NCBI GenBank assembly: GCA_965220745.1
Contig: CBDCQT010000007.1
Span: 1 to 64,000, forward strand
DNA length: 64,000 nucleotides
Reading direction: 5' to 3'
Source: Alphaproteobacteria bacterium
GTDB lineage: Bacteria > Pseudomonadota > Alphaproteobacteria > UBA828
Below are positions 1 through 64,000 of this stretch, one piece after another; the first letter of the stretch is position 1; each line of letters opens with the position of its first letter. The notes under the pieces were generated by a model, which saw only the letters and a list, made by a program, of their open reading frames with translations, made no database searches and was not told the DNA's origin. Both the position numbers and the translations under genes were made by a program.

Positions 1-484
1 TGCGGCCCATGTGGCGGGGATCCCTCACCACCCAGGAGTGTTTCACAATGGGGAGGGTGATGCCAAAGATATCGGTTTCCTGGAAGGCATCGGTGCCAAT
101 GGCGGATCGTGGCACCTGACCCGTGATCACCAGTAAAGGCACAGAGTCCATCTGGGCCGTGGCGATGCCGGTCACCAGATTGGTGGCGCCAGGGCCGGAG
201 GTGCCAAAACAGACGCCCACACGGCCCGTAGCCCTGGCGTAACCATCGGCAGCGTGGGCGGCTCCCTGCTCATGGCGCACCAGGATGTGCTGCAGCCAGC
301 CGCGATTTTCCGCCTGATGCAGTTCGTCGTAAATGGGCAGAATGGCACCTCCGGGATAGCCGAAGATATGCTTGACCCCATGGCGGTGGAGTGCGTCCAT
401 GAGGGCAAATCCCCCGGAAACATGCTGGGTCCCCGTCAGGGAGTGGGGGGCGGTGAAGTCAGTACGGACAGGGGTGACAGTCAC
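1..484 (-). CDS. ilvB: Acetolactate synthase large subunit, biosynthetic type (5' part; runs off the window start)
   Basis: Not in the ORF track. Manual minus-strand translation from GTG 484 gives ...[20 protein letters not shown]...[49 protein letters not shown]...GTDAFQE, the ThDP-enzyme N-terminal domain. Confidence 0.95.
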
Positions 485-597
485 GGGCGCCGGGGTCGAA
501 GCCGCCTTGGGAATAATGTCCAGGATATGACCAAGTTCCCGGAATGATCGATGTTGAAGGTAGGAATTTGCGAATCATCCTGGCGCTTTTATGTTTC

Positions 598-1761
598 TTA
601 CAGTAGTCCCAGGGCATGGAGAGGACCATGGCCGCTCAGCACCTCCAGCAGGATGGCCAGGAAGCCCACCATGGCCAGGCGGCCATTCCACACCTCCGAA
701 CTGTTGTTCCAGCCCCACTCCCATTTCTCCTGGGGGTAAAGCTTGGTCATCTGGGGCAGTTGGGTGAAGGTGGCCAGGTCCACAGGCTCCTCCGCCATGC
801 TGGTCTCCACCAGATCCGCCAGGGCATGGATAAAGGTGGGATGGGTGCCCAGTGCCGGAACCCGGAGGAAGTTCTCAATGCCCACCTCCGTGGCAATGTG
901 TCGGTACTCAATATCAATCTCCTCCAGGGTTTCAATGTGCTCGCTCACAAAACTGATGGGCACCACCACCAACTCCTTCACACCAGCCTTCCCCAACCCA
1001 TGGAGTGCATCTTCCGTGTAGGGCTGTAGCCACTCCACAGGGCCCACACGGCTTTGGTAGGCCAAGGTGTAGGGGTTCTCCCGCTGCATGGTGTCCATGA
1101 TCAAGCTGGCGCAGCGTTCAATCTGCTCCTGGTAGGGGTCCCCGGCCTCCTCCACATAGCTCTTGGGCACCCCATGGGCACTAAAGAACACATGGGCCTT
1201 GTCCGGTGCGCTTGCCTGATCCAGGGTGGCGCTGATGAGCTCCCCCATGGCTTGCAGGTAGCGGGGATGCCCATACCAGGAGCCAATGGTGCGCAGGGGC
1301 AGGCGGGCAAAAGCAGGGTCATCCTGGCGAAGCCGCTCCAGCAAGCGGAAGCTGGAGCCACTGGTACTGATGGAGAACTGAGGATAGAGGGGCAACACCA
1401 CCACCTCATCCATGGCATCCGCCTTGATGTCGGCCATGGCGGATTCCGTAAAAGGATGCCAATAGCGCATGGCCACATAGGTGGTGGCGTCAATGTGACG
1501 CTGGCGCAACTCACTCTGCAACACCTTGGCCTGCTGGTCCGTGATGCGCCGCAGGGGGGAACCGCCACCGATGGAGCGGTACGCCTTTTGGGAGCGCCGC
1601 GCCCGCAGACTGCTGATCAGCCAGGCCAATGGCTTCTGCAGCTGCGGTAGGGGCAGGCGGATGATTTCCGGATCCGCGAAGAGGTTATAGAGAAACGGCC
1701 CCACATCCTGGATCCGCTCGGGACCACCAAGATTCAGCAGTAGAACGCCAATACGGGCCAT
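598..1761 (-). CDS. hemH: Ferrochelatase with C-terminal CAB/HLIP domain (cyanobacterial type)
   Basis: [30 protein letters not shown] and [11 protein letters not shown] motifs. The C-terminal [23 protein letters not shown] is the chlorophyll-binding ExxNGRxAM motif. Probable start ATG 1761. Confidence 0.97.
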
Positions 1762-1950
1762 ATCCCGGGCGGGCGAGGGTTGAGTTGTGTGGACCCTAAC
1801 CCGTCCTGGGGGGCATCGGGAACCTTGCCGGACTGTCATCACCTTGGAAACACCTTGATGTAAAGCCTTGCTTCATTGCCCCCGCCTGCTGTGGGCGCCC
1901 ATGAACCACGTCCTTGCAGCGGGGAAGATTTGCGGTCTAATTCGTGGTGA

Positions 1951-3132
1951 TTGCCCCTGGCCCCTGTGGCCGCCCATCCCTTTGACCTGCGTCTGCAACT
2001 CCTCAACGAGGGCTTCCGCACAGGGGGGTTGCCCCTGCGCATTGAACGGCGTGGGCAGCGGTTGGGATTGCGGGGCCGGCTACCACGGCGGGATGGACCA
2101 GGCTTCCAGGTGCAGCGCCTCAGCCTTGGCCTCAAGGCCGATGACACAGGTTTGGCGGCGGCGGTGCAGCAGTTGCAAGTGATTTGCGGGGATCTCGCCA
2201 GTGGCCGCTTCTGCTGGAACCAGTGGGGGGGGCAACAACAGCGCCATCTGCAACCAGTGGGGTCTACTGACGGCCTCAGTCACGCCTTGCGGCGCTTTCA
2301 AGAGGGGTTTGACGCCGACCCTGTACGCAGCCGGAATCCAGCGGGGCGACGCAGCACCTGGGCCACCGCCTATTGGCCCTATCTGCGGCGGCTGGCGCTG
2401 ATTCAGGGGCAGCGCCAGTCCTCCCTGGGCCAGGAGTTGCTCCTCCAGACCTTGGAGAGCTATCAACTGGCCAGCCGCAGCCGGCAGCAGTGCGCCACGG
2501 TTCTGGCGGCCCTGGCCCGCCAGGAGGGCATCCCCTTGCCTGGGGACTGGTCCAGACGGTCAGGGGGCTATGGTCTGCACCAGGCTGGCCATCGCCAACT
2601 CCCTACGGACCAGCAGATCATGGCGGCATGGCACAGAATCCCCAACCCAGCCTGGCGTTGGGTGTTGGGGGTGATGGCCACCTATGGTCTCCGCAACCAT
2701 GAGGTGTTTTTCTCTGACTACTCAGCCCTCCATGGGGGTGCTTCCCCTGTGGTGCGGGTCCTGGCCACCAGCAAAACAGGGGAACACCAGGTTTGGCCCT
2801 TCCTGCCGGAATGGGTGGAGCACCTTGCCCTGGCGGAGGTGCGTCGACCACCCATCACCACAGATCTGAAGCGGGTGAGTCTGCAACAGGTGGGGCGGCG
2901 GGTGATGGAGCAGTTCCGCCGCTACGAGGTGGGCTTCAGCCCCTATGACCTGCGCCACGCCTGGGCCGTGCGCACCATCCATCTGGGACTGCCCGACACC
3001 GTGGCCGCCCGCATGATGGGCCATTCCGTGGCCATCCATACCCGCACCTACCACCATTGGATCACCCACCGTGATCAACAACAGGCGGTGAACACTGCCC
3101 TGGCGCGGCGCCACGCCGTGGGCGCCCCATGA
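1951..3132 (+). CDS. Tyrosine recombinase / phage-integrase-family protein (picocyanobacterial type)
   Basis: GLRNHE, YDLRHAWA and MMGHSVAIHTRTY catalytic-box motifs. Confidence 0.85.
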   Translation: MPLAPVAAHPFDLRLQLLNEGFRTGGLPLRIERRGQRLGLRGRLPRRDGPGFQVQRLSLGLKADDTGLAAAVQQLQVICGDLASGRFCWNQWGGQQQRHLQPVGSTDGLSHALRRFQEGFDADPVRSRNPAGRRSTWATAYWPYLRRLALIQGQRQSSLGQELLLQTLESYQLASRSRQQCATVLAALARQEGIPLPGDWSRRSGGYGLHQAGHRQLPTDQQIMAAWHRIPNPAWRWVLGVMATYGLRNHEVFFSDYSALHGGASPVVRVLATSKTGEHQVWPFLPEWVEHLALAEVRRPPITTDLKRVSLQQVGRRVMEQFRRYEVGFSPYDLRHAWAVRTIHLGLPDTVAARMMGHSVAIHTRTYHHWITHRDQQQAVNTALARRHAVGAP

Positions 3133-3780
3133 GCCGGCGCCCCCTCCGCACCTTCGCCTATGGCCACCCCTGGTTTTACCACCTGGTGACCGGAATCAGT
3201 GCCCTGCCGGTGGGGGGTCCCCAACGGTTGCGGCAGCTCTGCGCCCAACGGCTGGCGCCACGACTGCCGCCCCACGCCCCGGTGCTGGACCTCTGCTGTG
3301 GGGACGGGGCAGCCAGTGCCCCCTTGTTGGCCCGTGGTTTCCCCGTCACGGGGTTGGACTGTTCCCGTCAAGCCCTGGCGCGGGCGGCCCGCACCCATCC
3401 CGGTCTGGTGACAGTGGAGGGGTTGGCGGAGCAGCCGCCGTTGGCGCCGGGGCAATTTGCAGGGGTGCAGATCAGGCCTGGCACTCCATGAGTTTCACCG
3501 CCCTGCCCGGCTGGCACTGCTGGCGGCGGCGTTGCGCCTGCTGCAGCCCGGCGGCTGGTTTGCGGCCCTGGACCTCCACCCCACCCACGGCCTGCTGGGC
3601 TGGCCACAGCAATGGTTTATCCACCTCTTTGAGACGGACACCGCCGTGGATTTCCTCGCCTCCAACCTGGCGGCAGACTTGAGCATGACGGGCTATGGGT
3701 CCGTGGCTGTCGAGACCCTGGCCATGGGCTCTCTCCAGTTGGTGACCGCCCGGAAACCCTTTCTCGCTCCGGTGTCATGA
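3129..3780 (+). pseudogene. Class I SAM-dependent methyltransferase, split by a +1 frameshift at ~3475 (sequencing error or pseudogene)
   Basis: VLDLCCGDG motif I lies in ORF 3129-3491 and LALHEF...RLLQPGG continues in ORF 3457-3780. Removing one G from ATCAGGCCTG restores a continuous ...GVQISLALHEF. Confidence 0.75.
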
Positions 3781-3808
3781 CCCCATCCCTTCCGGGAGCA
3801 GGGGGTAG

Positions 3809-6250
3809 GCGCTGACCTGGGAGGGCGCGGCACGGTGCTATCCCGACGGCATCCCGGCCAAGGTCCGCCGCGCGCTGGTGCACGAACTCGCGCTCATCGC
3901 CGAGCTCGGCTACGCGCCCTACTTCCTCACCGTCTACGACATCGTGCGCTTCGCCAGGAAGAAGGACATCCTCTGCCAGGGGCGGGGCTCGGCCGCCAAC
4001 TCCGCCGTCTGCTACTGCCTCGGCATCACCGCCGTCGATCCGGCCCGGATCGACCTGTTGTTCGAGCGCTTCGTCTCGCGCGAGCGCCGCGAGCCCCCCG
4101 ACATCGACGTGGACTTCGAGCACGAGCGGCGCGAGGAGGTGATCCAGTACATCTACGGCCGCTACGGCCGCGCACGCGCCGGCCTCGCCGCCACCATCGT
4201 CAGCTACCGGGGGCGGAGCGCGGCGCGGGACGTCGGCAAGGCCATGGGTCTCTCCGAGGACACATGCGGAGCGCTCGCCGACGCAGCTCGGGATCTGCAC
4301 CACGACGGCGCCGTCGCCGTCGTGCGGCGGCTCGGCGAGGCCGGTCTCGACCTCGCCGATCCCCTGCTGCGCCGGACTGTGGCGCTCGTGGGTGAGTTGA
4401 TCGGCTTCCCCCGCCATCTCTCCCAGCATGTCGGCGGCTTCGTGCTCACCCGCGGGCCGCTCGAGGAGATCGTGCCCATCGGCAACGGGGCGATGAAGGA
4501 GCGTACTTTTGTCGAGTGGGACAAGGACGACCTGGAGGCGCTGGGGCTGATGAAGGTCGACGTGCTGGGGCTTGGCATGCTGACCTGCATCCGCAAGGCA
4601 TTCGCGCTGCTGGCCCGGCACAAGGGCCTGCACCTGACCCTCGCCTCGGTGCCGCAGGACGACCCGGCGGTCTACGACATGCTGTGCCGGGCCGATACGG
4701 TCGGCGTCTTCCAGATCGAGAGCCGGGCGCAGATGAACATGCTGCCGAGGCTCAGGCCGCGCCGCTTCTACGACCTGGTGATCGAGGTCGCGATCGTGCG
4801 CCCCGGCCCGATCCAGGGCGACATGGTGCACCCCTACCTGCGCCGCCGCGACGGGCTGGAGGAGGTGATCTACCCCGCACCCGCGCCGAAACACGGGCCA
4901 CCGGACGAGCTGCGCCGGGTGCTCGAAAAAACCCTCGGCGTGCCGCTCTTCCAGGAGCAGGCGATGCGGCTCGCCATCGAGGCGGCGCAGTTCACGCCGG
5001 ACGAGGCCGACGCGCTGCGCCGCGCCATGGCCACCTTCCGCCGGCGCGGCACCCTCGGTCAACTGAAGGAGAGGATGGTCGGGCGCATGGTGGCGCGCGG
5101 CTACGAGCCCGAACTCGCGGAGCGCTGCTTCCGCCAGATCGAGGGGTTCGGGGACTACGGCTTTCCCGAATCGCACGCCGCGAGCTTCGCGCTGCTGGCG
5201 TACGTTTCCTCCTGGCTCAAGTGCCACCACCCGGACGCGTTTGCGTGCGCGCTGCTGAACGCCCAGCCCATGGGCTTCTACGCGCCGGCCCAGATCGTCC
5301 GCGACGCCCGCGAGAACGGCGTCCCGGTGCGCCCGGTGGATGTTAATGCGAGCGGGTGGGACAACAGCTTGGAGGATGTGGAAGAGGGCGCGGGGGAGGG
5401 TCGCCGCGCGGAGCACCGTGCGCTCCGGCTCGGCCTGCGCCAGATCGGCGGCCTGCACAAGGAGGATGCGGAGCGCATCGTGGAGGCCCGCCATGCGCCC
5501 TATCCCGATGTCGCCGCGCTCCACCGCCGCGCTGGGATAGCGGTCCCCGCCATCGAGACCCTGGCGGCGGCGGATGCCTTCGGCTCCGCAGGTCTCGACC
5601 GGCGCCAAGCGCTGTGGCAGACCCGCGCGCTGGCCGAGGCGACGCCGCTGCCGCTCTTCGAGGCGGCAGACCAGCGCGGCGAGAGGCCGGAGCCGGCGGT
5701 CGCGCTCCCGGCCATGGCCGACGGCGAGCAGGTGGTCGAGGACTACCGCACGCTCCGCCTCTCGCTGAGAGCCCATCCGCTCTCCTTCCTGCGCCAGCGG
5801 TTGGCGGGGCGGGGCGTGCTCCCGGCCGAGGCGCTCCTGCGCGCCCAGGACGGCGACCGGGCGGCGACGGCAGGGCTTGTGCTGGTGCGCCAGCGGCCGG
5901 GCAGCGCCAAGGGCGTGATCTTCATGACGCTGGAGGACGAGACCGGGGTGGTGAACGTCGTGGTCTGGCCCAACGTGCTGGAGCGCTACCGACCGGCGGT
6001 ACTGGGCGCACGCCTCGCGCTGGTGCGGGGCCGGGTGCAGCGCGCCGGCGATATCGTCCATCTGGTCGCGGCCCACCTGGAGGACCTGACCCACTGGCTC
6101 GACCTGCTGACGCCGGACGAGGGCGCTGTGCAGCCGTCGCCGGATAGCGACCGAGCCGCTCTGCGCGGCGGCAGGCGGTGGCCCGCAGCGAATCCCGCCC
6201 GCCACCCGCGCAACCAGCGCGTGATCCCGAACTCGCGGGACTTCCGGTGA
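3809..6250 (+). CDS. dnaE2: Error-prone DNA polymerase DnaE2 (ImuC), 5'-truncated (PHP domain absent)
   Basis: QGRGSAANSAVCYCLG, PPDIDVDF, FPRHLSQHVGG, YGFPESHAASF, RQRPGSAKG and the C-terminal SRDFR signature. Homology starts at ALTWEGAARCYPDG directly after an in-frame TAG (3806-3808). Confidence 0.9.
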   Translation, partial: ALTWEGAARCYPDGIPAKVRRALVHELALIAELGYAPYFLTVYDIVRFARKKDILCQGRGSAANSAVCYCLGITAVDPARIDLLFERFVSRERREPPDIDVDFEHERREEVIQYIYGRYGRARAGLAATIVSYRGRSAARDVGKAMGLSEDTCGALADAARDLHHDGAVAVVRRLGEAGLDLADPLLRRTVALVGELIGFPRHLSQHVGGFVLTRGPLEEIVPIGNGAMKERTFVEWDKDDLEALGLMKVDVLGLGMLTCIRKAFALLARHKGLHLTLASVPQDDPAVYDMLCRADTVGVFQIESRAQMNMLPRLRPRRFYDLVIEVAIVRPGPIQGDMVHPYLRRRDGLEEVIYPAPAPKHGPPDELRRVLEKTLGVPLFQEQAMRLAIEAAQFTPDEADALRRAMATFRRRGTLGQLKERMVGRMVARGYEPELAERCFRQIEGFGDYGFPESHAASFALLAYVSSWLKCHHPDAFACALLNAQPMGFYAPAQIVRDARENGVPVRPVDVNASGWDNSLEDVEEGAGEGRRAEHRALRLGLRQIGGLHKEDAERIVEARHAPYPDVAALHRRAGIAVPAIETLAAADAFGSAGLDRRQALWQTRALAEATPLPLFEAADQRGERPEPAVALPAMADGEQVVEDYRTLRLSLRAHPLSFLRQRLAGRGVLPAEALLRAQDGDRAATAGLVLVRQRPGSAKGVIFMTLEDETGVVNVVVWPNVLERYRPAVLGARLALVRGRVQRAGDIVHLVAAHLEDLTHWLDLLTPDEGAVQPSPDSDRAALRGGRRWPAANPARHPRNQRVIPNSRDFR

Positions 6251-6285
6251 AGGGGCAAGATCAAGACGAGCGCCCCAACATGCAC

Positions 6286-6314
6286 TTGACACCATATGTA
6301 GTGAAGAACATAAA
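6286..6314 (+). promoter_or_regulatory. Putative sigma70 promoter of the toxin-antitoxin operon
   Basis: TTGACA (6286-6291), a 17-bp spacer, then CATAAA, in a locally AT-rich patch directly before the toxin ATGs. Confidence 0.45.
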
Positions 6315-6686
6315 ATGTCGATGAGCTGGAAAGTGGAGTTCCATGACGAGTTCGTGCCAGAGTTTCGAAGTCTGCACAAACGAGTACAGGACGAGGCCTA
6401 TACCATTGCTAACCTGCTGGAACAGTTCGGACCCCAACTCGGACGCCCTTGGGTGGACACGTTGAAGGGTTCCCGACACACGAACATGAAGGAAATGCGG
6501 TTCAGCGCCGCGGATGGGGAATGGCGCATCGCCTTCGCCTTCGACCCGAAGCGCAGAGCCGTGCTTCTCGTTGCCGGCGACAAGTCGGGAGGCAGCGCCA
6601 GACGGTTCTATCGCGCGCTCATCCGCAGGGCTGACGAGCGCTTCGACAGACACCTGGCCCGACTTGCGCAGGAAGGAGGATCGTGA
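6315..6686 (+). CDS. Type II TA toxin, RelE/ParE (HigB/Gp49-like) family
   Basis: LLEQFGPQLGRPWVDTLKGSRHTNMKEMRF...WRIAFAFDPKRRAVLLVAGDKSG. Toxin-first order; start 6315 or 6321. Confidence 0.88.
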   Translation: MSMSWKVEFHDEFVPEFRSLHKRVQDEAYTIANLLEQFGPQLGRPWVDTLKGSRHTNMKEMRFSAADGEWRIAFAFDPKRRAVLLVAGDKSGGSARRFYRALIRRADERFDRHLARLAQEGGS

Positions 6687-7012
6687 TGCCTGTAAGTCTG
6701 GAGACCATGATGGCGGACCTCGACCCTGAGAGGCGCCGCAAGATCGAAGAGCGGGCGGCCGAGCTCATCGCTGAGGAAATGACCCTGCGCGAGCTGCGCA
6801 AGGCCCGGCAGCTCACCCAGGCGCGCGTCGCGGCCGAGCTCGGCATCAGCCAGGACGGCGTCTCCCGGCTCGAGCAGCGCAGCGACCTGCTGCTATCCAC
6901 CCTGCGCAAGACCGTGGAAGCGATGGGGGGAAGCCTCTCGCTCGTCGCCAAGTTCCCTGACCGGCCGCCTGTCGAGCTCTCGGGCATTGCCGAGACCGAT
7001 CCACGCGGCTGA
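6686..7012 (+). CDS. XRE-family HTH antitoxin (HigA-like)
   Basis: [45 protein letters not shown] stop/start overlap with the toxin. Confidence 0.88.
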
Positions 7013-7028
7013 CGGTCGAGGCGGCCGC

Positions 7029-7553
7029 ATGCGCGAACGGATTGAGGTCTTCGAGGGCGACATCACCACGCTCGCGGTCGATGCCATCGTCAACGCAGCC
7101 AACAACAGCCTGCTGGGCGGCGGCGGGGTCGACGGCGCCATTCACCGGGGCGCTGGCCCTCACCTGCTCGAAGAATGCCGCACGCTCGGCGGGTGCGAGA
7201 CCGGGGACGCCAAGCTGACCGGCGCCTACGACCTGCCGGCCCGCTTCGTGATCCACACCGTGGGCCCCGTGTGGCAGGGCGGTGGCAGCGGCGAGCCCAC
7301 GCTGCTGGCGCGCTGCTACCGCCGCTGCTATGAGATCGCGGGCGAGCAAGGCATCGAGTCCGTCGCGTTCCCCGCGATCAGCACGGGCGTTTACGGCTAT
7401 CCGCTCGACCACGCCACGCGTATCGCCGTGACAGAAGCTCGCGATCACTTCGAGGGCGGCAGTGCGCTCAAAAAGGTCGTGTTCGCCTGCTTCGGCGCCG
7501 AAGCGAGCGCCATGTACCGAGCCATGATTGACGACATCTTCGCAGGCGGATAA
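7029..7553 (+). CDS. Macrodomain protein (O-acetyl-ADP-ribose deacetylase, YmdB-like)
   Basis: [37 protein letters not shown] and [12 protein letters not shown]. Confidence 0.93.
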
Positions 7554-7674
7554 TCGGTCGCCGCCATCAACGGCACCACGCGAACAGGAACAGCCGCCCG
7601 AGGCTTGCCGTCTGCGCCCCCTGATGGTTCGTTAGGGCCCCCAGGACCATCACGCATTTCCGGAAGAAGGGCCC

Positions 7675-8963
<1,289 letters not shown>

Positions 8964-8967
<4 letters not shown>

Positions 8968-9740
8968 GCGACGTGCGCGGGGGGCGCCGGCGGCGTCTCC
9001 GGCTCGCCGCCCAGCTCGCGCAGGATGGTGCTGAGCTCGTCTGCGGCACGGGTGATCTCATCTTCGTCGGTGCCGCGCAGAACCAGAGTCGTGCCGAAGT
9101 TGCCGTCGCGGACGAAGGGGTAGCTGCCGATCTCCAGCGTCGGGTAGCGCTCCTGTAGACCTTCGAGCCGCGCGGCCACGTCGCCCTCGCCCAGCAGCAC
9201 CGCGATCTCGCGCGACTTGACCTCGCGCCCGCCCTTCAGTGTCGGCGCCACGCTCTCGAACATCGCGCGCATGACCGCCGGGATGCCGGCCAGCACGTGG
9301 ACGTTCTCGACCCGGAAGCCCGGCGCCCGGCTCACCGGGTTCTCGATCAGTGTGGCGCCCTCGGGCGTATGGGCCATGCGCATCCGCGCCTCGTTCAGCT
9401 CGCGCCCGGTGTCCCGGTAGAAGTCCTCGAGAATGCGCTTCGCCTCGGGGTTGATCCGGTAGGGCAGGTTGAAGGCCCGGGCGACCGCCTCGGAGGTGAT
9501 GTCGTCGTGGGTGGGGCCGATGCCGCCGGTGGTGAAGACGTAATTGTGCGAGGCCCTCAGCGTGTTCACAGCGGCGATGATCGCGCGCTCCTCGTCCCGC
9601 ACCATGCGGACCTCGGCGAGCTGGATGCCGAGCGCGGTGAGCTGGCGGGCGAGATAGGCGACGTTCACGTCTTTGGTCCGGCCCGAGAGTATCTCGTTGC
9701 CGATGACGATCAGGGCGGCGGTGACGGTGGCTTGCGACAT
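8964..9740 (-). CDS. Competence/damage-inducible CinA-like molybdopterin-binding-domain protein
   Basis: [27 protein letters not shown] and NPVSRAPGF. Confidence 0.9.
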
Positions 9741-9869
9741 GGCGGTGATGCTCGTTGATGCGCGCGAGTGCGAGACGGCGCAGAGCATAGAGCGAGGCGT
9801 GCGAGGCTGCCACGGTGCGATGGCACCGTGCCCCTTGAGCAGGCGGCAGAAGGCAGCTTATGAGACGGG

Positions 9870-10574
9870 ATGCGCTTCCCCCATCCGCTCCACCGGGCGA
9901 CGCTGCTCAAGCGCTACAAGCGCTTCCTCAGCGACCACTGCCTCGACGACGGCAGCACCGTCACCGCCCATGTCGCCAATCCCGGCGCGATGACCGGGCT
10001 CGTGGGCGAGGGCCTCGAAACCTGGCTCTCGCCCACCGCAAACCCGAAGCGCAAGCTCCGCTACAGCTGGGAGATGGTGCGGGCCGATGGCGGGCTGGTG
10101 GGCGTTAACACGGGCTGGCCCAACCGGCTTGCCGAGGAGGCGCTCGCGGGCGGCGCAATCCCGGTGCTCGCGGGCTACGAGACGATCCGCCGCGAGGTCG
10201 CCTACGGCGCGGGCTCGCGGGTGGACATTCTGCTGGAGGAACCGGGCCGGCCGCCCTGCTACGTCGAGGTCAAGAACGTCCACCTGAAGCGCGGCCCGGC
10301 CGCCGAGTTCCCGGACAGCGTGACCGCGCGCGGCACCAAGCACCTGCGCGAGCTCGCGACGGTGGCCGAGGGCGGCGCCCGCGCCGTCATGCTCTACATC
10401 GTCCAGCGCGAGGACTGCGACCGCTTCACGCTGGCCGCCGACATCGACCCGGCCTACGCCGCGGCCTTCGCCGACGCGCGGGAGCGAGGCGTGGAGGCGC
10501 TCGCCTACGCCTGTCGTCTGAGCACCGACGGCATCGCCGTCGACCGCCCGCTCCCCATCGAAATCCCCGCTTAG
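9870..10574 (+). CDS. sfsA: DNA/RNA nuclease SfsA
   Basis: [32 protein letters not shown] and [13 protein letters not shown]. Confidence 0.95.
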
Positions 10575-10680
10575 CCGGCGCGTCTATTGAACACCGGGCG
10601 ATACCGATTAGATTGTCGGCAGCGGGCGCTTTCGGCTCGGAGTCGCGCGCGCCGCAGGTAACCAGCAAGCGAGGCCAGCC

Positions 10681-11505
10681 GTGTCCACGAGGGGCGCTGC
10701 CAGCGGCGCGCAAGTCATCGAGCGGAGCATCAAGACCCACGGCGCCGACGCCTTCGCGGCAATGCGCAAGGCCGGCACGCTCGCGGCGGAGGTGCTGGAT
10801 GCGTTGACGCCGATGGTCGAGCCCGGCGTCACCACCGACGCCCTCGACCGGTTCTGCCACGACTACATCGTGGACCACGGGGCGGTGCCGGCGCCGCTCG
10901 GCTACCGCGGCTACCCGAAGTCCATCTGCACCTCGGTCAATCACGTCGTCTGCCACGGAATCCCCGGCGACAAGCGGCTGCAGAAGGGCGACATGCTGAA
11001 CATCGACGTGACCGTGATCCTCGACGGCTGGCACGGGGATACCAGCCGCATGTTCCACGTCGGCCAGCCGAGCGTGAAGGCGCGCCGGCTGATCGACATC
11101 ACCTATGAGGCGATGATGCGCGGCATCGCGGCGGTGAGGCCCGGCGCCCGGCTCGGCGATATCGGCCACGCGATCCAGAGTTATGCCGAGGGCCAGCGCT
11201 GCGCCGTGGTACGCGATTTCTGCGGCCACGGCATCGGGCGCATCTTCCACGACGCGCCGAACGTGTTGCACTACGGCAAGCCCGGCACCGGCACCCAGCT
11301 CAGGCCCGGCATGTTCTTCACCGTCGAGCCCATGATCAATCTCGGCGGCTGGCAGGTGAAGCTGCTCAAGGACGGCTGGACCGCGGTGACCAAGGACCGC
11401 TCGCTCTCAGCCCAGTTCGAGCACACGATTGGTGTGACCGGGGATGGTCACGAGATATTCACGCTCTCCCCGCTCGGGCTCACCAAGCCGCCCTATAACA
11501 GTTGA
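10681..11505 (+). CDS. map: Type I methionyl aminopeptidase
   Basis: CTSVNHVVCHGIP, NIDVT...GWHGDTSR, GHGIG, FTVEPMIN and AQFEHT. Confidence 0.97.
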   Translation: MSTRGAASGAQVIERSIKTHGADAFAAMRKAGTLAAEVLDALTPMVEPGVTTDALDRFCHDYIVDHGAVPAPLGYRGYPKSICTSVNHVVCHGIPGDKRLQKGDMLNIDVTVILDGWHGDTSRMFHVGQPSVKARRLIDITYEAMMRGIAAVRPGARLGDIGHAIQSYAEGQRCAVVRDFCGHGIGRIFHDAPNVLHYGKPGTGTQLRPGMFFTVEPMINLGGWQVKLLKDGWTAVTKDRSLSAQFEHTIGVTGDGHEIFTLSPLGLTKPPYNS

Positions 11506-11518
11506 GGTCGCCGCTGCC

Positions 11519-12205
11519 GTGGCGGACAAGCCCCATTTTCACGGCCATCGCGAACGGTTGCGCAAGCGCTTCGACGAGGCGGGCGCTGACGCCCTGCCCG
11601 ACTACGAGCTTCTGGAGCTGCTGCTCTGCCAGGCGCTGCCCAGGCGCGACGTCAAGCCGCTCGCCAAGCGGCTGATCGAGCGCTTCGGCACCATCGGCGG
11701 CGTGCTCGGCGCCGAGAAGGGGGCGTTGAAGGAGGTGGCAGGCGTCGGCGATGGCGTGGTCCACACGCTCAAGCTGGTCGAGGCGCTCGGCGTGCGCACG
11801 CTGCGGGAGCCGATCATCGGCCGCCCGGTCATCGCCACCTGGCAGGCGGTGCTGGACTACTGCACCGCGCGGCTCGGCAAGGAAAAGACCGAGCACTTTC
11901 GCGTGCTCTTCCTCGACAACCACAACGCGCTGATCGCCGACGAGGAGCAGCAGCACGGCACGGTCGACCATGTGGTGCTCTATCCGCGCGAGGTGATTAA
12001 GCGGGCGCTGGAGCACGGTGCGAGTGCGGTCGTGCTCGTGCACAACCACCCCTCGGGCAACCCCAGCCCGTCACGCGCTGATATCGAGCTCACCAAGGAG
12101 GTCGCGAAGGCCGGCGCCACGTTGGGCGTCACCGTCCACGATCACCTGGTGATCGGCCGCTCCCGCCACGTCTCCTTCAAGGAGGCAGGCCTGCTGCCGG
12201 ACTGA
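11519..12205 (+). CDS. radC: RadC / JAB-domain protein
   Basis: GHRERLRKRF, YELLELLL, YPREV and HNHPSG...PSRAD (JAMM motif). Probable GTG start 11519. Confidence 0.93.
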   Translation: MADKPHFHGHRERLRKRFDEAGADALPDYELLELLLCQALPRRDVKPLAKRLIERFGTIGGVLGAEKGALKEVAGVGDGVVHTLKLVEALGVRTLREPIIGRPVIATWQAVLDYCTARLGKEKTEHFRVLFLDNHNALIADEEQQHGTVDHVVLYPREVIKRALEHGASAVVLVHNHPSGNPSPSRADIELTKEVAKAGATLGVTVHDHLVIGRSRHVSFKEAGLLPD

Positions 12206-12394
12206 GGACGCGCGGCCCCCTGATGGGAATTCTAGGCCAAGCGACGCGGAGGCACCGGCCCCAGGCCAGCTGCCGTGAGCGATCGTGCGTTCCGCGCATA
12301 CGCGCGCGGCGCTGTCGCGCCGTCCGGGCCTGCGGCCCGGCCTTTCTTGCCGGACGCTTCGTCCAAGGCCGCGCGCGGCGTGAGTCTCCACTAA

Positions 12395-12514
12395 CAGGCT
12401 GCTGAAAACCCTTCGGACCCAACCGATGATTCCCTTCTGTTCTAAATTCGATTCTCATTCGTTCCTGCGTTTTCTTAGAACAAGGTGAGAACATAGGAGT
12501 TTTTCAGCAGCCTG
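12395..12514. mobile_element. 120-bp MITE with IS5/IS1182-like ends
   Basis: Perfect 14-bp terminal inverted repeat CAGGCTGCTGAAAA (12395-12408) / TTTTCAGCAGCCTG (12501-12514). Flanked by CTAA direct repeats (12391-12394 and 12515-12518). AT-rich interior, no transposase. Confidence 0.8.
12478..12492 (+). promoter_or_regulatory. Putative alphaproteobacterial LexA (SOS) box
   Basis: GAAC-AAGGTGA-GAAC matches GAAC-N7-GAAC, the reverse complement of GTTC-N7-GTTC. It lies inside the MITE. Confidence 0.6.
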
Positions 12515-12521
12515 CTAAGGC

Positions 12522-12595
12522 GTCATGGCCGCGCTTGTTGCGGCCATCCACGTGGGTGCCGCGGAGAAAGATGCCCGGATCAAGTCCGGCATGAC
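12522..12595. repeat. REP-like palindromic element of the alphaproteobacterial GTCATG...CATGAC type
   Basis: GTCATGGCCGCGCTTGTTGCGGCCATCCAC...GATGCCCGGATCAAGTCCGGCATGAC: two internal hairpins with inverted GTCATG/CATGAC ends. Confidence 0.7.
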
Positions 12596-12721
12596 GAGTA
12601 TGGGAATGGCCGCGCGGGGCTCGGACCCGGTAGCCCGCAACATGGTGCGGTGGAAGGCGCGGGCGGCGCGGGGCAGCATCGCGGGATGAGCCAGGAACCA
12701 TCCCGCGAGCACAGCCACGCC

Positions 12722-13459
12722 ATGCAGAACGAACCCCCCAAGAGCACAACGGCCGGGACGTTCGGCCGCTTCTCCATCGACCGCCTGCCGGCCAAGCTGC
12801 GCAAGGCCGTCGATCAGGCCATCGCGGACGGCGCCACCATCGATGAGATCACCGCCCGCATCCGGGCCGAAGGCGAGACATGCTCGCGCTCGGCCGTCGG
12901 CCGCTACGCCAAGAACATGCGCGACCTGATCCGCCAGCAGCAGGAGACCGATCGCACCATCAAGGCGTGGGTGGATGCGCTGGGCGAGCGCCCGGAGGGC
13001 CGCACCGCGCTCATCCTGATCGAGACCCTGCGGACCATGGTTCTCGCCACCATGGCCAAGCTCAGCGCGCGGGAAGAGCCCGTGTCGACGCAGGAGCTTG
13101 CCCGCCTCGCCCTCACCCTCAAGCGCATCGAAGGCACCGACAAGCTCCGCAAAGACCGGGAGCGGGCGGCGAAGAAGGCCGCGCAGGGCGCCGGCCAGGC
13201 CAAGGGCCAGGGCGGGCTCTCGCCGGAGGCGGTCGCCATCATCCGCGCGGAGGTGGAGGGCCCGACGCCCCCACCGCCGCCCCGTATCGTCACGCCCCCG
13301 CCTCCGCCCCGCACCGTTACGTCGGTGCCGGTGGACCCGTGGAACCCTACGGAATCCAACTTAATCCCAGCTGATCCCGGCGAGTCCCGCCCAAAAAATG
13401 AGCGGCGCGCGTCTCAACACATTGCTTATTCCAGCTGGCTCTGTCCCCCTCCCCTCTAA
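12722..13459 (+). CDS. DUF3486 / phage Mu Gp27-like protein with a Pro-rich C-terminal extension
   Basis: SIDRLPAKLRKAVDQAIADGATIDEITARIRAEGETCSRSAVGRY matches the Gp27-family HTH-like N-terminus, and GLSPEAVAIIR lies near the end of the conserved part. Start 12686 or 12722. Confidence 0.7.
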   Translation: MQNEPPKSTTAGTFGRFSIDRLPAKLRKAVDQAIADGATIDEITARIRAEGETCSRSAVGRYAKNMRDLIRQQQETDRTIKAWVDALGERPEGRTALILIETLRTMVLATMAKLSAREEPVSTQELARLALTLKRIEGTDKLRKDRERAAKKAAQGAGQAKGQGGLSPEAVAIIRAEVEGPTPPPPPRIVTPPPPPRTVTSVPVDPWNPTESNLIPADPGESRPKNERRASQHIAYSSWLCPPPL

Positions 13460-13545
13460 CAAGGCGGAGGGGGAACGCAGGTGGCGCCGCCCTCTCTCCC
13501 TCTCCTCCCCGGCGGGGAGGAGAGGGCCGGGGCGAGGAGGGGCGG
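13444..13545. repeat. REP-like palindromic cluster (CCCTCTCC...GGAGAGGG type)
   Basis: TCCCCCTCC..GGAGGGGGA and CCCTCTCCTCCCC-GGC-GGGGAGGAGAGGG hairpins between convergent genes. Confidence 0.6.
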
Positions 13546-13600
13546 TCTCTCGGCGGGCGGTGGGCGCGACGCAGACCGGGACCCTGGTGAGAAATACGAC

Positions 13601-13774
13601 CTACGCCTCGCCCTCTCGACGCTCGGCAAGCTGAGCGCATTTCTCGCCGCAGAAGACCCGTCGCTCCGGCTCCTCGACCACCCAAAGGCGGCGCGCGATC
13701 ATGCGCCCGCAGAGCGAGCAGTTGACGATCTTTACCTCGTACCAGGGCTTTTCGATCTCTTCCCAATGCCCCAT
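13601..13774 (-). CDS. Small Cys4 (CxxC...CxxxC) putative metal-binding protein, 57 aa; partner of hydantoinase A/B fusion copy 1
   Basis: Not in the ORF track (<60 aa). Manual translation MGHWEEIEKPWYEVKIVNCSLCGRMIARRLWVVEEPERRVFCGEKCAQLAERREGEA*. Starts 9 bp after the hydantoinase stop and is a clear paralog of 56880-57119. Confidence 0.85.
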   Translation of the reverse strand: MGHWEEIEKPWYEVKIVNCSLCGRMIARRLWVVEEPERRVFCGEKCAQLAERREGEA

Positions 13775-13783
13775 GGCCGCCCC

Positions 13784-16700
13784 CTATTCGGCTGCCACTG
13801 CGGAAGGCGAGACGGTCGCGGGCGCCGCCGGCGGCTCGGGCCGCGCGGTGCGCATCCGGGTGCGGAGCGCCTCGGTCGCGGCCTCGTCCACCGCGAGGGA
13901 GCCGTTGCTGGCGGCGAGCACCACCCCGTAAGCGCTCTCGGCCGCCTCGCGCGTGACGTTGCGGTCCAGCACATCTGCAAGCACCCGCGCCGGCGCCCGC
14001 TCCAGCGGGTCGCCGTAGCCGCCTCCGCCCGGCGCCTCCAGCAGCAGCTCGTCGCCTTCGTGGACCTTGACGTTGTCGAACTTGGTCGGGCTCTCCAGCC
14101 CGAAGGCCTCGGAGAAGGTGCGGAACTCCGTGTCGCCCACCCGCTTGACCCGGAACGCCTGGGTGCCGCCTTCCTTTCCACCGAACAGCCCCCAGGGACC
14201 CACGAAGTGGCGGTCGGAAAGCGCGCTAACCGTCAGCTCCTTGGCGTACACGCTCACCCGGCGCATGACCGAGAGGCCGCCCCGGTTGCGCCCCGGCCCG
14301 CCGGAATCCGGGCGCAGCGCGCAGGTGTGGTGAAGCAGCGGGAAGCGGCTCTCCAGAATCTCGATGGGCGTGATCTCGATCGTGCTGCCGTGGGCACAGA
14401 ACAGGTTGGCGTTGCCGTCCGCGTCGTGGCGCGCACCCCAGCCGCCGCCTTCGAGATGAAGGTGGGCGAAATACTCGCCGGTCTCCGGGTGCACGCCGCC
14501 CATCGGCAGCAGGCAGTTGGTCCCGCCATCGGCGGCGCAGGTTCGCTCCGGCAAGGCCTGCGACATGGCGCCCCAAATTGCGTTAATGACTCGCGGCTGG
14601 CCGTCGGAGTTGCCGCCGACCGAACTGCCCGGATGCTCGACATTGAGCAGGCTGCCGGGCGGGCAGATCATCGTGATGGTGCGGAACACGCCCTGATTGA
14701 GGGGCACGTCGCGGACGTTGATGCTCTGGAGGATGCCGGTGTAGGAGGCGGCCGCCGTCGCCACATAGGTCAGGTTGATCGCGGCATCGACCTGCTTGTC
14801 GGAGCGGCTGTAGTCGACCAGAATCTCGTCGTCGTCCACCGTCACGTCGACGCGGAAGACATGGGGCGTGCTGTTCCGGGGATCGTCCTCGTAGCGGTCC
14901 TCGAAGGAATAGGTGCCGTCCGGAATCGCCTTGATCTGCTCGCGCATCCAGCGCTCGGAGGCCGCCATCAGCGCCTTGGTCGCCGCCTCGATCGTGTCCA
15001 CGCCGTAGTCCCGGATCAGCTCCGGAAAACGGCGGCCTGCCACCTTGAGGCTCGCCAGCATGGCGTGGAAGTCGCCGAAGGTCGCATCCGGGGTGCGGTG
15101 GTTGGCGAGGATGACCTTCCACAGTTCCTCGACATGCTCGCCGCGCTTCATCAGCTTGATCGGAGGCAGCCGCAGCCCCTCCTGATAGACCTCGCTCGCG
15201 GTGACCGCGAAGGAGCCCGGCACCATGCCGCCGATCTCGGCGATGTGAGCGATGATCGCCGCGTAGCCGACCAGCTCGCCGTCCACGAAGATGCCTTCCA
15301 GCAGCATGTGTTCGGGCATGTGGCAGGAGCCCCGGTAGGGGTCGTTGTGGACGACCACGTCGCCCGGCTCGAAGTAGTCCTCGCCCAGTTCCTCGACCAC
15401 GAAGGGCACCGTGTTCAAGCCGGCGCAGATGATCGCCGGGTTGTTCTGCGCCTGGGAGATCAGCTCCAGGTCGCGGTTGAACAGCATGCAGGAGAAGTCC
15501 TTGGACTCGCTGAAGAGCGGCGAGTGCGCGGTACGCAGGGCCTCCAGGTCCATCTCGTCGCAGATCGCATCGAGCCGGTTGCGGATGACGTTGAGCGTCA
15601 CCATGTCCTCCGCCGCGCTCTTGCCCTGGAGCCGTGCCCGGCGCGCACCGCTCGCGGGTGCGATCTCCAGCACGCCGGAGCCATGCACGATCAGTCTATC
15701 GTCGGGCGCCACGATCACCGTGGAGTCCTCTTCGAGGATGACCGCCGGACCTTCCATCGTGATGTCCGCGCCCAGCGACTCCCGCTGGTAGACCGGCGTC
15801 TCCACCCCGCCTGTGCCGCGGAACCAGACCACGCGCCTGGCCGCCGGCTCGGGCGCATCGCCGGGCTCTAGCCCCGGCAGGCGCGGCGGCGCCGACGCGC
15901 CGAGCGCGAGCACCGTGAGCCGCACGATCTCCACCGGGTGGCCCGGCGTCTTGAAGTCGAAGCGTCGCTCGTGCTCGGCGTGGAAGGTCTCCACCAGCTC
16001 CAGAGCCGTGCCCGCCAGCACGCTCGGCGTCACCGGCAGCTCGATCTCGTGGCTCTGCAGCCGGTAGCGGGCGGATGCGCTGCGCGTGATCACCGGCTCG
16101 CCCTCGAACCCCTCTTCCAGCAGCTCGCGCACCGCCTGCTCTTCGAGCGAACGGTAGGCGTCGGCGATGTCGCTGAGCGCCATCGTGTCGGAGCGGAAGG
16201 CGACCGTCCGGCTCTTCTCCACGCGGACGTCGGCGACCACAGTGCCGAAGGCGGAGCAGAGCCCCGGATAGGGCGGCACCAGGGTCCGCCGCATGCCGAC
16301 TGCACGTGCGAGCTCGGCACCGTGGACCGGGCCCGCGCCGCCGAAGGCGATCAGGTCGAAATCGCGATAATCGAGGCCGCGCTCGATGGTGACGCGGCGC
16401 ACCGCCGTCGCCATGTTGTCGTTGACGGTCTCCACGATGGTGAGCGCGGCCTCCTCGACCGTGAGGCCGAGCGGCTCAGCCACCGTTGCCACCGCCGCGC
16501 GTGCCGCGGCACTGTCGAGCGGCATCCGCCCGCCGAGGAAGTAGTCGGGGTCGATGCGGCCGAGCACCACGTTGGCGTCGGTCACCGTGGGCTTCGTCCC
16601 GCCCTTGCCGTAGCAGGCCGGGCCGGGCTCCGCGCCGGCGCTCTGCGGCCCCACCTTGAGCAGGCCGTCCTGCCCTACATAGGCGATCGAGCCGCCGCCG

Positions 16701-17704
16701 GCGCCGATGGTGGTGAAGTCGATATGCGGGGCAACGACGTGGATGCCCCAGTCGAGGTCGATCTGCGGCACGGAGCGATAATCGCCGCCTTCGATCATGC
16801 CCACGTCGCAGCTCGTGCCGCCCATGTCGAAGGTGACGGCATTCTCCGCGCCCTCGGCGGCGGCGAAGTAGTGGCCGCCGATCACACCGCCGGCGAGACC
16901 GGAAAGAAAGATCTCGGCGGTGCGGTCCGGCGCCCGTTCCGAGAGCATCTGGCCGCCGTTGGATTTCATGATAGCGAGCCGGGCGGGCAGCGAGCGTGCC
17001 TCCAGCTCCCGCTCGAGATCGGTGATGAAGCTCTGCAGGATGGGCCGGACCGAGGCGGCAAGGATGGTCGTGGTCGCCCGGTGGTACTCGCGCCAGATGG
17101 GCACGACCTCGTGAGAGAGGGAGACCGGGAGACCGGGGAAGCGCTCGCGGAGCGCCTCGCCAAGCGCGGCCTCGTGCACAGGATTGCGATAGCTGAACAG
17201 GAAGTTGACTGCGATGGAGCAGGCCGCGCCGGCGCCGTTGGCGCCATTGCCGCTCTCGCCCAGCACGGCCGCCACCTGGTCGAGGACGCGGACGACCTCG
17301 GCGTCTTCCAGCGCCGTGATCACGTGGCCGTGGTAGTCGATCCGCTCGCGCACGCCCAGGCAGTCGCGCCGCGCCACGCCCGGCTCCGGCCGGCGCCAGC
17401 TCAGGTCGTAGGCGTGGGGGCGCGAAATGCTGCCGATCAGCGGAATGTCCTCGAAGCCTGCCGTCGCGAGGTAGATGACGCGCGCACCGGTGCCCTGAAG
17501 GCGCGCGTTGGTCGCGATGGTGGTCCCGAGCACGAAGTGGCGCACCGCCTCCGGCGCGATGCCGGAGCCGTCGAGGGCGTCGAGCACCCCGATTTCAGGC
17601 GCGGCGGCGGTGCTCGGCCGCTTGGCGACGACAATCCCGCCGTCCTCGTCGATAGCGACGAGATCGGTGTTGGTGCCTCCCGTATCGACCCCGACTCGCA
17701 GCAT
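13784..17704 (-). CDS. Fused hydantoinase/oxoprolinase A+B family ATP-dependent enzyme (copy 1)
   Basis: A half: VGVDTGGTNTD, FDMGGTSCD, IGAGGGS, GPQSAGAEPGPACY. B half: SESKDFSC, HNDPYRGSCHMPEH, AHIAEIGG, GGGGYGDP. Start ATG 17704 after GAGGAGG. Confidence 0.92.
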   Translation of the reverse strand: MLRVGVDTGGTNTDLVAIDEDGGIVVAKRPSTAAAPEIGVLDALDGSGIAPEAVRHFVLGTTIATNARLQGTGARVIYLATAGFEDIPLIGSISRPHAYDLSWRRPEPGVARRDCLGVRERIDYHGHVITALEDAEVVRVLDQVAAVLGESGNGANGAGAACSIAVNFLFSYRNPVHEAALGEALRERFPGLPVSLSHEVVPIWREYHRATTTILAASVRPILQSFITDLERELEARSLPARLAIMKSNGGQMLSERAPDRTAEIFLSGLAGGVIGGHYFAAAEGAENAVTFDMGGTSCDVGMIEGGDYRSVPQIDLDWGIHVVAPHIDFTTIGAGGGSIAYVGQDGLLKVGPQSAGAEPGPACYGKGGTKPTVTDANVVLGRIDPDYFLGGRMPLDSAAARAAVATVAEPLGLTVEEAALTIVETVNDNMATAVRRVTIERGLDYRDFDLIAFGGAGPVHGAELARAVGMRRTLVPPYPGLCSAFGTVVADVRVEKSRTVAFRSDTMALSDIADAYRSLEEQAVRELLEEGFEGEPVITRSASARYRLQSHEIELPVTPSVLAGTALELVETFHAEHERRFDFKTPGHPVEIVRLTVLALGASAPPRLPGLEPGDAPEPAARRVVWFRGTGGVETPVYQRESLGADITMEGPAVILEEDSTVIVAPDDRLIVHGSGVLEIAPASGARRARLQGKSAAEDMVTLNVIRNRLDAICDEMDLEALRTAHSPLFSESKDFSCMLFNRDLELISQAQNNPAIICAGLNTVPFVVEELGEDYFEPGDVVVHNDPYRGSCHMPEHMLLEGIFVDGELVGYAAIIAHIAEIGGMVPGSFAVTASEVYQEGLRLPPIKLMKRGEHVEELWKVILANHRTPDATFGDFHAMLASLKVAGRRFPELIRDYGVDTIEAATKALMAASERWMREQIKAIPDGTYSFEDRYEDDPRNSTPHVFRVDVTVDDDEILVDYSRSDKQVDAAINLTYVATAAASYTGILQSINVRDVPLNQGVFRTITMICPPGSLLNVEHPGSSVGGNSDGQPRVINAIWGAMSQALPERTCAADGGTNCLLPMGGVHPETGEYFAHLHLEGGGWGARHDADGNANLFCAHGSTIEITPIEILESRFPLLHHTCALRPDSGGPGRNRGGLSVMRRVSVYAKELTVSALSDRHFVGPWGLFGGKEGGTQAFRVKRVGDTEFRTFSEAFGLESPTKFDNVKVHEGDELLLEAPGGGGYGDPLERAPARVLADVLDRNVTREAAESAYGVVLAASNGSLAVDEAATEALRTRMRTARPEPPAAPATVSPSAVAAE

Positions 17705-17718
17705 CCTGCGTCCCTCCT

Positions 17719-18666
17719 CTAGCTCGTGCCAAACGCCTTGCGCAGCGCGGCGCAGGCGGTGGCGTGTGCCTCGGCGGCCACGTCGAAGCGCCCGGTTGCG
17801 GTCCAGAAGCCGTGGATGTGGCCCTCGTAGTTGCGGTAGTCGGTGGGCACACCCGCCGCCTTGAGCCTCTCGGCGTATTCGCGGCCGTCGTCGAAGAGCG
17901 GATCGTGGCTCGCGGTCATCACCATCGCCGGCGGCAACCCGCTCAGGTCGTCGGCGCGGATCGGCGCAGCCCGCACGTCCGAGCGCTCGGAGTCGTCGTT
18001 GAAGTAGCAATCGAAGAACCAGGTCATGGCCTCGGCGGTGAGCACGTAGCCGTCCGCGAAGGTCTTGTAGGACGGGCGGCCTTCGTCCGTGTCGGTGACC
18101 GGATAGACCATGAGCTGGAAGACCAGCGGTGGCCCGCCCTCGGCTTTCGCCCGCTGCGCGGTGACGGCGGTAATGCAGCCGCCGGCGGAATCGCCACCGA
18201 TGGCGATGCGTGCCGGATCGCCGCCGATCTCGGCGGAGTTCTCGGCGACCCAGCAAAGCGACGCCCAGGCGTCGTCCGTGGGCTTCGGAAACTTGTTCTC
18301 CGGCGCCTTGCAATAGTTGACCCCCACCACGATACAGCCCGCTCCCTCGCAGAGCGCGCGGCAGACACCGTCGTGGGTGTCGATGCTGAGCACCACGTAG
18401 CCGCTGCCGTGGTAGTTGACGTAGACCGGCAGCGGTGTGGCGGGGTCCGCCCCTTTGGGCCAGTAGAGGCGGATACGGATCGGCCCGTTGGGGCCGGGGA
18501 TATCGCGGTCCTCGACCCGGCCGACGTCAATGCCCGGTGCCTGCAGGCCCATCACCAGATCGTTGAAGGCCTCCCGTACCTCGTCGAGCGGCCGTTCCGC
18601 GAGCGGCGGCACCTCGATCGCGTTGATTTCGTCGCAGAACTCCTGAACCTGCGGATGCAGTGCCAT
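17719..18666 (-). CDS. Alpha/beta hydrolase (HSL-family esterase/lipase)
   Basis: YHGSGY oxyanion motif, GGDSAGG nucleophile elbow, DPL and HGF. Confidence 0.9.
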   Translation of the reverse strand: MALHPQVQEFCDEINAIEVPPLAERPLDEVREAFNDLVMGLQAPGIDVGRVEDRDIPGPNGPIRIRLYWPKGADPATPLPVYVNYHGSGYVVLSIDTHDGVCRALCEGAGCIVVGVNYCKAPENKFPKPTDDAWASLCWVAENSAEIGGDPARIAIGGDSAGGCITAVTAQRAKAEGGPPLVFQLMVYPVTDTDEGRPSYKTFADGYVLTAEAMTWFFDCYFNDDSERSDVRAAPIRADDLSGLPPAMVMTASHDPLFDDGREYAERLKAAGVPTDYRNYEGHIHGFWTATGRFDVAAEAHATACAALRKAFGTS

Positions 18667-18806
18667 GATCTCCCCCTCGCGCGTCGTGCTGTCTCCCTGC
18701 CACATCTTAGCGGTGGCTACCCGATTGCGGAAACCGGTGCCGGAACCGATCCGGCACGCAACATGGGACGCGCCGGGTCGTCAACTGCAGAGGGGCCGCC
18801 CGCGCG

Positions 18807-19808
18807 TCACTCCAGCCTCACCACCGTGCCGCTAGTCGCCGATTCATGTGCCGCGAGCACGGCCCGCACAACCTCCATCGCTTCCTCCGGCGTGATCAAC
18901 GCCGGGCGCGTGCCCTCGCGGACGCAGCGCGCGAAGTAAGACCATTCCTCGTGCAATGCACCGCCTGTGACGCCGTGCAGCTCCGGCCAGTAGGTCGTGT
19001 CCGGGCTCCTGAAGCCCTCCTTCGAGCAGACGGCGATGTTGGGGAAGGTATCCTGGATGTGGATGAAGCCCTCGGTGCCGATCACCGACATACGCTCGTC
19101 GAGCTCGAAGGGCGAGCCGTCCGGCATGCACCAGGCACCCTCGTAGAGCGCGCTCGCGCCGTTGTCGAAGCGGTACATGAGCTGGGCCACGTCGTCATTC
19201 CGGCAGCCAAGCGAGTTGACGGTCTGTGCGTATGTGCTCACGACCTTCGCTCCGGTCAACCATAGCATCATGTCGGTATCGTGGGAGCAGGTGTGCAGAA
19301 TGGGGCCGATCGTCTCGAGCTGATCGATCACCCACCGCGCCGGCACGTTGCGCCGGGCGTTGATCGCGACCACCTTGCCGATTTGGCCCGCGTCAATCTC
19401 GCGCTTGGCGGCGATATAGCGCGGGTTGAAGCGGCAGATATGGCCTACCATGAGAATGGCGTCGCCATCGCGCGCGGCATCGCACATGCGCTGGCAGTCC
19501 TCCACCGTCGATGCCATAGGCTTCTCGACCAGGACGTGCTTGCCGGCCGCGAGCCCGGCGAGGGTCGGGGCGGCGTGGTGGTCCCAGGGCGTGACGACGG
19601 CAAGGACGTCAATCGCCGGGTCCTCGACAAGCACCCGGTAGTCGGTGCAGGTGCGGGCGACACCGTGCTCGTGCGCCATCTCAGCCAGGCGTTCTTCCGA
19701 GTTGTCGCAAAGCGCAACGAGCTCGAGCTGCGGATGGTCGGCGATAGCCCGGCAATGCACCGTCCCGAACCAGCCGACCCCGATGACTCCGACACGTAGC
19801 CGCTCCAT
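18807..19808 (-). CDS. Gfo/Idh/MocA-family NAD(P)-dependent oxidoreductase
   Basis: VGVIGVGWFG, AGKHVLVEKPM and HDTD. Confidence 0.9.
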   Translation of the reverse strand: MERLRVGVIGVGWFGTVHCRAIADHPQLELVALCDNSEERLAEMAHEHGVARTCTDYRVLVEDPAIDVLAVVTPWDHHAAPTLAGLAAGKHVLVEKPMASTVEDCQRMCDAARDGDAILMVGHICRFNPRYIAAKREIDAGQIGKVVAINARRNVPARWVIDQLETIGPILHTCSHDTDMMLWLTGAKVVSTYAQTVNSLGCRNDDVAQLMYRFDNGASALYEGAWCMPDGSPFELDERMSVIGTEGFIHIQDTFPNIAVCSKEGFRSPDTTYWPELHGVTGGALHEEWSYFARCVREGTRPALITPEEAMEVVRAVLAAHESATSGTVVRLE

Positions 19809-19959
19809 TGATCCCGCTCCGTCCTTTGTCAATCAATCTGCTAACGTCGAAGCCTGCGGCGGAGTGTTCCACACGAGCCTCGGTTTGCGGAAGGACGCTA
19901 GTTCGGGTCGCTTGCCGGGACAACACTGAGAGCGCTCGGCCAACCGCCTCGATGTTGGC

Positions 19960-20226
19960 TTCGCCGACGGCCGCAGGGTCAAGCACTACTACCCCACGGA
20001 ATCGGTCGGGCTCGCGACCGGAATGCTGATCGCGGCCCTGCATATCGCCGGGTTGGCGACTCTGACCCACACGCCGAGCCCCATGAAGTTCCTGAACGAA
20101 ATCCTGGGGCGCCCCAAATCGGCCGAGCGGCCTTTCCTGCTGCTGGTGGTGGGCTACCCGGACGAGAACGCGATGGTGCCAGACATCGGTCGCAAGCCGC
20201 TCAACGAGGTGGTCACCTACGTCTGA
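19960..20226 (+). pseudogene. C-terminal remnant of an iodotyrosine-deiodinase-like nitroreductase
   Basis: [45 protein letters not shown]...[12 protein letters not shown]...RKPL. An in-frame TGA at 19927 precedes it and the N-terminal half is absent. Confidence 0.75.
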
Positions 20227-20371
20227 CGACGGGAAAGGGCGCCGCGCACGCGTGTGTACTTGGTTTGGTCCACACGCGGCTATAGCTTTGACTCCTCCGT
20301 AACTAAACTATATAACTCTCTGTAATGTGTGCGATGTTTGATTCGGTGCCGCACGTCTGCAGGAGCCCTCG

Positions 20372-22792
20372 TTGGTAGCGACCGCCGCACGCGAAGCGCG
20401 CACGCCTCTCCTTCCTTCGGGCTCGGGGCCGTTCTTTGCCCGCCGTCTGAGTGAACTGGCGGGGCTCGCGCTCATCGCCCTCGCCGCCGTCATCGTGGTC
20501 GCCCTGGTCAGCTATTCTGCGGCCGACTCCTCGTTCAACAGCGCCAGCAGCAACGCGTCGGCCAATCTGATCGGCCGCCCCGGAGCCTACGGTGCGGACC
20601 TTTTACTGCAGTGGTTCGGCCTTGCCGCTGCTCTGGTGCCGGCAATCCTCGCGGCCTGGGCCTGGGCCCTGCTCAGCCATCGTGGGCTGAACCGGCGGCT
20701 GGTGCGCTTCGCCCTGGCACCTCTCTCCATCCTGCTCGCTGCCATCGGCTGCGCATCGGTGGGCATTGCCGACTGGCCGACTGCGGCTGGCGCCGGCGGG
20801 GCCGCCGGCAAGATGGTGCTCTCCGCGCTTGGCCCACTCGGGCTCGACGGCCTCGATTTGGGAGGCGGTTCCGGAATGGCCGCTGCCGGCGTCGGCGCGA
20901 TCTTCCAGATCGCTGCCGCTGTTGCTCTGGTCTTTGCGCTCGGCGTGCCGTGGCGCGAATGGCGCGCACTGTTCCGGGGCGCCTATTGGCTCTTGCGCGG
21001 CGTGGTCCTCTGCGCCGTCTGGGCTCTCCGCTGGTCCTCCGGCAGGAGCGGCGATCGGGCGGCCGGCGTCGAGGACGACGAGGAGACCGCCCCCGCACGA
21101 AAACCACGCCGCCTCGCCCGATCTGCCGAGAAAACCACGCGCCGGCGCGAGCCCAGCCTGCTTCCGCCGGCGCCGGGAGAGGTCGAGGAACGGCCGGCCG
21201 AGCCCAGCATCGTCGAGAAGCCTCGACGCAGGGTGAAGCCCGGCAAGCGGGAGAAGAAGGAGCGTCAGCCCGCACTCGACCTTGAGGACAGCGCAGAATA
21301 CACGTTGCCGGCGCTCGCGCTTCTCGCCGACGCGGATGGCGCCAACGCGGCGCCCAACGCGAGCGAAGACGCGCTCAAGCAGAACGCGGAGATGCTGGTC
21401 TCCGTGCTCGAGGATTTCCGAGTCTTCGGAGAGATCACGCAGGTCAGGCCGGGGCCCGTGGTCACGCTCTACGAGCTTGAGCCGCAGCCCGGCACGCGCA
21501 CCTCGCGGGTGATCGGGCTCGCCGACGACATCGCGCGCTCGATGAGCGCGATTTCGGTCCGTGCGGCGACGATTCCCGGGCGCAGCGTCATCGGCATTGA
21601 GCTTCCCAACGGCCAACGCGAAACCGTGCTGCTGCGCGAGCTGCTGGCGAGTGCCGCTTACGAGAGCACCGAGTACAGCCTCACACTCGCGCTCGGCAAG
21701 GACATCGGCGGCAACCCCGTGGTCGCCGACCTCGCGCGCATGCCCCACCTGTTGGTTGCCGGTACCACCGGCTCGGGCAAGTCGGTCGCGATCAACAGCA
21801 TGATCCTGTCGCTGCTCTATCGGCTGCCGCCGGACCAGTGCAAGCTGATCCTCATAGACCCCAAGATGCTGGAGCTTTCGGTCTACGACGACATCCCGCA
21901 TCTGCTCACGCCGGTGGTGACCGAGCCGGCCAAGGCGGTCGTCGCGCTGAAGTGGACCGTGCGGGAGATGGAGTCCCGCTACAAGGCGATGTCGAAGCTC
22001 GGGGTGCGCAATATCTCCGGCTACAACAAGCGGCTCGCCGAAGCTCGCGCGAAGGGCGAGCAGCTCACCTGGCGGGTCAACGTCGGCATGGATGCCGAGA
22101 CCGGCGCGCCGATCCACGAAGAATTCGAGATCGACCCCACGCCGATGCCGTTCATCGTCGTCGTCGTCGACGAGATGGCCGACCTCATGCTCGTCGCCGG
22201 CAAGGACATCGAAGGCGCGGTGCAGAGGCTGGCGCAGATGGCGCGCGCCGCCGGCATCCACCTGATCATGGCGACACAGCGGCCCTCGGTCGACGTCATC
22301 ACCGGCACGATCAAGGCCAACTTCCCAACGCGGATCAGCTTCCAGGTCACGTCCAAGATCGACAGCCGCACCATCCTCGGCGAAGCGGGCGCCGAGCAGC
22401 TGCTGGGCCAGGGCGACATGCTCTATCTCAGTGCCGGCGGGCGCGTGGCGCGGGTGCACGGGCCCTTCGTCAGCGATGCCGAAGTCGAGCGGGTGACCGA
22501 CTTCCTGCGCGCCAACGGGCGTCCCAACTACATCGAGGGGATCACCGAGGAGCCCGAAGCGACCGCCGCCGGGATCGACGAGGGCGGCGACGAGGACCCG
22601 CTCTATGACCGGGCCGTGGCGCTGGTCGCGGCCGAGCGCAAGGCCTCCACCAGTTTCGTGCAGCGCCATCTCCAGATCGGCTACAACCGCGCCGCCCGGA
22701 TCATCGAGCGGATGGAGAGCGAAGGCGTCGTCAGCCAGGCCAACCATGTCGGCAAGCGCGAGGTGCTGATCTCCGACCACTCGGCCGACTAA
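20372..22792 (+). CDS. ftsK: DNA translocase FtsK
   Basis: 4-TM N-terminus, AGTTGSGKS Walker [20 protein letters not shown] and gamma domain IGYNRAARI. Confidence 0.97.
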
Positions 22793-22846
22793 GTCCAGAT
22801 TCGCCTACGATTGTTTGCGCTGCCCGCGCACCCTACATTCCACGGC

Positions 22847-23506
22847 ATGCCGATATTGATCCGCGCTGCTGCGCTCCTCTGCCTCGCCCCGATTCTCGCC
22901 GCGTGGCTCGCCGCCGCCCAGCCGGCGCAGGCCCAGCAGTCTGCCTCTGTCGTCTTGGATGAAACGCAGGAGGAGACGCTCGCCGCCGTCGAGCGCTATC
23001 TCAACGGGCTCCAGACCCTGAGGGCGGACTTCACGCAGGTAGGGCCGAAGGGCGAGGTCGCCGAAGGGGTGATCCATATGCGCCGGCCGGGGCTGCTTCG
23101 CGTGGAATACGCGCCGCCGGTGCCGGTGCTCATCGTGGGTGATGGGTTGTGGATCCACTACCACGATAAGGAGCTCGGCCAGGTCAACGACTGGTTCATC
23201 TACGAGACCCCGCTCGGCGCACTCACCAGGGAAGTGACGCGCTTCGGCGAGGACGTGGAAGTCACCGCAGTCGAAGAGCGCGACGGGCGCATCGAGATCA
23301 CCGTGGTGCACGAGGACGATCCCAGGGGCGGGAGCCTGACCCTGATCCTGGAAACCGAGCCGCTACGCCTGACACATTGGCGGGTGATCGATGCCCAGGG
23401 GCTCGTGACCACCGTCTCCCTGCACGATCTCAAAACCAATATCAGGCTGCCGCGCAGGCTCTTCGTGTTCGACGATCCGCGCACGAAGCGTCCTCAGCAC
23501 CGCTAG
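22847..23506 (+). CDS. lolA: Outer-membrane lipoprotein carrier LolA family
   Basis: Signal peptide and LRADFTQ...RRPGLLRVEY. Canonical position after ftsK. Confidence 0.85.
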   Translation: MPILIRAAALLCLAPILAAWLAAAQPAQAQQSASVVLDETQEETLAAVERYLNGLQTLRADFTQVGPKGEVAEGVIHMRRPGLLRVEYAPPVPVLIVGDGLWIHYHDKELGQVNDWFIYETPLGALTREVTRFGEDVEVTAVEERDGRIEITVVHEDDPRGGSLTLILETEPLRLTHWRVIDAQGLVTTVSLHDLKTNIRLPRRLFVFDDPRTKRPQHR

Positions 23507-23559
23507 TACGCGGCCGCCCGGCCGTTCGGAGGCAGGGCTTGAAGCAGCGGTCGCTGCCA

Positions 23560-24900
23560 ATGGGTGAGTGGGCCTGGCACCGTCGGGTCTGGCGCCTAGC
23601 TTGGCCGATGGTGGTCTCCAACCTGTCGATTCCGCTGCTCGGCGCGGTCGATACGGCGGTCATCGGCCATCTGCCCGAGCCCCACTTCCTCGGTGCCGTC
23701 GCGGTCGGTGCGCTGATTTTCAACACCGTCTATTTCGGCTGCAACTTCCTGCGGATGGGCACCACAGGTCTCACCGCCCAGGCCTTCGGCGCCCGCGACT
23801 GGAACGAGACCCGTGCCATGCTCGCTCGTGCGCTCCTGATCGCGCTCGTGCTCGCGGTCGTTCTCCTGGCAGCGCAGAGGCCGATCGGTTGGCTCGCCTT
23901 CTATCTGGTCGAGCCGAGCGAGGCGGTCGCCGGCGAGGGCATGCGCTACTTCTTCATCCGCGTCTGGGGAGCGCCTGCCACGCTCGCCAATATCGCGCTC
24001 GTCGGCTGGTTCATCGGGATGCAGAACACCCGCGCGGCGCTGGCGCTGCTGCTGACGGTGAACGGTATCAACATCGTGCTGGACCTGGTGCTCGTGCTCG
24101 TCTACGAGCTCGGCGTCCCAGGCGTCGCGTGGGCCACGGTAGCCGCCGACTACTCCGGGCTGATCCTCGGCCTCGTCGTCACCGCACGCCTTGTCCAACG
24201 CCACGGCGGCCGGTGGCATGCGCGCCTCGTACTCGACGCTGCCGCCATGCGGCGATTCCTCGGCATCAACCGCGACATCTTCCTGCGCACGCTCTTCGTG
24301 ATCACGGCGTTCGCGTTGTTCACGACATTGAGTGCACGCCAGGGCGATGTGGTGCTCGCCGCGAATGCCGTGCTGCTCAACTTCGTCATTTTCCTCAACT
24401 TCGGATTCGACGGTTTCGCCTTCGCCGTCGAGGCGCTCACCGGCCGCGCCCTCGGCGCCAGGCGGCGCGACGATCTAACCCAAGCCATCCGGGCCTGCTT
24501 CTTCTGGTGCTTCGCGCTTGCCCTCCTCACGGTCGCCGTCTACGGCCTCGCCGGTGCGCCGATCATCCGCGTGCTCACGGATATCGAGGACGTGCGCGCC
24601 GTGGCTTACGATTTCCTGCCCTGGTTGATCGCACTGCCGCTGGTGGCAGTCTGGGGCATCTTCCTCGACGGCGTGTTCACCGGCACCACGCGCACCGCTC
24701 ACATGCGCAACAATATGATCCTGGCGTTCGCGGTCTTCACCCCCTGCGCCTGGCTGCTGCGCGAGCCGCTGGGCAATCACGGGCTCTGGCTCGCGATGAC
24801 GCTGCTTTACGTGGTGCGGGGCGCGGGGCTCGGCGCCATCTATCTGGGCATCCAACGGCGCGGCGACTTCTTGTCCGCAGGCGAGCCCCGTGATAGCTGA
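23560..24900 (+). CDS. MATE-family efflux transporter (DinF-like)
   Basis: LAWPMVVSNLSIPLLGAVDTAVIGH, FLRMGTTG and GNHGLWLA. Confidence 0.9.
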   Translation: MGEWAWHRRVWRLAWPMVVSNLSIPLLGAVDTAVIGHLPEPHFLGAVAVGALIFNTVYFGCNFLRMGTTGLTAQAFGARDWNETRAMLARALLIALVLAVVLLAAQRPIGWLAFYLVEPSEAVAGEGMRYFFIRVWGAPATLANIALVGWFIGMQNTRAALALLLTVNGINIVLDLVLVLVYELGVPGVAWATVAADYSGLILGLVVTARLVQRHGGRWHARLVLDAAAMRRFLGINRDIFLRTLFVITAFALFTTLSARQGDVVLAANAVLLNFVIFLNFGFDGFAFAVEALTGRALGARRRDDLTQAIRACFFWCFALALLTVAVYGLAGAPIIRVLTDIEDVRAVAYDFLPWLIALPLVAVWGIFLDGVFTGTTRTAHMRNNMILAFAVFTPCAWLLREPLGNHGLWLAMTLLYVVRGAGLGAIYLGIQRRGDFLSAGEPRDS

Positions 24901-24906
24901 GCCGGC

Positions 24907-25722
24907 ATGACCGCGCCGCCGGTTCCCCTGATCGGCCTCCCCGCCTGTGTGCGGGATATCGGCATCCACCCCTTCCACGTCGTCGGCGACAAGTACATGC
25001 GAGCGGTGGTCGATGCAGCCGGCGGGCTACCCGTGGCTGTGCCCGCGCTCGGCGGGGCGCTGGACCAGGACGCGGTGCTGGACCGCTGCGACGGCCTGCT
25101 CTTCACCGGGAGCCCCTCCAATGTGGAGCCCGTCCACTACGATGGGCTACCGAGCGCCGACGGCACGCTCCACGACCCGGAGCGCGACGCCACCACGCTG
25201 CCCTTGATCCGCAGCGCGATCGACACAGGGATTCCCATTCTGTGCATTTGCCGCGGCTTCCAGGAGCTCAACGTCGCCCTCGGCGGCAGTCTCCATCAGG
25301 AGGTTCACAACCTGCCGGGGCGGATGGACCACCGCTCGGACGAGGACCAGCCCCGCGACGTGCAGTACGGGCCGATCCACGAAGTGACGTTGACTGCCGA
25401 CGGGCTGCTGGCGTCGCTCTGGCCCGCGCCAGAGGTCATGGTCAATTCGCTGCATGCCCAGGGGATCAACAGCCCCGCGCCGCGGCTCGCGATCGAGGCG
25501 GTCGCGCCTGACGGCCAGATCGAGGCGGTGCGCGTCAGCGACGCCCCCTCATTTGCCCTCGGCGTCCAGTGGCACCCCGAGTGGAAGGTGACGGAGGATG
25601 CGTTCTCGACGGCGATCTTCGGCGCATTCGGAGACGCCGCGCGGGCTCGGGCCGCCTCCCGCTTGGGTGCTTCTGCCGCTGACTCCAGCTCGATTCCCCC
25701 GGACCCCGCCTGTGGCGCCTGA
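24907..25722 (+). CDS. Gamma-glutamyl-gamma-aminobutyrate hydrolase (PuuD-like, peptidase C26)
   Basis: TGSPSNVEP, CICRGFQELNV, VNSLH and GVQWHPE. Confidence 0.9.
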   Translation: MTAPPVPLIGLPACVRDIGIHPFHVVGDKYMRAVVDAAGGLPVAVPALGGALDQDAVLDRCDGLLFTGSPSNVEPVHYDGLPSADGTLHDPERDATTLPLIRSAIDTGIPILCICRGFQELNVALGGSLHQEVHNLPGRMDHRSDEDQPRDVQYGPIHEVTLTADGLLASLWPAPEVMVNSLHAQGINSPAPRLAIEAVAPDGQIEAVRVSDAPSFALGVQWHPEWKVTEDAFSTAIFGAFGDAARARAASRLGASAADSSSIPPDPACGA

Positions 25723-25739
25723 CCAGCGCTGATCGCGGC

Positions 25740-25774
25740 CTAGCGCGTGTCCGTCTAAGACAGACACGCTCTAA
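25740..25774. terminator. CTAG/CTAA-bounded hairpin between convergent genes (terminator or MITE footprint)
   Basis: GCGTGTC-C-GTCT / AGAC-A-GACACGC inverted repeat. Confidence 0.4.
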
Positions 25775-25787
25775 GCGTGCAGGTGTG

Positions 25788-26657
25788 TCACGGTTGCCGG
25801 GCGCAGTGCTGGTAGGTCTCGGGCCGGCGGTCGCGGAAGAACTGCCACGTGTCGCGGACCTCGCGAATCTGGTCGAGGTCGAGCTCGGCAACCACCAGTT
25901 CGTCGTCCTGATCGCCACCCTGCGCCAAGATCTCGCCGCGCGGATTACAGAAGTAGCTGGAGCCGTAGAACACGTGGTTGCCGAAGCTCGGCTCGGTGCC
26001 GACGCGGTTGTTGGTGCCGATGAAGATGCCGTTGGCGATGGCGGCCCCCACCTGCTCCAGGTTCCAGATGTGATCGCTGAGGCCCTTGAAGGTCGCCGAC
26101 GGGTTGAACACCAGCTCCGCGCCGCCCAATGCGAGCGCGCGCCAGCCCTCGGGGAAGTGGCGGTCATAGCAGATATAGACCCCGACCTTGCCGACGGCCG
26201 TATCGAACACCGGGTAGCCGAGATCGCCGTAAGCGAAATAATGCTTCTCGTCGTAGGGCCCGATCTTCGGAATGTGAATCTTGCGGAACTTGCCGAGGTA
26301 GCTGCCATCCGCATCGATCACCGCGGCGGTGTTATAGAACTTGCCACTGTGGTCGCGCTCGTAGACCGGCGAGACGATGACCATGCCGTGCTTCTTGGCC
26401 GCGTCGCACATCGCCTGGGTGGTGGGCCCGTCCGGCACCGCCTCGGCGGACTCGAACCACTTTTCGTCGATGGTGGCGGGGAAGTAGGGCGCGTTGAAGA
26501 CCTCCTGGAGCCCGAGAACCTGCACGCCCTTTTGCGCCGCCTCCTCGATAAGCGTCATGTGCGCGGCGACCATCTTGTCGCGGATCGTCTCGATGGAGTC
26601 CGTCGCCGGGTCCCCCTTCAGGTTCATCTGAATGAGGGCTGCCTTGACCTTGCGCAT
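25788..26657 (-). CDS. Nitrilase-superfamily N-carbamoyl amidohydrolase (beta-ureidopropionase-like), copy 2
   Basis: GLQEVF, FRKIHIP and YICYDRHFPE give the Glu-Lys-Cys triad; also NNRVG and FYGSSY. Confidence 0.88.
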   Translation of the reverse strand: MRKVKAALIQMNLKGDPATDSIETIRDKMVAAHMTLIEEAAQKGVQVLGLQEVFNAPYFPATIDEKWFESAEAVPDGPTTQAMCDAAKKHGMVIVSPVYERDHSGKFYNTAAVIDADGSYLGKFRKIHIPKIGPYDEKHYFAYGDLGYPVFDTAVGKVGVYICYDRHFPEGWRALALGGAELVFNPSATFKGLSDHIWNLEQVGAAIANGIFIGTNNRVGTEPSFGNHVFYGSSYFCNPRGEILAQGGDQDDELVVAELDLDQIREVRDTWQFFRDRRPETYQHCARQP

Positions 26658-26681
26658 GAAAGCCTCCTCTCGCTCGCCCGC

Positions 26682-27560
26682 TCAGACCTGCCACGATGCC
26701 ACTGCGCCGTAGGTCTCGGGTCTGCGATCGCGGTAGAACTTCCACCCGTCCCGCACCTCAGCGATCATGGTGAGGTCGAGATCGGCGGTGACCAGCGCGT
26801 CCCGATCGTCCGGACCCTGGTCGAGTATCTCGCCGCGCGGATTGACGAAGTAGCTGGAGCCGTAGAAGTAGCCGGTGTTCCACGGCGTCTCCATGCCGAC
26901 GCGGTTGTTGGCGCCGATGTAGACGCAGTTCGCCACCGCGGCCGCCGGCTGTTCCAGGTTCCAGAGATGGTCGCTCAGGCCCCGCGCGGTCGCAGACGGG
27001 TTGAAGATCACCTCGGCGCCGTTCATGGCGAGCTCGCGCCAACCTTCGGGGAAGTGCCGGTCGTAACAGATGTAGACGCCGACCTTGCAGAACGCGGTCT
27101 CGAAGACCGGATAGCCGATGTCGCCCGGCTTGAAGTAGTACTTCTCGCAGAAGCCGACGACGTGGGGGATATGAATCTTGCGGAACTTGCCGAGGTAGCG
27201 CCCGTCTGCGTCGATCACGGCGGCGGTGTTGTAGTAGACGCCGGTCTGCGCCTCCTCATAGACCGGCACCACCATCGCCATGCCGAGGCGCGCGGCTTCC
27301 GTCCGCATGCGCTGGACCGTCGGCCCGTCGGGCACCCGCTCCGCGGTGCGGTACCAGGAGTTGTCCTGCACCGCGCCGATGTAGGGCAGGTTGAAGAGCT
27401 CCTGCAGGCCCAGAACTTGCACGCCTTCGCTCGCCGCTTGCTCGATCAGGGGCAAGTGGGCTGCGATCATCTTCTCGCTGATCTGCTCGGGCGTGTCGTG
27501 CTCGACCTCGCCCTTGAGGCTCATCTGGATGAGCCCGGCCTTCACCGTCGCCATCGCCAC
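26682..27560 (-). CDS. Nitrilase-superfamily N-carbamoyl amidohydrolase (beta-ureidopropionase-like), copy 1
   Basis: GLQELF, FRKIHIP, YICYDRHFPE and RDRRPETY. Confidence 0.88.
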   Translation of the reverse strand: MAMATVKAGLIQMSLKGEVEHDTPEQISEKMIAAHLPLIEQAASEGVQVLGLQELFNLPYIGAVQDNSWYRTAERVPDGPTVQRMRTEAARLGMAMVVPVYEEAQTGVYYNTAAVIDADGRYLGKFRKIHIPHVVGFCEKYYFKPGDIGYPVFETAFCKVGVYICYDRHFPEGWRELAMNGAEVIFNPSATARGLSDHLWNLEQPAAAVANCVYIGANNRVGMETPWNTGYFYGSSYFVNPRGEILDQGPDDRDALVTADLDLTMIAEVRDGWKFYRDRRPETYGAVASWQV

Positions 27561-27633
27561 CGCTCCCTCGCTACACCGAAGCCGGCAGCCTAGCCCGGAA
27601 CGCCTACCGGGGTCACGGTCCGCGCGTCGCGCG

Positions 27634-29043
27634 TCACAAGTTGGGTCGGTGCTGACGCCAGGGGCGCGCCTCTTCGAGCGCGGCGCCGATGCGGAGCACG
27701 GTCAGGTCGTCGAAGCGGCGGCCGACGATCTGCAGGCCCGTGGGCAGCCCGTCGGCGGAGAAGCCCGAAGGAAGCGAGAGCGCGGGCAGCTTGAGCGCGT
27801 TGAACTGCATGGTCATGTCCATGCTCTGGTGCCGGCCGTCGGCGTCGTCCCCCATGGAGCCAAGCTCATCGTAGTCGACCGTGGGTGCCGGGATCGCCTC
27901 GGTCGGGCAGAGCAGGGCGTCGCAGCGCTCGAGGATGGGGCGCAGCGTGTTCCAGGCCTCGGTGTAGACGGTCTCGGTCTTCATCAGATCGACCGCGCTC
28001 ATGCGTTGGCTCTCCTCCATCGACGCGACGACGGAGGGGTGCATCCTGTCCCGCCAGCGCTCCAGATGGTGGCCGAAATGCGTGGCCTGGAACACGCCCC
28101 AGTAGGCCCACCACGCCTCGTTGAACGCCGCGCTCCAGCCGAGCTCGACGGGCTCGATCTCCGCCCCTGCCTGCGCGAGGGCATCGGCGGCCGCGCGAGT
28201 GTTCGCCTCCACATCCGCATCGATCCGGTAGTAGCCGAGGTCGATGGAGAGCGCGAGGCGCAGGCCGCGCATGTCGCTGGGCGGCGGCACGTCGACCGAG
28301 AGAGCGGGTGCCAACGTATTCAGGTCGCGCTCGTCCGGCCCCTGGCAGAGCTTCAGGAACAACGCGGCATCGGCCACGGTGCGCGAGAGCGGGCCGTGGC
28401 AGCACATGTAGTCGAACTGGGTCGGCAGGAACTCGAACGGGATCCGGCCGGAACTGGGCTTCAGCCCGACGCAGCCGCTGTGAGACGCAGGGATGCGCAC
28501 CGAGCCGCCGGCATCCGAGCCTTCCGCCAGCGGCACGCAGCCGGCGACCACGGCAGCGGCGGAGCCGCCGGACGAGCCGCCCGGCGTGCGGTCCGGGTTC
28601 CACGGATTGCGGGTGATGCCCCACAAGGGACTGTCCGTAAGGCTGGAGAAGGCGAACTCGGGCGTCGTGGTCTTGCCCACCATGATGGCGCCCGCATCGC
28701 GTAGACGCTGCACCACGAGCGCGTCGTAGTCCGGCACCCAATCCTTGTAGGCGTGAGAGCCGAAGGTCGTCGTCTTGCCCCTGGTGGGCGTGAGGTCCTT
28801 GATGGCGATGGGCACGCCATGCAGAGGCCCCACATCGTTGCCCGCGGCGATCGCCCGCTCCGCCGCCCGCGCCTGCTCGATCGCCTCCTCGGGGTAAGTG
28901 AAGCAGAAGCAGTTGAGCGTGGGGTTGACCTCCTCGATGCGCTCAAGCGCGTTCGTCACCAGCTCGACCGGCGAGAGCGAGCCGTCCCGAATTAGAGTGG
29001 CCGCCTCCGTCGCCGAGAGGTAGGAGAGGTCGTCGTCGCTCAT
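27634..29043 (-). CDS. Amidase (amidase-signature family)
   Basis: HGVPIAIKD and GGSSGGSAA...GSDAGGSVRIPAS. Confidence 0.93.
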   Translation of the reverse strand: MSDDDLSYLSATEAATLIRDGSLSPVELVTNALERIEEVNPTLNCFCFTYPEEAIEQARAAERAIAAGNDVGPLHGVPIAIKDLTPTRGKTTTFGSHAYKDWVPDYDALVVQRLRDAGAIMVGKTTTPEFAFSSLTDSPLWGITRNPWNPDRTPGGSSGGSAAAVVAGCVPLAEGSDAGGSVRIPASHSGCVGLKPSSGRIPFEFLPTQFDYMCCHGPLSRTVADAALFLKLCQGPDERDLNTLAPALSVDVPPPSDMRGLRLALSIDLGYYRIDADVEANTRAAADALAQAGAEIEPVELGWSAAFNEAWWAYWGVFQATHFGHHLERWRDRMHPSVVASMEESQRMSAVDLMKTETVYTEAWNTLRPILERCDALLCPTEAIPAPTVDYDELGSMGDDADGRHQSMDMTMQFNALKLPALSLPSGFSADGLPTGLQIVGRRFDDLTVLRIGAALEEARPWRQHRPNL

Positions 29044-29080
29044 CGCTCCCGGCTCTCCTACGGCCCCGGCCGTCGCGGCG

Positions 29081-30580
29081 CTATGACATCATGGGGAAGG
29101 AGAGGTCGATGCCCGAGCGGATGCCAGTCGGCCAGCGCGAGGTCACGGTCTTGAGCTTGGTGTAGAAGCGCACGCCTTCCATGCCGTGCATGGCGTGGTC
29201 GCCGAAGAGCGAGCGCTTCCAGCCGCCGAAGCTGTGGTAGGCGACAGGCACAGGGATCGGCACGTTGATGCCGACCATGCCGATCTCGACCTTGTTCGCA
29301 AACTCGCGCGCGGCATCGCCGTCGCGGGTGAAGATCGCGACCCCGTTGCCGAACTCGTGCTCGTTCACCATCTGCACCGCGGCATCGTAGTCTGGCGCGC
29401 GGACCACGGAGAGCACCGGCCCGAAAATCTCCTCCTTGTAGATGCGCATGTCGGGCGTGACCCGGTCGAACAGGCAGGGCCCGATGAAGTAGCCGTTCTC
29501 GTAGCCCTGGAGCGAGAGGTCGCGGCCGTCGATCACCAGCTCCGCGCCTTCGTCGACCCCGATGTCCACGTAGCCCCGCACCTTGTCGTAGTGCGCCTTG
29601 GTCACCAACGGCCCCATGTCTGCCTCGCCGTCGGTGCCGGGCCCCACCTTGATGCTCTCGATCTTGGGCTTGAGGTCCTCGATCAGCGCATCGCCCACCT
29701 TGTCGCCGATGGCGACGGCGACCGAGACCGCCATGCAGCGCTCGCCGGCGGAGCCGTAGGCCGCGCCGATGAGGGCATCGCTCGCCATTGTGAGGTCGGC
29801 GTCCGGCATGACCACCGCGTGATTCTTGGCGCCGCCCAACGCCTGCACCCGCTTACCGTGGGCGCAGCCGGTGTGATAGACGTACTCGGCGATGGGCGTG
29901 GAGCCCACGAAGCTCACCGCGGCGATGTCCGGGTGGGCGAGGATCGCGTCCACCGCCTCCTTGTCGCCGTGGACGACGTTGAAGACGCCGTCGGGGCAGC
30001 CGGCCTCCTTCAGCCATTCGGCGAGCATCATCGCGGCCGTGGGGTCCTTCTCCGACGGCTTGAGGATGAACGTGTTGCCGCAGGCGATGGCGACCGGGAA
30101 CATCCACATCGGCACCATGGCCGGGAAGTTGAAGGGCGTGATGCCGGCGACCACGCCGAGCGGCTGACGGCTGGAGAAGCTGTCGACGCCGGTGCCGACC
30201 GACTGGGTGAAGTCGCCCCGCAGCAGGTGCGGGATGCCGCAGGCGAACTCCAGCACCTCCATCCCGCGGGAGACAGAGCCCATCGCGTCCGAGAGCACCT
30301 TGCCGTGCTCGCGCGTTATCACCCGGGCCAAGTCCTCCTTGCGGCTCTCGACCAACTCCTTGAACGCGAAGATCACCCGCGCCCTCTGAATGGGGGGCGT
30401 CGCGGCCCAGCCGGGCGCAGCGTCCGCTGCCGCCTGTACAGCGCTCTCTACCTCGTCTGAGCTGGCGAAGGGCACGTGCGCGACCACCTCGCCGGCGGCC
30501 GGGTTGTAGACGTCGCCGAAGCGCCCGGACGCGCCCGCCTGGGCGGCGCCGTTGATCCAGTGAGTGAGCGTTGTAGTCAT
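29081..30580 (-). CDS. mmsA: CoA-acylating (methyl)malonate-semialdehyde dehydrogenase
   Basis: [31 protein letters not shown] and EEIFGPV. Start ATG 30580. Confidence 0.93.
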
Positions 30581-30617
30581 CGAATTCCCCCGATTCTCGT
30601 CGGTTCGTGGCGCCGGG

Positions 30618-31745
30618 CTAGGCGGCGAGTGCGCGCTCCGGCGCAAGGTAGTCGTGGCCGAGGTCGAGCGCGACGGCCTCGTGGGTGACGCGCCCCTGGC
30701 AGACATTGAGACCGTGCATGAGGTGATCATCGTCGCGCATGGCCTGCTGCCAGCCTTTCCCCGCAAGCGCCAGCACGAAAGGCAGCGTCGCGTTGCTGAG
30801 CGCGAAGGTCGAGGTGCGGGCCACGGCACCCGGCATGTTGGTGACGCAGTAATGCAGGACGTTGGCCACCTTGTAGGTGGGATCGGCATGGGTGGTCGGC
30901 CGGCTGGTCTCGAAGCAGCCGCCCTGGTCGATCGCCACGTCGACCACGACGGCGTTGCGGCGCATCTCGTCCAGCATGTCGCGGCGCACCAGCTTGGGCG
31001 CGGCCGCGCCGGCGATGAGCACCGCGCCGATCACCAGGTCGGCGTTGTTCACCGTCTCCTCGATGGCCTGGACGGTCGAGTAGACGGTCGTGGCGCTGGC
31101 GCCGAAGATCTCTTCAAGCTGGCGGAGGCGCGGGATCGAGCGGTCGATGATCGTGACCTGCGCGCCCATGCCGACGGCCATGCGGGCTGCGTGCGTGCCC
31201 ACCACGCCGCCGCCCAGGATCACCACGTCGGCCGGCGGCACGCCGGGGACGCCACCGAGCAGCACGCCCCGACCCCCCTGCTCCTTCTCAAGGCAGTGGG
31301 CGCCAGCCTGGATCGACATGCGGCCCGCGACTTCGCTCATGGGCGCGAGCAGCGGCAGGCCGCCCCGCGCATCGGTCACCGTCTCGTAGGCGATGGCGAT
31401 GCAGCTGGAATCGATCAGGGCGTCGGTCTGGGCGGCATCGGCCGCGAGGTGGAGATAGGTGAAGAGCACCTGGTCGGCCCGCAGCATGGCGCATTCGTCC
31501 GGCGAGGGCTCCTTCACTTTCACGATCATCTCGGCCGTGCCGAAAATCTCCGCCACGTCGGACACCACCTGGGCGCCGGCGCGCTCGTAATGCACGTCGA
31601 GGAGCCCGATTTCGGTCCCGGCGTCCTTCTCGACCATGACCCGATGGCCGTGCTGCACGAGCTCGCGCACGCCGCCGGGTGGGATGCCGACGCGGTACTC
31701 GTGGACCTTGGTCTCCTTGGGAACGCCGATGAGCATGGCCGTCAT
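30618..31745 (-). CDS. ald: Alanine dehydrogenase
   Basis: [38 protein letters not shown] and NMPGAV. Confidence 0.96.
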
Positions 31746-31817
31746 TTCCCCAATTGATAATGGCGCCCGCCGTGGCCGCCCATGCGGCCCGCTCGGCGTG
31801 GCTGTCGTGGCCGGTGG

Positions 31818-32576
31818 TCAGTCGGCCGCTTCCGGCTGCAATACGTCCGCAGGCCCGCCGCCCTCGCCGGGCATGCCGGAGTCGGACGGACCAGCTTCTG
31901 CGGCGGCTGGCGGCGCGCCGTCAGCCGGCTGGGCCGGCGTCGCGTCAGCCTGCGGCTGCTCGGGCGACGCGTCAGGCGCTATGGCGGACGCTGCAGCGGC
32001 AGATTTTTCCGCCGCAGCCGCCTCGGCAGCCTTTTCCTCCCGCGCCGCCGCGCGCTCGGCTCTGGCGCGCGCCTTGCGCACCGCGTCGAGAAGCTCCGCC
32101 TCGGTGCAGATGCCCAACAGGATCGGGTCCTGCGGCGTGATGTTGGGCGTGTTCCAATGAGTCCGCTCGCGCACGGCGTTGATCGTCGCCTTGGTCGTGC
32201 CGAGCAGCTTGCCGATCTGCGCGTCGCTCAGCTCGTCGTAGTTTTTGAGCAGCCAGGCGATGGCGTTGGGGCGGTCCTGCCGTTTGCTGACCGGCGTGTA
32301 GCGGGCGCGTCGGGTGCGCTGCGGCACTTCCGGGGCCGGGCCGATGGCCTCCAGCCGCTGGGAGGAATCCTCTTCGCAGCGCTGGATATCCTCGCGGCTG
32401 ACCTGCCCGTTGGCGACGGGGTCGAGGCCGCGAATACCGACTGCGACCTCGCCATCGGCGATGCCCTGCACCTCAAGCGGATGCAGCTCGCAGAACGCCG
32501 CAATCTGATCGAAGGTGAGCGTGGTGTTGTCGATCAGCCACACCGCCGTGGCCTTGGGCATCAGCAACTCGGCCAT
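31818..32576 (-). CDS. DUF1013 / TrcR cell-cycle regulator (alphaproteobacterial marker) with acidic low-complexity tail
   Basis: LMPKATAVWLIDNTTLTFDQIAAFC, YTPVSKRQDRP and GTTKATI. Confidence 0.9.
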   Translation of the reverse strand: MAELLMPKATAVWLIDNTTLTFDQIAAFCELHPLEVQGIADGEVAVGIRGLDPVANGQVSREDIQRCEEDSSQRLEAIGPAPEVPQRTRRARYTPVSKRQDRPNAIAWLLKNYDELSDAQIGKLLGTTKATINAVRERTHWNTPNITPQDPILLGICTEAELLDAVRKARARAERAAAREEKAAEAAAAEKSAAAASAIAPDASPEQPQADATPAQPADGAPPAAAEAGPSDSGMPGEGGGPADVLQPEAAD

Positions 32577-32708
32577 CTTATTGGTTCCTTCCACTGCTGC
32601 CCACGCGCGACTGTGCCACGGCCGGCATTATCGCCCGCAGCCACGTGTGAGGCGGTCGGTATATCGCTTACATGTGGGGAGCGCAAAGCCGCAGTTCACC
32701 GGGCACTA

Positions 32709-33713
32709 CTAGTTCGTGCGCTCCAGCACGATTTTGCCGATGTGCTGGCCTGCCTCCATGCGGGCGTGAGCGGCCGCCGCCTGGTCGAGCGGCAGCCGGG
32801 TGTCGATGACCGGCCGCACCAGACCTGCCTCGATCAGCGGCCAGACGGTCTCCTCCAGCGCTTCGGCGATGCGGGCCTTGCTCTCCACGCTCTGCGGCCT
32901 GAGTGTGGAGCCCACGATGGTGAGCCGCTTGCGCATGAGCACGAAAAGATCGATCTGGGATTTCGACGCCTCTTGGACGGCGATCTGCGCCAGCCGTCCT
33001 TCGGGCCGGAGCGCTGCGAGATTGCGCGGCGCGTAGCTGCCCCCGACGATGTCGAGCACGACATCGACCCCCTCGCCTCCGGTTATTTCCTTCACCACGC
33101 TGACGAAGTCCTCGTTGCGGTAGTCGATCGCCCGCTCGGCGCCGAGGCCTTCGCAGGCGGCGCATTTCTCTGGCGAACCAGCGGTCGCGAAGACGCGAAC
33201 ACCAAGCGCGGACGCGATCTGGATCGCAGTGGTGCCGATGCCGCTGCTGCCACCGTGGACCAGCAGCCGCTCGCCGGCGCGGAGCCGGGCGCGCTCGAAG
33301 GCATTGGTCCAGACTGTGAAGCAGGTCTCGGGCAGGCCGGCGGCGTCCACCACCGAGAGCCCCGCCGGGACCGGAAGCGCCTGTGTTTCCGGCGCGACGC
33401 AGTATTCGGCATAGCCGCCGCCGTGGGTCAGCGCGCAGACGGTATCGCCTACCTCGAAACGCTGCGCACCGGGGCCGTTCGCCACCACGTGGCCCGAGAC
33501 CTCGAGGCCCGGAAGATCGGAGGCACCGGGCGGCGGCGGGTATGCGCCCTGACGCTGCATCACGTCCGGCCGGTTGACCCCGGCCGCCGCCACCTCGATC
33601 AGCACCTCGCCCAGGCGGGGCTCGGGCACTGGCCTGCGCGCCGGGCGCAGCACCTCCGGTCCACCGGGCTCCGTGATCTCGATTCCGATCATTTCACTGG
33701 GCAGCTTGGCCAT
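32709..33713 (-). CDS. NAD(P)H quinone oxidoreductase (PIG3/zeta-crystallin family)
   Basis: GGPEVL, AGVNRPD, HGGSSGIG and GSTLR. Confidence 0.92.
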   Translation of the reverse strand: MAKLPSEMIGIEITEPGGPEVLRPARRPVPEPRLGEVLIEVAAAGVNRPDVMQRQGAYPPPPGASDLPGLEVSGHVVANGPGAQRFEVGDTVCALTHGGGYAEYCVAPETQALPVPAGLSVVDAAGLPETCFTVWTNAFERARLRAGERLLVHGGSSGIGTTAIQIASALGVRVFATAGSPEKCAACEGLGAERAIDYRNEDFVSVVKEITGGEGVDVVLDIVGGSYAPRNLAALRPEGRLAQIAVQEASKSQIDLFVLMRKRLTIVGSTLRPQSVESKARIAEALEETVWPLIEAGLVRPVIDTRLPLDQAAAAHARMEAGQHIGKIVLERTN

Positions 33714-33780
33714 GACGCCTCCAAAGGGTTTGCGCGCGGGACTATACTCAAGCTGGCCCGGCCGGCGCAGGAGAAACGGA

Positions 33781-33966
33781 ATGGACGAGGAAGCGGTCCG
33801 CATCCCGCGCGAGCAGGAATGGACCCCGCGCGTGCTCGACGACATGTCGGTCGACGCACTCAACGCTTACGCCGAACAGCTTGAAGAGGAGCTGGAGCGG
33901 GTGCGCGGCGCCATCCACGCGAAGACGGACTACCTGAGCAAGGCGGACTCGCTGTTCAAGAGCTAG
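33781..33966 (+). CDS. DUF1192-family small protein
   Basis: LDDMSVDALNAYAEQLEEELERV...ADSLFKS. RBS AGGAG before ATG 33781; divergent from the quinone oxidoreductase. Confidence 0.75.
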   Translation: MDEEAVRIPREQEWTPRVLDDMSVDALNAYAEQLEEELERVRGAIHAKTDYLSKADSLFKS

Positions 33967-34675
33967 CTTCGCCCCCGTTCAGCAGAGCGAGGATGGCGGC
34001 GAGGCCGATCGGCGCGCCGTCGTACTCGGCCATGGCGTCGAGCAGGGCGCCCCAGAGATAGACCGCAGACGCGAGGTCGGTGATCAGATCGTAGGCCGGC
34101 ACCTCGCCGATGTCGCCCCGGATCACGATCACGTTGAGGCGGGCGACGTTGGTCTGGGCGATGGCATCGTCCGCGAAGACCTGGGGCCTCATATCGACGG
34201 CGCAGACCTTGGCGAGCATCGCAGGCGCGTGCGTGCCGGTGAGCAGCAGCCAGCAGCTGGTCTCGTCCCGTGCCACGCGGAAGCAGCCGTCGGCCTCCGC
34301 CATGCTCCACGCCCCACCGAGGGTCTGAATCAGCGGGCCGGCCCCGCCGCGGTCCGCGAGCACCAGTGCCTCGCCGGGCGCGAGCCGCGCGATACGGCTG
34401 CCGTCGGCCTGTGGATAGGCCCGATTGCTCGCCTCGCCCATCTGGGCGCCGTTGCCGGCGAGCCAGGGGCCGATGTTCCAGCCCTTGAAGCCGATACGCG
34501 GGAACGGCGTGAGGTCGGCAAGCCCGAGCGCTTCCGCCTGGGCCGCCTCGGCAGCGGCCTCCCGCCCGAAGTCGCTGGCCACCGCATAGCCGCCCAACGC
34601 CTCGAAGCGCGCGCCGTGCGCCTCCAGCGCGCGGTAGAGCGGCGAGCGGCGCTGTTCCTCTGCGGGAATCGCCAC
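33956..34675 (-). CDS. soxG: Sarcosine oxidase / N-methylglutamate dehydrogenase gamma subunit
   Basis: RRSPLY, LADLTPFPRIGFKG, LAKVCAVDMR and YLWGALLDAM. Last gene of the operon. Confidence 0.8.
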   Translation of the reverse strand: MAIPAEEQRRSPLYRALEAHGARFEALGGYAVASDFGREAAAEAAQAEALGLADLTPFPRIGFKGWNIGPWLAGNGAQMGEASNRAYPQADGSRIARLAPGEALVLADRGGAGPLIQTLGGAWSMAEADGCFRVARDETSCWLLLTGTHAPAMLAKVCAVDMRPQVFADDAIAQTNVARLNVIVIRGDIGEVPAYDLITDLASAVYLWGALLDAMAEYDGAPIGLAAILALLNGGEASS

Positions 34676-34677
34676 CG

Positions 34678-37587
34678 TCAGAGCTCCTGCCGCGCGCCGT
34701 CGGGGTCGAAGAACGGGATTTTCGCCACGGTCGCGCTCACCATGCGTGCACTGTCCACGCGAATCTCGATCTTGGTGCCGGGCTCGCTCTGGTCGGGCGC
34801 GACGTAGGCGAGGCCCACGATCTTGTCCAGGTTGGGCGAATAGGCCACAGACGTGACCCGCCCGGTGATCTCGCCCGCGCGGATTACCAGATGGCACTCC
34901 TTGGGCTGCTCCACGCCGACGCCCGGCATCTCGAAGCCCACCAGCTTGCGGGTGAGCCCCTTCGCCGCCTGCATCCGCACCGAGCGGATGCCGACGTGGA
35001 AGGGCTTCTTCTTGGCGAGCGCCCAGGCCATGTCGGCTTCGTGGGGGGTGGTGAGGCCGTCGGTATCCTGGCCGATGAGGATGTGGCCCTTCTCCAGCCT
35101 GAGCAGGCGCTGCGCCTCCACGCCGAAGGGCCGGATGCCGTGGTCCTTGCCGGCCTCCATGAGCGCGTCCCAGAGCGCCTCGCCCTGGCTCGCCGGCACG
35201 TGCAGCTCGTAGCCGAGCTCGCCCACGAAGCCGACCCTGAGAAAGATCGTGGGGATGCCGGCGACGTGGCCTTCGCGCACGCCCATGTAGGGGAAGCCCT
35301 CGGGCGACAAGTCGACATCGTCACAAAGGGTCTCCAGCACCGGGCGGCAGTTAGGGCCCGCGATATTGACGCCCGCGAGCGCCGCGGTGACGTTGGTCAC
35401 GTCGACCTTGAGCCGCCACTGGGCGTTGTACCAGAGCATCTCGCGGTAGACGTTGTCGACGCCCGAGGTCGTCGCAGTGACGTAGAAGTGGTCCTCGTGC
35501 ATGCGGCAGGCGACGCCGTCGTCCACCACCACGCCGCCGAGGTCGGTCATCAGCACGTAGCGCGAGCGGCCCACCGGCTGCTTGAGGTAGGCGAAGGTGT
35601 ACATGCGGTTCATGAACTCGGCCGCGTCCGGCCCACGCACGTCGAGCCCGCCGAGGGTGGAGACATCGATGATGCCCACGTTGTCGCGGACGTTCTTGGC
35701 CTCCTCCCGGATCAGCGCCTGGCGCCTGGCCTTGTCGCCATAGAACTCGGGCCGGAGCCAGAGTCCTGCCGGCATCATGGTGGCGCCGGCCTCCAGATGG
35801 CGGAAGTGCATCGCCGTGTAGCGCACCGGCTCGAAGCTGCGGCCGGCGAGATGACCCATGGTGACCGGCACGATGGGCTGGCGCATCGTGGTGACGCCGG
35901 TCTCGTCCACGCTCCGTGCCTTGGCCCGCGCCAGGATGCGCACCGCGTTCAGAGACGAATGGCGGCCCTGTGAGGGCCCCATGCCGTTGGTGGTGAAGCG
36001 CTTGAGCAGCTCAACGTGGTCGTAGCCCTCGGCGATCGCGTCCTCCAGGTCGTGGACTTGCACGTCCTCGTCCAGATCGACGAAGGCCTTGTGATCGGGA
36101 TGCGGGAAGATCGGCCACGCCACCTGCGCCGCCGCCAGCTCTTCCTCTGCGGGAGCTTCGGGCTCGGGCCCCGCGTCGAGCCCGGCAGCCTGCGCCGCCT
36201 GCCAGCCCGCGCGGCGGCCGTCGGCCATCGCGGCATCGAGGCCGGTGGTCCCGGCAACCCCGCCCGCGGCGAAGACGCCCGGCGGAAGCTCTGCGACAGC
36301 GGTCGCATGACGCGTGCGGTCGTAGGTGAACGTGGCGCCCGCCTGGCGCAGCAGCGCCGCCGCCGGCGCATGGCCGCCTGAGACGACGAGTAGGTCGCAG
36401 CTGAAGCTGTCGACGGAAGGCGCGCAGACACCGTCTTCCTCGATCCGGGCGACGCGGACTCGCGCGACGCCCGATCCCTTGCGCTGCGCCACGGCCTCCC
36501 ACGGCGCCGAAGCGGCGTGGACCGGCACCCGGCGCGCGGCCAGCGTGTCGCTCATCGCAGTGCGCGGCGCATCCATGCGCAGGTCGACCACCGCCGCCAC
36601 CTCGACGCCTGCGTCCAGCAGGTCGAGCGCCGCGCCGTAGCCGTCGTCGTCCGCCGTCGCCACCACCGCACGGCGGCCGGGCCTGACGCCGTAGAGCTTG
36701 ATCAGGCGCTGGGCCGCGCTGCTCAGCATGACGCCCGGCAGGTCGTTGTTGCGGAAGACCAGCGGCTGCTCTAGCGAGCCAGTGGCGACCACCAGCGCCT
36801 TGGTCCTGAGCTTGTAGAGGCGGTTGCCGCGCACCAGCGGCAGCCAGTTGTCGGCGTAGCGGCCGAGGCACGCGGTCTCGGTCATCACCGAGATGCGATC
36901 CGAGCCCTCGACATCGCCGACGAGCCGGGCGCGCTCCTCTTCGGCGCGGATGCCGCCGGCGTCCGCGCGGCCATAGAGCAGCCCGCCGCCGAGGGCCGCG
37001 TTCTCGTCCACCAGGATGACCTCGGCACCGGCGGCTGCGGCTTGCGATGCCGCCGCGAGCCCCGCCGCGCCGCCGCCCACCACCAGCACGTCGCAAAAGA
37101 GATACTGTTTGTCGAAATAGCCGTGCGGGGCGTTGGTATCGACGGTGCCGAGGCCCGCGATCCGGCGGATCATCTTGGCCCAGAGCGGCCAGGTCCAACG
37201 CGGCTTGTAGAACGCCTTGTAGTAGAAGCCCACGGGGAAGAAGCGGTGCAGCAGGCCGAACACCGCTAGGCGGTCATGCCGCAGCGTCCCCCAGTAGTTT
37301 TGGCCCGTGACCTCCAGGTCGGGAACCAGCGGCTCGCGGTCCGCGAAGCGGTTGGGTGCGGGGCCGACCTGGACCAGCGTGTTCGCGTCGAGGCCGGAGA
37401 GCGAATGGATGCCGCGCGGGCGGTGATACTTGAAGGAGCGCGAGAGCACCGAGACGTCGTTCGCCGCCAGCGCGCTCGCCACCGTATCGCCGCGATAGCC
37501 CTGAAACTGCCTGCCTTCGAAGCGGAACGAGACCTGTTCCGTGCGATCGAGAAGCAGCCCTGCGGGCTCCGGCAGCCGCGTCATCAT
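34678..37587 (-). CDS. soxA: Sarcosine oxidase / N-methylglutamate dehydrogenase alpha subunit
   Basis: GDTVASALAAN, RSFKYHRPRG, VGGGAAG, GMGPSQG, DVSTLG and a GcvT-like C-terminus LRLEKGH. Confidence 0.9.
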   Translation of the reverse strand: MMTRLPEPAGLLLDRTEQVSFRFEGRQFQGYRGDTVASALAANDVSVLSRSFKYHRPRGIHSLSGLDANTLVQVGPAPNRFADREPLVPDLEVTGQNYWGTLRHDRLAVFGLLHRFFPVGFYYKAFYKPRWTWPLWAKMIRRIAGLGTVDTNAPHGYFDKQYLFCDVLVVGGGAAGLAAASQAAAAGAEVILVDENAALGGGLLYGRADAGGIRAEEERARLVGDVEGSDRISVMTETACLGRYADNWLPLVRGNRLYKLRTKALVVATGSLEQPLVFRNNDLPGVMLSSAAQRLIKLYGVRPGRRAVVATADDDGYGAALDLLDAGVEVAAVVDLRMDAPRTAMSDTLAARRVPVHAASAPWEAVAQRKGSGVARVRVARIEEDGVCAPSVDSFSCDLLVVSGGHAPAAALLRQAGATFTYDRTRHATAVAELPPGVFAAGGVAGTTGLDAAMADGRRAGWQAAQAAGLDAGPEPEAPAEEELAAAQVAWPIFPHPDHKAFVDLDEDVQVHDLEDAIAEGYDHVELLKRFTTNGMGPSQGRHSSLNAVRILARAKARSVDETGVTTMRQPIVPVTMGHLAGRSFEPVRYTAMHFRHLEAGATMMPAGLWLRPEFYGDKARRQALIREEAKNVRDNVGIIDVSTLGGLDVRGPDAAEFMNRMYTFAYLKQPVGRSRYVLMTDLGGVVVDDGVACRMHEDHFYVTATTSGVDNVYREMLWYNAQWRLKVDVTNVTAALAGVNIAGPNCRPVLETLCDDVDLSPEGFPYMGVREGHVAGIPTIFLRVGFVGELGYELHVPASQGEALWDALMEAGKDHGIRPFGVEAQRLLRLEKGHILIGQDTDGLTTPHEADMAWALAKKKPFHVGIRSVRMQAAKGLTRKLVGFEMPGVGVEQPKECHLVIRAGEITGRVTSVAYSPNLDKIVGLAYVAPDQSEPGTKIEIRVDSARMVSATVAKIPFFDPDGARQEL

Positions 37588-38192
37588 GTCGCCGAATCCT
37601 TCGGCTCGCGAGGGGATGCGTCGTCGGCAGGCGCCTCGTCCGCTGGAGCGTCGTCAGCGGGTACCTGGTCGGCGGCTGTATCGCCTTCGGCGTCGGCCGG
37701 CGCGGCTTGTTCTGGAGCTTCCGGCGTTTCCGCCGCGGCCTCGGCAGGTTCGGATTGCGGCTCCGGCTCGGGCGCGGCGGCCTCCTCCTGTGTGGCCTCG
37801 GTGGGTGCGGCCTCAGGCGGCGGTGGCGGCGCTTCCGGCGGTGTAGGTGGCGGCGGCGGTGCGGCCTCCTTCCGCGGCTCGGGTGCGGCTGCGGGCTCTG
37901 GAGGCGGTGGCAGAGGCTCGAATTCGACGCGCTCCGAGAAGACCCGGTCGGCCGGATAGGTGGCGAGGATCTCGTCGGTCACCGTGTCGCGCTCGGCGAT
38001 AAACCAGTAGGCGGTCGCGACGTGACACCACCACTCGCGCACCACGCCGTCCAGGTTCTCCTCCATCCAGACGAACTCGGTCCACTCGTCGTCCGAGCAC
38101 CGGTTGGGATCGGGATGCGGCTCCACGGTGCCGGCGCAGATGAACTCCTGGATATTGCGCGGCCCGTTGAGTGGGCAGGGCATGATTTTCAT
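37584..38192 (-). CDS. soxD: Sarcosine oxidase / N-methylglutamate dehydrogenase delta subunit with a long Pro/Ala/Glu tail
   Basis: MKIMPCPLNGPRNIQEF...EWWCH...RDTVTDEI. Start ATG 38192. Confidence 0.85.
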   Translation of the reverse strand: MKIMPCPLNGPRNIQEFICAGTVEPHPDPNRCSDDEWTEFVWMEENLDGVVREWWCHVATAYWFIAERDTVTDEILATYPADRVFSERVEFEPLPPPPEPAAAPEPRKEAAPPPPPTPPEAPPPPPEAAPTEATQEEAAAPEPEPQSEPAEAAAETPEAPEQAAPADAEGDTAADQVPADDAPADEAPADDASPREPKDSAT

Positions 38193-38218
38193 GGCCGCAC
38201 CTTCGCCACCCGGAGCCC

Positions 38219-39460
38219 CTAGTGCCCGACCGAGGCCGCGCCCTTCTCGCCCAGGAGCGAGAAGTCGCGGAAGCGGTCGAGGCGGAACTCCTTGATCAAC
38301 TCGGGCACGCGGCCGGTCGCGATCATCTCTGCCATGGTGGCGCCGCAGACCGGCGTCGCCTTGAAGCCCCAGGTGCCCCAGCCTGAATCGATGTAGTAGT
38401 TCTCGACCGGCGTGAGCCCCATGACCGGCGCGAAGTCGGGCGTCATGTCGGTCATGCCGGCCCACTGGCGCAGCACCGGGACGTCCACCATGAAGGGGAA
38501 GAGCTCCAGGATGTGCGCCATCAGCCCCTCCATGAAGTCGAGGGTCGAGGAAGTCTGATAGCGCGGATAGGGGTCGGTCGCGCCGCCCATCACCAGCTCA
38601 CCCCGGTCGGACTGCGAGATGTAAACGTGCAGGCTGCCCGAGACGATGATCGGGTCGAGGAAGGGTTTGAGCGGCAGCGAGACGCAGGCCTGCAGCGGCA
38701 CGGTGCGGATCGGCAGCGTGAAGCCCGCGAGCCGCGCGACCTGCCCGCTGAGGCCAGCCACTGCCTGCATCGCCTTGCCGCAGGCGATCGGCCCCCGGCT
38801 GGTCTCGAGTCCGACGACGCGCCCGTTCTCGATCTTTATGCCGGTGACCTCGGTCTCCTGATGGATCTCGACCCCGAGCTCCTGGGCGCGGCCGGCGTAG
38901 CCCCAGGCGACCGCATCGTGGCGGGCGACCGCGCCGGGCGGGTGATAGAGCGCGCCCAGCACCGGATGGCGCACGTCTTCGGACATGTTGAGCAGCGGCA
39001 CGAGGCGCGCGAGCTCCTCGCGCTCGACGACCTCGGAATCGACGCCCAGATGCTTGTTCACCTCGGCCCGCCAGCGCGAGGTGCGCATGGCGGAATCGGA
39101 ATGCGCCAGCGTGAAGTGCCCGCGCTCGGAATAGAGGATGTTGTAGTCGAGCTCCTCGCTGAGGCCGCGATAGAGCCGCATCGACTCCTCGTAGAAGGCG
39201 ACCCCTTCCGGCGTCAGATAGTTGGAGCGGATGATGGCCGTGTTGCGCCCGGTGTTGCCGCCGCCGAGATAGCCCTTGTCGAACACGGCGACGTTGCGCA
39301 CGCCGTGCCTGGCCGCGAGGTAATAGGCAGCCGCGAGCCCGTGGCCGCCACCGCCGATGATCGCCACGTCATAGCTCGGCCGGAGCTCCGGCCGGGCGGC
39401 GAGGAAGCGCTTGACCGGCCGGCGCCGGGAGAGGCCGTATTTCAGGAGGCCGAACGCCAT
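38219..39460 (-). CDS. soxB: Sarcosine oxidase / N-methylglutamate dehydrogenase beta (FAD) subunit
   Basis: IIGGGGHG, GGGNTGRNT and GWGTWGFKATP. Confidence 0.92.
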   Translation of the reverse strand: MAFGLLKYGLSRRRPVKRFLAARPELRPSYDVAIIGGGGHGLAAAYYLAARHGVRNVAVFDKGYLGGGNTGRNTAIIRSNYLTPEGVAFYEESMRLYRGLSEELDYNILYSERGHFTLAHSDSAMRTSRWRAEVNKHLGVDSEVVEREELARLVPLLNMSEDVRHPVLGALYHPPGAVARHDAVAWGYAGRAQELGVEIHQETEVTGIKIENGRVVGLETSRGPIACGKAMQAVAGLSGQVARLAGFTLPIRTVPLQACVSLPLKPFLDPIIVSGSLHVYISQSDRGELVMGGATDPYPRYQTSSTLDFMEGLMAHILELFPFMVDVPVLRQWAGMTDMTPDFAPVMGLTPVENYYIDSGWGTWGFKATPVCGATMAEMIATGRVPELIKEFRLDRFRDFSLLGEKGAASVGH

Positions 39461-39532
39461 CGTTCGTTGTCGTCGCTCAAATGCTCGCGGTTGATAGGCT
39501 GATTTGCGTGACGCGGCAAGACGTTATCGCTG

Positions 39533-40570
39533 TTATTGGTCCGACCGCTTGGCCTCGAAACGGGCGGCCTGCTCGCGCAAGCCCCGCGCGGTACCGGCGT
39601 TGATCAGAACGAGGCTCGCCACCAGCACCACGACCGCGGCCCAGACCCAGTGGCTGAGCGCCGCGCCGAAGAAGATGCTGGCCCAGAAGATGCCGGCCGC
39701 GACCACCACGTAGTTGAGTTGGGCGAAGAAGAGCGCGCCGGCACGGCGCACAATCTCGAAGAAGCAGCTGTAGGTGATCGCCTGGCCTGCCGTGGCCCAA
39801 AGCAGGCCCAAGATTCGCGAATCCTCATCGGTCACAAGCATGTGGGAATCGCCTGCAACAGCCAACAAAACTATGTGAGGGATTTGGTCATGAAGCCAGC
39901 CAGCAGTGACCGCCAACTGGGTTGCCTCGCCCTGGGCGAGCATCACGATGAGCAGCAGGATGGCGGCCACCATCATCATGCCGCCGCAGAGCGCGAACGC
40001 ACTCACGCCCACCGGCGAGAAGCGCGCGCCTGCGACATTGTTCACCGCCGCAGACATTGGCATCAGCAGCGAGAACAGCACCCATACCCAGGCGCCTGAC
40101 TCCGGCAGGCTGCCTGTGGGCACAACGATGAGCAGGATCCCGCCGAAACCCAAGAGCACGCCCCCGACGCTGAGCCAGCGGAAGCGGTCGAACCTCAGCA
40201 CCAGGGTCAGTGAGTAGGTGGTCGCCGGGATCAGCGCCGCGCAGAGCGTCAGCACCGCCGGCGGCAGGCGATCGGCGACGTAGGTAACGACCAGCAGCGG
40301 GCCCAAAAAGCCGAAGACCGCCACCAGCCCGAACACCCGCAGGTTCTCCTTCCTGAGCGACGGCGGCTTGGAGACGATCGCGGCCAGCACCAGCGTCACC
40401 ACGCCGGCGAACAGCGCCTGCCAGAACGAATAGGCGATGAAGGGGAAGCCCGCGTCGATCGCGATCTTGTTGGCGGTGAACAGGCTGCCGTATGAGATGC
40501 CGCCGAGCAGCAGCAGCACGGTCGGCAGCATGAGCCGGTTCTCGCGGAACTCGTCGAGCAGCCGCCTCAT
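39533..40570 (-). CDS. DMT/EamA-family transporter
   Basis: About 10 hydrophobic TM segments with GVLLGFGGILLIV and EIVRRAGALFFAQ. Confidence 0.8.
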   Translation of the reverse strand: MRRLLDEFRENRLMLPTVLLLLGGISYGSLFTANKIAIDAGFPFIAYSFWQALFAGVVTLVLAAIVSKPPSLRKENLRVFGLVAVFGFLGPLLVVTYVADRLPPAVLTLCAALIPATTYSLTLVLRFDRFRWLSVGGVLLGFGGILLIVVPTGSLPESGAWVWVLFSLLMPMSAAVNNVAGARFSPVGVSAFALCGGMMMVAAILLLIVMLAQGEATQLAVTAGWLHDQIPHIVLLAVAGDSHMLVTDEDSRILGLLWATAGQAITYSCFFEIVRRAGALFFAQLNYVVVAAGIFWASIFFGAALSHWVWAAVVVLVASLVLINAGTARGLREQAARFEAKRSDQ

Positions 40571-40701
40571 CGCCTTGGCTCGTGCAGCGTCACCGGTCGC
40601 GCGCTCGGCTTCAGTGGGGCGGCTGGCATGGGGGTACGAGGCGGGAGCGGGGCGCCCTGCGCCCGCCGTTCAGCCTGTGCTCGCGGGCAGGCGCTGCGGC
40701 C

Positions 40702-40776
40702 TGGTGGGCGCTGCTGGATTTGAACCAGCGACCTCTTGCATGTCAAGCAAGCGCTCTCCCCCTGAGCTAAGCGCCC
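40702..40776 (-). tRNA. tRNA-Val (GAC)
   Basis: GGGCGCTTAGCTCAGGGGGAGAGCG CTTGC-TT-GAC-AT-GCAAG AGGTCGCTGGTTCAAATCCAGCAGCGCCCACCA: cloverleaf with encoded CCA. Confidence 0.97.
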
Positions 40777-40917
40777 GTGCCGCCAACGCTCGGGCTTAGC
40801 ATCGCGCGCGCGGCATTGGCAAGACCGGCGGGGCCGTGCCGGCGCCGCTCCCCCCGGCCCTTGACCGTACGCGGGGAATGCCCACATGGTGCGAGCGAGG
40901 CGGCGAGGCAGGGGAAC

Positions 40918-41481
40918 ATGACCGAGGAAGAGCGGCGGGGCGGGCCGGTGTGGCACGGGACGACGATCCTTTCCGTCCGCAAGGGGGACATGGTGGTCGT
41001 CGCCGGCGACGGCCAGGTCACGCTCGGGCAAACGGTCATCAAGGCCAACGCTCGCAAGGTCCGGCGCCTCGGCGAAGGCGGCATTATCGCGGGCTTCGCC
41101 GGCGCCACGGCCGACGCCTTCACCCTCTTCGAGCGGCTCGAGGGCAAGCTGGAGCAGCATCCGGGCCAGCTTACCCGGGCCTGCGTCGAGCTCGCCAAGG
41201 ACTGGCGCACCGACCGCTACCTGCGCCGGCTGGAGGCGATGATGGCGGTCGCCGACAGAGAGGTCTCGCTGGTGCTCACCGGCACCGGCGACGTGCTGGA
41301 GCCTGCGGACGGGCTGATCGGCATCGGCTCGGGCGGCTCCTACGCGCTGGCCGCGGCGCGGGCGCTGCTCGACATCGAAGGCATCGATGCTGAGGAGGTC
41401 GCCCGCCGCGCCATGGCCATCGCCGCCGACATCTGCATCTACACCAACACCGAGATCGTGCTGGAGAAGATCGAGCCATGA
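40918..41481 (+). CDS. hslV: ATP-dependent protease subunit HslV
   Basis: [25 protein letters not shown] and GSGGSYA. Confidence 0.97.
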
Positions 41482-42788
41482 CCGGCTTCAGCCCCCGCGA
41501 GATCGTCTCCGAGCTCGATCGCTTCATCATCGGCCAGGACGACGCCAAGCGTTCCGTCGCCATCGCGCTTCGCAACCGCTGGCGGCGCCAGCAGCTGGCG
41601 GACGACCTGCGCGAGGAGGTGCTGCCCAAGAACATCCTGATGATCGGCCCCACCGGCGTCGGCAAGACCGAGATCGCGCGCCGCCTCGCGCGCCTCGCCC
41701 AGGCGCCCTTCATCAAGGTCGAGGCGACCAAGTTCACCGAGGTCGGCTACGTCGGCCGCGACGTGGAGCAGATCGTGCGCGACCTGGTCGAGGTCTCGAT
41801 CCACATGACCCGCGAGCGCATGCGCAAGGAGGTCGCGGCCAAGGCCGAGCTCAACGCTGAGGAGCGGGTGCTCGATGCGCTCGTCGGCAAGAACGCGACC
41901 AAGGAGACCCGCGGCAAGTTCCGCAAGATGCTGCGCGACGGCTCGCTTGCCGAGAAGGAGGTGGACATCGAGGTGAGCGAATCCGCCGCCTCGTCGCTGC
42001 CGACCTTCGATATCCCCGGCATGCCCGGCGCCCAGATGGGCATGGTCAATCTCGGCGACATGCTCGGCAAGGCGTTCGGCGAGCAGAAGAAGATCAAGCG
42101 CATGAGCGTGGAGGACTCCTACGACACCCTGATGGCGGAAGAGAGCGACCGGCTGTTGGATCAGGACGTGGTCGTGCGCACCGCGCTGGAGAACGCCCAG
42201 AACGACGGCATCGTCTTCATCGACGAGATCGACAAGATCTGCGCCCGCTCCGACCGCCTCGGCGCCGACGTGAGCCGCGAGGGCGTGCAGCGCGACCTCC
42301 TGCCGCTGATCGAAGGCACCACGGTCACCACCAAGCACGGCGCGCTCACCACCGACCACATCCTCTTCATCGCCTCCGGCGCCTTCCACCTGGCAAAGCC
42401 GGCGGACCTCCTGCCCGAGCTGCAAGGGCGGCTGCCGATCCGGGTCGAGCTGAATTCGCTCGCCCGCGACGACCTGAAGAAGATCCTGACCGAGCCCGAG
42501 AACAGCCTGATTCGCCAGTACCGCGCGCTGATGCAGACCGAGAACGTGACGCTCGACTTCAGCGACTGCGCCATCGACGCGCTCTCAGACCTCGCCGCCG
42601 AGGTCAACCGCGCGGTCGAGAATATCGGTGCGCGCAGGCTGCACACGGTGATGGAGAAGCTACTGGAGGATATCAGCTTCGAGGCCGCCGACCGCTCTGG
42701 AGAGACCATCACCATCGATGCGACTTACGTCGAGGCCCACGTGGGCGACCTCGCCAAGGACGCGGACCTCAGCAAGTTCATTCTCTGA
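41478..42788 (+). CDS. hslU: ATP-dependent protease ATPase HslU
   Basis: [23 protein letters not shown] and NIGARRL. Confidence 0.98.
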
Positions 42789-42818
42789 GCTGGCACCCCC
42801 AAAAAAGGTTTCTTTGGC

Positions 42819-42943
42819 GGCCTATTGCGGCCTACTCCGGCCCAAAGCGGCCCAAGGTGGCCCAAGGTGGTCCAGAGCGGCGTCTCCCGCTGCGGCTCAT
42901 TCCGGCCCAAAGCGGCTCAAAGTGGCCCAAGGTGGCCTCTCTC
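42819..42943. repeat. Two arrays of a degenerate 10-bp tandem repeat (consensus GGCCCAARGY)
   Basis: Six units 42819-42878 and four units 42894-42933, each followed by a partial unit. Confidence 0.75.
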
Positions 42944-43147
42944 GATCCGCGACCGCGGCCGATTGCGGTGGCGACAGCGAGGATTGTCGCGCGGGCCTGA
43001 AAGATCCCGCGCGCGGAATAGACTCCAGCCCGTGCGCTCAATCCACCTGTCGCGACATGTCCGCTCTTGCAGGTCATGGCGCGATGATGGCGCACCCGCC
43101 CCGCGACGTGCACCGCACCATGGTCCGGGGTCAAAGGCGCCCCGCCG

Positions 43148-43840
43148 TCAAATCCCCAAATACTCGTCCACGATCGCGCGGTCGGAGAGCTGCTCGGGCT
43201 TGATCGTCGCGACGATGGTGCCCTTCTGCATGATCAGCACCCGCTCCGCCAGCGCCTGGATGAAACGCAGGTTCTGCTCGACCAGGAGTACCGTGAGGTC
43301 GAGTGCGGCGGCAAGCTCGGCGAGCTTCGCCTGAATCTGATCGACGATGGAGGGCTGGATGCCCTCGGTCGGCTCGTCCAGAAGCAGCAGGCTTGGCCGG
43401 CCGGCGAGGCAGCGGGCGAGCGCCAGAATCTGCTGCTCGCCGCCGGAGAGCGCGCGCCCCGGCCGCTCTAGCAGCGCGTCCAGCAACGGGAAGTAGTCCA
43501 ATAGCTCCGGCACCGCGCTCTGGCCCCGCCGCACGATCTCGCCCATGCGCAGATTGTCCATCACGCTCAGCTGCGGATAGATGTCCCGCCCCTGCGGCAC
43601 GTAGCCGATGCCGAGCCGGGCGCGCCGGTGCATGGCGAGCCGCGTGATGTCCTCGTCCTCGAACACGATGCTGCCGCCGGTGGCCCTGATCTCCCCCATC
43701 AGCGTGCGCAGCAGCGTGGTCTTGCCCATGCCGTTGTGGCCGAGCACGCCCACGATCTCACCGCGCGCGATGGAGAAATCGATCCCGTTCAGGATCGGGA
43801 TGCGGCCGTAGCCGGCGTTGAGCCCTTCGACCTCAAGCAA
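43148..43840 (-). CDS. Urea/amide (HAAT) ABC transporter ATP-binding subunit (UrtE-like)
   Basis: GHNGMGKT, LSGGEQQ and LLDEPTEGIQP. Confidence 0.88.
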   Translation of the reverse strand: MLEVEGLNAGYGRIPILNGIDFSIARGEIVGVLGHNGMGKTTLLRTLMGEIRATGGSIVFEDEDITRLAMHRRARLGIGYVPQGRDIYPQLSVMDNLRMGEIVRRGQSAVPELLDYFPLLDALLERPGRALSGGEQQILALARCLAGRPSLLLLDEPTEGIQPSIVDQIQAKLAELAAALDLTVLLVEQNLRFIQALAERVLIMQKGTIVATIKPEQLSDRAIVDEYLGI

Positions 43841-44573
43841 GGCCCGACGTCCCCAGATAGACCTCCCGCACCGCCTGGTTGGCCTGGATGCGCGCCATGG
43901 TGTCCTCGGCCAGGATGCGGCCCTGGTGGAACACGGTGACGACATCGGCGATCTGGCGGATGAACTGCATGTCGTGCTCGACCACGACGATGGTGGTGGT
44001 CCGGTTCACCTCGCGGATCAGCGCCGCCGTGCGGTTGGTCTCCTCGATGCTCATGCCTGCCGTCGGCTCGTCGAGCAGGATGACCTTGGGCTCCAGCGCC
44101 ATGACCATGCCGAACTCGACCCACTGGCGCTGGCCGTGGGCGAGCGCGCCGAGCAGCTGCCAGCGGATGTCGCGAAGCTCCAGCCGGTCGAGGATCTCGT
44201 CCACCTTCGCGCGCGCGGCCCTTGCGCCGTGGCGCAGATGCGCCGCGAGCCACAGGTTCTCGTCCACCGTGATGCCGTCGTAGACGTCCGGTACCTGGTT
44301 CTTGATGCCGATGCCGAGGCGCGAGATCTCGTGCGGGTGCGCGCGGCTGATGTCGCGGCCGTCGAACAGCACCTGCCCTTTTGACGGCCTGATCTGGGCC
44401 GTGAGCATCTTGAAGAAGGTGCTTTTGCCGGCACCGTTCGGGCCGATCAGGCAGCGCAGCTCGCCCCGCCGGAGCGCGAAGTCGACGCCGGCGATGGCGC
44501 TCACGCCGCCGAAGCGCTTCTCCAGCGCCCGGGTCTCCAAGATCACCGCGTCCTCGCGCTCCGCCTCGCTCAT
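43833..44573 (-). CDS. Urea/amide ABC transporter ATP-binding subunit (UrtD-like)
   Basis: GPNGAGKS, LAHGQRQW, DEPTAGM and VEHDM. Confidence 0.88.
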   Translation of the reverse strand: MSEAEREDAVILETRALEKRFGGVSAIAGVDFALRRGELRCLIGPNGAGKSTFFKMLTAQIRPSKGQVLFDGRDISRAHPHEISRLGIGIKNQVPDVYDGITVDENLWLAAHLRHGARAARAKVDEILDRLELRDIRWQLLGALAHGQRQWVEFGMVMALEPKVILLDEPTAGMSIEETNRTAALIREVNRTTTIVVVEHDMQFIRQIADVVTVFHQGRILAEDTMARIQANQAVREVYLGTSGLA

Positions 44574-45679
44574 GGCCGACCTCCCTGCCGCCCACGCCGG
44601 CGCGGCGGAACGGGGCGGAAGCTGAGGCGCTGCACGAACTCGACCCATTGCTCGCGGATCGCCGCGCGGTCCAGCCAGTAGCCCGGCAGGGAGCCGATGC
44701 TCGGCAGCAGGCCCTTATGAAAGACGAGGACGAAGAGGATCAGCACCGCGCCCAGCACCAGCGTCACCTGACCCACGCCCTGGGTGCCGAGCCAGCCCTT
44801 GAAGTGCTCGATGGCGAAGACGCCCGCGATCGGCCCGATCAGGGTGCCCTTGCCCCCCACCAGCACCCACATGATGACGTCCGCCGCGCGGCCCAGGCTG
44901 AACATCTCCGGGTGCGCCAGCGGAATCGAGATGGCGTAGAGCGCCCCGCCGAGGCCGGCCACGCCGCCCGCCAGCATGAAGGCGAAGAGCTTGTAGCGCC
45001 GCGTGTCGTAGCCGAGCAGCTCGGTCCTGCGCTCGTTCTCGCGGATGCCCACCAGCACCCGGCCGAAGGGCGTGGTCAGGGTCAGCCGGAGCCCGATGTA
45101 GACCAGGATCATCAGCACCGCGCCGACCCAGAAGAACCAGTTGATGTCGAGCTGCACGCTCGGGTTCCACGGCACGTCGAGCTGCGGCACGGTGGGGATG
45201 CCGTTCTGCCCGTTCAGCCGCACCTTGCCGATGACGTACTGATCGCCGGAGGTGGCGCGGATGCCCTTCTCCAGGATCAGCGTGAAGACCAGGGTGATGA
45301 CGCTGAGATAGATCTCGCTGATGCGGCCGTAGATCATGAAGTAGCCGAGGATGCCGGCGCCGGCCGCGCCGAGGGCCACGGCGAAGAAGACCGAGCCCGT
45401 GGTCTCGCCGGTATTGAGCGCGAGCACGGTGAAGCCGTAGCCGCCGAGCCCGAAGAATGCGGTCTGCCCGAAGCTCAGGATTCCGCTGAAGCCCCAGAGG
45501 AAGCCCATGCTGAGGGCGAGCATCGCCATCCCGAAGAAGCGCGACATCTCCAGGATGACGAAGATCTCCAGGTGGAAGGGCATGGTGATGAAGAAGGCCG
45601 CGAGCGCCGCGATGAAGACCCACCACCACCACTTGGGGCGCTCGCTTGAGTGCTGCATCAGGGCGACGCCGTGGATCAT
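44570..45679 (-). CDS. Urea/amide ABC transporter permease (UrtC-like)
   Basis: GILSFGQTAFFGLGGY, GRVLVGIRENE and GGKGTLIG. Confidence 0.87.
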   Translation of the reverse strand: MIHGVALMQHSSERPKWWWWVFIAALAAFFITMPFHLEIFVILEMSRFFGMAMLALSMGFLWGFSGILSFGQTAFFGLGGYGFTVLALNTGETTGSVFFAVALGAAGAGILGYFMIYGRISEIYLSVITLVFTLILEKGIRATSGDQYVIGKVRLNGQNGIPTVPQLDVPWNPSVQLDINWFFWVGAVLMILVYIGLRLTLTTPFGRVLVGIRENERRTELLGYDTRRYKLFAFMLAGGVAGLGGALYAISIPLAHPEMFSLGRAADVIMWVLVGGKGTLIGPIAGVFAIEHFKGWLGTQGVGQVTLVLGAVLILFVLVFHKGLLPSIGSLPGYWLDRAAIREQWVEFVQRLSFRPVPPRRRGRQGGRP

Positions 45680-45682
45680 CGC

Positions 45683-46543
45683 TCAGACCCCGCGGGTCAT
45701 GCGCCCGGTAATCCCGAGCGGCAGCAGCCTGAGCAGGATGATGGCCACGAACAGCACGGTCATCTCGCCGATCACCGAGCTGGAGACAGTGGCGACGATG
45801 CCGTCGATGGTGCTGAAGAGTCCGGAGGCACTCACCGTGCCGATCAGTGGCAGGTGCCCGCCGGTGATGACCGTGATGAAGGCCTTGGCCACGTAGACGA
45901 TGCCGAGGGTGGGATAGGCGCCGACGATTGGCGCCAGCACCGCGCCGGCGAGCCCGGTGAGCGCCGAGCCGAAGGCGAAGGTCAGCATGTAGACGAGGCT
46001 GCGGTTGACCCCTAACGCGGCCGAGATCGTCGGGTTCTGCATGGTGCCGCGCACGATCAGCCCGTAGCGGGTGAAGCGCCAGAAGGCGTAGACCGCGCCC
46101 AGCAACGCCACGGCAATCGCCATCATCACCAGGCCGTAGATGGGGAAGCCGAAGGCGCCCACCTGGACGTTGCCGAGCGGCGCCGCGACGCTCTCGGTCT
46201 GGGGTCCGAAGATCGTGGTGACACCGCCCACCAGCAGCAGGCTCAGCCCCCAGGTGGCGAGCAGCGTGTCGATGATACGGCCGTAGAGCCACCGGATGAT
46301 GAACCGCTCGACGATGATGCCGAACACACCCACGGCAAGCGCCGACAGAATGAACGAGAGCCAGAGGTTGATTCCGGCGTGGCTACAGAGCGTGCAGAAG
46401 TAGGCGCCGAGCATGAGGAACTCGCCCTGCGCCAGGTTGATCACCCGCATCATCCCGAAGATGACCGCGAGCCCGAGGCTGATCAGGATGAAGATCGAGA
46501 AGGAAAAGCCGATCTGGAAGAGATAGTTCGCGACCTGATCCAA
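45683..46543 (-). CDS. Urea/amide ABC transporter permease (UrtB-like)
   Basis: LGLAVIFGMMRVINLAQGEF and DTLLATWG. Confidence 0.87.
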   Translation of the reverse strand: MDQVANYLFQIGFSFSIFILISLGLAVIFGMMRVINLAQGEFLMLGAYFCTLCSHAGINLWLSFILSALAVGVFGIIVERFIIRWLYGRIIDTLLATWGLSLLLVGGVTTIFGPQTESVAAPLGNVQVGAFGFPIYGLVMMAIAVALLGAVYAFWRFTRYGLIVRGTMQNPTISAALGVNRSLVYMLTFAFGSALTGLAGAVLAPIVGAYPTLGIVYVAKAFITVITGGHLPLIGTVSASGLFSTIDGIVATVSSSVIGEMTVLFVAIILLRLLPLGITGRMTRGV

Positions 46544-46683
46544 CCGTCACCCCCGCCGCCCCGGCCGGGCGCACCGGGGCCAAACACGCATCCGGGAACG
46601 CAGGACGGCCCGTCGGCGGCGACCCGCGCCGCCGACGAACCCGGCGTCCCGGCTACGAAATTGTCGTCGTAACGCCCCGATCT

Positions 46684-47931
46684 CTACTCGACCTCGACCT
46701 CGTACTGGGTCTTGTCGTCGGGGTTGGCGTGGAGATCACAGACCTGCTGCGTATCCAGCGGCGGACGCTGTGAAAACGAGCGGATCACATCGAAGGTCTG
46801 CGTCATGTTGCCGCGCACGATGTGGATGTCCATGGTCGTGTGGTTGGTCTGCCCGTCCACCGTGTACTGGCCGCCGGCGCCGATCACGCTGACGTTGCTC
46901 GTCGCCAGCGCATCGATCACCGCATCGGAGCTGGCATCGCCCGCCTGACGCACCGCCTCGGCCCAGACCTTGATGCCGCGCTCGCCGTATTCGCCGTACT
47001 CGCCCACGTAGCCGGTGTCGCCGGTGTAGGCGTGGAAGCGGCTCACGAAGTCCTTGGCCTCGGCCGTGTCGAGGTCATCCACGAAGGAGGTCGCCAGGAT
47101 GATGCCGTTGCCTTCCTCGGGGCTGAGCTGGGTGTGCTCCAGGCCGACGCCGTAAGAGCCCGACGCCAACATCATGTTGTCCTTGCCGATCGAGGCCTCG
47201 AACTGGCGGTAGAAGGCGATGTGCGCGCCGCCCACCAGCGCCGACATCACCACGTCGGGCTTCGCCGCCTGGATGCGCGAAATCGCCGGCTGGAAGTTGG
47301 TCACGTCGAGCGGGAAGAACTCGACCGCCAGGTCCTCGCCGCCGTTGTCCCGGGTGAACTTCTGCATCCACTTGGACGTGATGTGGCCGTAGTTGTAGTC
47401 GGCCGCCAGGATGTAGGTGCGCTTGCCGCCGAGCTCGTTCACCACGTAGTCGAACAGCGGCTCGAGCTGCTGCGCCGGCACCATGCCGGTGGAGACGTGG
47501 CGGCGGTCGCAGACGCCCCCTTCATAGAGCGAATTGTAGAAGAGCAGCCCCTTGAAGCGGTTCACGATGGGGCGCATCACCTCACGCGAGGAGCTGGTGA
47601 TGCCGCCGTGCACCACCACGCACTTATCCTTGACCAGCGCCTCGGTGACGTACTGCGAGTTGTACTGGCCGTCGGACTGGGAATCGTAGAACACCAGCTC
47701 CAGCGGCCGGCCCAGCAGGCCACCAGCGGCGTTGATCTCGTCCACCGCCATCGCCGTCGCCTGGATCTGCTTCAGGCTGTAGATGTTGAGGATGCCGGTG
47801 CGGTCGAGGATGTTGCCGACCTTGATCGGATCCTCGCTGGCGATGCCGGCGCGGCGCAGAACATGAGGCAAGCTGGCGAAGGCCAGCGCGCCGGATGTTG
47901 CCTGGAAGAACTGTCTACGGCTCAGTCTCAT
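46684..47931 (-). CDS. Urea/amide ABC transporter substrate-binding protein (Tat-exported, UrtA/FmdD-like)
   Basis: Tat motif SRRQFF, INAAGGLLGR, TSSSRE, YEGG and ADYNYG. Confidence 0.87.
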   Translation of the reverse strand: MRLSRRQFFQATSGALAFASLPHVLRRAGIASEDPIKVGNILDRTGILNIYSLKQIQATAMAVDEINAAGGLLGRPLELVFYDSQSDGQYNSQYVTEALVKDKCVVVHGGITSSSREVMRPIVNRFKGLLFYNSLYEGGVCDRRHVSTGMVPAQQLEPLFDYVVNELGGKRTYILAADYNYGHITSKWMQKFTRDNGGEDLAVEFFPLDVTNFQPAISRIQAAKPDVVMSALVGGAHIAFYRQFEASIGKDNMMLASGSYGVGLEHTQLSPEEGNGIILATSFVDDLDTAEAKDFVSRFHAYTGDTGYVGEYGEYGERGIKVWAEAVRQAGDASSDAVIDALATSNVSVIGAGGQYTVDGQTNHTTMDIHIVRGNMTQTFDVIRSFSQRPPLDTQQVCDLHANPDDKTQYEVEVE

Positions 47932-48024
47932 GGTCTGCTCCCTGCGATTGCGTGGGCGGTCCTTTACCGCCGGTGGGTCATCATAATTCCAGGAATGACG
48001 CCCGTTCAACAAACGCGTCGATGC

Positions 48025-48939
48025 TCAGAGCGTCTCGACGAGCGCCAGGCTCTCCTCCGCCATGGCGGCGATGAAGCGGTTCATCTTGCGCTTGAGCTGG
48101 GGCAGGTCGCGCGAGCGGGCAACTGTGGCCTCGTTCATGTAGAGCCGGCGGTTGACCTCGATCTGCAGCGCGTGCACGCGCTTGCCGGGCTGGCCGTAAT
48201 GGGTGGTGGTGTAGGCGCCGGCGTAGGGCTCGTTGCGCCTGACCGTTAAGTCCAGGTCACGCAGGATGCGCTCCGCCGTCTCGACCACAGCAGGCTCGCA
48301 GGAAGCGCCGAAGCGGTCACCCAGCACGATGTCAGGGCGGGGCGTTCCGCGGTCCCGGTCCGTCGGTCCGCCGACCGATGGCATCGAGTGGCAATCCAGC
48401 ACGAACGCCGCGCCGAAGTCGTGCAGCGTCGTCTCGATCAGCCCTTCCAGCGCCCGGTGATAGGGCCGGTAGAGCGTGTCGATGCGGCGCTCCGCCTCGG
48501 CGAAGGACATCTTGCCGGCATAGATTTCGGCGCCCGACGCCACCAGCTTGGCGATGGTGCCGAAGCCCGCGCGCACCCGGTCGGAGCGGGTCTTCACGTG
48601 GCTCGGCAGCGGCTCGGTGAACATCTCCGGGTCGAGCTCGTAGGGCTCGCGGTTGGGGTCCAGATAGGCTCGCGGGTAGAGCGCGCAGAGCAGCGGCGCT
48701 CCGCTCTCCGGCGCACCGGCGAAGATCTCGTCGACGAAGCTGTCTTCCGAGCGCCGCAGGTTCTTCTCGTCGAGCCGAGAGCTCGCGATGAAGGCGGGGT
48801 CGTAGTCGGTGCCGCTGTGGGGGGAGGTGAAGATGAGCGGCGCGGTCTGGCACGCCGGCAGGCGGACATCGATGACCCCGTTGACGGCCGCCAGGGTCTT
48901 TTCGGCGCGGCGCCGGGCGGCTTGTCCTCCTCGGCTCAT
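48025..48939 (-). CDS. N-formylglutamate amidohydrolase family
   Basis: SPHSG, SEDSFVD, DPNRE, DCHSMPS, LGDRFG and QIEVNR. Confidence 0.9.
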   Translation of the reverse strand: MSRGGQAARRRAEKTLAAVNGVIDVRLPACQTAPLIFTSPHSGTDYDPAFIASSRLDEKNLRRSEDSFVDEIFAGAPESGAPLLCALYPRAYLDPNREPYELDPEMFTEPLPSHVKTRSDRVRAGFGTIAKLVASGAEIYAGKMSFAEAERRIDTLYRPYHRALEGLIETTLHDFGAAFVLDCHSMPSVGGPTDRDRGTPRPDIVLGDRFGASCEPAVVETAERILRDLDLTVRRNEPYAGAYTTTHYGQPGKRVHALQIEVNRRLYMNEATVARSRDLPQLKRKMNRFIAAMAEESLALVETL

Positions 48940-49086
48940 TCCTCGCGGTTTAGAGCAAAAGGCCGCCCCTGTCATCCGCGAGGCGGTTGCGCGCTCATGC
49001 GCGCGCGGACTTGACGGTGTCCCGCGCTTGACCGATACGCGCGTTCCCTCTAAAGAAGCCGCTCTCTCATCCACGGAGCGCGAACC

Positions 49087-49383
49087 ATGGCACGCCGCTG
49101 CGAGCTGACCGGCAAGGGCGTCCTGACCGGCAACAACGTGAGCCACGCTCACAACAAGACCCGTCGGCGCTTCCTGCCCAATCTGCACGACAAGGCGCTG
49201 CACAGCGAAGCGCTGGGGCGGATGGTGCGGCTCAAGGTCTCGACCAGCGCGATCCGCACGGTGGAACGCCACGGCGGCCTCGACAGCTACCTGCTCAAGA
49301 CATCGGACGACCGGCTCTCCCAGGATGCCCGGCGTATCAAGCGCCAGGTGAGGAATGCCCGCGCGGCCAACGCCGCGGAATAA
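49087..49383 (+). CDS. rpmB: 50S ribosomal protein L28
   Basis: [33 protein letters not shown]. Confidence 0.98.
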
Positions 49384-49559
49384 GCTCTTTCAGTTCCCTC
49401 AGACGCCGGGCGCTCACTCCGTTCGCTTGGCTTTCGCGCCGTTCGGCGCGGCGCGCGGTCGCGCGCTCCGGGCCTGCGGCCCGGCCCCTTTGCTGGTCGC
49501 ACCCCCTTTGTACCGCCACGCGTTGGCCGCATGAGGCCTGCGCCTTATAGTCCGCGGCC

Positions 49560-50144
49560 ATGAAGGCGCCGTTGCCGCTATCGCTGCTGCTCCCCATCGT
49601 CGCGATGATGGCGGTGATCGGGGTCTCCAACGTCGCCGTCCAGCACGCGATCAACGACTGGCTAACCTGGGGCGCGTTCACCTATCCGCTGGCGTTCCTG
49701 GTGACCGACCTCACCAACCGGGCCTGGGGGCCGGCGCGCGCGCGCACGGTGGCCTATGTAGGCTTCCCCTTCGGCATGGGGCTTTCCATCATCCTCGCGG
49801 TGGCGGCGGACATTCCTCTCTGGGAAGGCGTGCGCGTGGCGCTGGCCTCGGGCTTCGCCTTCATCTGCGCCCAGCTCTTCGACATCGCGCTGTTCCACCA
49901 GCTGAGGCGCGGCCTCTGGTGGCGGGCGCCGCTGGTCTCGTCGCTGTCGGCGTCTGCGCTCGATACCGCGATCTTCTTCAGCGCGGCCTTCGCGCTGACC
50001 GGCCTGCCGTGGGTGACCTGGGCGCTCGGCGACTTCGGCATCAAGGTGGGCATGGCCGCTGTCCTGCTGATCCCCTTCCGGCTGCTGATGCCCGTCATCG
50101 TCCCCTCCCTCTACAGCGACCCGCAACCTCAGGCGAGCCGATAG
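49560..50144 (+). CDS. Queuosine precursor transporter (YhhQ/VUT family)
   Basis: TWGAFTYPLAFLVTDLTNR, AQLFDI and LDTAIF. Confidence 0.85.
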   Translation: MKAPLPLSLLLPIVAMMAVIGVSNVAVQHAINDWLTWGAFTYPLAFLVTDLTNRAWGPARARTVAYVGFPFGMGLSIILAVAADIPLWEGVRVALASGFAFICAQLFDIALFHQLRRGLWWRAPLVSSLSASALDTAIFFSAAFALTGLPWVTWALGDFGIKVGMAAVLLIPFRLLMPVIVPSLYSDPQPQASR

Positions 50145-50147
50145 CCC

Positions 50148-50795
50148 ATGAGCGATAATCCGTTCCCCAACCTCCATGTGGTCGATCACCCGCTGGTGCA
50201 GCACAAGCTGAGCCACCTGCGCGACAAGACGACCTGGACCCCGCTGTTCCGCGATCTGTTGCGCGAGATCGCCTTGCTCATCGGCTACGAGATCACCAGA
50301 GGCCTGCCGATGGACCCGCGCACCATCGAGACGCCGCTGACGGAGATGGAGGCGCCCTTCCTGCGCGGCCGGAAGCCCGCGATCGTGCCGATCCTCCGCG
50401 CCGGCCTCGGCATGGCGGAGGGGCTGGCGGAGCTGCTGCCGACCGCACCGCTCGGCCACATCGGGCTCTACCGCGACCCGAACACCCACCGCCCGGTGGA
50501 GTATTACGTGCGGCTCCCGGCGGACACGAACCGCCTCTTCATCCTGGTCGACCCGATGCTCGCCACCGGCTATTCCGCCTCCTATGCGGTCGACCTGCTC
50601 AACCGGAACGGCATCGACGACAGCAACGTCCGCTTCATGGCCATGGTCGCCGCGCCCGAGGGCATGCGCGCCTTCAACGAGAAGCACGCGAGCGTCGAGG
50701 TATGGGCCGCAAGCCTCGACGAGTGCCTGAACGAGAAGGCCTATATCGTGCCGGGCTTGGGTGACGCGGGCGACCGCCTCTTCGGCACGGATTAA
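50148..50795 (+). CDS. upp: Uracil phosphoribosyltransferase
   Basis: [14 protein letters not shown] and [12 protein letters not shown]. Confidence 0.97.
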
Positions 50796-51706
50796 TTGGC
50801 GCGGGCGCGCTTCTCTCTTGAATCCAGGAAGGGCGTGATTCGGCCGCCGAGGGCCTGGCCGGTCAGCTCCTCGGCGACGGCAACGGCCTTGCGCAGGCCG
50901 CCCACGTCGATGCCGGTCTCGAAGCCGGCCTCGGTCACCATGAACACCAGGTCCTCGGTGGCAAGGTTGCCGGTGGCGCCCGGCGCGAAGGGGCAGCCGC
51001 CGAGGCCGCCGATCGAGCTGTCGAACTTGCGAATCCCGCACTCGATGGCGACCCAGGTGAGGGTGAGTCCCATGGCGCGCGTGTCGTGGAAGTGGCCGGC
51101 GAGGCGCTCGGGCCCGTAGCGATGGGCCAGCGTCTCGAACAGGTGCGCCATCTGCGGCGGGGTGCCCGCGCCGGTTGAATCGCCCAGCGCAAGCTCGTCG
51201 GCGCCGGCTTCGAACATGCGCGCAGCGAGGTCGAACACCGTCTCGGGCGGGACCACGCCCTCGTAGGGGCAGGCGGCGACCACCGAGAGATAGGAGCGGG
51301 CGCGGATGCCGTCCGCCTTCGCGCGGCGGATCACCGTCTCGTTGACCCGGATCGCCTCGTCCAGCGACATGTTGATGTTGCGCCGGTTGAAGGTGTCGGT
51401 GGCGGCGAGCACCAGCGCCACGGTGGTGACGCCGGCCTCCGCCGCGCGCTCGTAGCCCTTCTCGTTCGGCACCAGGGCCTCATAGCCGGCGCCCCGATCC
51501 TGAGGCAGGTTGGCGAAGATCGCCGCCGCGTCCGCCATCTGCGGCACCGCCTTGGGCGAGACGAAGCTCGCCGCCTCGATTGACTGGAGGCCCGCATCCA
51601 GCAGGGCGTCCAGCAGGCGGAGCTTGCCCTCGGTCGGCACGACGCGCGGTTGGTTTTGGAGCCCGTCCCGGAGCCCCACCTCGTGCACGGTGATGACCTC
51701 GCTCAT
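50792..51706 (-). CDS. Hydroxymethylglutaryl-CoA lyase family
   Basis: [15 protein letters not shown] and [19 protein letters not shown]. Confidence 0.92.
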
Positions 51707-51736
51707 CGTTCGTTTCCCTGCGTCTGTGCCTGCGGT

Positions 51737-52936
51737 TCAGGCTATCACACCGGCGCCCCTGAGCCGGGAGAGATCGGCGCCGCTCTTGCCGCAGAGGCCG
51801 GCCAGCACCTCGTCCGTATGCTGGCCGAGGAGCGGCGGTGGGTCGTAGCTCTCGCCCGGCGTCTCGCTCAGCTTGATCGGGTTACCCGTGGTGCGGAAGG
51901 AGCCGCCCTCCGGGTGTGCGATTTCGACCACCATGTCGCGGGCCTGTACCTGCACGTCGGTGAGCGCGTGGGCCACGTCGTTGACCGGCCCGCACGGCAC
52001 GCGGGCCGCGCGCAGCTTCTCCAGCCACTCGTCGCAGCCGCGCGCCGCAAGCGCCTCCGTGATCGCGCCGACGACCTCCTCCCGATGGTCGCGCCGGCCC
52101 TCGTAGCCGTCGAAGCGCGCGTCCTGGAGCGCCGGGCTCCCCAACACGTCCCTGAGCCGTGCCCATTGATCGTCCTTCACCACCGCGATGATGAGCCACC
52201 GGTCCTTGGTCTGGAATGTATCGTACGGCACGTAGACCGAATGCGCGTTGCCGAATTGGCGCGGCACATCGCCGGAGAGCAGGTGCATCGCGGCGATGTA
52301 GCTCAGGAGCGAGACCTGGCAGTCCTGCATGGAGAGGTCGATATGCTGGCCGCGCCCGGTCAGCTCGCGCGCATGCAGCGCCGCCAGCATGGCGACGGCG
52401 CCGAAGAGCCCGCTGGTGAGGTCGCCCATGGGCACGCCGGCGCGGATGGGCGGGCCGCCGGGCTCGCCGGTGATCGACATGCCGCCGCCGTAACCCTGGG
52501 CCACCATGTCGAAGGCGGTACGGTCGCAGTCCGGACCCTCTTCGCCGAAGCCGGTCACGCTGCAGGTGACGATGCGCGGGTTGATCGCGGCGAGCGTCGC
52601 GTGGTCGATGCCGAGCCGCTCGGTCACGCCGGCGCGAAAATTGTTGACGACGATATCTGCCTTGGCCGCGAGCTCGTGGAAGAGGGCGCGGCCCTCCGCC
52701 CGCTTCAGGTCGATGCAGACGCTCTTCTTGTTGCGGTTGAGCGTGCGGAAGTAGGGCCCCATCCCCTTGTAGGCGTAGCGCGGGTGGTCGCCCATCAGGC
52801 TGCGGGTCATCTCGCCGGTGCCGGGCGGCTCCACCTTGATGGTCTGGGCGCCGAGATCGGCCAGCAGCATCGCGGCGAAGGGTCCCGACAGCATATGCGT
52901 CAGGTCGAGCATCACGATGTCCGAGAGGGCCTTCAT
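51737..52936 (-). CDS. CaiB/BaiF family III CoA-transferase
   Basis: LSGPFAAMLLADLGA, NRNKKS and PPLLGQHT. Confidence 0.92.
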   Translation of the reverse strand: MKALSDIVMLDLTHMLSGPFAAMLLADLGAQTIKVEPPGTGEMTRSLMGDHPRYAYKGMGPYFRTLNRNKKSVCIDLKRAEGRALFHELAAKADIVVNNFRAGVTERLGIDHATLAAINPRIVTCSVTGFGEEGPDCDRTAFDMVAQGYGGGMSITGEPGGPPIRAGVPMGDLTSGLFGAVAMLAALHARELTGRGQHIDLSMQDCQVSLLSYIAAMHLLSGDVPRQFGNAHSVYVPYDTFQTKDRWLIIAVVKDDQWARLRDVLGSPALQDARFDGYEGRRDHREEVVGAITEALAARGCDEWLEKLRAARVPCGPVNDVAHALTDVQVQARDMVVEIAHPEGGSFRTTGNPIKLSETPGESYDPPPLLGQHTDEVLAGLCGKSGADLSRLRGAGVIA

Positions 52937-53147
52937 CGGGGCGTCTGGCGTGCTGCGGCGGGAAGGGCGCACACTCTATGGCCCGCGCCCGCGGCCGGTC
53001 AATGCGGGCTGGCCAGATAAGGGTCGCTGGTCGTGTCTATGTCACCGGGGTGCATCGCCGTGCTTCGCCGCGTCCAGTCGCTGCCGGAAGCCGGTGTCCC
53101 AACCCCCATACTTGCTATTGGTCGCCGCCGACCCCCGACTTCATGCT

Positions 53148-54317
53148 ATGTCGTTGTATCTTGAGATGACCAAGACCGCGCCATTCGAGTTCCTGTGCTT
53201 GAGCCGCGACCTTTCACAGCGGCGGACGGTCGAGCGCGTGCTGGGTCGAGAGGGCAGGGTTAGCTGGATCCTGCTGCGCCCGATAGGCCTGCGCCGGTAT
53301 GAAGAGGCGCGCGCAGTCGCCGAAAGAGCATTGCCCAATGCGCCAAACCAGCCGTCTGGTTGGCTGATGCGAACGCTCAAACTGTGGCACCTCAGAGCGC
53401 AATATGCCGGTGCACGGCGTCTGTTCCAGCGCCGCAAGTCGGCCGTCGCCGTGGCTTGGGGCGCCAGCGATGGAGGGCGCATGGCCTTCATGGAGGGTGC
53501 GCGGGCTGCTGGTGCCCAACGGCTATACCTCGAACTCGCGCCGCTGCCCGGGCGGATCACAGTCGACCCGCGTGGGGTCAATGCGCTCTGTTCGTTGCCC
53601 CGAACGCTCGAGCCCTATCTGGCATGGGCCGACCAACATGCACCGGATCGAAAGGCATGGCGCGCGGCACGGAGCGACATCCGGCAGCGCACCGCCTCCC
53701 GGCTACGGGTCAGCGATGACGGATTGCCGCCCCTGGATGAGCCTTTTCTTTTCGTACCATTGCAGGTTCCCAAAGACACCCAGGTCCGGTTGTTTGGTGG
53801 CGAGTTCAGAAGCGTGGATGTCTTTGTATCATCCCTTGCGTCGGCAGCCAGTTCACTGCCCGATGGCTGGCATCTGCGGCTCAAGGAACACCCCTCGACC
53901 CAGGTCTCGGTTGTCGAAGCGATCCGCGCAGCCGGCGCGTCTCGGATCTGGCTGGACAATGACACCGACACTTTCGAACAAGTCGCCGCGTCTCGCGGGG
54001 TGGTCACGGTCAACTCCTCGGTTGGGATCCAAGCGTTCTATTTCGACAAGCCGGTGGTGGTCTGCGGACAGACCTTCTGGGCCATCCCCGGAATCGCGAC
54101 ACCGGCGCCTGACATGGACAGCCTCAAGGATGTCCTCGCCGAGGCCGAGACACTTAATTTTGATGTGGACGCTCGCGACGCCTTCATGAGCTACTTGTCG
54201 TCGGTCTATTTCCCTGAGACCGACGGGATCGGGTCGGCCGCAAGCATCGCCGAGCGGCTGGCCGGGCCGGATGCGTACGGTTTCTGGGGAGTCGGGCCAA
54301 GAGCGTCAACATTGTAG
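53148..54317 (+). CDS. Capsular polysaccharide biosynthesis protein (KpsS/Capsule_synth-like)
   Basis: TVDPRGVNA, FVPLQVPKDTQV, LKEHP and VVTVNSSVGIQA. Start uncertain. Confidence 0.75.
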   Translation: MSLYLEMTKTAPFEFLCLSRDLSQRRTVERVLGREGRVSWILLRPIGLRRYEEARAVAERALPNAPNQPSGWLMRTLKLWHLRAQYAGARRLFQRRKSAVAVAWGASDGGRMAFMEGARAAGAQRLYLELAPLPGRITVDPRGVNALCSLPRTLEPYLAWADQHAPDRKAWRAARSDIRQRTASRLRVSDDGLPPLDEPFLFVPLQVPKDTQVRLFGGEFRSVDVFVSSLASAASSLPDGWHLRLKEHPSTQVSVVEAIRAAGASRIWLDNDTDTFEQVAASRGVVTVNSSVGIQAFYFDKPVVVCGQTFWAIPGIATPAPDMDSLKDVLAEAETLNFDVDARDAFMSYLSSVYFPETDGIGSAASIAERLAGPDAYGFWGVGPRASTL

Positions 54318-54601
54318 AGAACCCACAAGTTCGGCTTGGACAGATCGGCGATCCATCGCGGCTGGAAGGGATAAGCGCGTTTTGCGTGTCAAGAACGGGG
54401 CCGCCTCAGTCATCGGCGGATCAAAGAACCGCGCCAAATCCGCCAGGCAAATGGTAGCGCATCTCCAAACCGGACGACTAACTGGCCATTGATGCACTGG
54501 GGATTTTGGACGAGCGCCCTTGCGTCACTTTCCTTCCCCGCGTCATGAGCTCGGAGGCGAAGATGATGGGCGATGTCAGTCGAAACAAGAGTACCCAGTG
54601 C

Positions 54602-55498
54602 TCACCGCTGCGGGTTCCGTCTCTTGCGTAGAAAGGTACGAAAAACCGAGTTTAGCGTACTTTGCCGGTATCGGCCCTTGGTGAGGTGCCGGATTTGACA
54701 CACCCCGGCGAGTTCGATGGGCACGCCATGCGTGCCGAGTAACCACCGGAACGCGGAGTCTTCATAGCACTTGCGCCAGTGCTTTGCCGGTTTCTGATAG
54801 ACAGGTATCGAGTCGCAGTATCCGAACGCGCGTGCGATGTCCCCGTGCACAATCTGGTAGGGGCCCATGGCTCTCTTCGCCGGCCCCAGGCGATACGGGA
54901 ACGCTTGCAGCGGAAGGTCCATGAGCGCTGGACCCGTTCGACCTCGCTGCAAGACAGGATCCTCTTCCGGCAGTAGCGCGGTTACCTGAATCGACACAGG
55001 AAAAACCAGCATGTCGTCCCTGTCCTGAAGAAGCTTCGCCAAGGAATCCAAGCATCCCTCTCCGAAGACGACGTCGGCGTCAGTGAACCAAACCCAATCG
55101 GCGGTACTTCGCTTCGCCGAAAGATTTCGACCGATGCCACGCCGAAACAGGGATTCGTTCGGCAATGGCTGCCAGTCCCATGTGATGCCTGGAAGCTCAA
55201 TCTCTCCGAAGAAACGTAGCACCTCCTGGGTTTGCTCATCTTCGGGGGAGTAATACACCGTCATCGTGAGGTCGCATCTTGAGCTTCGATGACTAACGAG
55301 AGAGCTGAGCTGATAGGTCAGGAAATGGTCGTAGCGCCAGCAGTGACTCACTATGTGCAGGCGAAGCTGGCCCCGGCGCTTCGCTCTGGGAATCCGCGCG
55401 GGATCGACCCGGCGAAACCAAGAGACGGGAAGGAATCGCCTCGCGACGAACTGGTAAAGCAGCACAGCGCCCAATTCGCCGATGTCCGATTTCAGCAA
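54602..55498 (-). CDS. GT-A fold (family 2-like) glycosyltransferase
   Basis: RGIGRN...DWVWFTDADV (DxD motif) and a downstream ED motif. Lower GC than the flanks. Confidence 0.7.
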   Translation of the reverse strand: MLKSDIGELGAVLLYQFVARRFLPVSWFRRVDPARIPRAKRRGQLRLHIVSHCWRYDHFLTYQLSSLVSHRSSRCDLTMTVYYSPEDEQTQEVLRFFGEIELPGITWDWQPLPNESLFRRGIGRNLSAKRSTADWVWFTDADVVFGEGCLDSLAKLLQDRDDMLVFPVSIQVTALLPEEDPVLQRGRTGPALMDLPLQAFPYRLGPAKRAMGPYQIVHGDIARAFGYCDSIPVYQKPAKHWRKCYEDSAFRWLLGTHGVPIELAGVCQIRHLTKGRYRQSTLNSVFRTFLRKRRNPQR

Positions 55499-55687
55499 GT
55501 CCGATTCTCTGCGAGTGATTCACTGCTCCCGCGTGCAGCCCACAGCGATAACCGATTTCAGCGCGCCGATGTATCACTGTGGGCAGCAATTCCACGCAGG
55601 AAGTTCGTGCATCGTGGCTCAAGACCTACCGCACTCATGCGCCGGAATGTCTCATTTTGCAACACAAGCGGCGGAAACGAACGTAAC

Positions 55688-55709
55688 ACGTAACCGCGCA
55701 TGGTTACGT
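55688..55709. promoter_or_regulatory. Operator-like palindrome between divergent genes
   Basis: ACGTAACC-N6-GGTTACGT, preceded by an extra ACGTAAC half-site at 55681. Confidence 0.4.
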
Positions 55710-55817
55710 CGGGCGGGAGAAAGATCGGGCGGGTGTCAATGCGGCTGCAGCCGGCCTCGGGTCGCATGTCTCGCCCCGTGATACCATCGACCGGCAGTAG
55801 AGCGTAGGGAGGTGAGC

Positions 55818-56786
55818 ATGGCGGCGAAACCGGTCGGCTGGGGCATGATCGGCACGCGGGGCTGGAGCGACATGATCCTTGGCCCGGCGATCAATGCGGC
55901 GCGGGGCGCCCGGTTCAAGGCCGTGCTGTCCACGAAGCAGGAGAACGCCGAGCGCTACTGCGCGAGCCACGGCGTGGCCCGCGGCTACACGGACCTCGAG
56001 GCCTTCCTCGCCGATCCCGCCGTCGACGTGGTGTGGATCGCGAGCCCCAACCACCTGCACAGGGACCAGACCATCGCCGCGCTCAAGGCTGGCAAGCACG
56101 TGCTCTGCGAAAAGCCTATGGCGATGAACCAAGCCGAATGCCGGGCGATGATCAGGGCTGCCAAGAAGGCCGAGCGCCTGCTCACCATCGGCTACAACAG
56201 CCGCCACCACCCCAGGCTAGATAGGCTGCGGGAGCAGTGGCAGGCCGGCCGCTTCGGCGAACCGGTGCACATGCACTGCCAGTTCCGCTACCGCTACCCC
56301 GAAGTGCCCGACGACTGGTGGCGCCTCGACGACGCGAAATCGGGCTGCTGGGTGCTGGGCGATATCGGCACCCACTTCATCGACCTGCTGCGCTGGTTCA
56401 ACGGCGAGGCGAAGACGGTCCACGCCCATCTCGCCAATAAGGCCTACGGGCGCTCGGCTGACACTGCCGCGGTCTCCATCGGCTTCGCGAACGGTGCCTT
56501 CGGCACGATCACGGCCTCCACCGCCGTGACCACCGGCGGCGGGTTCGAGCTGCTCGGCAGCGAGAGCTGTTGCACGATCGAGGGCGGCTTCGTCGGCATC
56601 CCGGGCACCATGACCACGGTGCGAAAGGGCGGTAAGCCGCGTACCGTCTCGCTCGCGGGCTACGACACCTACAAGGCCCAAGTGGAGAGTATCACCCGCG
56701 CCATTGCCCGCGGCACACCGCTCGCGGTCACGGCCCAGGACGGGCTCGCCAACGTCCGCGTCATCGAGCAGGCGCGCGGCTGGTAA
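55818..56786 (+). CDS. Gfo/Idh/MocA-family oxidoreductase
   Basis: GWGMIG, AGKHVLCEKPM and DIGTHFID. Confidence 0.9.
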   Translation: MAAKPVGWGMIGTRGWSDMILGPAINAARGARFKAVLSTKQENAERYCASHGVARGYTDLEAFLADPAVDVVWIASPNHLHRDQTIAALKAGKHVLCEKPMAMNQAECRAMIRAAKKAERLLTIGYNSRHHPRLDRLREQWQAGRFGEPVHMHCQFRYRYPEVPDDWWRLDDAKSGCWVLGDIGTHFIDLLRWFNGEAKTVHAHLANKAYGRSADTAAVSIGFANGAFGTITASTAVTTGGGFELLGSESCCTIEGGFVGIPGTMTTVRKGGKPRTVSLAGYDTYKAQVESITRAIARGTPLAVTAQDGLANVRVIEQARGW

Positions 56787-56879
56787 GCCGCCCCACCTCG
56801 GCCACCGCGTGCGGTTGACCCGCATCGTCCGCCATGAAAGTGTCTCGGCCGTCCGAGACACGCTGGGAGGCGGGGAGAG

Positions 56880-57119
56880 ATGAGCGGCAAGTGGCTCCCG
56901 TTTGGGCTCGCCTGGTACGACACGCGAATTTTCAACTGCTCCTTCTGCGGCATCATGATGGCGCGGGAATACTGGGTGGACGACGAGTTCCCCGGCGAGA
57001 TGTTCTGCGAGGACAAGTGCGCAGACGTGAAGCGCCGCGTGCGCGCCGAGTTCGCCGAGGCGAAGGCGGCCGGCCGCGTCGAGGAAGCGCGCCACGGCGA
57101 GGAGGCAAGCGATGTATAG
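56880..57119 (+). CDS. Small Cys4 putative metal-binding protein, 79 aa; partner of hydantoinase A/B fusion copy 2
   Basis: MSGKWLPFGLAWYDTRIFNCSFCGIMMAREYWVDDEFPGEMFCEDKCA... RBS GGGGAGAG; overlaps the downstream start by 8 bp; paralog of 13601-13774. Confidence 0.85.
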   Translation: MSGKWLPFGLAWYDTRIFNCSFCGIMMAREYWVDDEFPGEMFCEDKCADVKRRVRAEFAEAKAAGRVEEARHGEEASDV

Positions 57120-60100
57120 GGTCGGCATCGACACCGGCGGCACGTTCACGGACCTGGTCGCGCTGGACGACGCGAGCGGCCACATCCGCACCGTCAAGGT
57201 TCCCTCCACACCGCAGCAGCCCGCCGCCGCGCCACTCAACGCCATCGGCCAGAGCCGGCTCACACCGGACGAGATCGGCCGCATCGTGCTCGGCACCACC
57301 ATCGCCACCAACGCGCGCCTCCAGAAGAAGGGCGCGACCGTGCTCTACGTCGGCACCGACGGCGTGCAGGACGTGCCCATCATCGGGCTGATCGCGCGCA
57401 AGGAGGCTTACAACCCGGCGTGGGAGAAGCCCAGTACCGGCGTGCTGCGCCGCCATGTCTTCGGCATCAAGGAGCGCGTCGATCACAAGGGCAACATCTT
57501 GGTCCCGCTGGAAAAGCCCGAGCTGGAGCGGCTCGGCGACTGGATCGACGAATGGCGCAAGAGCGACCCCGCGCAGGAGTGGGCGGTCGCGGTCAACCTG
57601 CTCTTCTCCTATGTCGATACCAGCCACGAGGAGGCCATCGGTGCCTACCTGGCCGAGCGCTTCCCCGACCTGCCGGTTTCGCTCTCCAGCGATGTCTGCC
57701 CGATCTGGCGCGAGTATCAACGCAGCGCCACGGTCATCACCGACGCATTCATCAAGCGCATCATCGACCGCTTCGTGGGCCAAGTCTCGGCCGACCTGGA
57801 GACGGCGGGGATCGAGGCGCCGCTCTCGCTGATGAAGTCGAACGGCGGCCATCTGCAGGCGGAATCCGCCGGTGATGCGCCGGTCCAGCTGCTGCTCTCG
57901 GGCCTCGCCGGCGGGGTCATCGCCGGCGCCCGCTTCGCCCGCGATCACGCGGACGGCAACGGCGTCACCCTCGACATGGGCGGCACCAGCTGCGACGTCG
58001 GCCTCGTCACCGACGGCGCCTTCGGCTCAACCACCGAGTACGAGGTGGAGTGGGGCGTGCCGGTGAGCGCGCTCTTCATCGACTACACCACCATCGGCGC
58101 GGGCGGCGGCTCCATCGCCTATGTCGACGTGGGCGGCCTGCTCCGCGTGGGACCTCGCAGCGCAGGTGCCGACCCCGGCCCTGCCTGCTACGGCCAGGGC
58201 GGGACCGAGCCGACGGTCACCGACGCCAACGTGGTGCTCGGCCGTCTCGACCCCGACTACTTCCTGGGCGGCGAGATGACGCTGGACGCCGCCAAGGCGC
58301 AGGAGGCGGTGGCCGGGCTCGGCCAGAAACTCGGTCTCACGGCAGTGGAGACCGCGCGCGCGATCCTGGAGACCGCGGCCGAGAACATGGCGGACGCGAT
58401 CCGCCTCATGACGGTCGAGCGCGGCATCGATCACCGCGACTATGCCCTTATCGCGTTCGGCGGCGCAGGCCCGCTCCACGCCGTTGATGTCGCGGCTCCG
58501 CTGGAGATGAAGAAGGTCGTCGTGCCGCCGCATCCGGGGCTCTGCTCGGCGCTCGGCACGCTGCTCACCGACCTCCGCGTCGACCGCGCACGCACGGTCA
58601 ACCACCGCTCGGACACGGTGGACCTCCCCACCCTCAACAGCCAGCTCCAGGCGCTTGCCCGCGAGGCGGTGGAGGAGCTCAAGCGCGATGGGCTGGAGGG
58701 CGAGGCGCGCGTCACCGGCTACATCAGCATGCGCTACATGGGCCAGAACTTCGGCGAGCTGGTGCAGCTCGACACCCTGGAGCTCGACGAGGACGGCTTC
58801 GCGCGGGCGCTGGAAGGGCTCCACCGCCAGCACGAGGAGCTCTACGGCTACGCGCTCCGCGACAAGGTCGCCGAGATGACCGAGGTGCGGGTGATCGCCG
58901 TCGGCGAGGAGCGCACCGATGCGACGCTGAGCGCGCCCGCCGTGGGCTCGGGCCACGCCCATGCCCACCGCGAGGTCTACTTCGACGGCGACACGCCGCT
59001 GGAAACGCCGATCTACCGCCGCTCGGAGCTCCCCGCAGGCTCCGTGGTCGCAGGCCCCGCTATCATCGACGAGATGGACTCCACCACCCTCGTGCCACCG
59101 CAGAGCGAGGTGGAGATCGGCGCCGACGGCAGCCTCATCGTGAGCCTGCCGAGGGCCGCGAGCGCTGCGGTCGGCACCGGGCGGCTCGCGCCGGAGAAGG
59201 ACCCGGTCACGCTCACGGTGGTCAACAACGCGCTCGGCAACATCTGCAACGAGATGGAAAGCGCCATGGTGCGCACCGCGTATTCGCCGATCTTCAGCGA
59301 ATCGCGAGACTTCTCGTGCTGCCTGTTCGACCGTCGCCTGCGCATGGTGGGCCAGGCCGAGATGAACCCGGCGATCATCTGCGCCGGCCTGCACACGGTG
59401 CCGCTCTGCGTGAAAGAGATGGAGGAGCCGATCGAGCAAGGCGACGTGATCGTCCACAACGATCCCTACCGCGGCCAGTGCCACATGCCGGAGCATCTGC
59501 TGATGAAGCCGGTCTTCGTCGACGGCACGCTGATCGGCTACGCCGCCAACATCGCACACATTGCCGAGATCGGCGGCATGGCAGTGGGCTCCTTCGCCAG
59601 TACCGCCACCGAGGTGTTCCAGGAGGGGCTCCGGCTGCCCCCGGTGAAGCTGCTCTCGCGCGGCGAATACGTGAAGGACGTCTGGCGCATCGCGCTCGCC
59701 AATCACCGCACCCCCAACACCACCTGGGGCGACTTCCACGCGATGATCGGCTCGCTCAACACCGCCGAGCAGCGCCTCGGCGCGCTGGTGAAGCGCCTCG
59801 GCGTCGAGACCTTCGAGAAGATCTGCGACGCGCTCGTGGACCACGCCGAGCACTGGATGCGGAACGAGATCCGCAAGCTCCCCAACGGCATCTACAAGGC
59901 CGAGGACTACTTCGAGGACGACGGGGTCAGCACCGACCGCTTCTACTTCCGCCCCACCGTGCACATCCGGGAGGAGGAGATCGTGGTCGACCTCTCGGAA
60001 TCGGACGAGCAGGCGCGGGGGCCGATCAACGTCACCTACGTGGCGACCGCCGCTGCCGGCTGCACCGCGGTGCTGCAGACCCTCTGTGCCCGCGATGTGC

Positions 60101-60927
60101 CGCTCAACAGCGGCTGCTTCAAGCCGCTCCGCGTGGTAGCACCTCCGGGAACGGTCGCGAACCCGGTTTTCCCCGCGCCGAGCGTCGCCGGCAACACCGA
60201 GGGCCAGCCCCGCATCATCGCGGCGGTGCAGCACGCGCTCTCCAAGGCCGTGCCGGACATGGTGAGCGCCGCCGAGGGCGGCACCGCATGCAACCTGCTG
60301 CTCGGCGGAATCCACCCCGATACCGGCGAGTATTGGACCCACTACCAGCTCGAAGGCGGCGGTTGGGGCGGCCGGCTCGGCAAGGACGGCAACACCGCAC
60401 TCTGCTGCGCGCACGCGAGCACCATCCGGGCGACGCCGATCGAGGTGTTCGAGACCCGCTTCCCGCTCCGTGTGATGAAGTACGAGATCCGCCCCGATTC
60501 AGGCGGCGCGGGCAAGTGGCGGGGCGGGCTCGGCTGCTGGCGCCAGTTCGAGGTGATTGCGGATGCGATCAGCGTAAGCGCGCTCACCGACCGCATCACC
60601 GAGGGACCCTATGGGCTGATGAAGGGGGAGGCCGGCGCGCCCACGGGCTTCTTCGTCAAGCGCGTGGAAGACGAAGAGTTCCGCACCTTCAAGGAGGTCT
60701 ACGGTACCGTAAGCCCGACCAAGTTCGTCAACATCCGGCTGCACCGGGGCGACCAGATCCTGGTCCGCGTGCCGGGGGGCGGCGGCTACGGCGACCCGCA
60801 CGAGCGGGCGGAGGACGCGCTCCGCGCCGATCTGGAGGACGGTTTCGTCAGCGTGGAAGGGCTCTCGGCCTATGGCCGTGACGCGAGCTTCGCCGACGCG
60901 GTGAAGGAAGCCGCCGCAGCGGAATAG
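57112..60927 (+). CDS. Fused hydantoinase/oxoprolinase A+B family ATP-dependent enzyme (copy 2)
   Basis: IDTGGTFTD, DMGGTSCD, GPRSAGADPGPACY, SESRDFSC, HNDPYRGQCHMPEH, AHIAEIGG and GGGGYGDP. Confidence 0.92.
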   Translation: MYRVGIDTGGTFTDLVALDDASGHIRTVKVPSTPQQPAAAPLNAIGQSRLTPDEIGRIVLGTTIATNARLQKKGATVLYVGTDGVQDVPIIGLIARKEAYNPAWEKPSTGVLRRHVFGIKERVDHKGNILVPLEKPELERLGDWIDEWRKSDPAQEWAVAVNLLFSYVDTSHEEAIGAYLAERFPDLPVSLSSDVCPIWREYQRSATVITDAFIKRIIDRFVGQVSADLETAGIEAPLSLMKSNGGHLQAESAGDAPVQLLLSGLAGGVIAGARFARDHADGNGVTLDMGGTSCDVGLVTDGAFGSTTEYEVEWGVPVSALFIDYTTIGAGGGSIAYVDVGGLLRVGPRSAGADPGPACYGQGGTEPTVTDANVVLGRLDPDYFLGGEMTLDAAKAQEAVAGLGQKLGLTAVETARAILETAAENMADAIRLMTVERGIDHRDYALIAFGGAGPLHAVDVAAPLEMKKVVVPPHPGLCSALGTLLTDLRVDRARTVNHRSDTVDLPTLNSQLQALAREAVEELKRDGLEGEARVTGYISMRYMGQNFGELVQLDTLELDEDGFARALEGLHRQHEELYGYALRDKVAEMTEVRVIAVGEERTDATLSAPAVGSGHAHAHREVYFDGDTPLETPIYRRSELPAGSVVAGPAIIDEMDSTTLVPPQSEVEIGADGSLIVSLPRAASAAVGTGRLAPEKDPVTLTVVNNALGNICNEMESAMVRTAYSPIFSESRDFSCCLFDRRLRMVGQAEMNPAIICAGLHTVPLCVKEMEEPIEQGDVIVHNDPYRGQCHMPEHLLMKPVFVDGTLIGYAANIAHIAEIGGMAVGSFASTATEVFQEGLRLPPVKLLSRGEYVKDVWRIALANHRTPNTTWGDFHAMIGSLNTAEQRLGALVKRLGVETFEKICDALVDHAEHWMRNEIRKLPNGIYKAEDYFEDDGVSTDRFYFRPTVHIREEEIVVDLSESDEQARGPINVTYVATAAAGCTAVLQTLCARDVPLNSGCFKPLRVVAPPGTVANPVFPAPSVAGNTEGQPRIIAAVQHALSKAVPDMVSAAEGGTACNLLLGGIHPDTGEYWTHYQLEGGGWGGRLGKDGNTALCCAHASTIRATPIEVFETRFPLRVMKYEIRPDSGGAGKWRGGLGCWRQFEVIADAISVSALTDRITEGPYGLMKGEAGAPTGFFVKRVEDEEFRTFKEVYGTVSPTKFVNIRLHRGDQILVRVPGGGGYGDPHERAEDALRADLEDGFVSVEGLSAYGRDASFADAVKEAAAAE

Positions 60928-60930
60928 ACG

Positions 60931-62025
60931 TCAACCGGCTTCGGCCGCCTGCCCGGCGTTCCCCGCCGCCGCCCGGTCGCGCTCCCGGTCGCGCTCTCGC
61001 TCGTTGCCGAGGGCGCGGACCAGGGTGCCGAGCGATACGGTGCCGACCGGCTCGCCCTCGCCGTTCAGGACGCGGGCCTCGCCACCGGGTGATGCGACCG
61101 CGACCGGCAGCGCCTCCTCCACCGACATGTCGTGCGGGCAATCGGGCCCCTGCAAGTCCGGCCTGAGCGGCTCCATGATGGAGCCCACGCGAATGACGCG
61201 GCCGCGATTGATGCTCTTCGTGAAGTCGGCGATGTAGGAGTCCGCTGGGCGCAGCACGATGTCCTGCGAATCGCCGTTCTGAACGACCTCGCCGTCGCGC
61301 AGGATCGCGATGCGGTCGCCGATCTCAATGGCTTCCTCGAGGTCGTGGGTGACGAACACAATGGTCTTGTGCAACTCGTGCTGCAGGTCCAGCAGCAGCA
61401 CCCGCATGTCCGATCGGATCAGCGGATCGAGCGCACTGAAGGCCTCGTCCATCAGCAAGATGTCTGCATCGGTCGCAAGCGCGCGGGCGAGGCCGACGCG
61501 CTGCTGCATACCGCCTGAGAGGTGATGCGGATAGGAGTTTTCGTAGCCCTGCAGGCCGACCCTCTCGATCCAACGCGCCGCGCGGTCGGCGCGTTCGCGC
61601 TTAGCAAGGCGCTGAAGCGCCAGGCCGTAACTGATGTTGTCCATCACGGTCCGGTGCGGGAACAGCGCAAAGCGCTGGAACACCATGCTGATCTTGTAGC
61701 GCCGGAGCTGCTTTAGCGCTGCGGCGTCGAGCGCGAGCATGTCCTCCCCGTCCACACGGATTTCGCCTTCGGTCGGGTCGATGAGACGGTTGATATGGCG
61801 GACGAGGGTGGACTTGCCGGAGCCGCTGAGTCCCATGACGACCTGGATGCTGCGCGGGGACACGTCCAGATTGATGTCGCGCAGTCCGAGCACGTGACCG
61901 TGGTCTTCCAGCAGCTCCTGCTTGCCGATGCCTTCGTGCACCAGCGGCATCACCGACGCCGGGTCGGCGCCGAACACCTTGTAGAGGCGTCCGACGTGGA
62001 TGCCTTCGTGGGTCTGCGCGGTCAT
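60931..62025 (-). CDS. proV: Glycine betaine/proline-type ABC transporter ATP-binding subunit
   Basis: GLSGSGKS, LSGGMQQRVGLA and DEAFSALDP. Start ATG 62025. Confidence 0.88.
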   Translation of the reverse strand: MTAQTHEGIHVGRLYKVFGADPASVMPLVHEGIGKQELLEDHGHVLGLRDINLDVSPRSIQVVMGLSGSGKSTLVRHINRLIDPTEGEIRVDGEDMLALDAAALKQLRRYKISMVFQRFALFPHRTVMDNISYGLALQRLAKRERADRAARWIERVGLQGYENSYPHHLSGGMQQRVGLARALATDADILLMDEAFSALDPLIRSDMRVLLLDLQHELHKTIVFVTHDLEEAIEIGDRIAILRDGEVVQNGDSQDIVLRPADSYIADFTKSINRGRVIRVGSIMEPLRPDLQGPDCPHDMSVEEALPVAVASPGGEARVLNGEGEPVGTVSLGTLVRALGNERERDRERDRAAAGNAGQAAEAG

Positions 62026-62903
62026 GACTGCCGCTGCGCCTGGATGCGCCGGCCGTAGCTCTGGGTTACCCGATCGAACACGATCGCGAGCCCGACCACC
62101 GCCGCCCCGTTGAAGAGGCCGAGGGCGAAGTACTGGTTGGTGACCGCCTGGAGCACGGGCATGCCGAGGCCCTTCACGCCAATCATCGAGGCGATCACCA
62201 CCATCGAGAGCGCCATCATGATCGTCTGGTTGACGCCGGCCATGATGTTGGGCAGCGCCAGCGGCAACTGCACGCCGAAGAGCCTTCGCCAAGTACCGGC
62301 GCCGAAGGCGTCCGCCGCCTCCAGCACCTCCTGATCCACCAGGCGGATGCCGAGGTTGGTCAGCCGGATCACCGGGGGCACGGCGTAGATCACCACCGCG
62401 ATCAGCCCCGGTATCTTGCCGAGGCCGAACAGCATTACCACAGGAATCAGGTAGACGAAGATCGGCATCGTCTGCATCACGTCGAGGATCGGCGTCATGA
62501 ACGCCTGCATGCGGTCGGAACGCGACATGGCGATGCCGAGGGGAATGCCGATGGCGATGGCGATGAGGGTGGCGACGAAGATGATGGCGAGCGTGCGCAT
62601 CGTGTCCTCCCACATGCCGAGGACACCGATGATGAGGAAGGCGACGATGACGCCGAGGCTCAGCCGCACGCGCCGGCTCGCGGCGTAGCAGATGCCTGCG
62701 ATCGCGAGCACGATCACCCACCAGGGGGCGTTGAGCAGGATCCACTCGAACCTGATCAGGAGCCAGAGAAGCGGGTCGAAGGCGCTTTCGATAGCATCGC
62801 CGTAGTTGCGCGAGAAGGTCTTGTACGCTGCGTCGATCGACTTGTGGACGGCACGCAGCGTGGCAATGTCGAGAGTGGGAAAATTCAGGACCCAGTCAGT
62901 CAC
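62022..62903 (-). CDS. proW: Glycine betaine/proline-type ABC transporter permease
   Basis: LDVMQTMPIFVYLIP, EAADAFG and GVNQTIMMALSMVVIASMIG. Confidence 0.9.
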   Translation of the reverse strand: MTDWVLNFPTLDIATLRAVHKSIDAAYKTFSRNYGDAIESAFDPLLWLLIRFEWILLNAPWWVIVLAIAGICYAASRRVRLSLGVIVAFLIIGVLGMWEDTMRTLAIIFVATLIAIAIGIPLGIAMSRSDRMQAFMTPILDVMQTMPIFVYLIPVVMLFGLGKIPGLIAVVIYAVPPVIRLTNLGIRLVDQEVLEAADAFGAGTWRRLFGVQLPLALPNIMAGVNQTIMMALSMVVIASMIGVKGLGMPVLQAVTNQYFALGLFNGAAVVGLAIVFDRVTQSYGRRIQAQRQS

Positions 62904-63066
62904 GGCTCAGGCTCCCCGGTTCTGCTCCCCCGAGGACATGCCGCTCCCACCCGGGCCGCGCCGGCGCGGCTCCCCGTCCCGACGCACCATACGGTTCGCC
63001 GGGGCGGGGCGGGAGAGCGGGCCGGCGCGGACTCTTCCGGTCGGTGTCTGACCCGCCGGAAGCGGG

Positions 63067-64000
63067 CTACATTATCGCCGCCTTCACCTTGGCTGCCACG
63101 TCTTCGGACACCCAGGCGGTCCACACGTCCTCATGGTTCTTGAGGAAGTACTCCGCCGCTTCCCGCGTGGTCGCCTGATTCGAGTCCTTCCACGCCAGGA
63201 CGCTGTTCACCAGGTTATTCGGCCAGGAGACGCTGGAGACGAACCCGAAGGCGTCGGGCGCGCTCTCGGCGAAGCTCGCGGTCACCACTGTGAGCACTAC
63301 CGACTTCGCGTACATGTTTGGCTGCGGGTCGGCGCAATCCTTGTCGATGATGCAGGGCCACGTCTCCGGGTCATGCACCATTCCGCCGAGCTTCACCATC
63401 GGGTAGTTGCCGAGCAGCGCGGTCGGCGCCCAGTAGTAGGCGAAGATCGGGTTGCCGCGCTCATAGGCGCTGGCGATGGCGCCTGCCAGCCCCTCGCCGG
63501 AGCCCGGGTTGAAGATGGTGAAGCCGGCTTCGTCGAGCCCATAGGCCTTGAAGAGATTGGAGTTGACGTACTCGCAGGCCCAGCCTGGCGGGCAGCCGTA
63601 GAAGCGACCCTTGCCCGGCTCCTCCTTGTCGGGGAAGAGGTCGGGCCGCTTGATGACCTCCTGCAGGGTGGTGAGCTCCGGATTCTGCTCCACCACGTAG
63701 TCGGGAACCCACCAGCCTTCCTCGCCGCCGTCGGAGAGGATTTCGCCGGCGATCACGAGACGGCCCTCGTCCACCGCCTTTCCCACGATCTCGCGCGCTG
63801 AGTTGATCCAGACCTCGGGCGCGATATCGGGCTCGCCTTTCTCCGTCATGGAGGTGACGGTGGGCACCGTGTCGCCGGGCACGATCTCGGTATCGCAGCC
63901 GTAGCCTTCCTTGAGGATGATGTCCTCGACATGGGCCGCGACACCCGCCGAGGCCCAGGTCATCTCGGCGATGGTCACCTTGCCGCAGGCCGCATCGGCC
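63067..64000 (-). CDS. proX: Glycine betaine-type ABC transporter substrate-binding protein (5' end beyond the window)
   Basis: AEMTWAS, GCPPGWAC and YYWAP. Confidence 0.85.
   Translation of the reverse strand, partial: ADAACGKVTIAEMTWASAGVAAHVEDIILKEGYGCDTEIVPGDTVPTVTSMTEKGEPDIAPEVWINSAREIVGKAVDEGRLVIAGEILSDGGEEGWWVPDYVVEQNPELTTLQEVIKRPDLFPDKEEPGKGRFYGCPPGWACEYVNSNLFKAYGLDEAGFTIFNPGSGEGLAGAIASAYERGNPIFAYYWAPTALLGNYPMVKLGGMVHDPETWPCIIDKDCADPQPNMYAKSVVLTVVTASFAESAPDAFGFVSSVSWPNNLVNSVLAWKDSNQATTREAAEYFLKNHEDVWTAWVSEDVAAKVKAAIM

Follow-up and report, generated by a model that had tools for sequence, protein, structure and literature searches.

A family of small four-cysteine finger proteins linked to one HyuB clade of hydantoinase/oxoprolinase-family enzymes

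Two modules with a fused HyuA-HyuB enzyme and a small gene

The 64-kb stretch of DNA analysed here (the window) carries two modules, each of which opens with a gene for a Gfo/Idh/MocA oxidoreductase and includes a fused HyuA-HyuB enzyme together with a small gene for a putative TRASH-like zinc finger with four cysteines. Module 1 lies on the minus strand, where the oxidoreductase (18807..19832; PF01408, PF22725, PF02894) is followed by an Abhydrolase_3 esterase/lipase-type hydrolase (17719..18705; PF07859, E 1.8e-71) immediately 5' of F1 on the same strand, by F1 itself, an ATP-dependent hydantoinase/oxoprolinase-family enzyme of 1306 aa (13784..17704), and by the 57-aa S1 (13601..13774), the last gene of the module, which starts with ATG and has the cysteine spacing C-x2-C-x19-C-x3-C. 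On the plus strand, module 2 comprises its own oxidoreductase (55812..56786; Pfam matches), which is 28% identical to that of module 1, the 79-aa S2 (56880..57119) and the 1271-aa F2 (57112..60927).

Judged by their Pfam matches, F1, whose true start is MLRVGVDTGG at 17704, and F2 are members of the hydantoinase/oxoprolinase superfamily with the full set of HyuA and HyuB domains, all of them above the Pfam cut-offs (Hydant_A_N, Hydantoinase_A, Hydant_A_C and Hydantoinase_B score 116.8, 292.5, 36.5 and 526.3 bits in F1 and 119.7, 289.3, 35.2 and 562.9 bits in F2). The two proteins share 50% identity across 1267 residues, and the stretch HNDPYRG-x-CHMPEH is invariant across the F2 alignment. Their best NCBIfam matches are caprolactamase alpha (CapA) and beta (CapB), at scores under the 1000-bit cut-off of these equivalog models (NF050156 and NF050157; 462.3/297.3 bits for F1 and 448.3/288.7 bits for F2). 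Lactam hydrolysis is the reaction that we infer for F1/F2-type enzymes. The source genome has 47 HyuB matches.

A preliminary description of this DNA had pointed to a 57-aa reading frame 9 bp after the A+B fusion and had aligned it with a 79-aa frame at the second fusion. Both observations hold: the ATG of S1 lies 9 nt beyond the TAG stop of F1, with a GGGGG run immediately 5' of it as a possible ribosome-binding site, and S1 and S2, which are identical at 23 of 55 positions (42%, E 5e-16), contain the motif quoted in that description. Among the six-frame ORFs of the genome, the family HMM matches S1 with an E-value of 1.8e-26 and S2 with one of 6.2e-24. Over the first 50 codons, S1 has a pN/pS of 0.12, computed from 8 distinct orthologue DNAs, and S2 one of 0.33, computed from 23. 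S1 and S2 are real genes under purifying selection, and the reading of S1 as a spurious ORF is ruled out by conservation and pN/pS.

At its 3' end S2 overlaps the ATG of F2 by 8 nt ATGTATAG, and we read this overlap and the 9-nt gap between F1 and S1 as translational coupling. In relatives, the S2/F2 junction is bridged by contigs from RNA libraries (2 studies; ~94% and 90% identity), which weakly support the link between the two genes; DNA carry-over is possible in such libraries, and the contigs are no proof of a single transcript. About 75 nt 3' of the S1 stop lies a 13-bp G+C-rich hairpin without a T-run (13498..13526, minus strand), within a 136-nt stretch that folds with an MFE of -69.1 kcal/mol (z -2.7); a terminator scan of the region 3' of S1 found none.

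Linkage and fusion of the finger family to HyuB

The family to which S1 and S2 belong comprises at least 150 cluster representatives, mostly of 55-90 aa, with the spacing C-x2-C-x19-C-x3-C. Across 63 sequences, the residues corresponding to Cys20 and Gly24 of S2 are invariant, while Cys23, Cys43 and Cys47 are at least 90% conserved, and the family has motifs of its own: G-x-W...WYET at the N-terminus and, at the C-terminus of many members, YW-x-PRYG. The small protein had been called unannotated, and this was borne out: no Pfam or NCBIfam model matched the family at its cut-off, and public sources label its members 'hypothetical' or, wrongly, L24E or YacG. A phylum-wide search, in which 14 candidates per genome were scored, found it in 0 of 400 other genomes at E up to 1e-5; because only 14 candidates were scored, this null result is weak evidence of rarity.

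At 44 of 45 kin loci, three of the 45 being the 64-kb window itself, the small gene directly adjoins an enzyme gene of the F1 or F2 type, with S1-type genes always 3' of the enzyme gene and S2-type genes always 5'. Kin locus L041, where the small gene has no hydantoinase gene on its 3' side, is uninformative because the contig end cuts the upstream side after 74 nt. Seven distant metagenome loci were recovered, and all six that belong to the family lie within ~100 nt of HyuA/HyuB genes; the other (L052), which matched over 20 residues (E 9e-4) and has no hydantoinase gene in its vicinity, was dropped from the count as a chance pattern. In the source genome, the family HMM matches 3 of 44,103 six-frame ORFs at E < 0.01 (a fourth ORF reaches E 0.17), and all three adjoin a fused HyuA-HyuB gene; the genome also has three fused A+B genes without a finger.

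Furthermore, the finger and HyuB are joined in single proteins. At two metagenome loci (L048 and L051), HyuB and the finger are fused in frame within one complete protein, of 680 and 717 aa respectively, a 704-aa HyuB (P0256) carries the finger at residues 626-689, and in three more proteins (P0071, P0060, P0126) a phmmer-confirmed HyuB C-tail precedes the finger; in another four (P0073, P0080, P0125, P0148) the HyuB tail was recognised by eye only. The order is reversed in P0081, the single N-terminal fusion, where the finger is followed by the HyuB N-terminus, showing that finger-HyuB fusions occur at both HyuB ends. Two further candidates (P0325, P0328) look more like frameshifted read-throughs than true fusions. 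The preliminary description had proposed an HMM search for adjacency and had suggested that the link between the two genes survived a rearrangement: every informative case examined proved to lie next to, or to be fused to, hydantoinase genes, and the association is seen with either gene order as well as in the fusions. In some ORFs from databases the finger is attached to proteins other than hydantoinases, namely a creatininase (P0326), a transposase (P0327) and an MR_MLE_N enzyme (P0090, P0119), and adjacency to hydantoinase genes is therefore not absolute.

In a HyuB tree of 53 rows, whose groups were set by the feature being counted and whose metagenome rows were picked through the finger, the 8 strongly finger-linked HyuB proteins form one clade (SH-aLRT 98) among the 47 HyuB paralogues of the genome, and the sister group of this clade (100) consists of 7 paralogues that lack a finger. 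The finger family is linked exclusively to this one HyuB clade, which includes split A/B enzymes and HyuB-finger fusions, while those HyuB proteins that have gamma-type partners group apart, in a clade of their own (SH-aLRT 99). Of the earlier suggestion of a fused A+B subfamily with a dedicated finger, the dedicated partner is supported, but the A+B fusion as such is not the defining trait, since the clade includes split enzymes and three fused A+B genes have no finger.

TRASH-type relatives and the gamma subunits of ketone carboxylases

The four-cysteine spacing of S1 and S2 falls within C-x2-C-x(19-22)-C-x3-C, the range reportedly given for TRASH domains by Ettema et al. in 2003, and given this spacing and four near-invariant cysteines the two proteins probably bind zinc. 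In profile searches of the PDB, archaeal eL24 ranks first (E 2e-4), ahead of FCS fingers and YacG, and the closest named ESM-Atlas cluster is zf-FCS. Sub-threshold matches to TRASH_HVO_1752_C were found in 11 of 44 relatives and to DUF7576 in 9 of 44, the top TRASH score being 24.4 bits for P0033 against TRASH_HVO_1752_C (cut-off 27), while S1 scores 14 against DUF7576 (cut-off 27). The AF2 model of S2 has a pLDDT of 91.7. Foldseek returned no match to the PDB at E < 0.6, its leading entries being eL24 chains at E 0.7 and above, and VIA-align gave a best Z of 3.5, with eL24 and the ZMYM5 TRASH domain at Z 3.0-3.2, no better than other small fingers; this structural similarity is weak, so that the fold is assigned chiefly from the sub-cut-off sequence-profile matches. 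The nearest relatives of S1 and S2 appear to be TRASH-type fingers, namely archaeal eL24, FCS fingers and YacG, none of which is matched above threshold.

In eL24, which is a single TRASH domain, the metal is held through four cysteines (PMC4626032, in the part cited here). The finger family shares its cysteine spacing with the TRASH-type fingers (eL24, TRASH_HVO_1752_C, DUF7576, zf-FCS/MYM, YHS), but no member attains any TRASH-type gathering score, and its genomic partner is an enzyme rather than a ribosome or metal pump. YacG, likewise a small Cys4 finger, works by binding a large enzyme, yet its genomic context is unrelated, and the YacG model (NF001638) gives a score of 13.5 bits, short of its 83-bit cut-off. 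Relatives such as these, in which eL24 and FCS fingers bind RNA and YacG binds gyrase, and the position of a small basic protein at the operon edge would both suit a nucleic-acid-binding regulator of the adjacent enzyme gene that acts as eL24 and FCS fingers do on RNA; repeated in-frame fusion to either HyuB end and co-evolution with one HyuB clade are hard to square with a free regulator, and we regard this role as highly improbable.

A second comparison is with Apc-gamma/AcxC (Acetone_carb_G, PF08882), also a small four-cysteine protein that stands beside a HyuB-type beta subunit in the same enzyme superfamily. According to the portions of PMC5214803 drawn on here, gamma envelops beta in Apc and the C-terminal arm of beta embraces gamma; the zinc, held by Cys22, 25, 75 and 78, is thought to be structural and distant from the active site; and the authors find the Hyd branch to be without Apc-gamma orthologues. 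It would be conceivable that S1 and S2 are highly diverged members of this family and that their enzymes are ketone-carboxylase-like, as small Cys4 proteins of both kinds are found either next to HyuB-type subunits or joined to their C-terminus, and as the same portions of PMC5214803 describe such a subunit in this superfamily for carboxylases only. An Apc-gamma-type finger is indeed fused to the C-terminus of another HyuB in the source genome, whose true PF08882 members (3 loci) score 141, 49 and 32 bits. However, PF08882 gave no match to S1 and S2 with a limit of E 1, or to any of the 44 relatives with a limit of E 0.01, and the family HMM in turn missed the three PF08882 loci of the genome even with a limit of E 10. 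In addition, the hhalign probability was 17.8%, for an alignment of only 15 columns at one CxxCG knuckle. Foldseek against the PDB and VIA-align gave no convincing structural neighbour; the matches listed included no Apc/Acx gamma chain, though one may lie beyond them. The Apc-gamma pattern of CxxC knuckles ~43-49 residues apart, seen as C-x2-C-x43-C-x2-C in the PF08882-type L054, is absent from S1 and S2, which have C-x2-C-x19-C-x3-C instead, and the gamma-partnered HyuB proteins sit in their separate clade. Membership in the Apc-gamma family is accordingly very unlikely. With no detectable homology and with a different cysteine spacing, predicted fold and HyuB partner clade, S1 and S2 are, as far as these comparisons reach, analogous rather than homologous to Apc-gamma. 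The comparison with AcxC and TRASH domains that had been proposed earlier thus came out negative for AcxC homology, by PF08882, HMM and hhalign, and in favour of TRASH likeness in the spacing, with profile matches that stay below threshold.

A putative third component of ATP-dependent lactamases

Since in distant bacteria, too, the finger is always encoded next to, or fused to, one branch of these enzymes, we take it most probably to be an additional subunit that has so far been overlooked. We consider it fairly probable that the S1/S2 family is a dedicated partner of one HyuB clade in ATP-dependent lactamases, a structural Zn(Cys)4 finger docked as a third subunit. The finger would hold a single zinc ion structurally, in a TRASH/eL24-like Zn(Cys)4 unit followed by a helix, and would be a permanently docked 'gamma-like' subunit of the HyuB module, bound close to the C-terminal tail of that module, in a role that we infer to be structural rather than catalytic; in other lineages it is a covalently attached domain. 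The arrangement would parallel that of Apc-gamma/AcxC, which decorates the beta subunit of ketone carboxylases, though the two folds are unrelated.

Alternatively, the finger may be a metallochaperone or metal sensor that binds a transition metal reversibly and either delivers it to the His/Asp metal site at which HyuB catalyses its reaction, or turns the enzyme on and off with the supply of metal. Its nearest relatives are TRASH-type domains, and TRASH/YHS domains have been proposed as metal sensors or traffickers, with a YHS domain fused to adenylyl cyclase acting as a copper switch (PMC4626032, as cited in part); HyuB-type subunits carry the catalytic metal, according to the sections of PMC8453981 used here, the HNDPYRG-x-CHMPEH stretch is invariant, and fusion to a client enzyme would be compatible with such a role. 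Four near-invariant cysteines in a treble-clef finger are nevertheless typical of structural zinc, the same fold in eL24, FCS fingers and YacG binds a macromolecule and does not transfer metal, and the Pfam matches of the genes of modules 1 and 2 include no metal transporter or metal regulator. We therefore judge metal handling to be unlikely, and favour the docked structural subunit.

The known two-subunit ATP-dependent lactamases and hydantoinases (CapAB, HyuAB and the OplA-type fused 5-oxoprolinase) have HyuA and HyuB domains in common with F1 and F2, whereas CapAB consists of two subunits only, as described in the cited part of PMC8453981; the passages cited from PMC8453981 and PMC5214803 have caprolactamase and other Hyd-branch enzymes functioning without a third subunit. 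More tentatively, and with rather less confidence than in the docked subunit itself, the whole lactamase clade, which occurs in symbionts of sponges and corals, in Chloroflexota and in further uncultured bacteria, might consist of obligate three-component enzymes, whose TRASH-type third component would be convergent with, and independent of, Apc-gamma/AcxC and would be needed for assembly or for coupling the ATP-using alpha to the metal-dependent beta. If so, the two annotated domains alone would be insufficient to reconstitute these enzymes.

Enzymes of the hydantoinase/oxoprolinase family are both in use and in demand as ATP-driven lactamases, with caprolactam, hydantoins and 5-oxoproline among their substrates, and are hugely expanded in some symbiont genomes, and a small finger gene missed by gene callers is apparently an integral partner of one of their HyuB clades. 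Were the finger required for folding, metal loading or activity, this would explain failed heterologous expression, and co-expression would be needed in biochemical work. With this family, the superfamily would also have a zinc-finger 'gamma' for the second time and independently of the first, which would allow the role of such subunits to be tested. Finally, at two of the distant finger-linked loci (L046 and L051) a class-III aminotransferase gene lies directly 3', an arrangement that we compared with the caprolactam degradation pathway, where an aminotransferase acts after the lactamase.

Two modules and their small Cys4 proteins

The preliminary description had proposed a 57-aa ORF starting 9 bp after an A+B fusion of about 1300 aa, and this reading holds: the small finger protein S1 is an ATG ORF on the minus strand (13601-13774) that starts 9 nt past the TAG of F1, a fused HyuA-HyuB enzyme of 1306 aa, with a G run just upstream of the S1 ATG. 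The frame of F1 is open up to 18313, the true start being the Met of MLRVGVDTGG at 17704; the esterase gene upstream stops 14 nt before this position, and the extent of F1 is thus 13784-17704 (minus). The second finger protein, S2 (79 aa; 56880-57119, plus), precedes F2 (57112-60927, plus), a fused HyuA-HyuB enzyme of 1271 aa, and its last codons overlap the F2 ATG by 8 nt, as ATGTATAG. A six-frame motif scan of the window returned exactly two matches to the small-protein motif, S2 being the second, and the two small proteins give a gapless alignment with 42% identity (E 5e-16), the residues first reported as shared being present in both. The two fusions, F1 and F2, share 50% identity along their entire length, with Hydant_A_N, Hydantoinase_A, Hydant_A_C and Hydantoinase_B above Pfam cut-offs in each. 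The gene order is Gfo/Idh/MocA oxidoreductase, Abhydrolase_3, F1 and S1 in module 1 (minus), and Gfo/Idh/MocA oxidoreductase, S2 and F2 in module 2 (plus); the two oxidoreductases share 28% identity.

About 75 nt past the S1 stop lies a perfect 13-bp G+C-rich hairpin (CCCUCUCCUCCCC-GCC-GGGGAGGAGAGGG; 13498-13526, minus) without a T-run. Two genes lie directly past where module 1 ends (window 11444-13459, plus): one is a RadC-like JAB gene, the other resembles phage Mu Gp27, and together they may be a prophage or mobile-element remnant by the operon. We also note that F1 ends in SAVAAE (13784-13800) and F2 in EAAAAE (60910-60927); with nine more HyuB ORFs alike, a C-terminal (A)AAE-stop is common to at least 11 of the genome's 47 ORFs of HyuB type. 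This carboxylate tail may be a conserved feature, or composition alone may account for it.

No Pfam or NCBIfam model reaches its cut-off on S1 or S2, the faint matches below it being to DUF7576, Sgf11, zf-Paramyx-P and YacG, and no description of a hydantoinase zinc-finger partner of this type was found among the open full-text papers listed in literature searches; the concern that the small protein might belong to an annotated family was not borne out by these comparisons. A word-indexed search gave 18 relatives in two subgroups mirroring S1 and S2, and a profile built from these, run with HMMER against 1.84 billion cluster representatives, identified at least 150 proteins at E<=1e-3, 21 of them also passing E<=1e-10. 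Most family proteins collected (129 of 166) are 100 aa or shorter, and database entries for members read 'hypothetical protein', 'ribosomal protein L24E' or 'YacG/DUF329'. One member cluster combines Chloroflexota MAGs with a Tara mesopelagic sample; in the ESM Atlas, S2 falls among unnamed clusters, the nearest named one being zf-FCS. An alignment of 63 sequences (A3) displays an N-terminal G-x-W...(P)WYET motif, the finger motifs C-x2-C-G-x-M-I-x-R-x2-W and then F-C-x3-C, and in many members a C-terminal YW-x-PRYG motif, which the window copies lack. The first Cys of the alignment and the Gly following its second Cys never vary, and each remaining Cys is conserved at 90% or above. S1 and S2 are real genes; over the first 50 codons in related genomes, pN/pS is 0.12 for S1 (8 distinct orthologue DNAs) and 0.33 for S2 (23 distinct orthologue DNAs).

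Linkage to hydantoinase genes

The 4.8-Mb assembly holds 47 Hydantoinase_B matches, an extreme paralogue expansion, and HyuA genes are about as numerous. Among 44,103 six-frame ORFs of this genome, the HMM made from A3 detected only three at E<0.01, namely S1, S2 and a divergent third finger on contig C10 (327239-327550, minus; E 7e-6), a fourth ORF scoring E 0.17; all three lie beside fused HyuA-HyuB genes. The third finger (locus L056), of about 71 aa with a likely start at MRFSDNGYY, directly follows a third fused gene (C10:327581-331960) and is itself followed by a HyuA-HyuB-HyuB run whose two HyuB are near-identical; a corresponding weak match recurs in most genomes of the genus. The genome encodes six A+B fusions, three of them with a finger alongside, and among 128 generic Cys4 small ORFs only these same three have same-strand hyu neighbours.

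Matches occurred in 40 of 101 kin genomes (38/43 in the same family, 1/5 in the next and 0/52 in others). An F1- or F2-type gene adjoins the small gene in 44 of 45 loci, which are orthologues rather than independent cases and include three that are the window itself; the one locus without such a neighbour, L041, is uninformative, as its contig breaks off 74 nt upstream of the small gene. The switch in gene order first seen between the two copies persists in these kin, S1-type genes always lying downstream of the enzyme and S2-type genes always upstream. A metagenome scan with the YWLPRYG-type sub-alignment returned seven loci, one of which (L052) was dropped as a 20-residue chance match. All six remaining loci have HyuA or HyuB within about 100 nt; together with the kin loci, this runs counter to the possibility, raised beforehand, that homologues occur mostly without hydantoinase genes. 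Finger and enzyme genes run A-B-finger in L046 and L047, B-finger-A in L050 and finger-A in L049; L048 and L051 encode complete in-frame HyuB-finger fusions of 680 and 717 aa, respectively.

Fusions were also identified among database proteins. The finger occupies residues 626-689 of a 704-aa HyuB (P0256), and of 15 single-finger hits longer than 100 aa, four have a HyuB segment confirmed by phmmer, as a C-tail in P0060, P0071 and P0126 and with the finger preceding the HyuB N-terminus in P0081; in four more (P0073, P0080, P0125, P0148) a HyuB C-terminal tail was recognised by eye only. A search for longer proteins gave five matches, of which two carry PF02538 and the rest are a creatininase, a transposase and one of unknown type; the two PF02538-bearing ORFs look like frameshifted read-throughs and thus indicate adjacency, not fusion. 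In P0090 and P0119 the finger is joined to an MR_MLE_N enzyme. The creatininase match, P0326, joins the first finger half to a creatininase domain (PF02633), apparently via a frameshift, in a non-hydantoinase context.

We then placed the 47 own paralogues, five metagenomic HyuB and P0256 in one tree (53 rows), omitting L049 because its HyuB is absent from the locus; since the metagenomic rows were found via the finger, only the own-genome paralogues form an unbiased background. The eight strongly finger-linked HyuB form one clade (SH-aLRT 98) spanning fused A/B, split A/B and B fused to the finger, and its sister (100) consists of seven paralogues lacking a finger, among them C13:147637-149364. 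Outside the finger-linked clade lies the HyuB next to the weak third finger, and three HyuB with Apc-gamma-type partners form a separate clade (SH-aLRT 99).

Comparison with Apc-gamma and TRASH-type fingers

The preliminary description had set the small protein beside AcxC, and that comparison revealed no kinship. The genome has three matches to PF08882, the Apc-gamma/AcxC-type zinc subunit of ketone carboxylases, each beside or fused to other HyuB. PF08882 matched neither S1 nor S2 nor any of 44 relatives scanned against Pfam, the family HMM matched none of the three PF08882 loci, and hhalign of A3 against a 92-aa gamma-type protein reached a probability of 17.8% over 15 columns. Cys spacing in a gamma-type protein of the genome (C-x2-C-x43-C-x2-C), like that of Apc-gamma (Cys22/25/75/78), is unlike that of the finger family. 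Taken together, the mutual lack of profile matches, the hhalign result and the Cys spacing indicate that, as judged by sequence, the family is an analogue and not a homologue of Apc-gamma/AcxC. Its repeated fusion to the HyuB C-terminus agrees with the place of gamma in Apc, where gamma wraps around beta and is clasped by the C-terminal arm of beta (PMC5214803). That the family is a divergent Apc-gamma member seems very improbable. Weidenweber et al. (PMC5214803) describe the Apc-gamma zinc as probably structural and gamma orthologues as absent from hydantoinases, and caprolactamase is presented in PMC8453981 as having two subunits only. We read the case as that of a known, hydantoinase-type superfamily whose zinc-finger partner family is new and non-homologous. 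Elsewhere in the genome, L055 (C10:750300-752639, plus) is a HyuB fused C-terminally to an Apc-gamma-type (PF08882) finger, and a PF08882 protein at C3:104992-105330 has no cysteine.

Sub-threshold Pfam matches among the 44 relatives were to TRASH_HVO_1752_C (11), DUF7576 (9), Ribosomal_L24e (3) and zf-FCS (3). The best match of the family profile among PDB sequences was archaeal eL24 (E 2e-4), followed by the FCS fingers of Polyhomeotic-like 1 and L3MBTL2 and by YacG; a role as nucleic-acid regulator is one to which we give very little weight. AlphaFold2 with A3 produced a model of high confidence (pLDDT 91.7), in which residues 3-7 and 30-34 are short strands and 45-73 a helix; the top Foldseek rows were eL24 chains, the ClpX zinc-binding domain and YacG (all E >=0.7), and VIA-align gave assorted small fingers with Z up to 3.5. 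Going by sequence, we call the family a predicted TRASH-like treble-clef finger. According to PMC4626032, eL24 is a single TRASH domain binding metal by four Cys, and enzyme-attached YHS/TRASH domains also occur.

In the best-supported reading, which we consider probable, the finger would be stabilised by zinc and stay permanently docked to the HyuB module, either as a separate third subunit or, where fused, as a domain; docking as such is inferred. The main rival is a metal-delivery or metal-sensing module, a task proposed for TRASH/YHS domains elsewhere and compatible with finger-HyuB fusion; we regard it as unlikely next to permanent docking.

Likely reaction and setting

Against NCBIfam, F1 and F2 score best with the caprolactamase alpha and beta models, at values far under the cut-off. 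At distant loci linked to the finger, the gene that follows encodes a class-III (L046:5270-6772; L051:5223-6605) or class-V (L050:5845-7014) aminotransferase; an aminotransferase after the enzyme genes fits lactam ring-opening to an amino acid, and suggests that the product is an amino acid that is later transaminated. In relatives, RNA-library contigs from two studies span the boundary between S2 and F2, which hints only weakly at co-transcription. Sponge and coral metagenomes make up most of the DNA runs in which the window stretch occurs. Finally, genes for hydrolysing C-N bonds and for creatine/sarcosine-type catabolism abound in the window, with two tandem CN_hydrolase genes and an amidase (25788-29043, minus), a sarcosine-oxidase-type cluster of SoxD, a DAO-type oxidoreductase and a GCV_T/SO_alpha fusion (33956-39460, minus), and an N-formylglutamate amidohydrolase-family gene (48025-49272).
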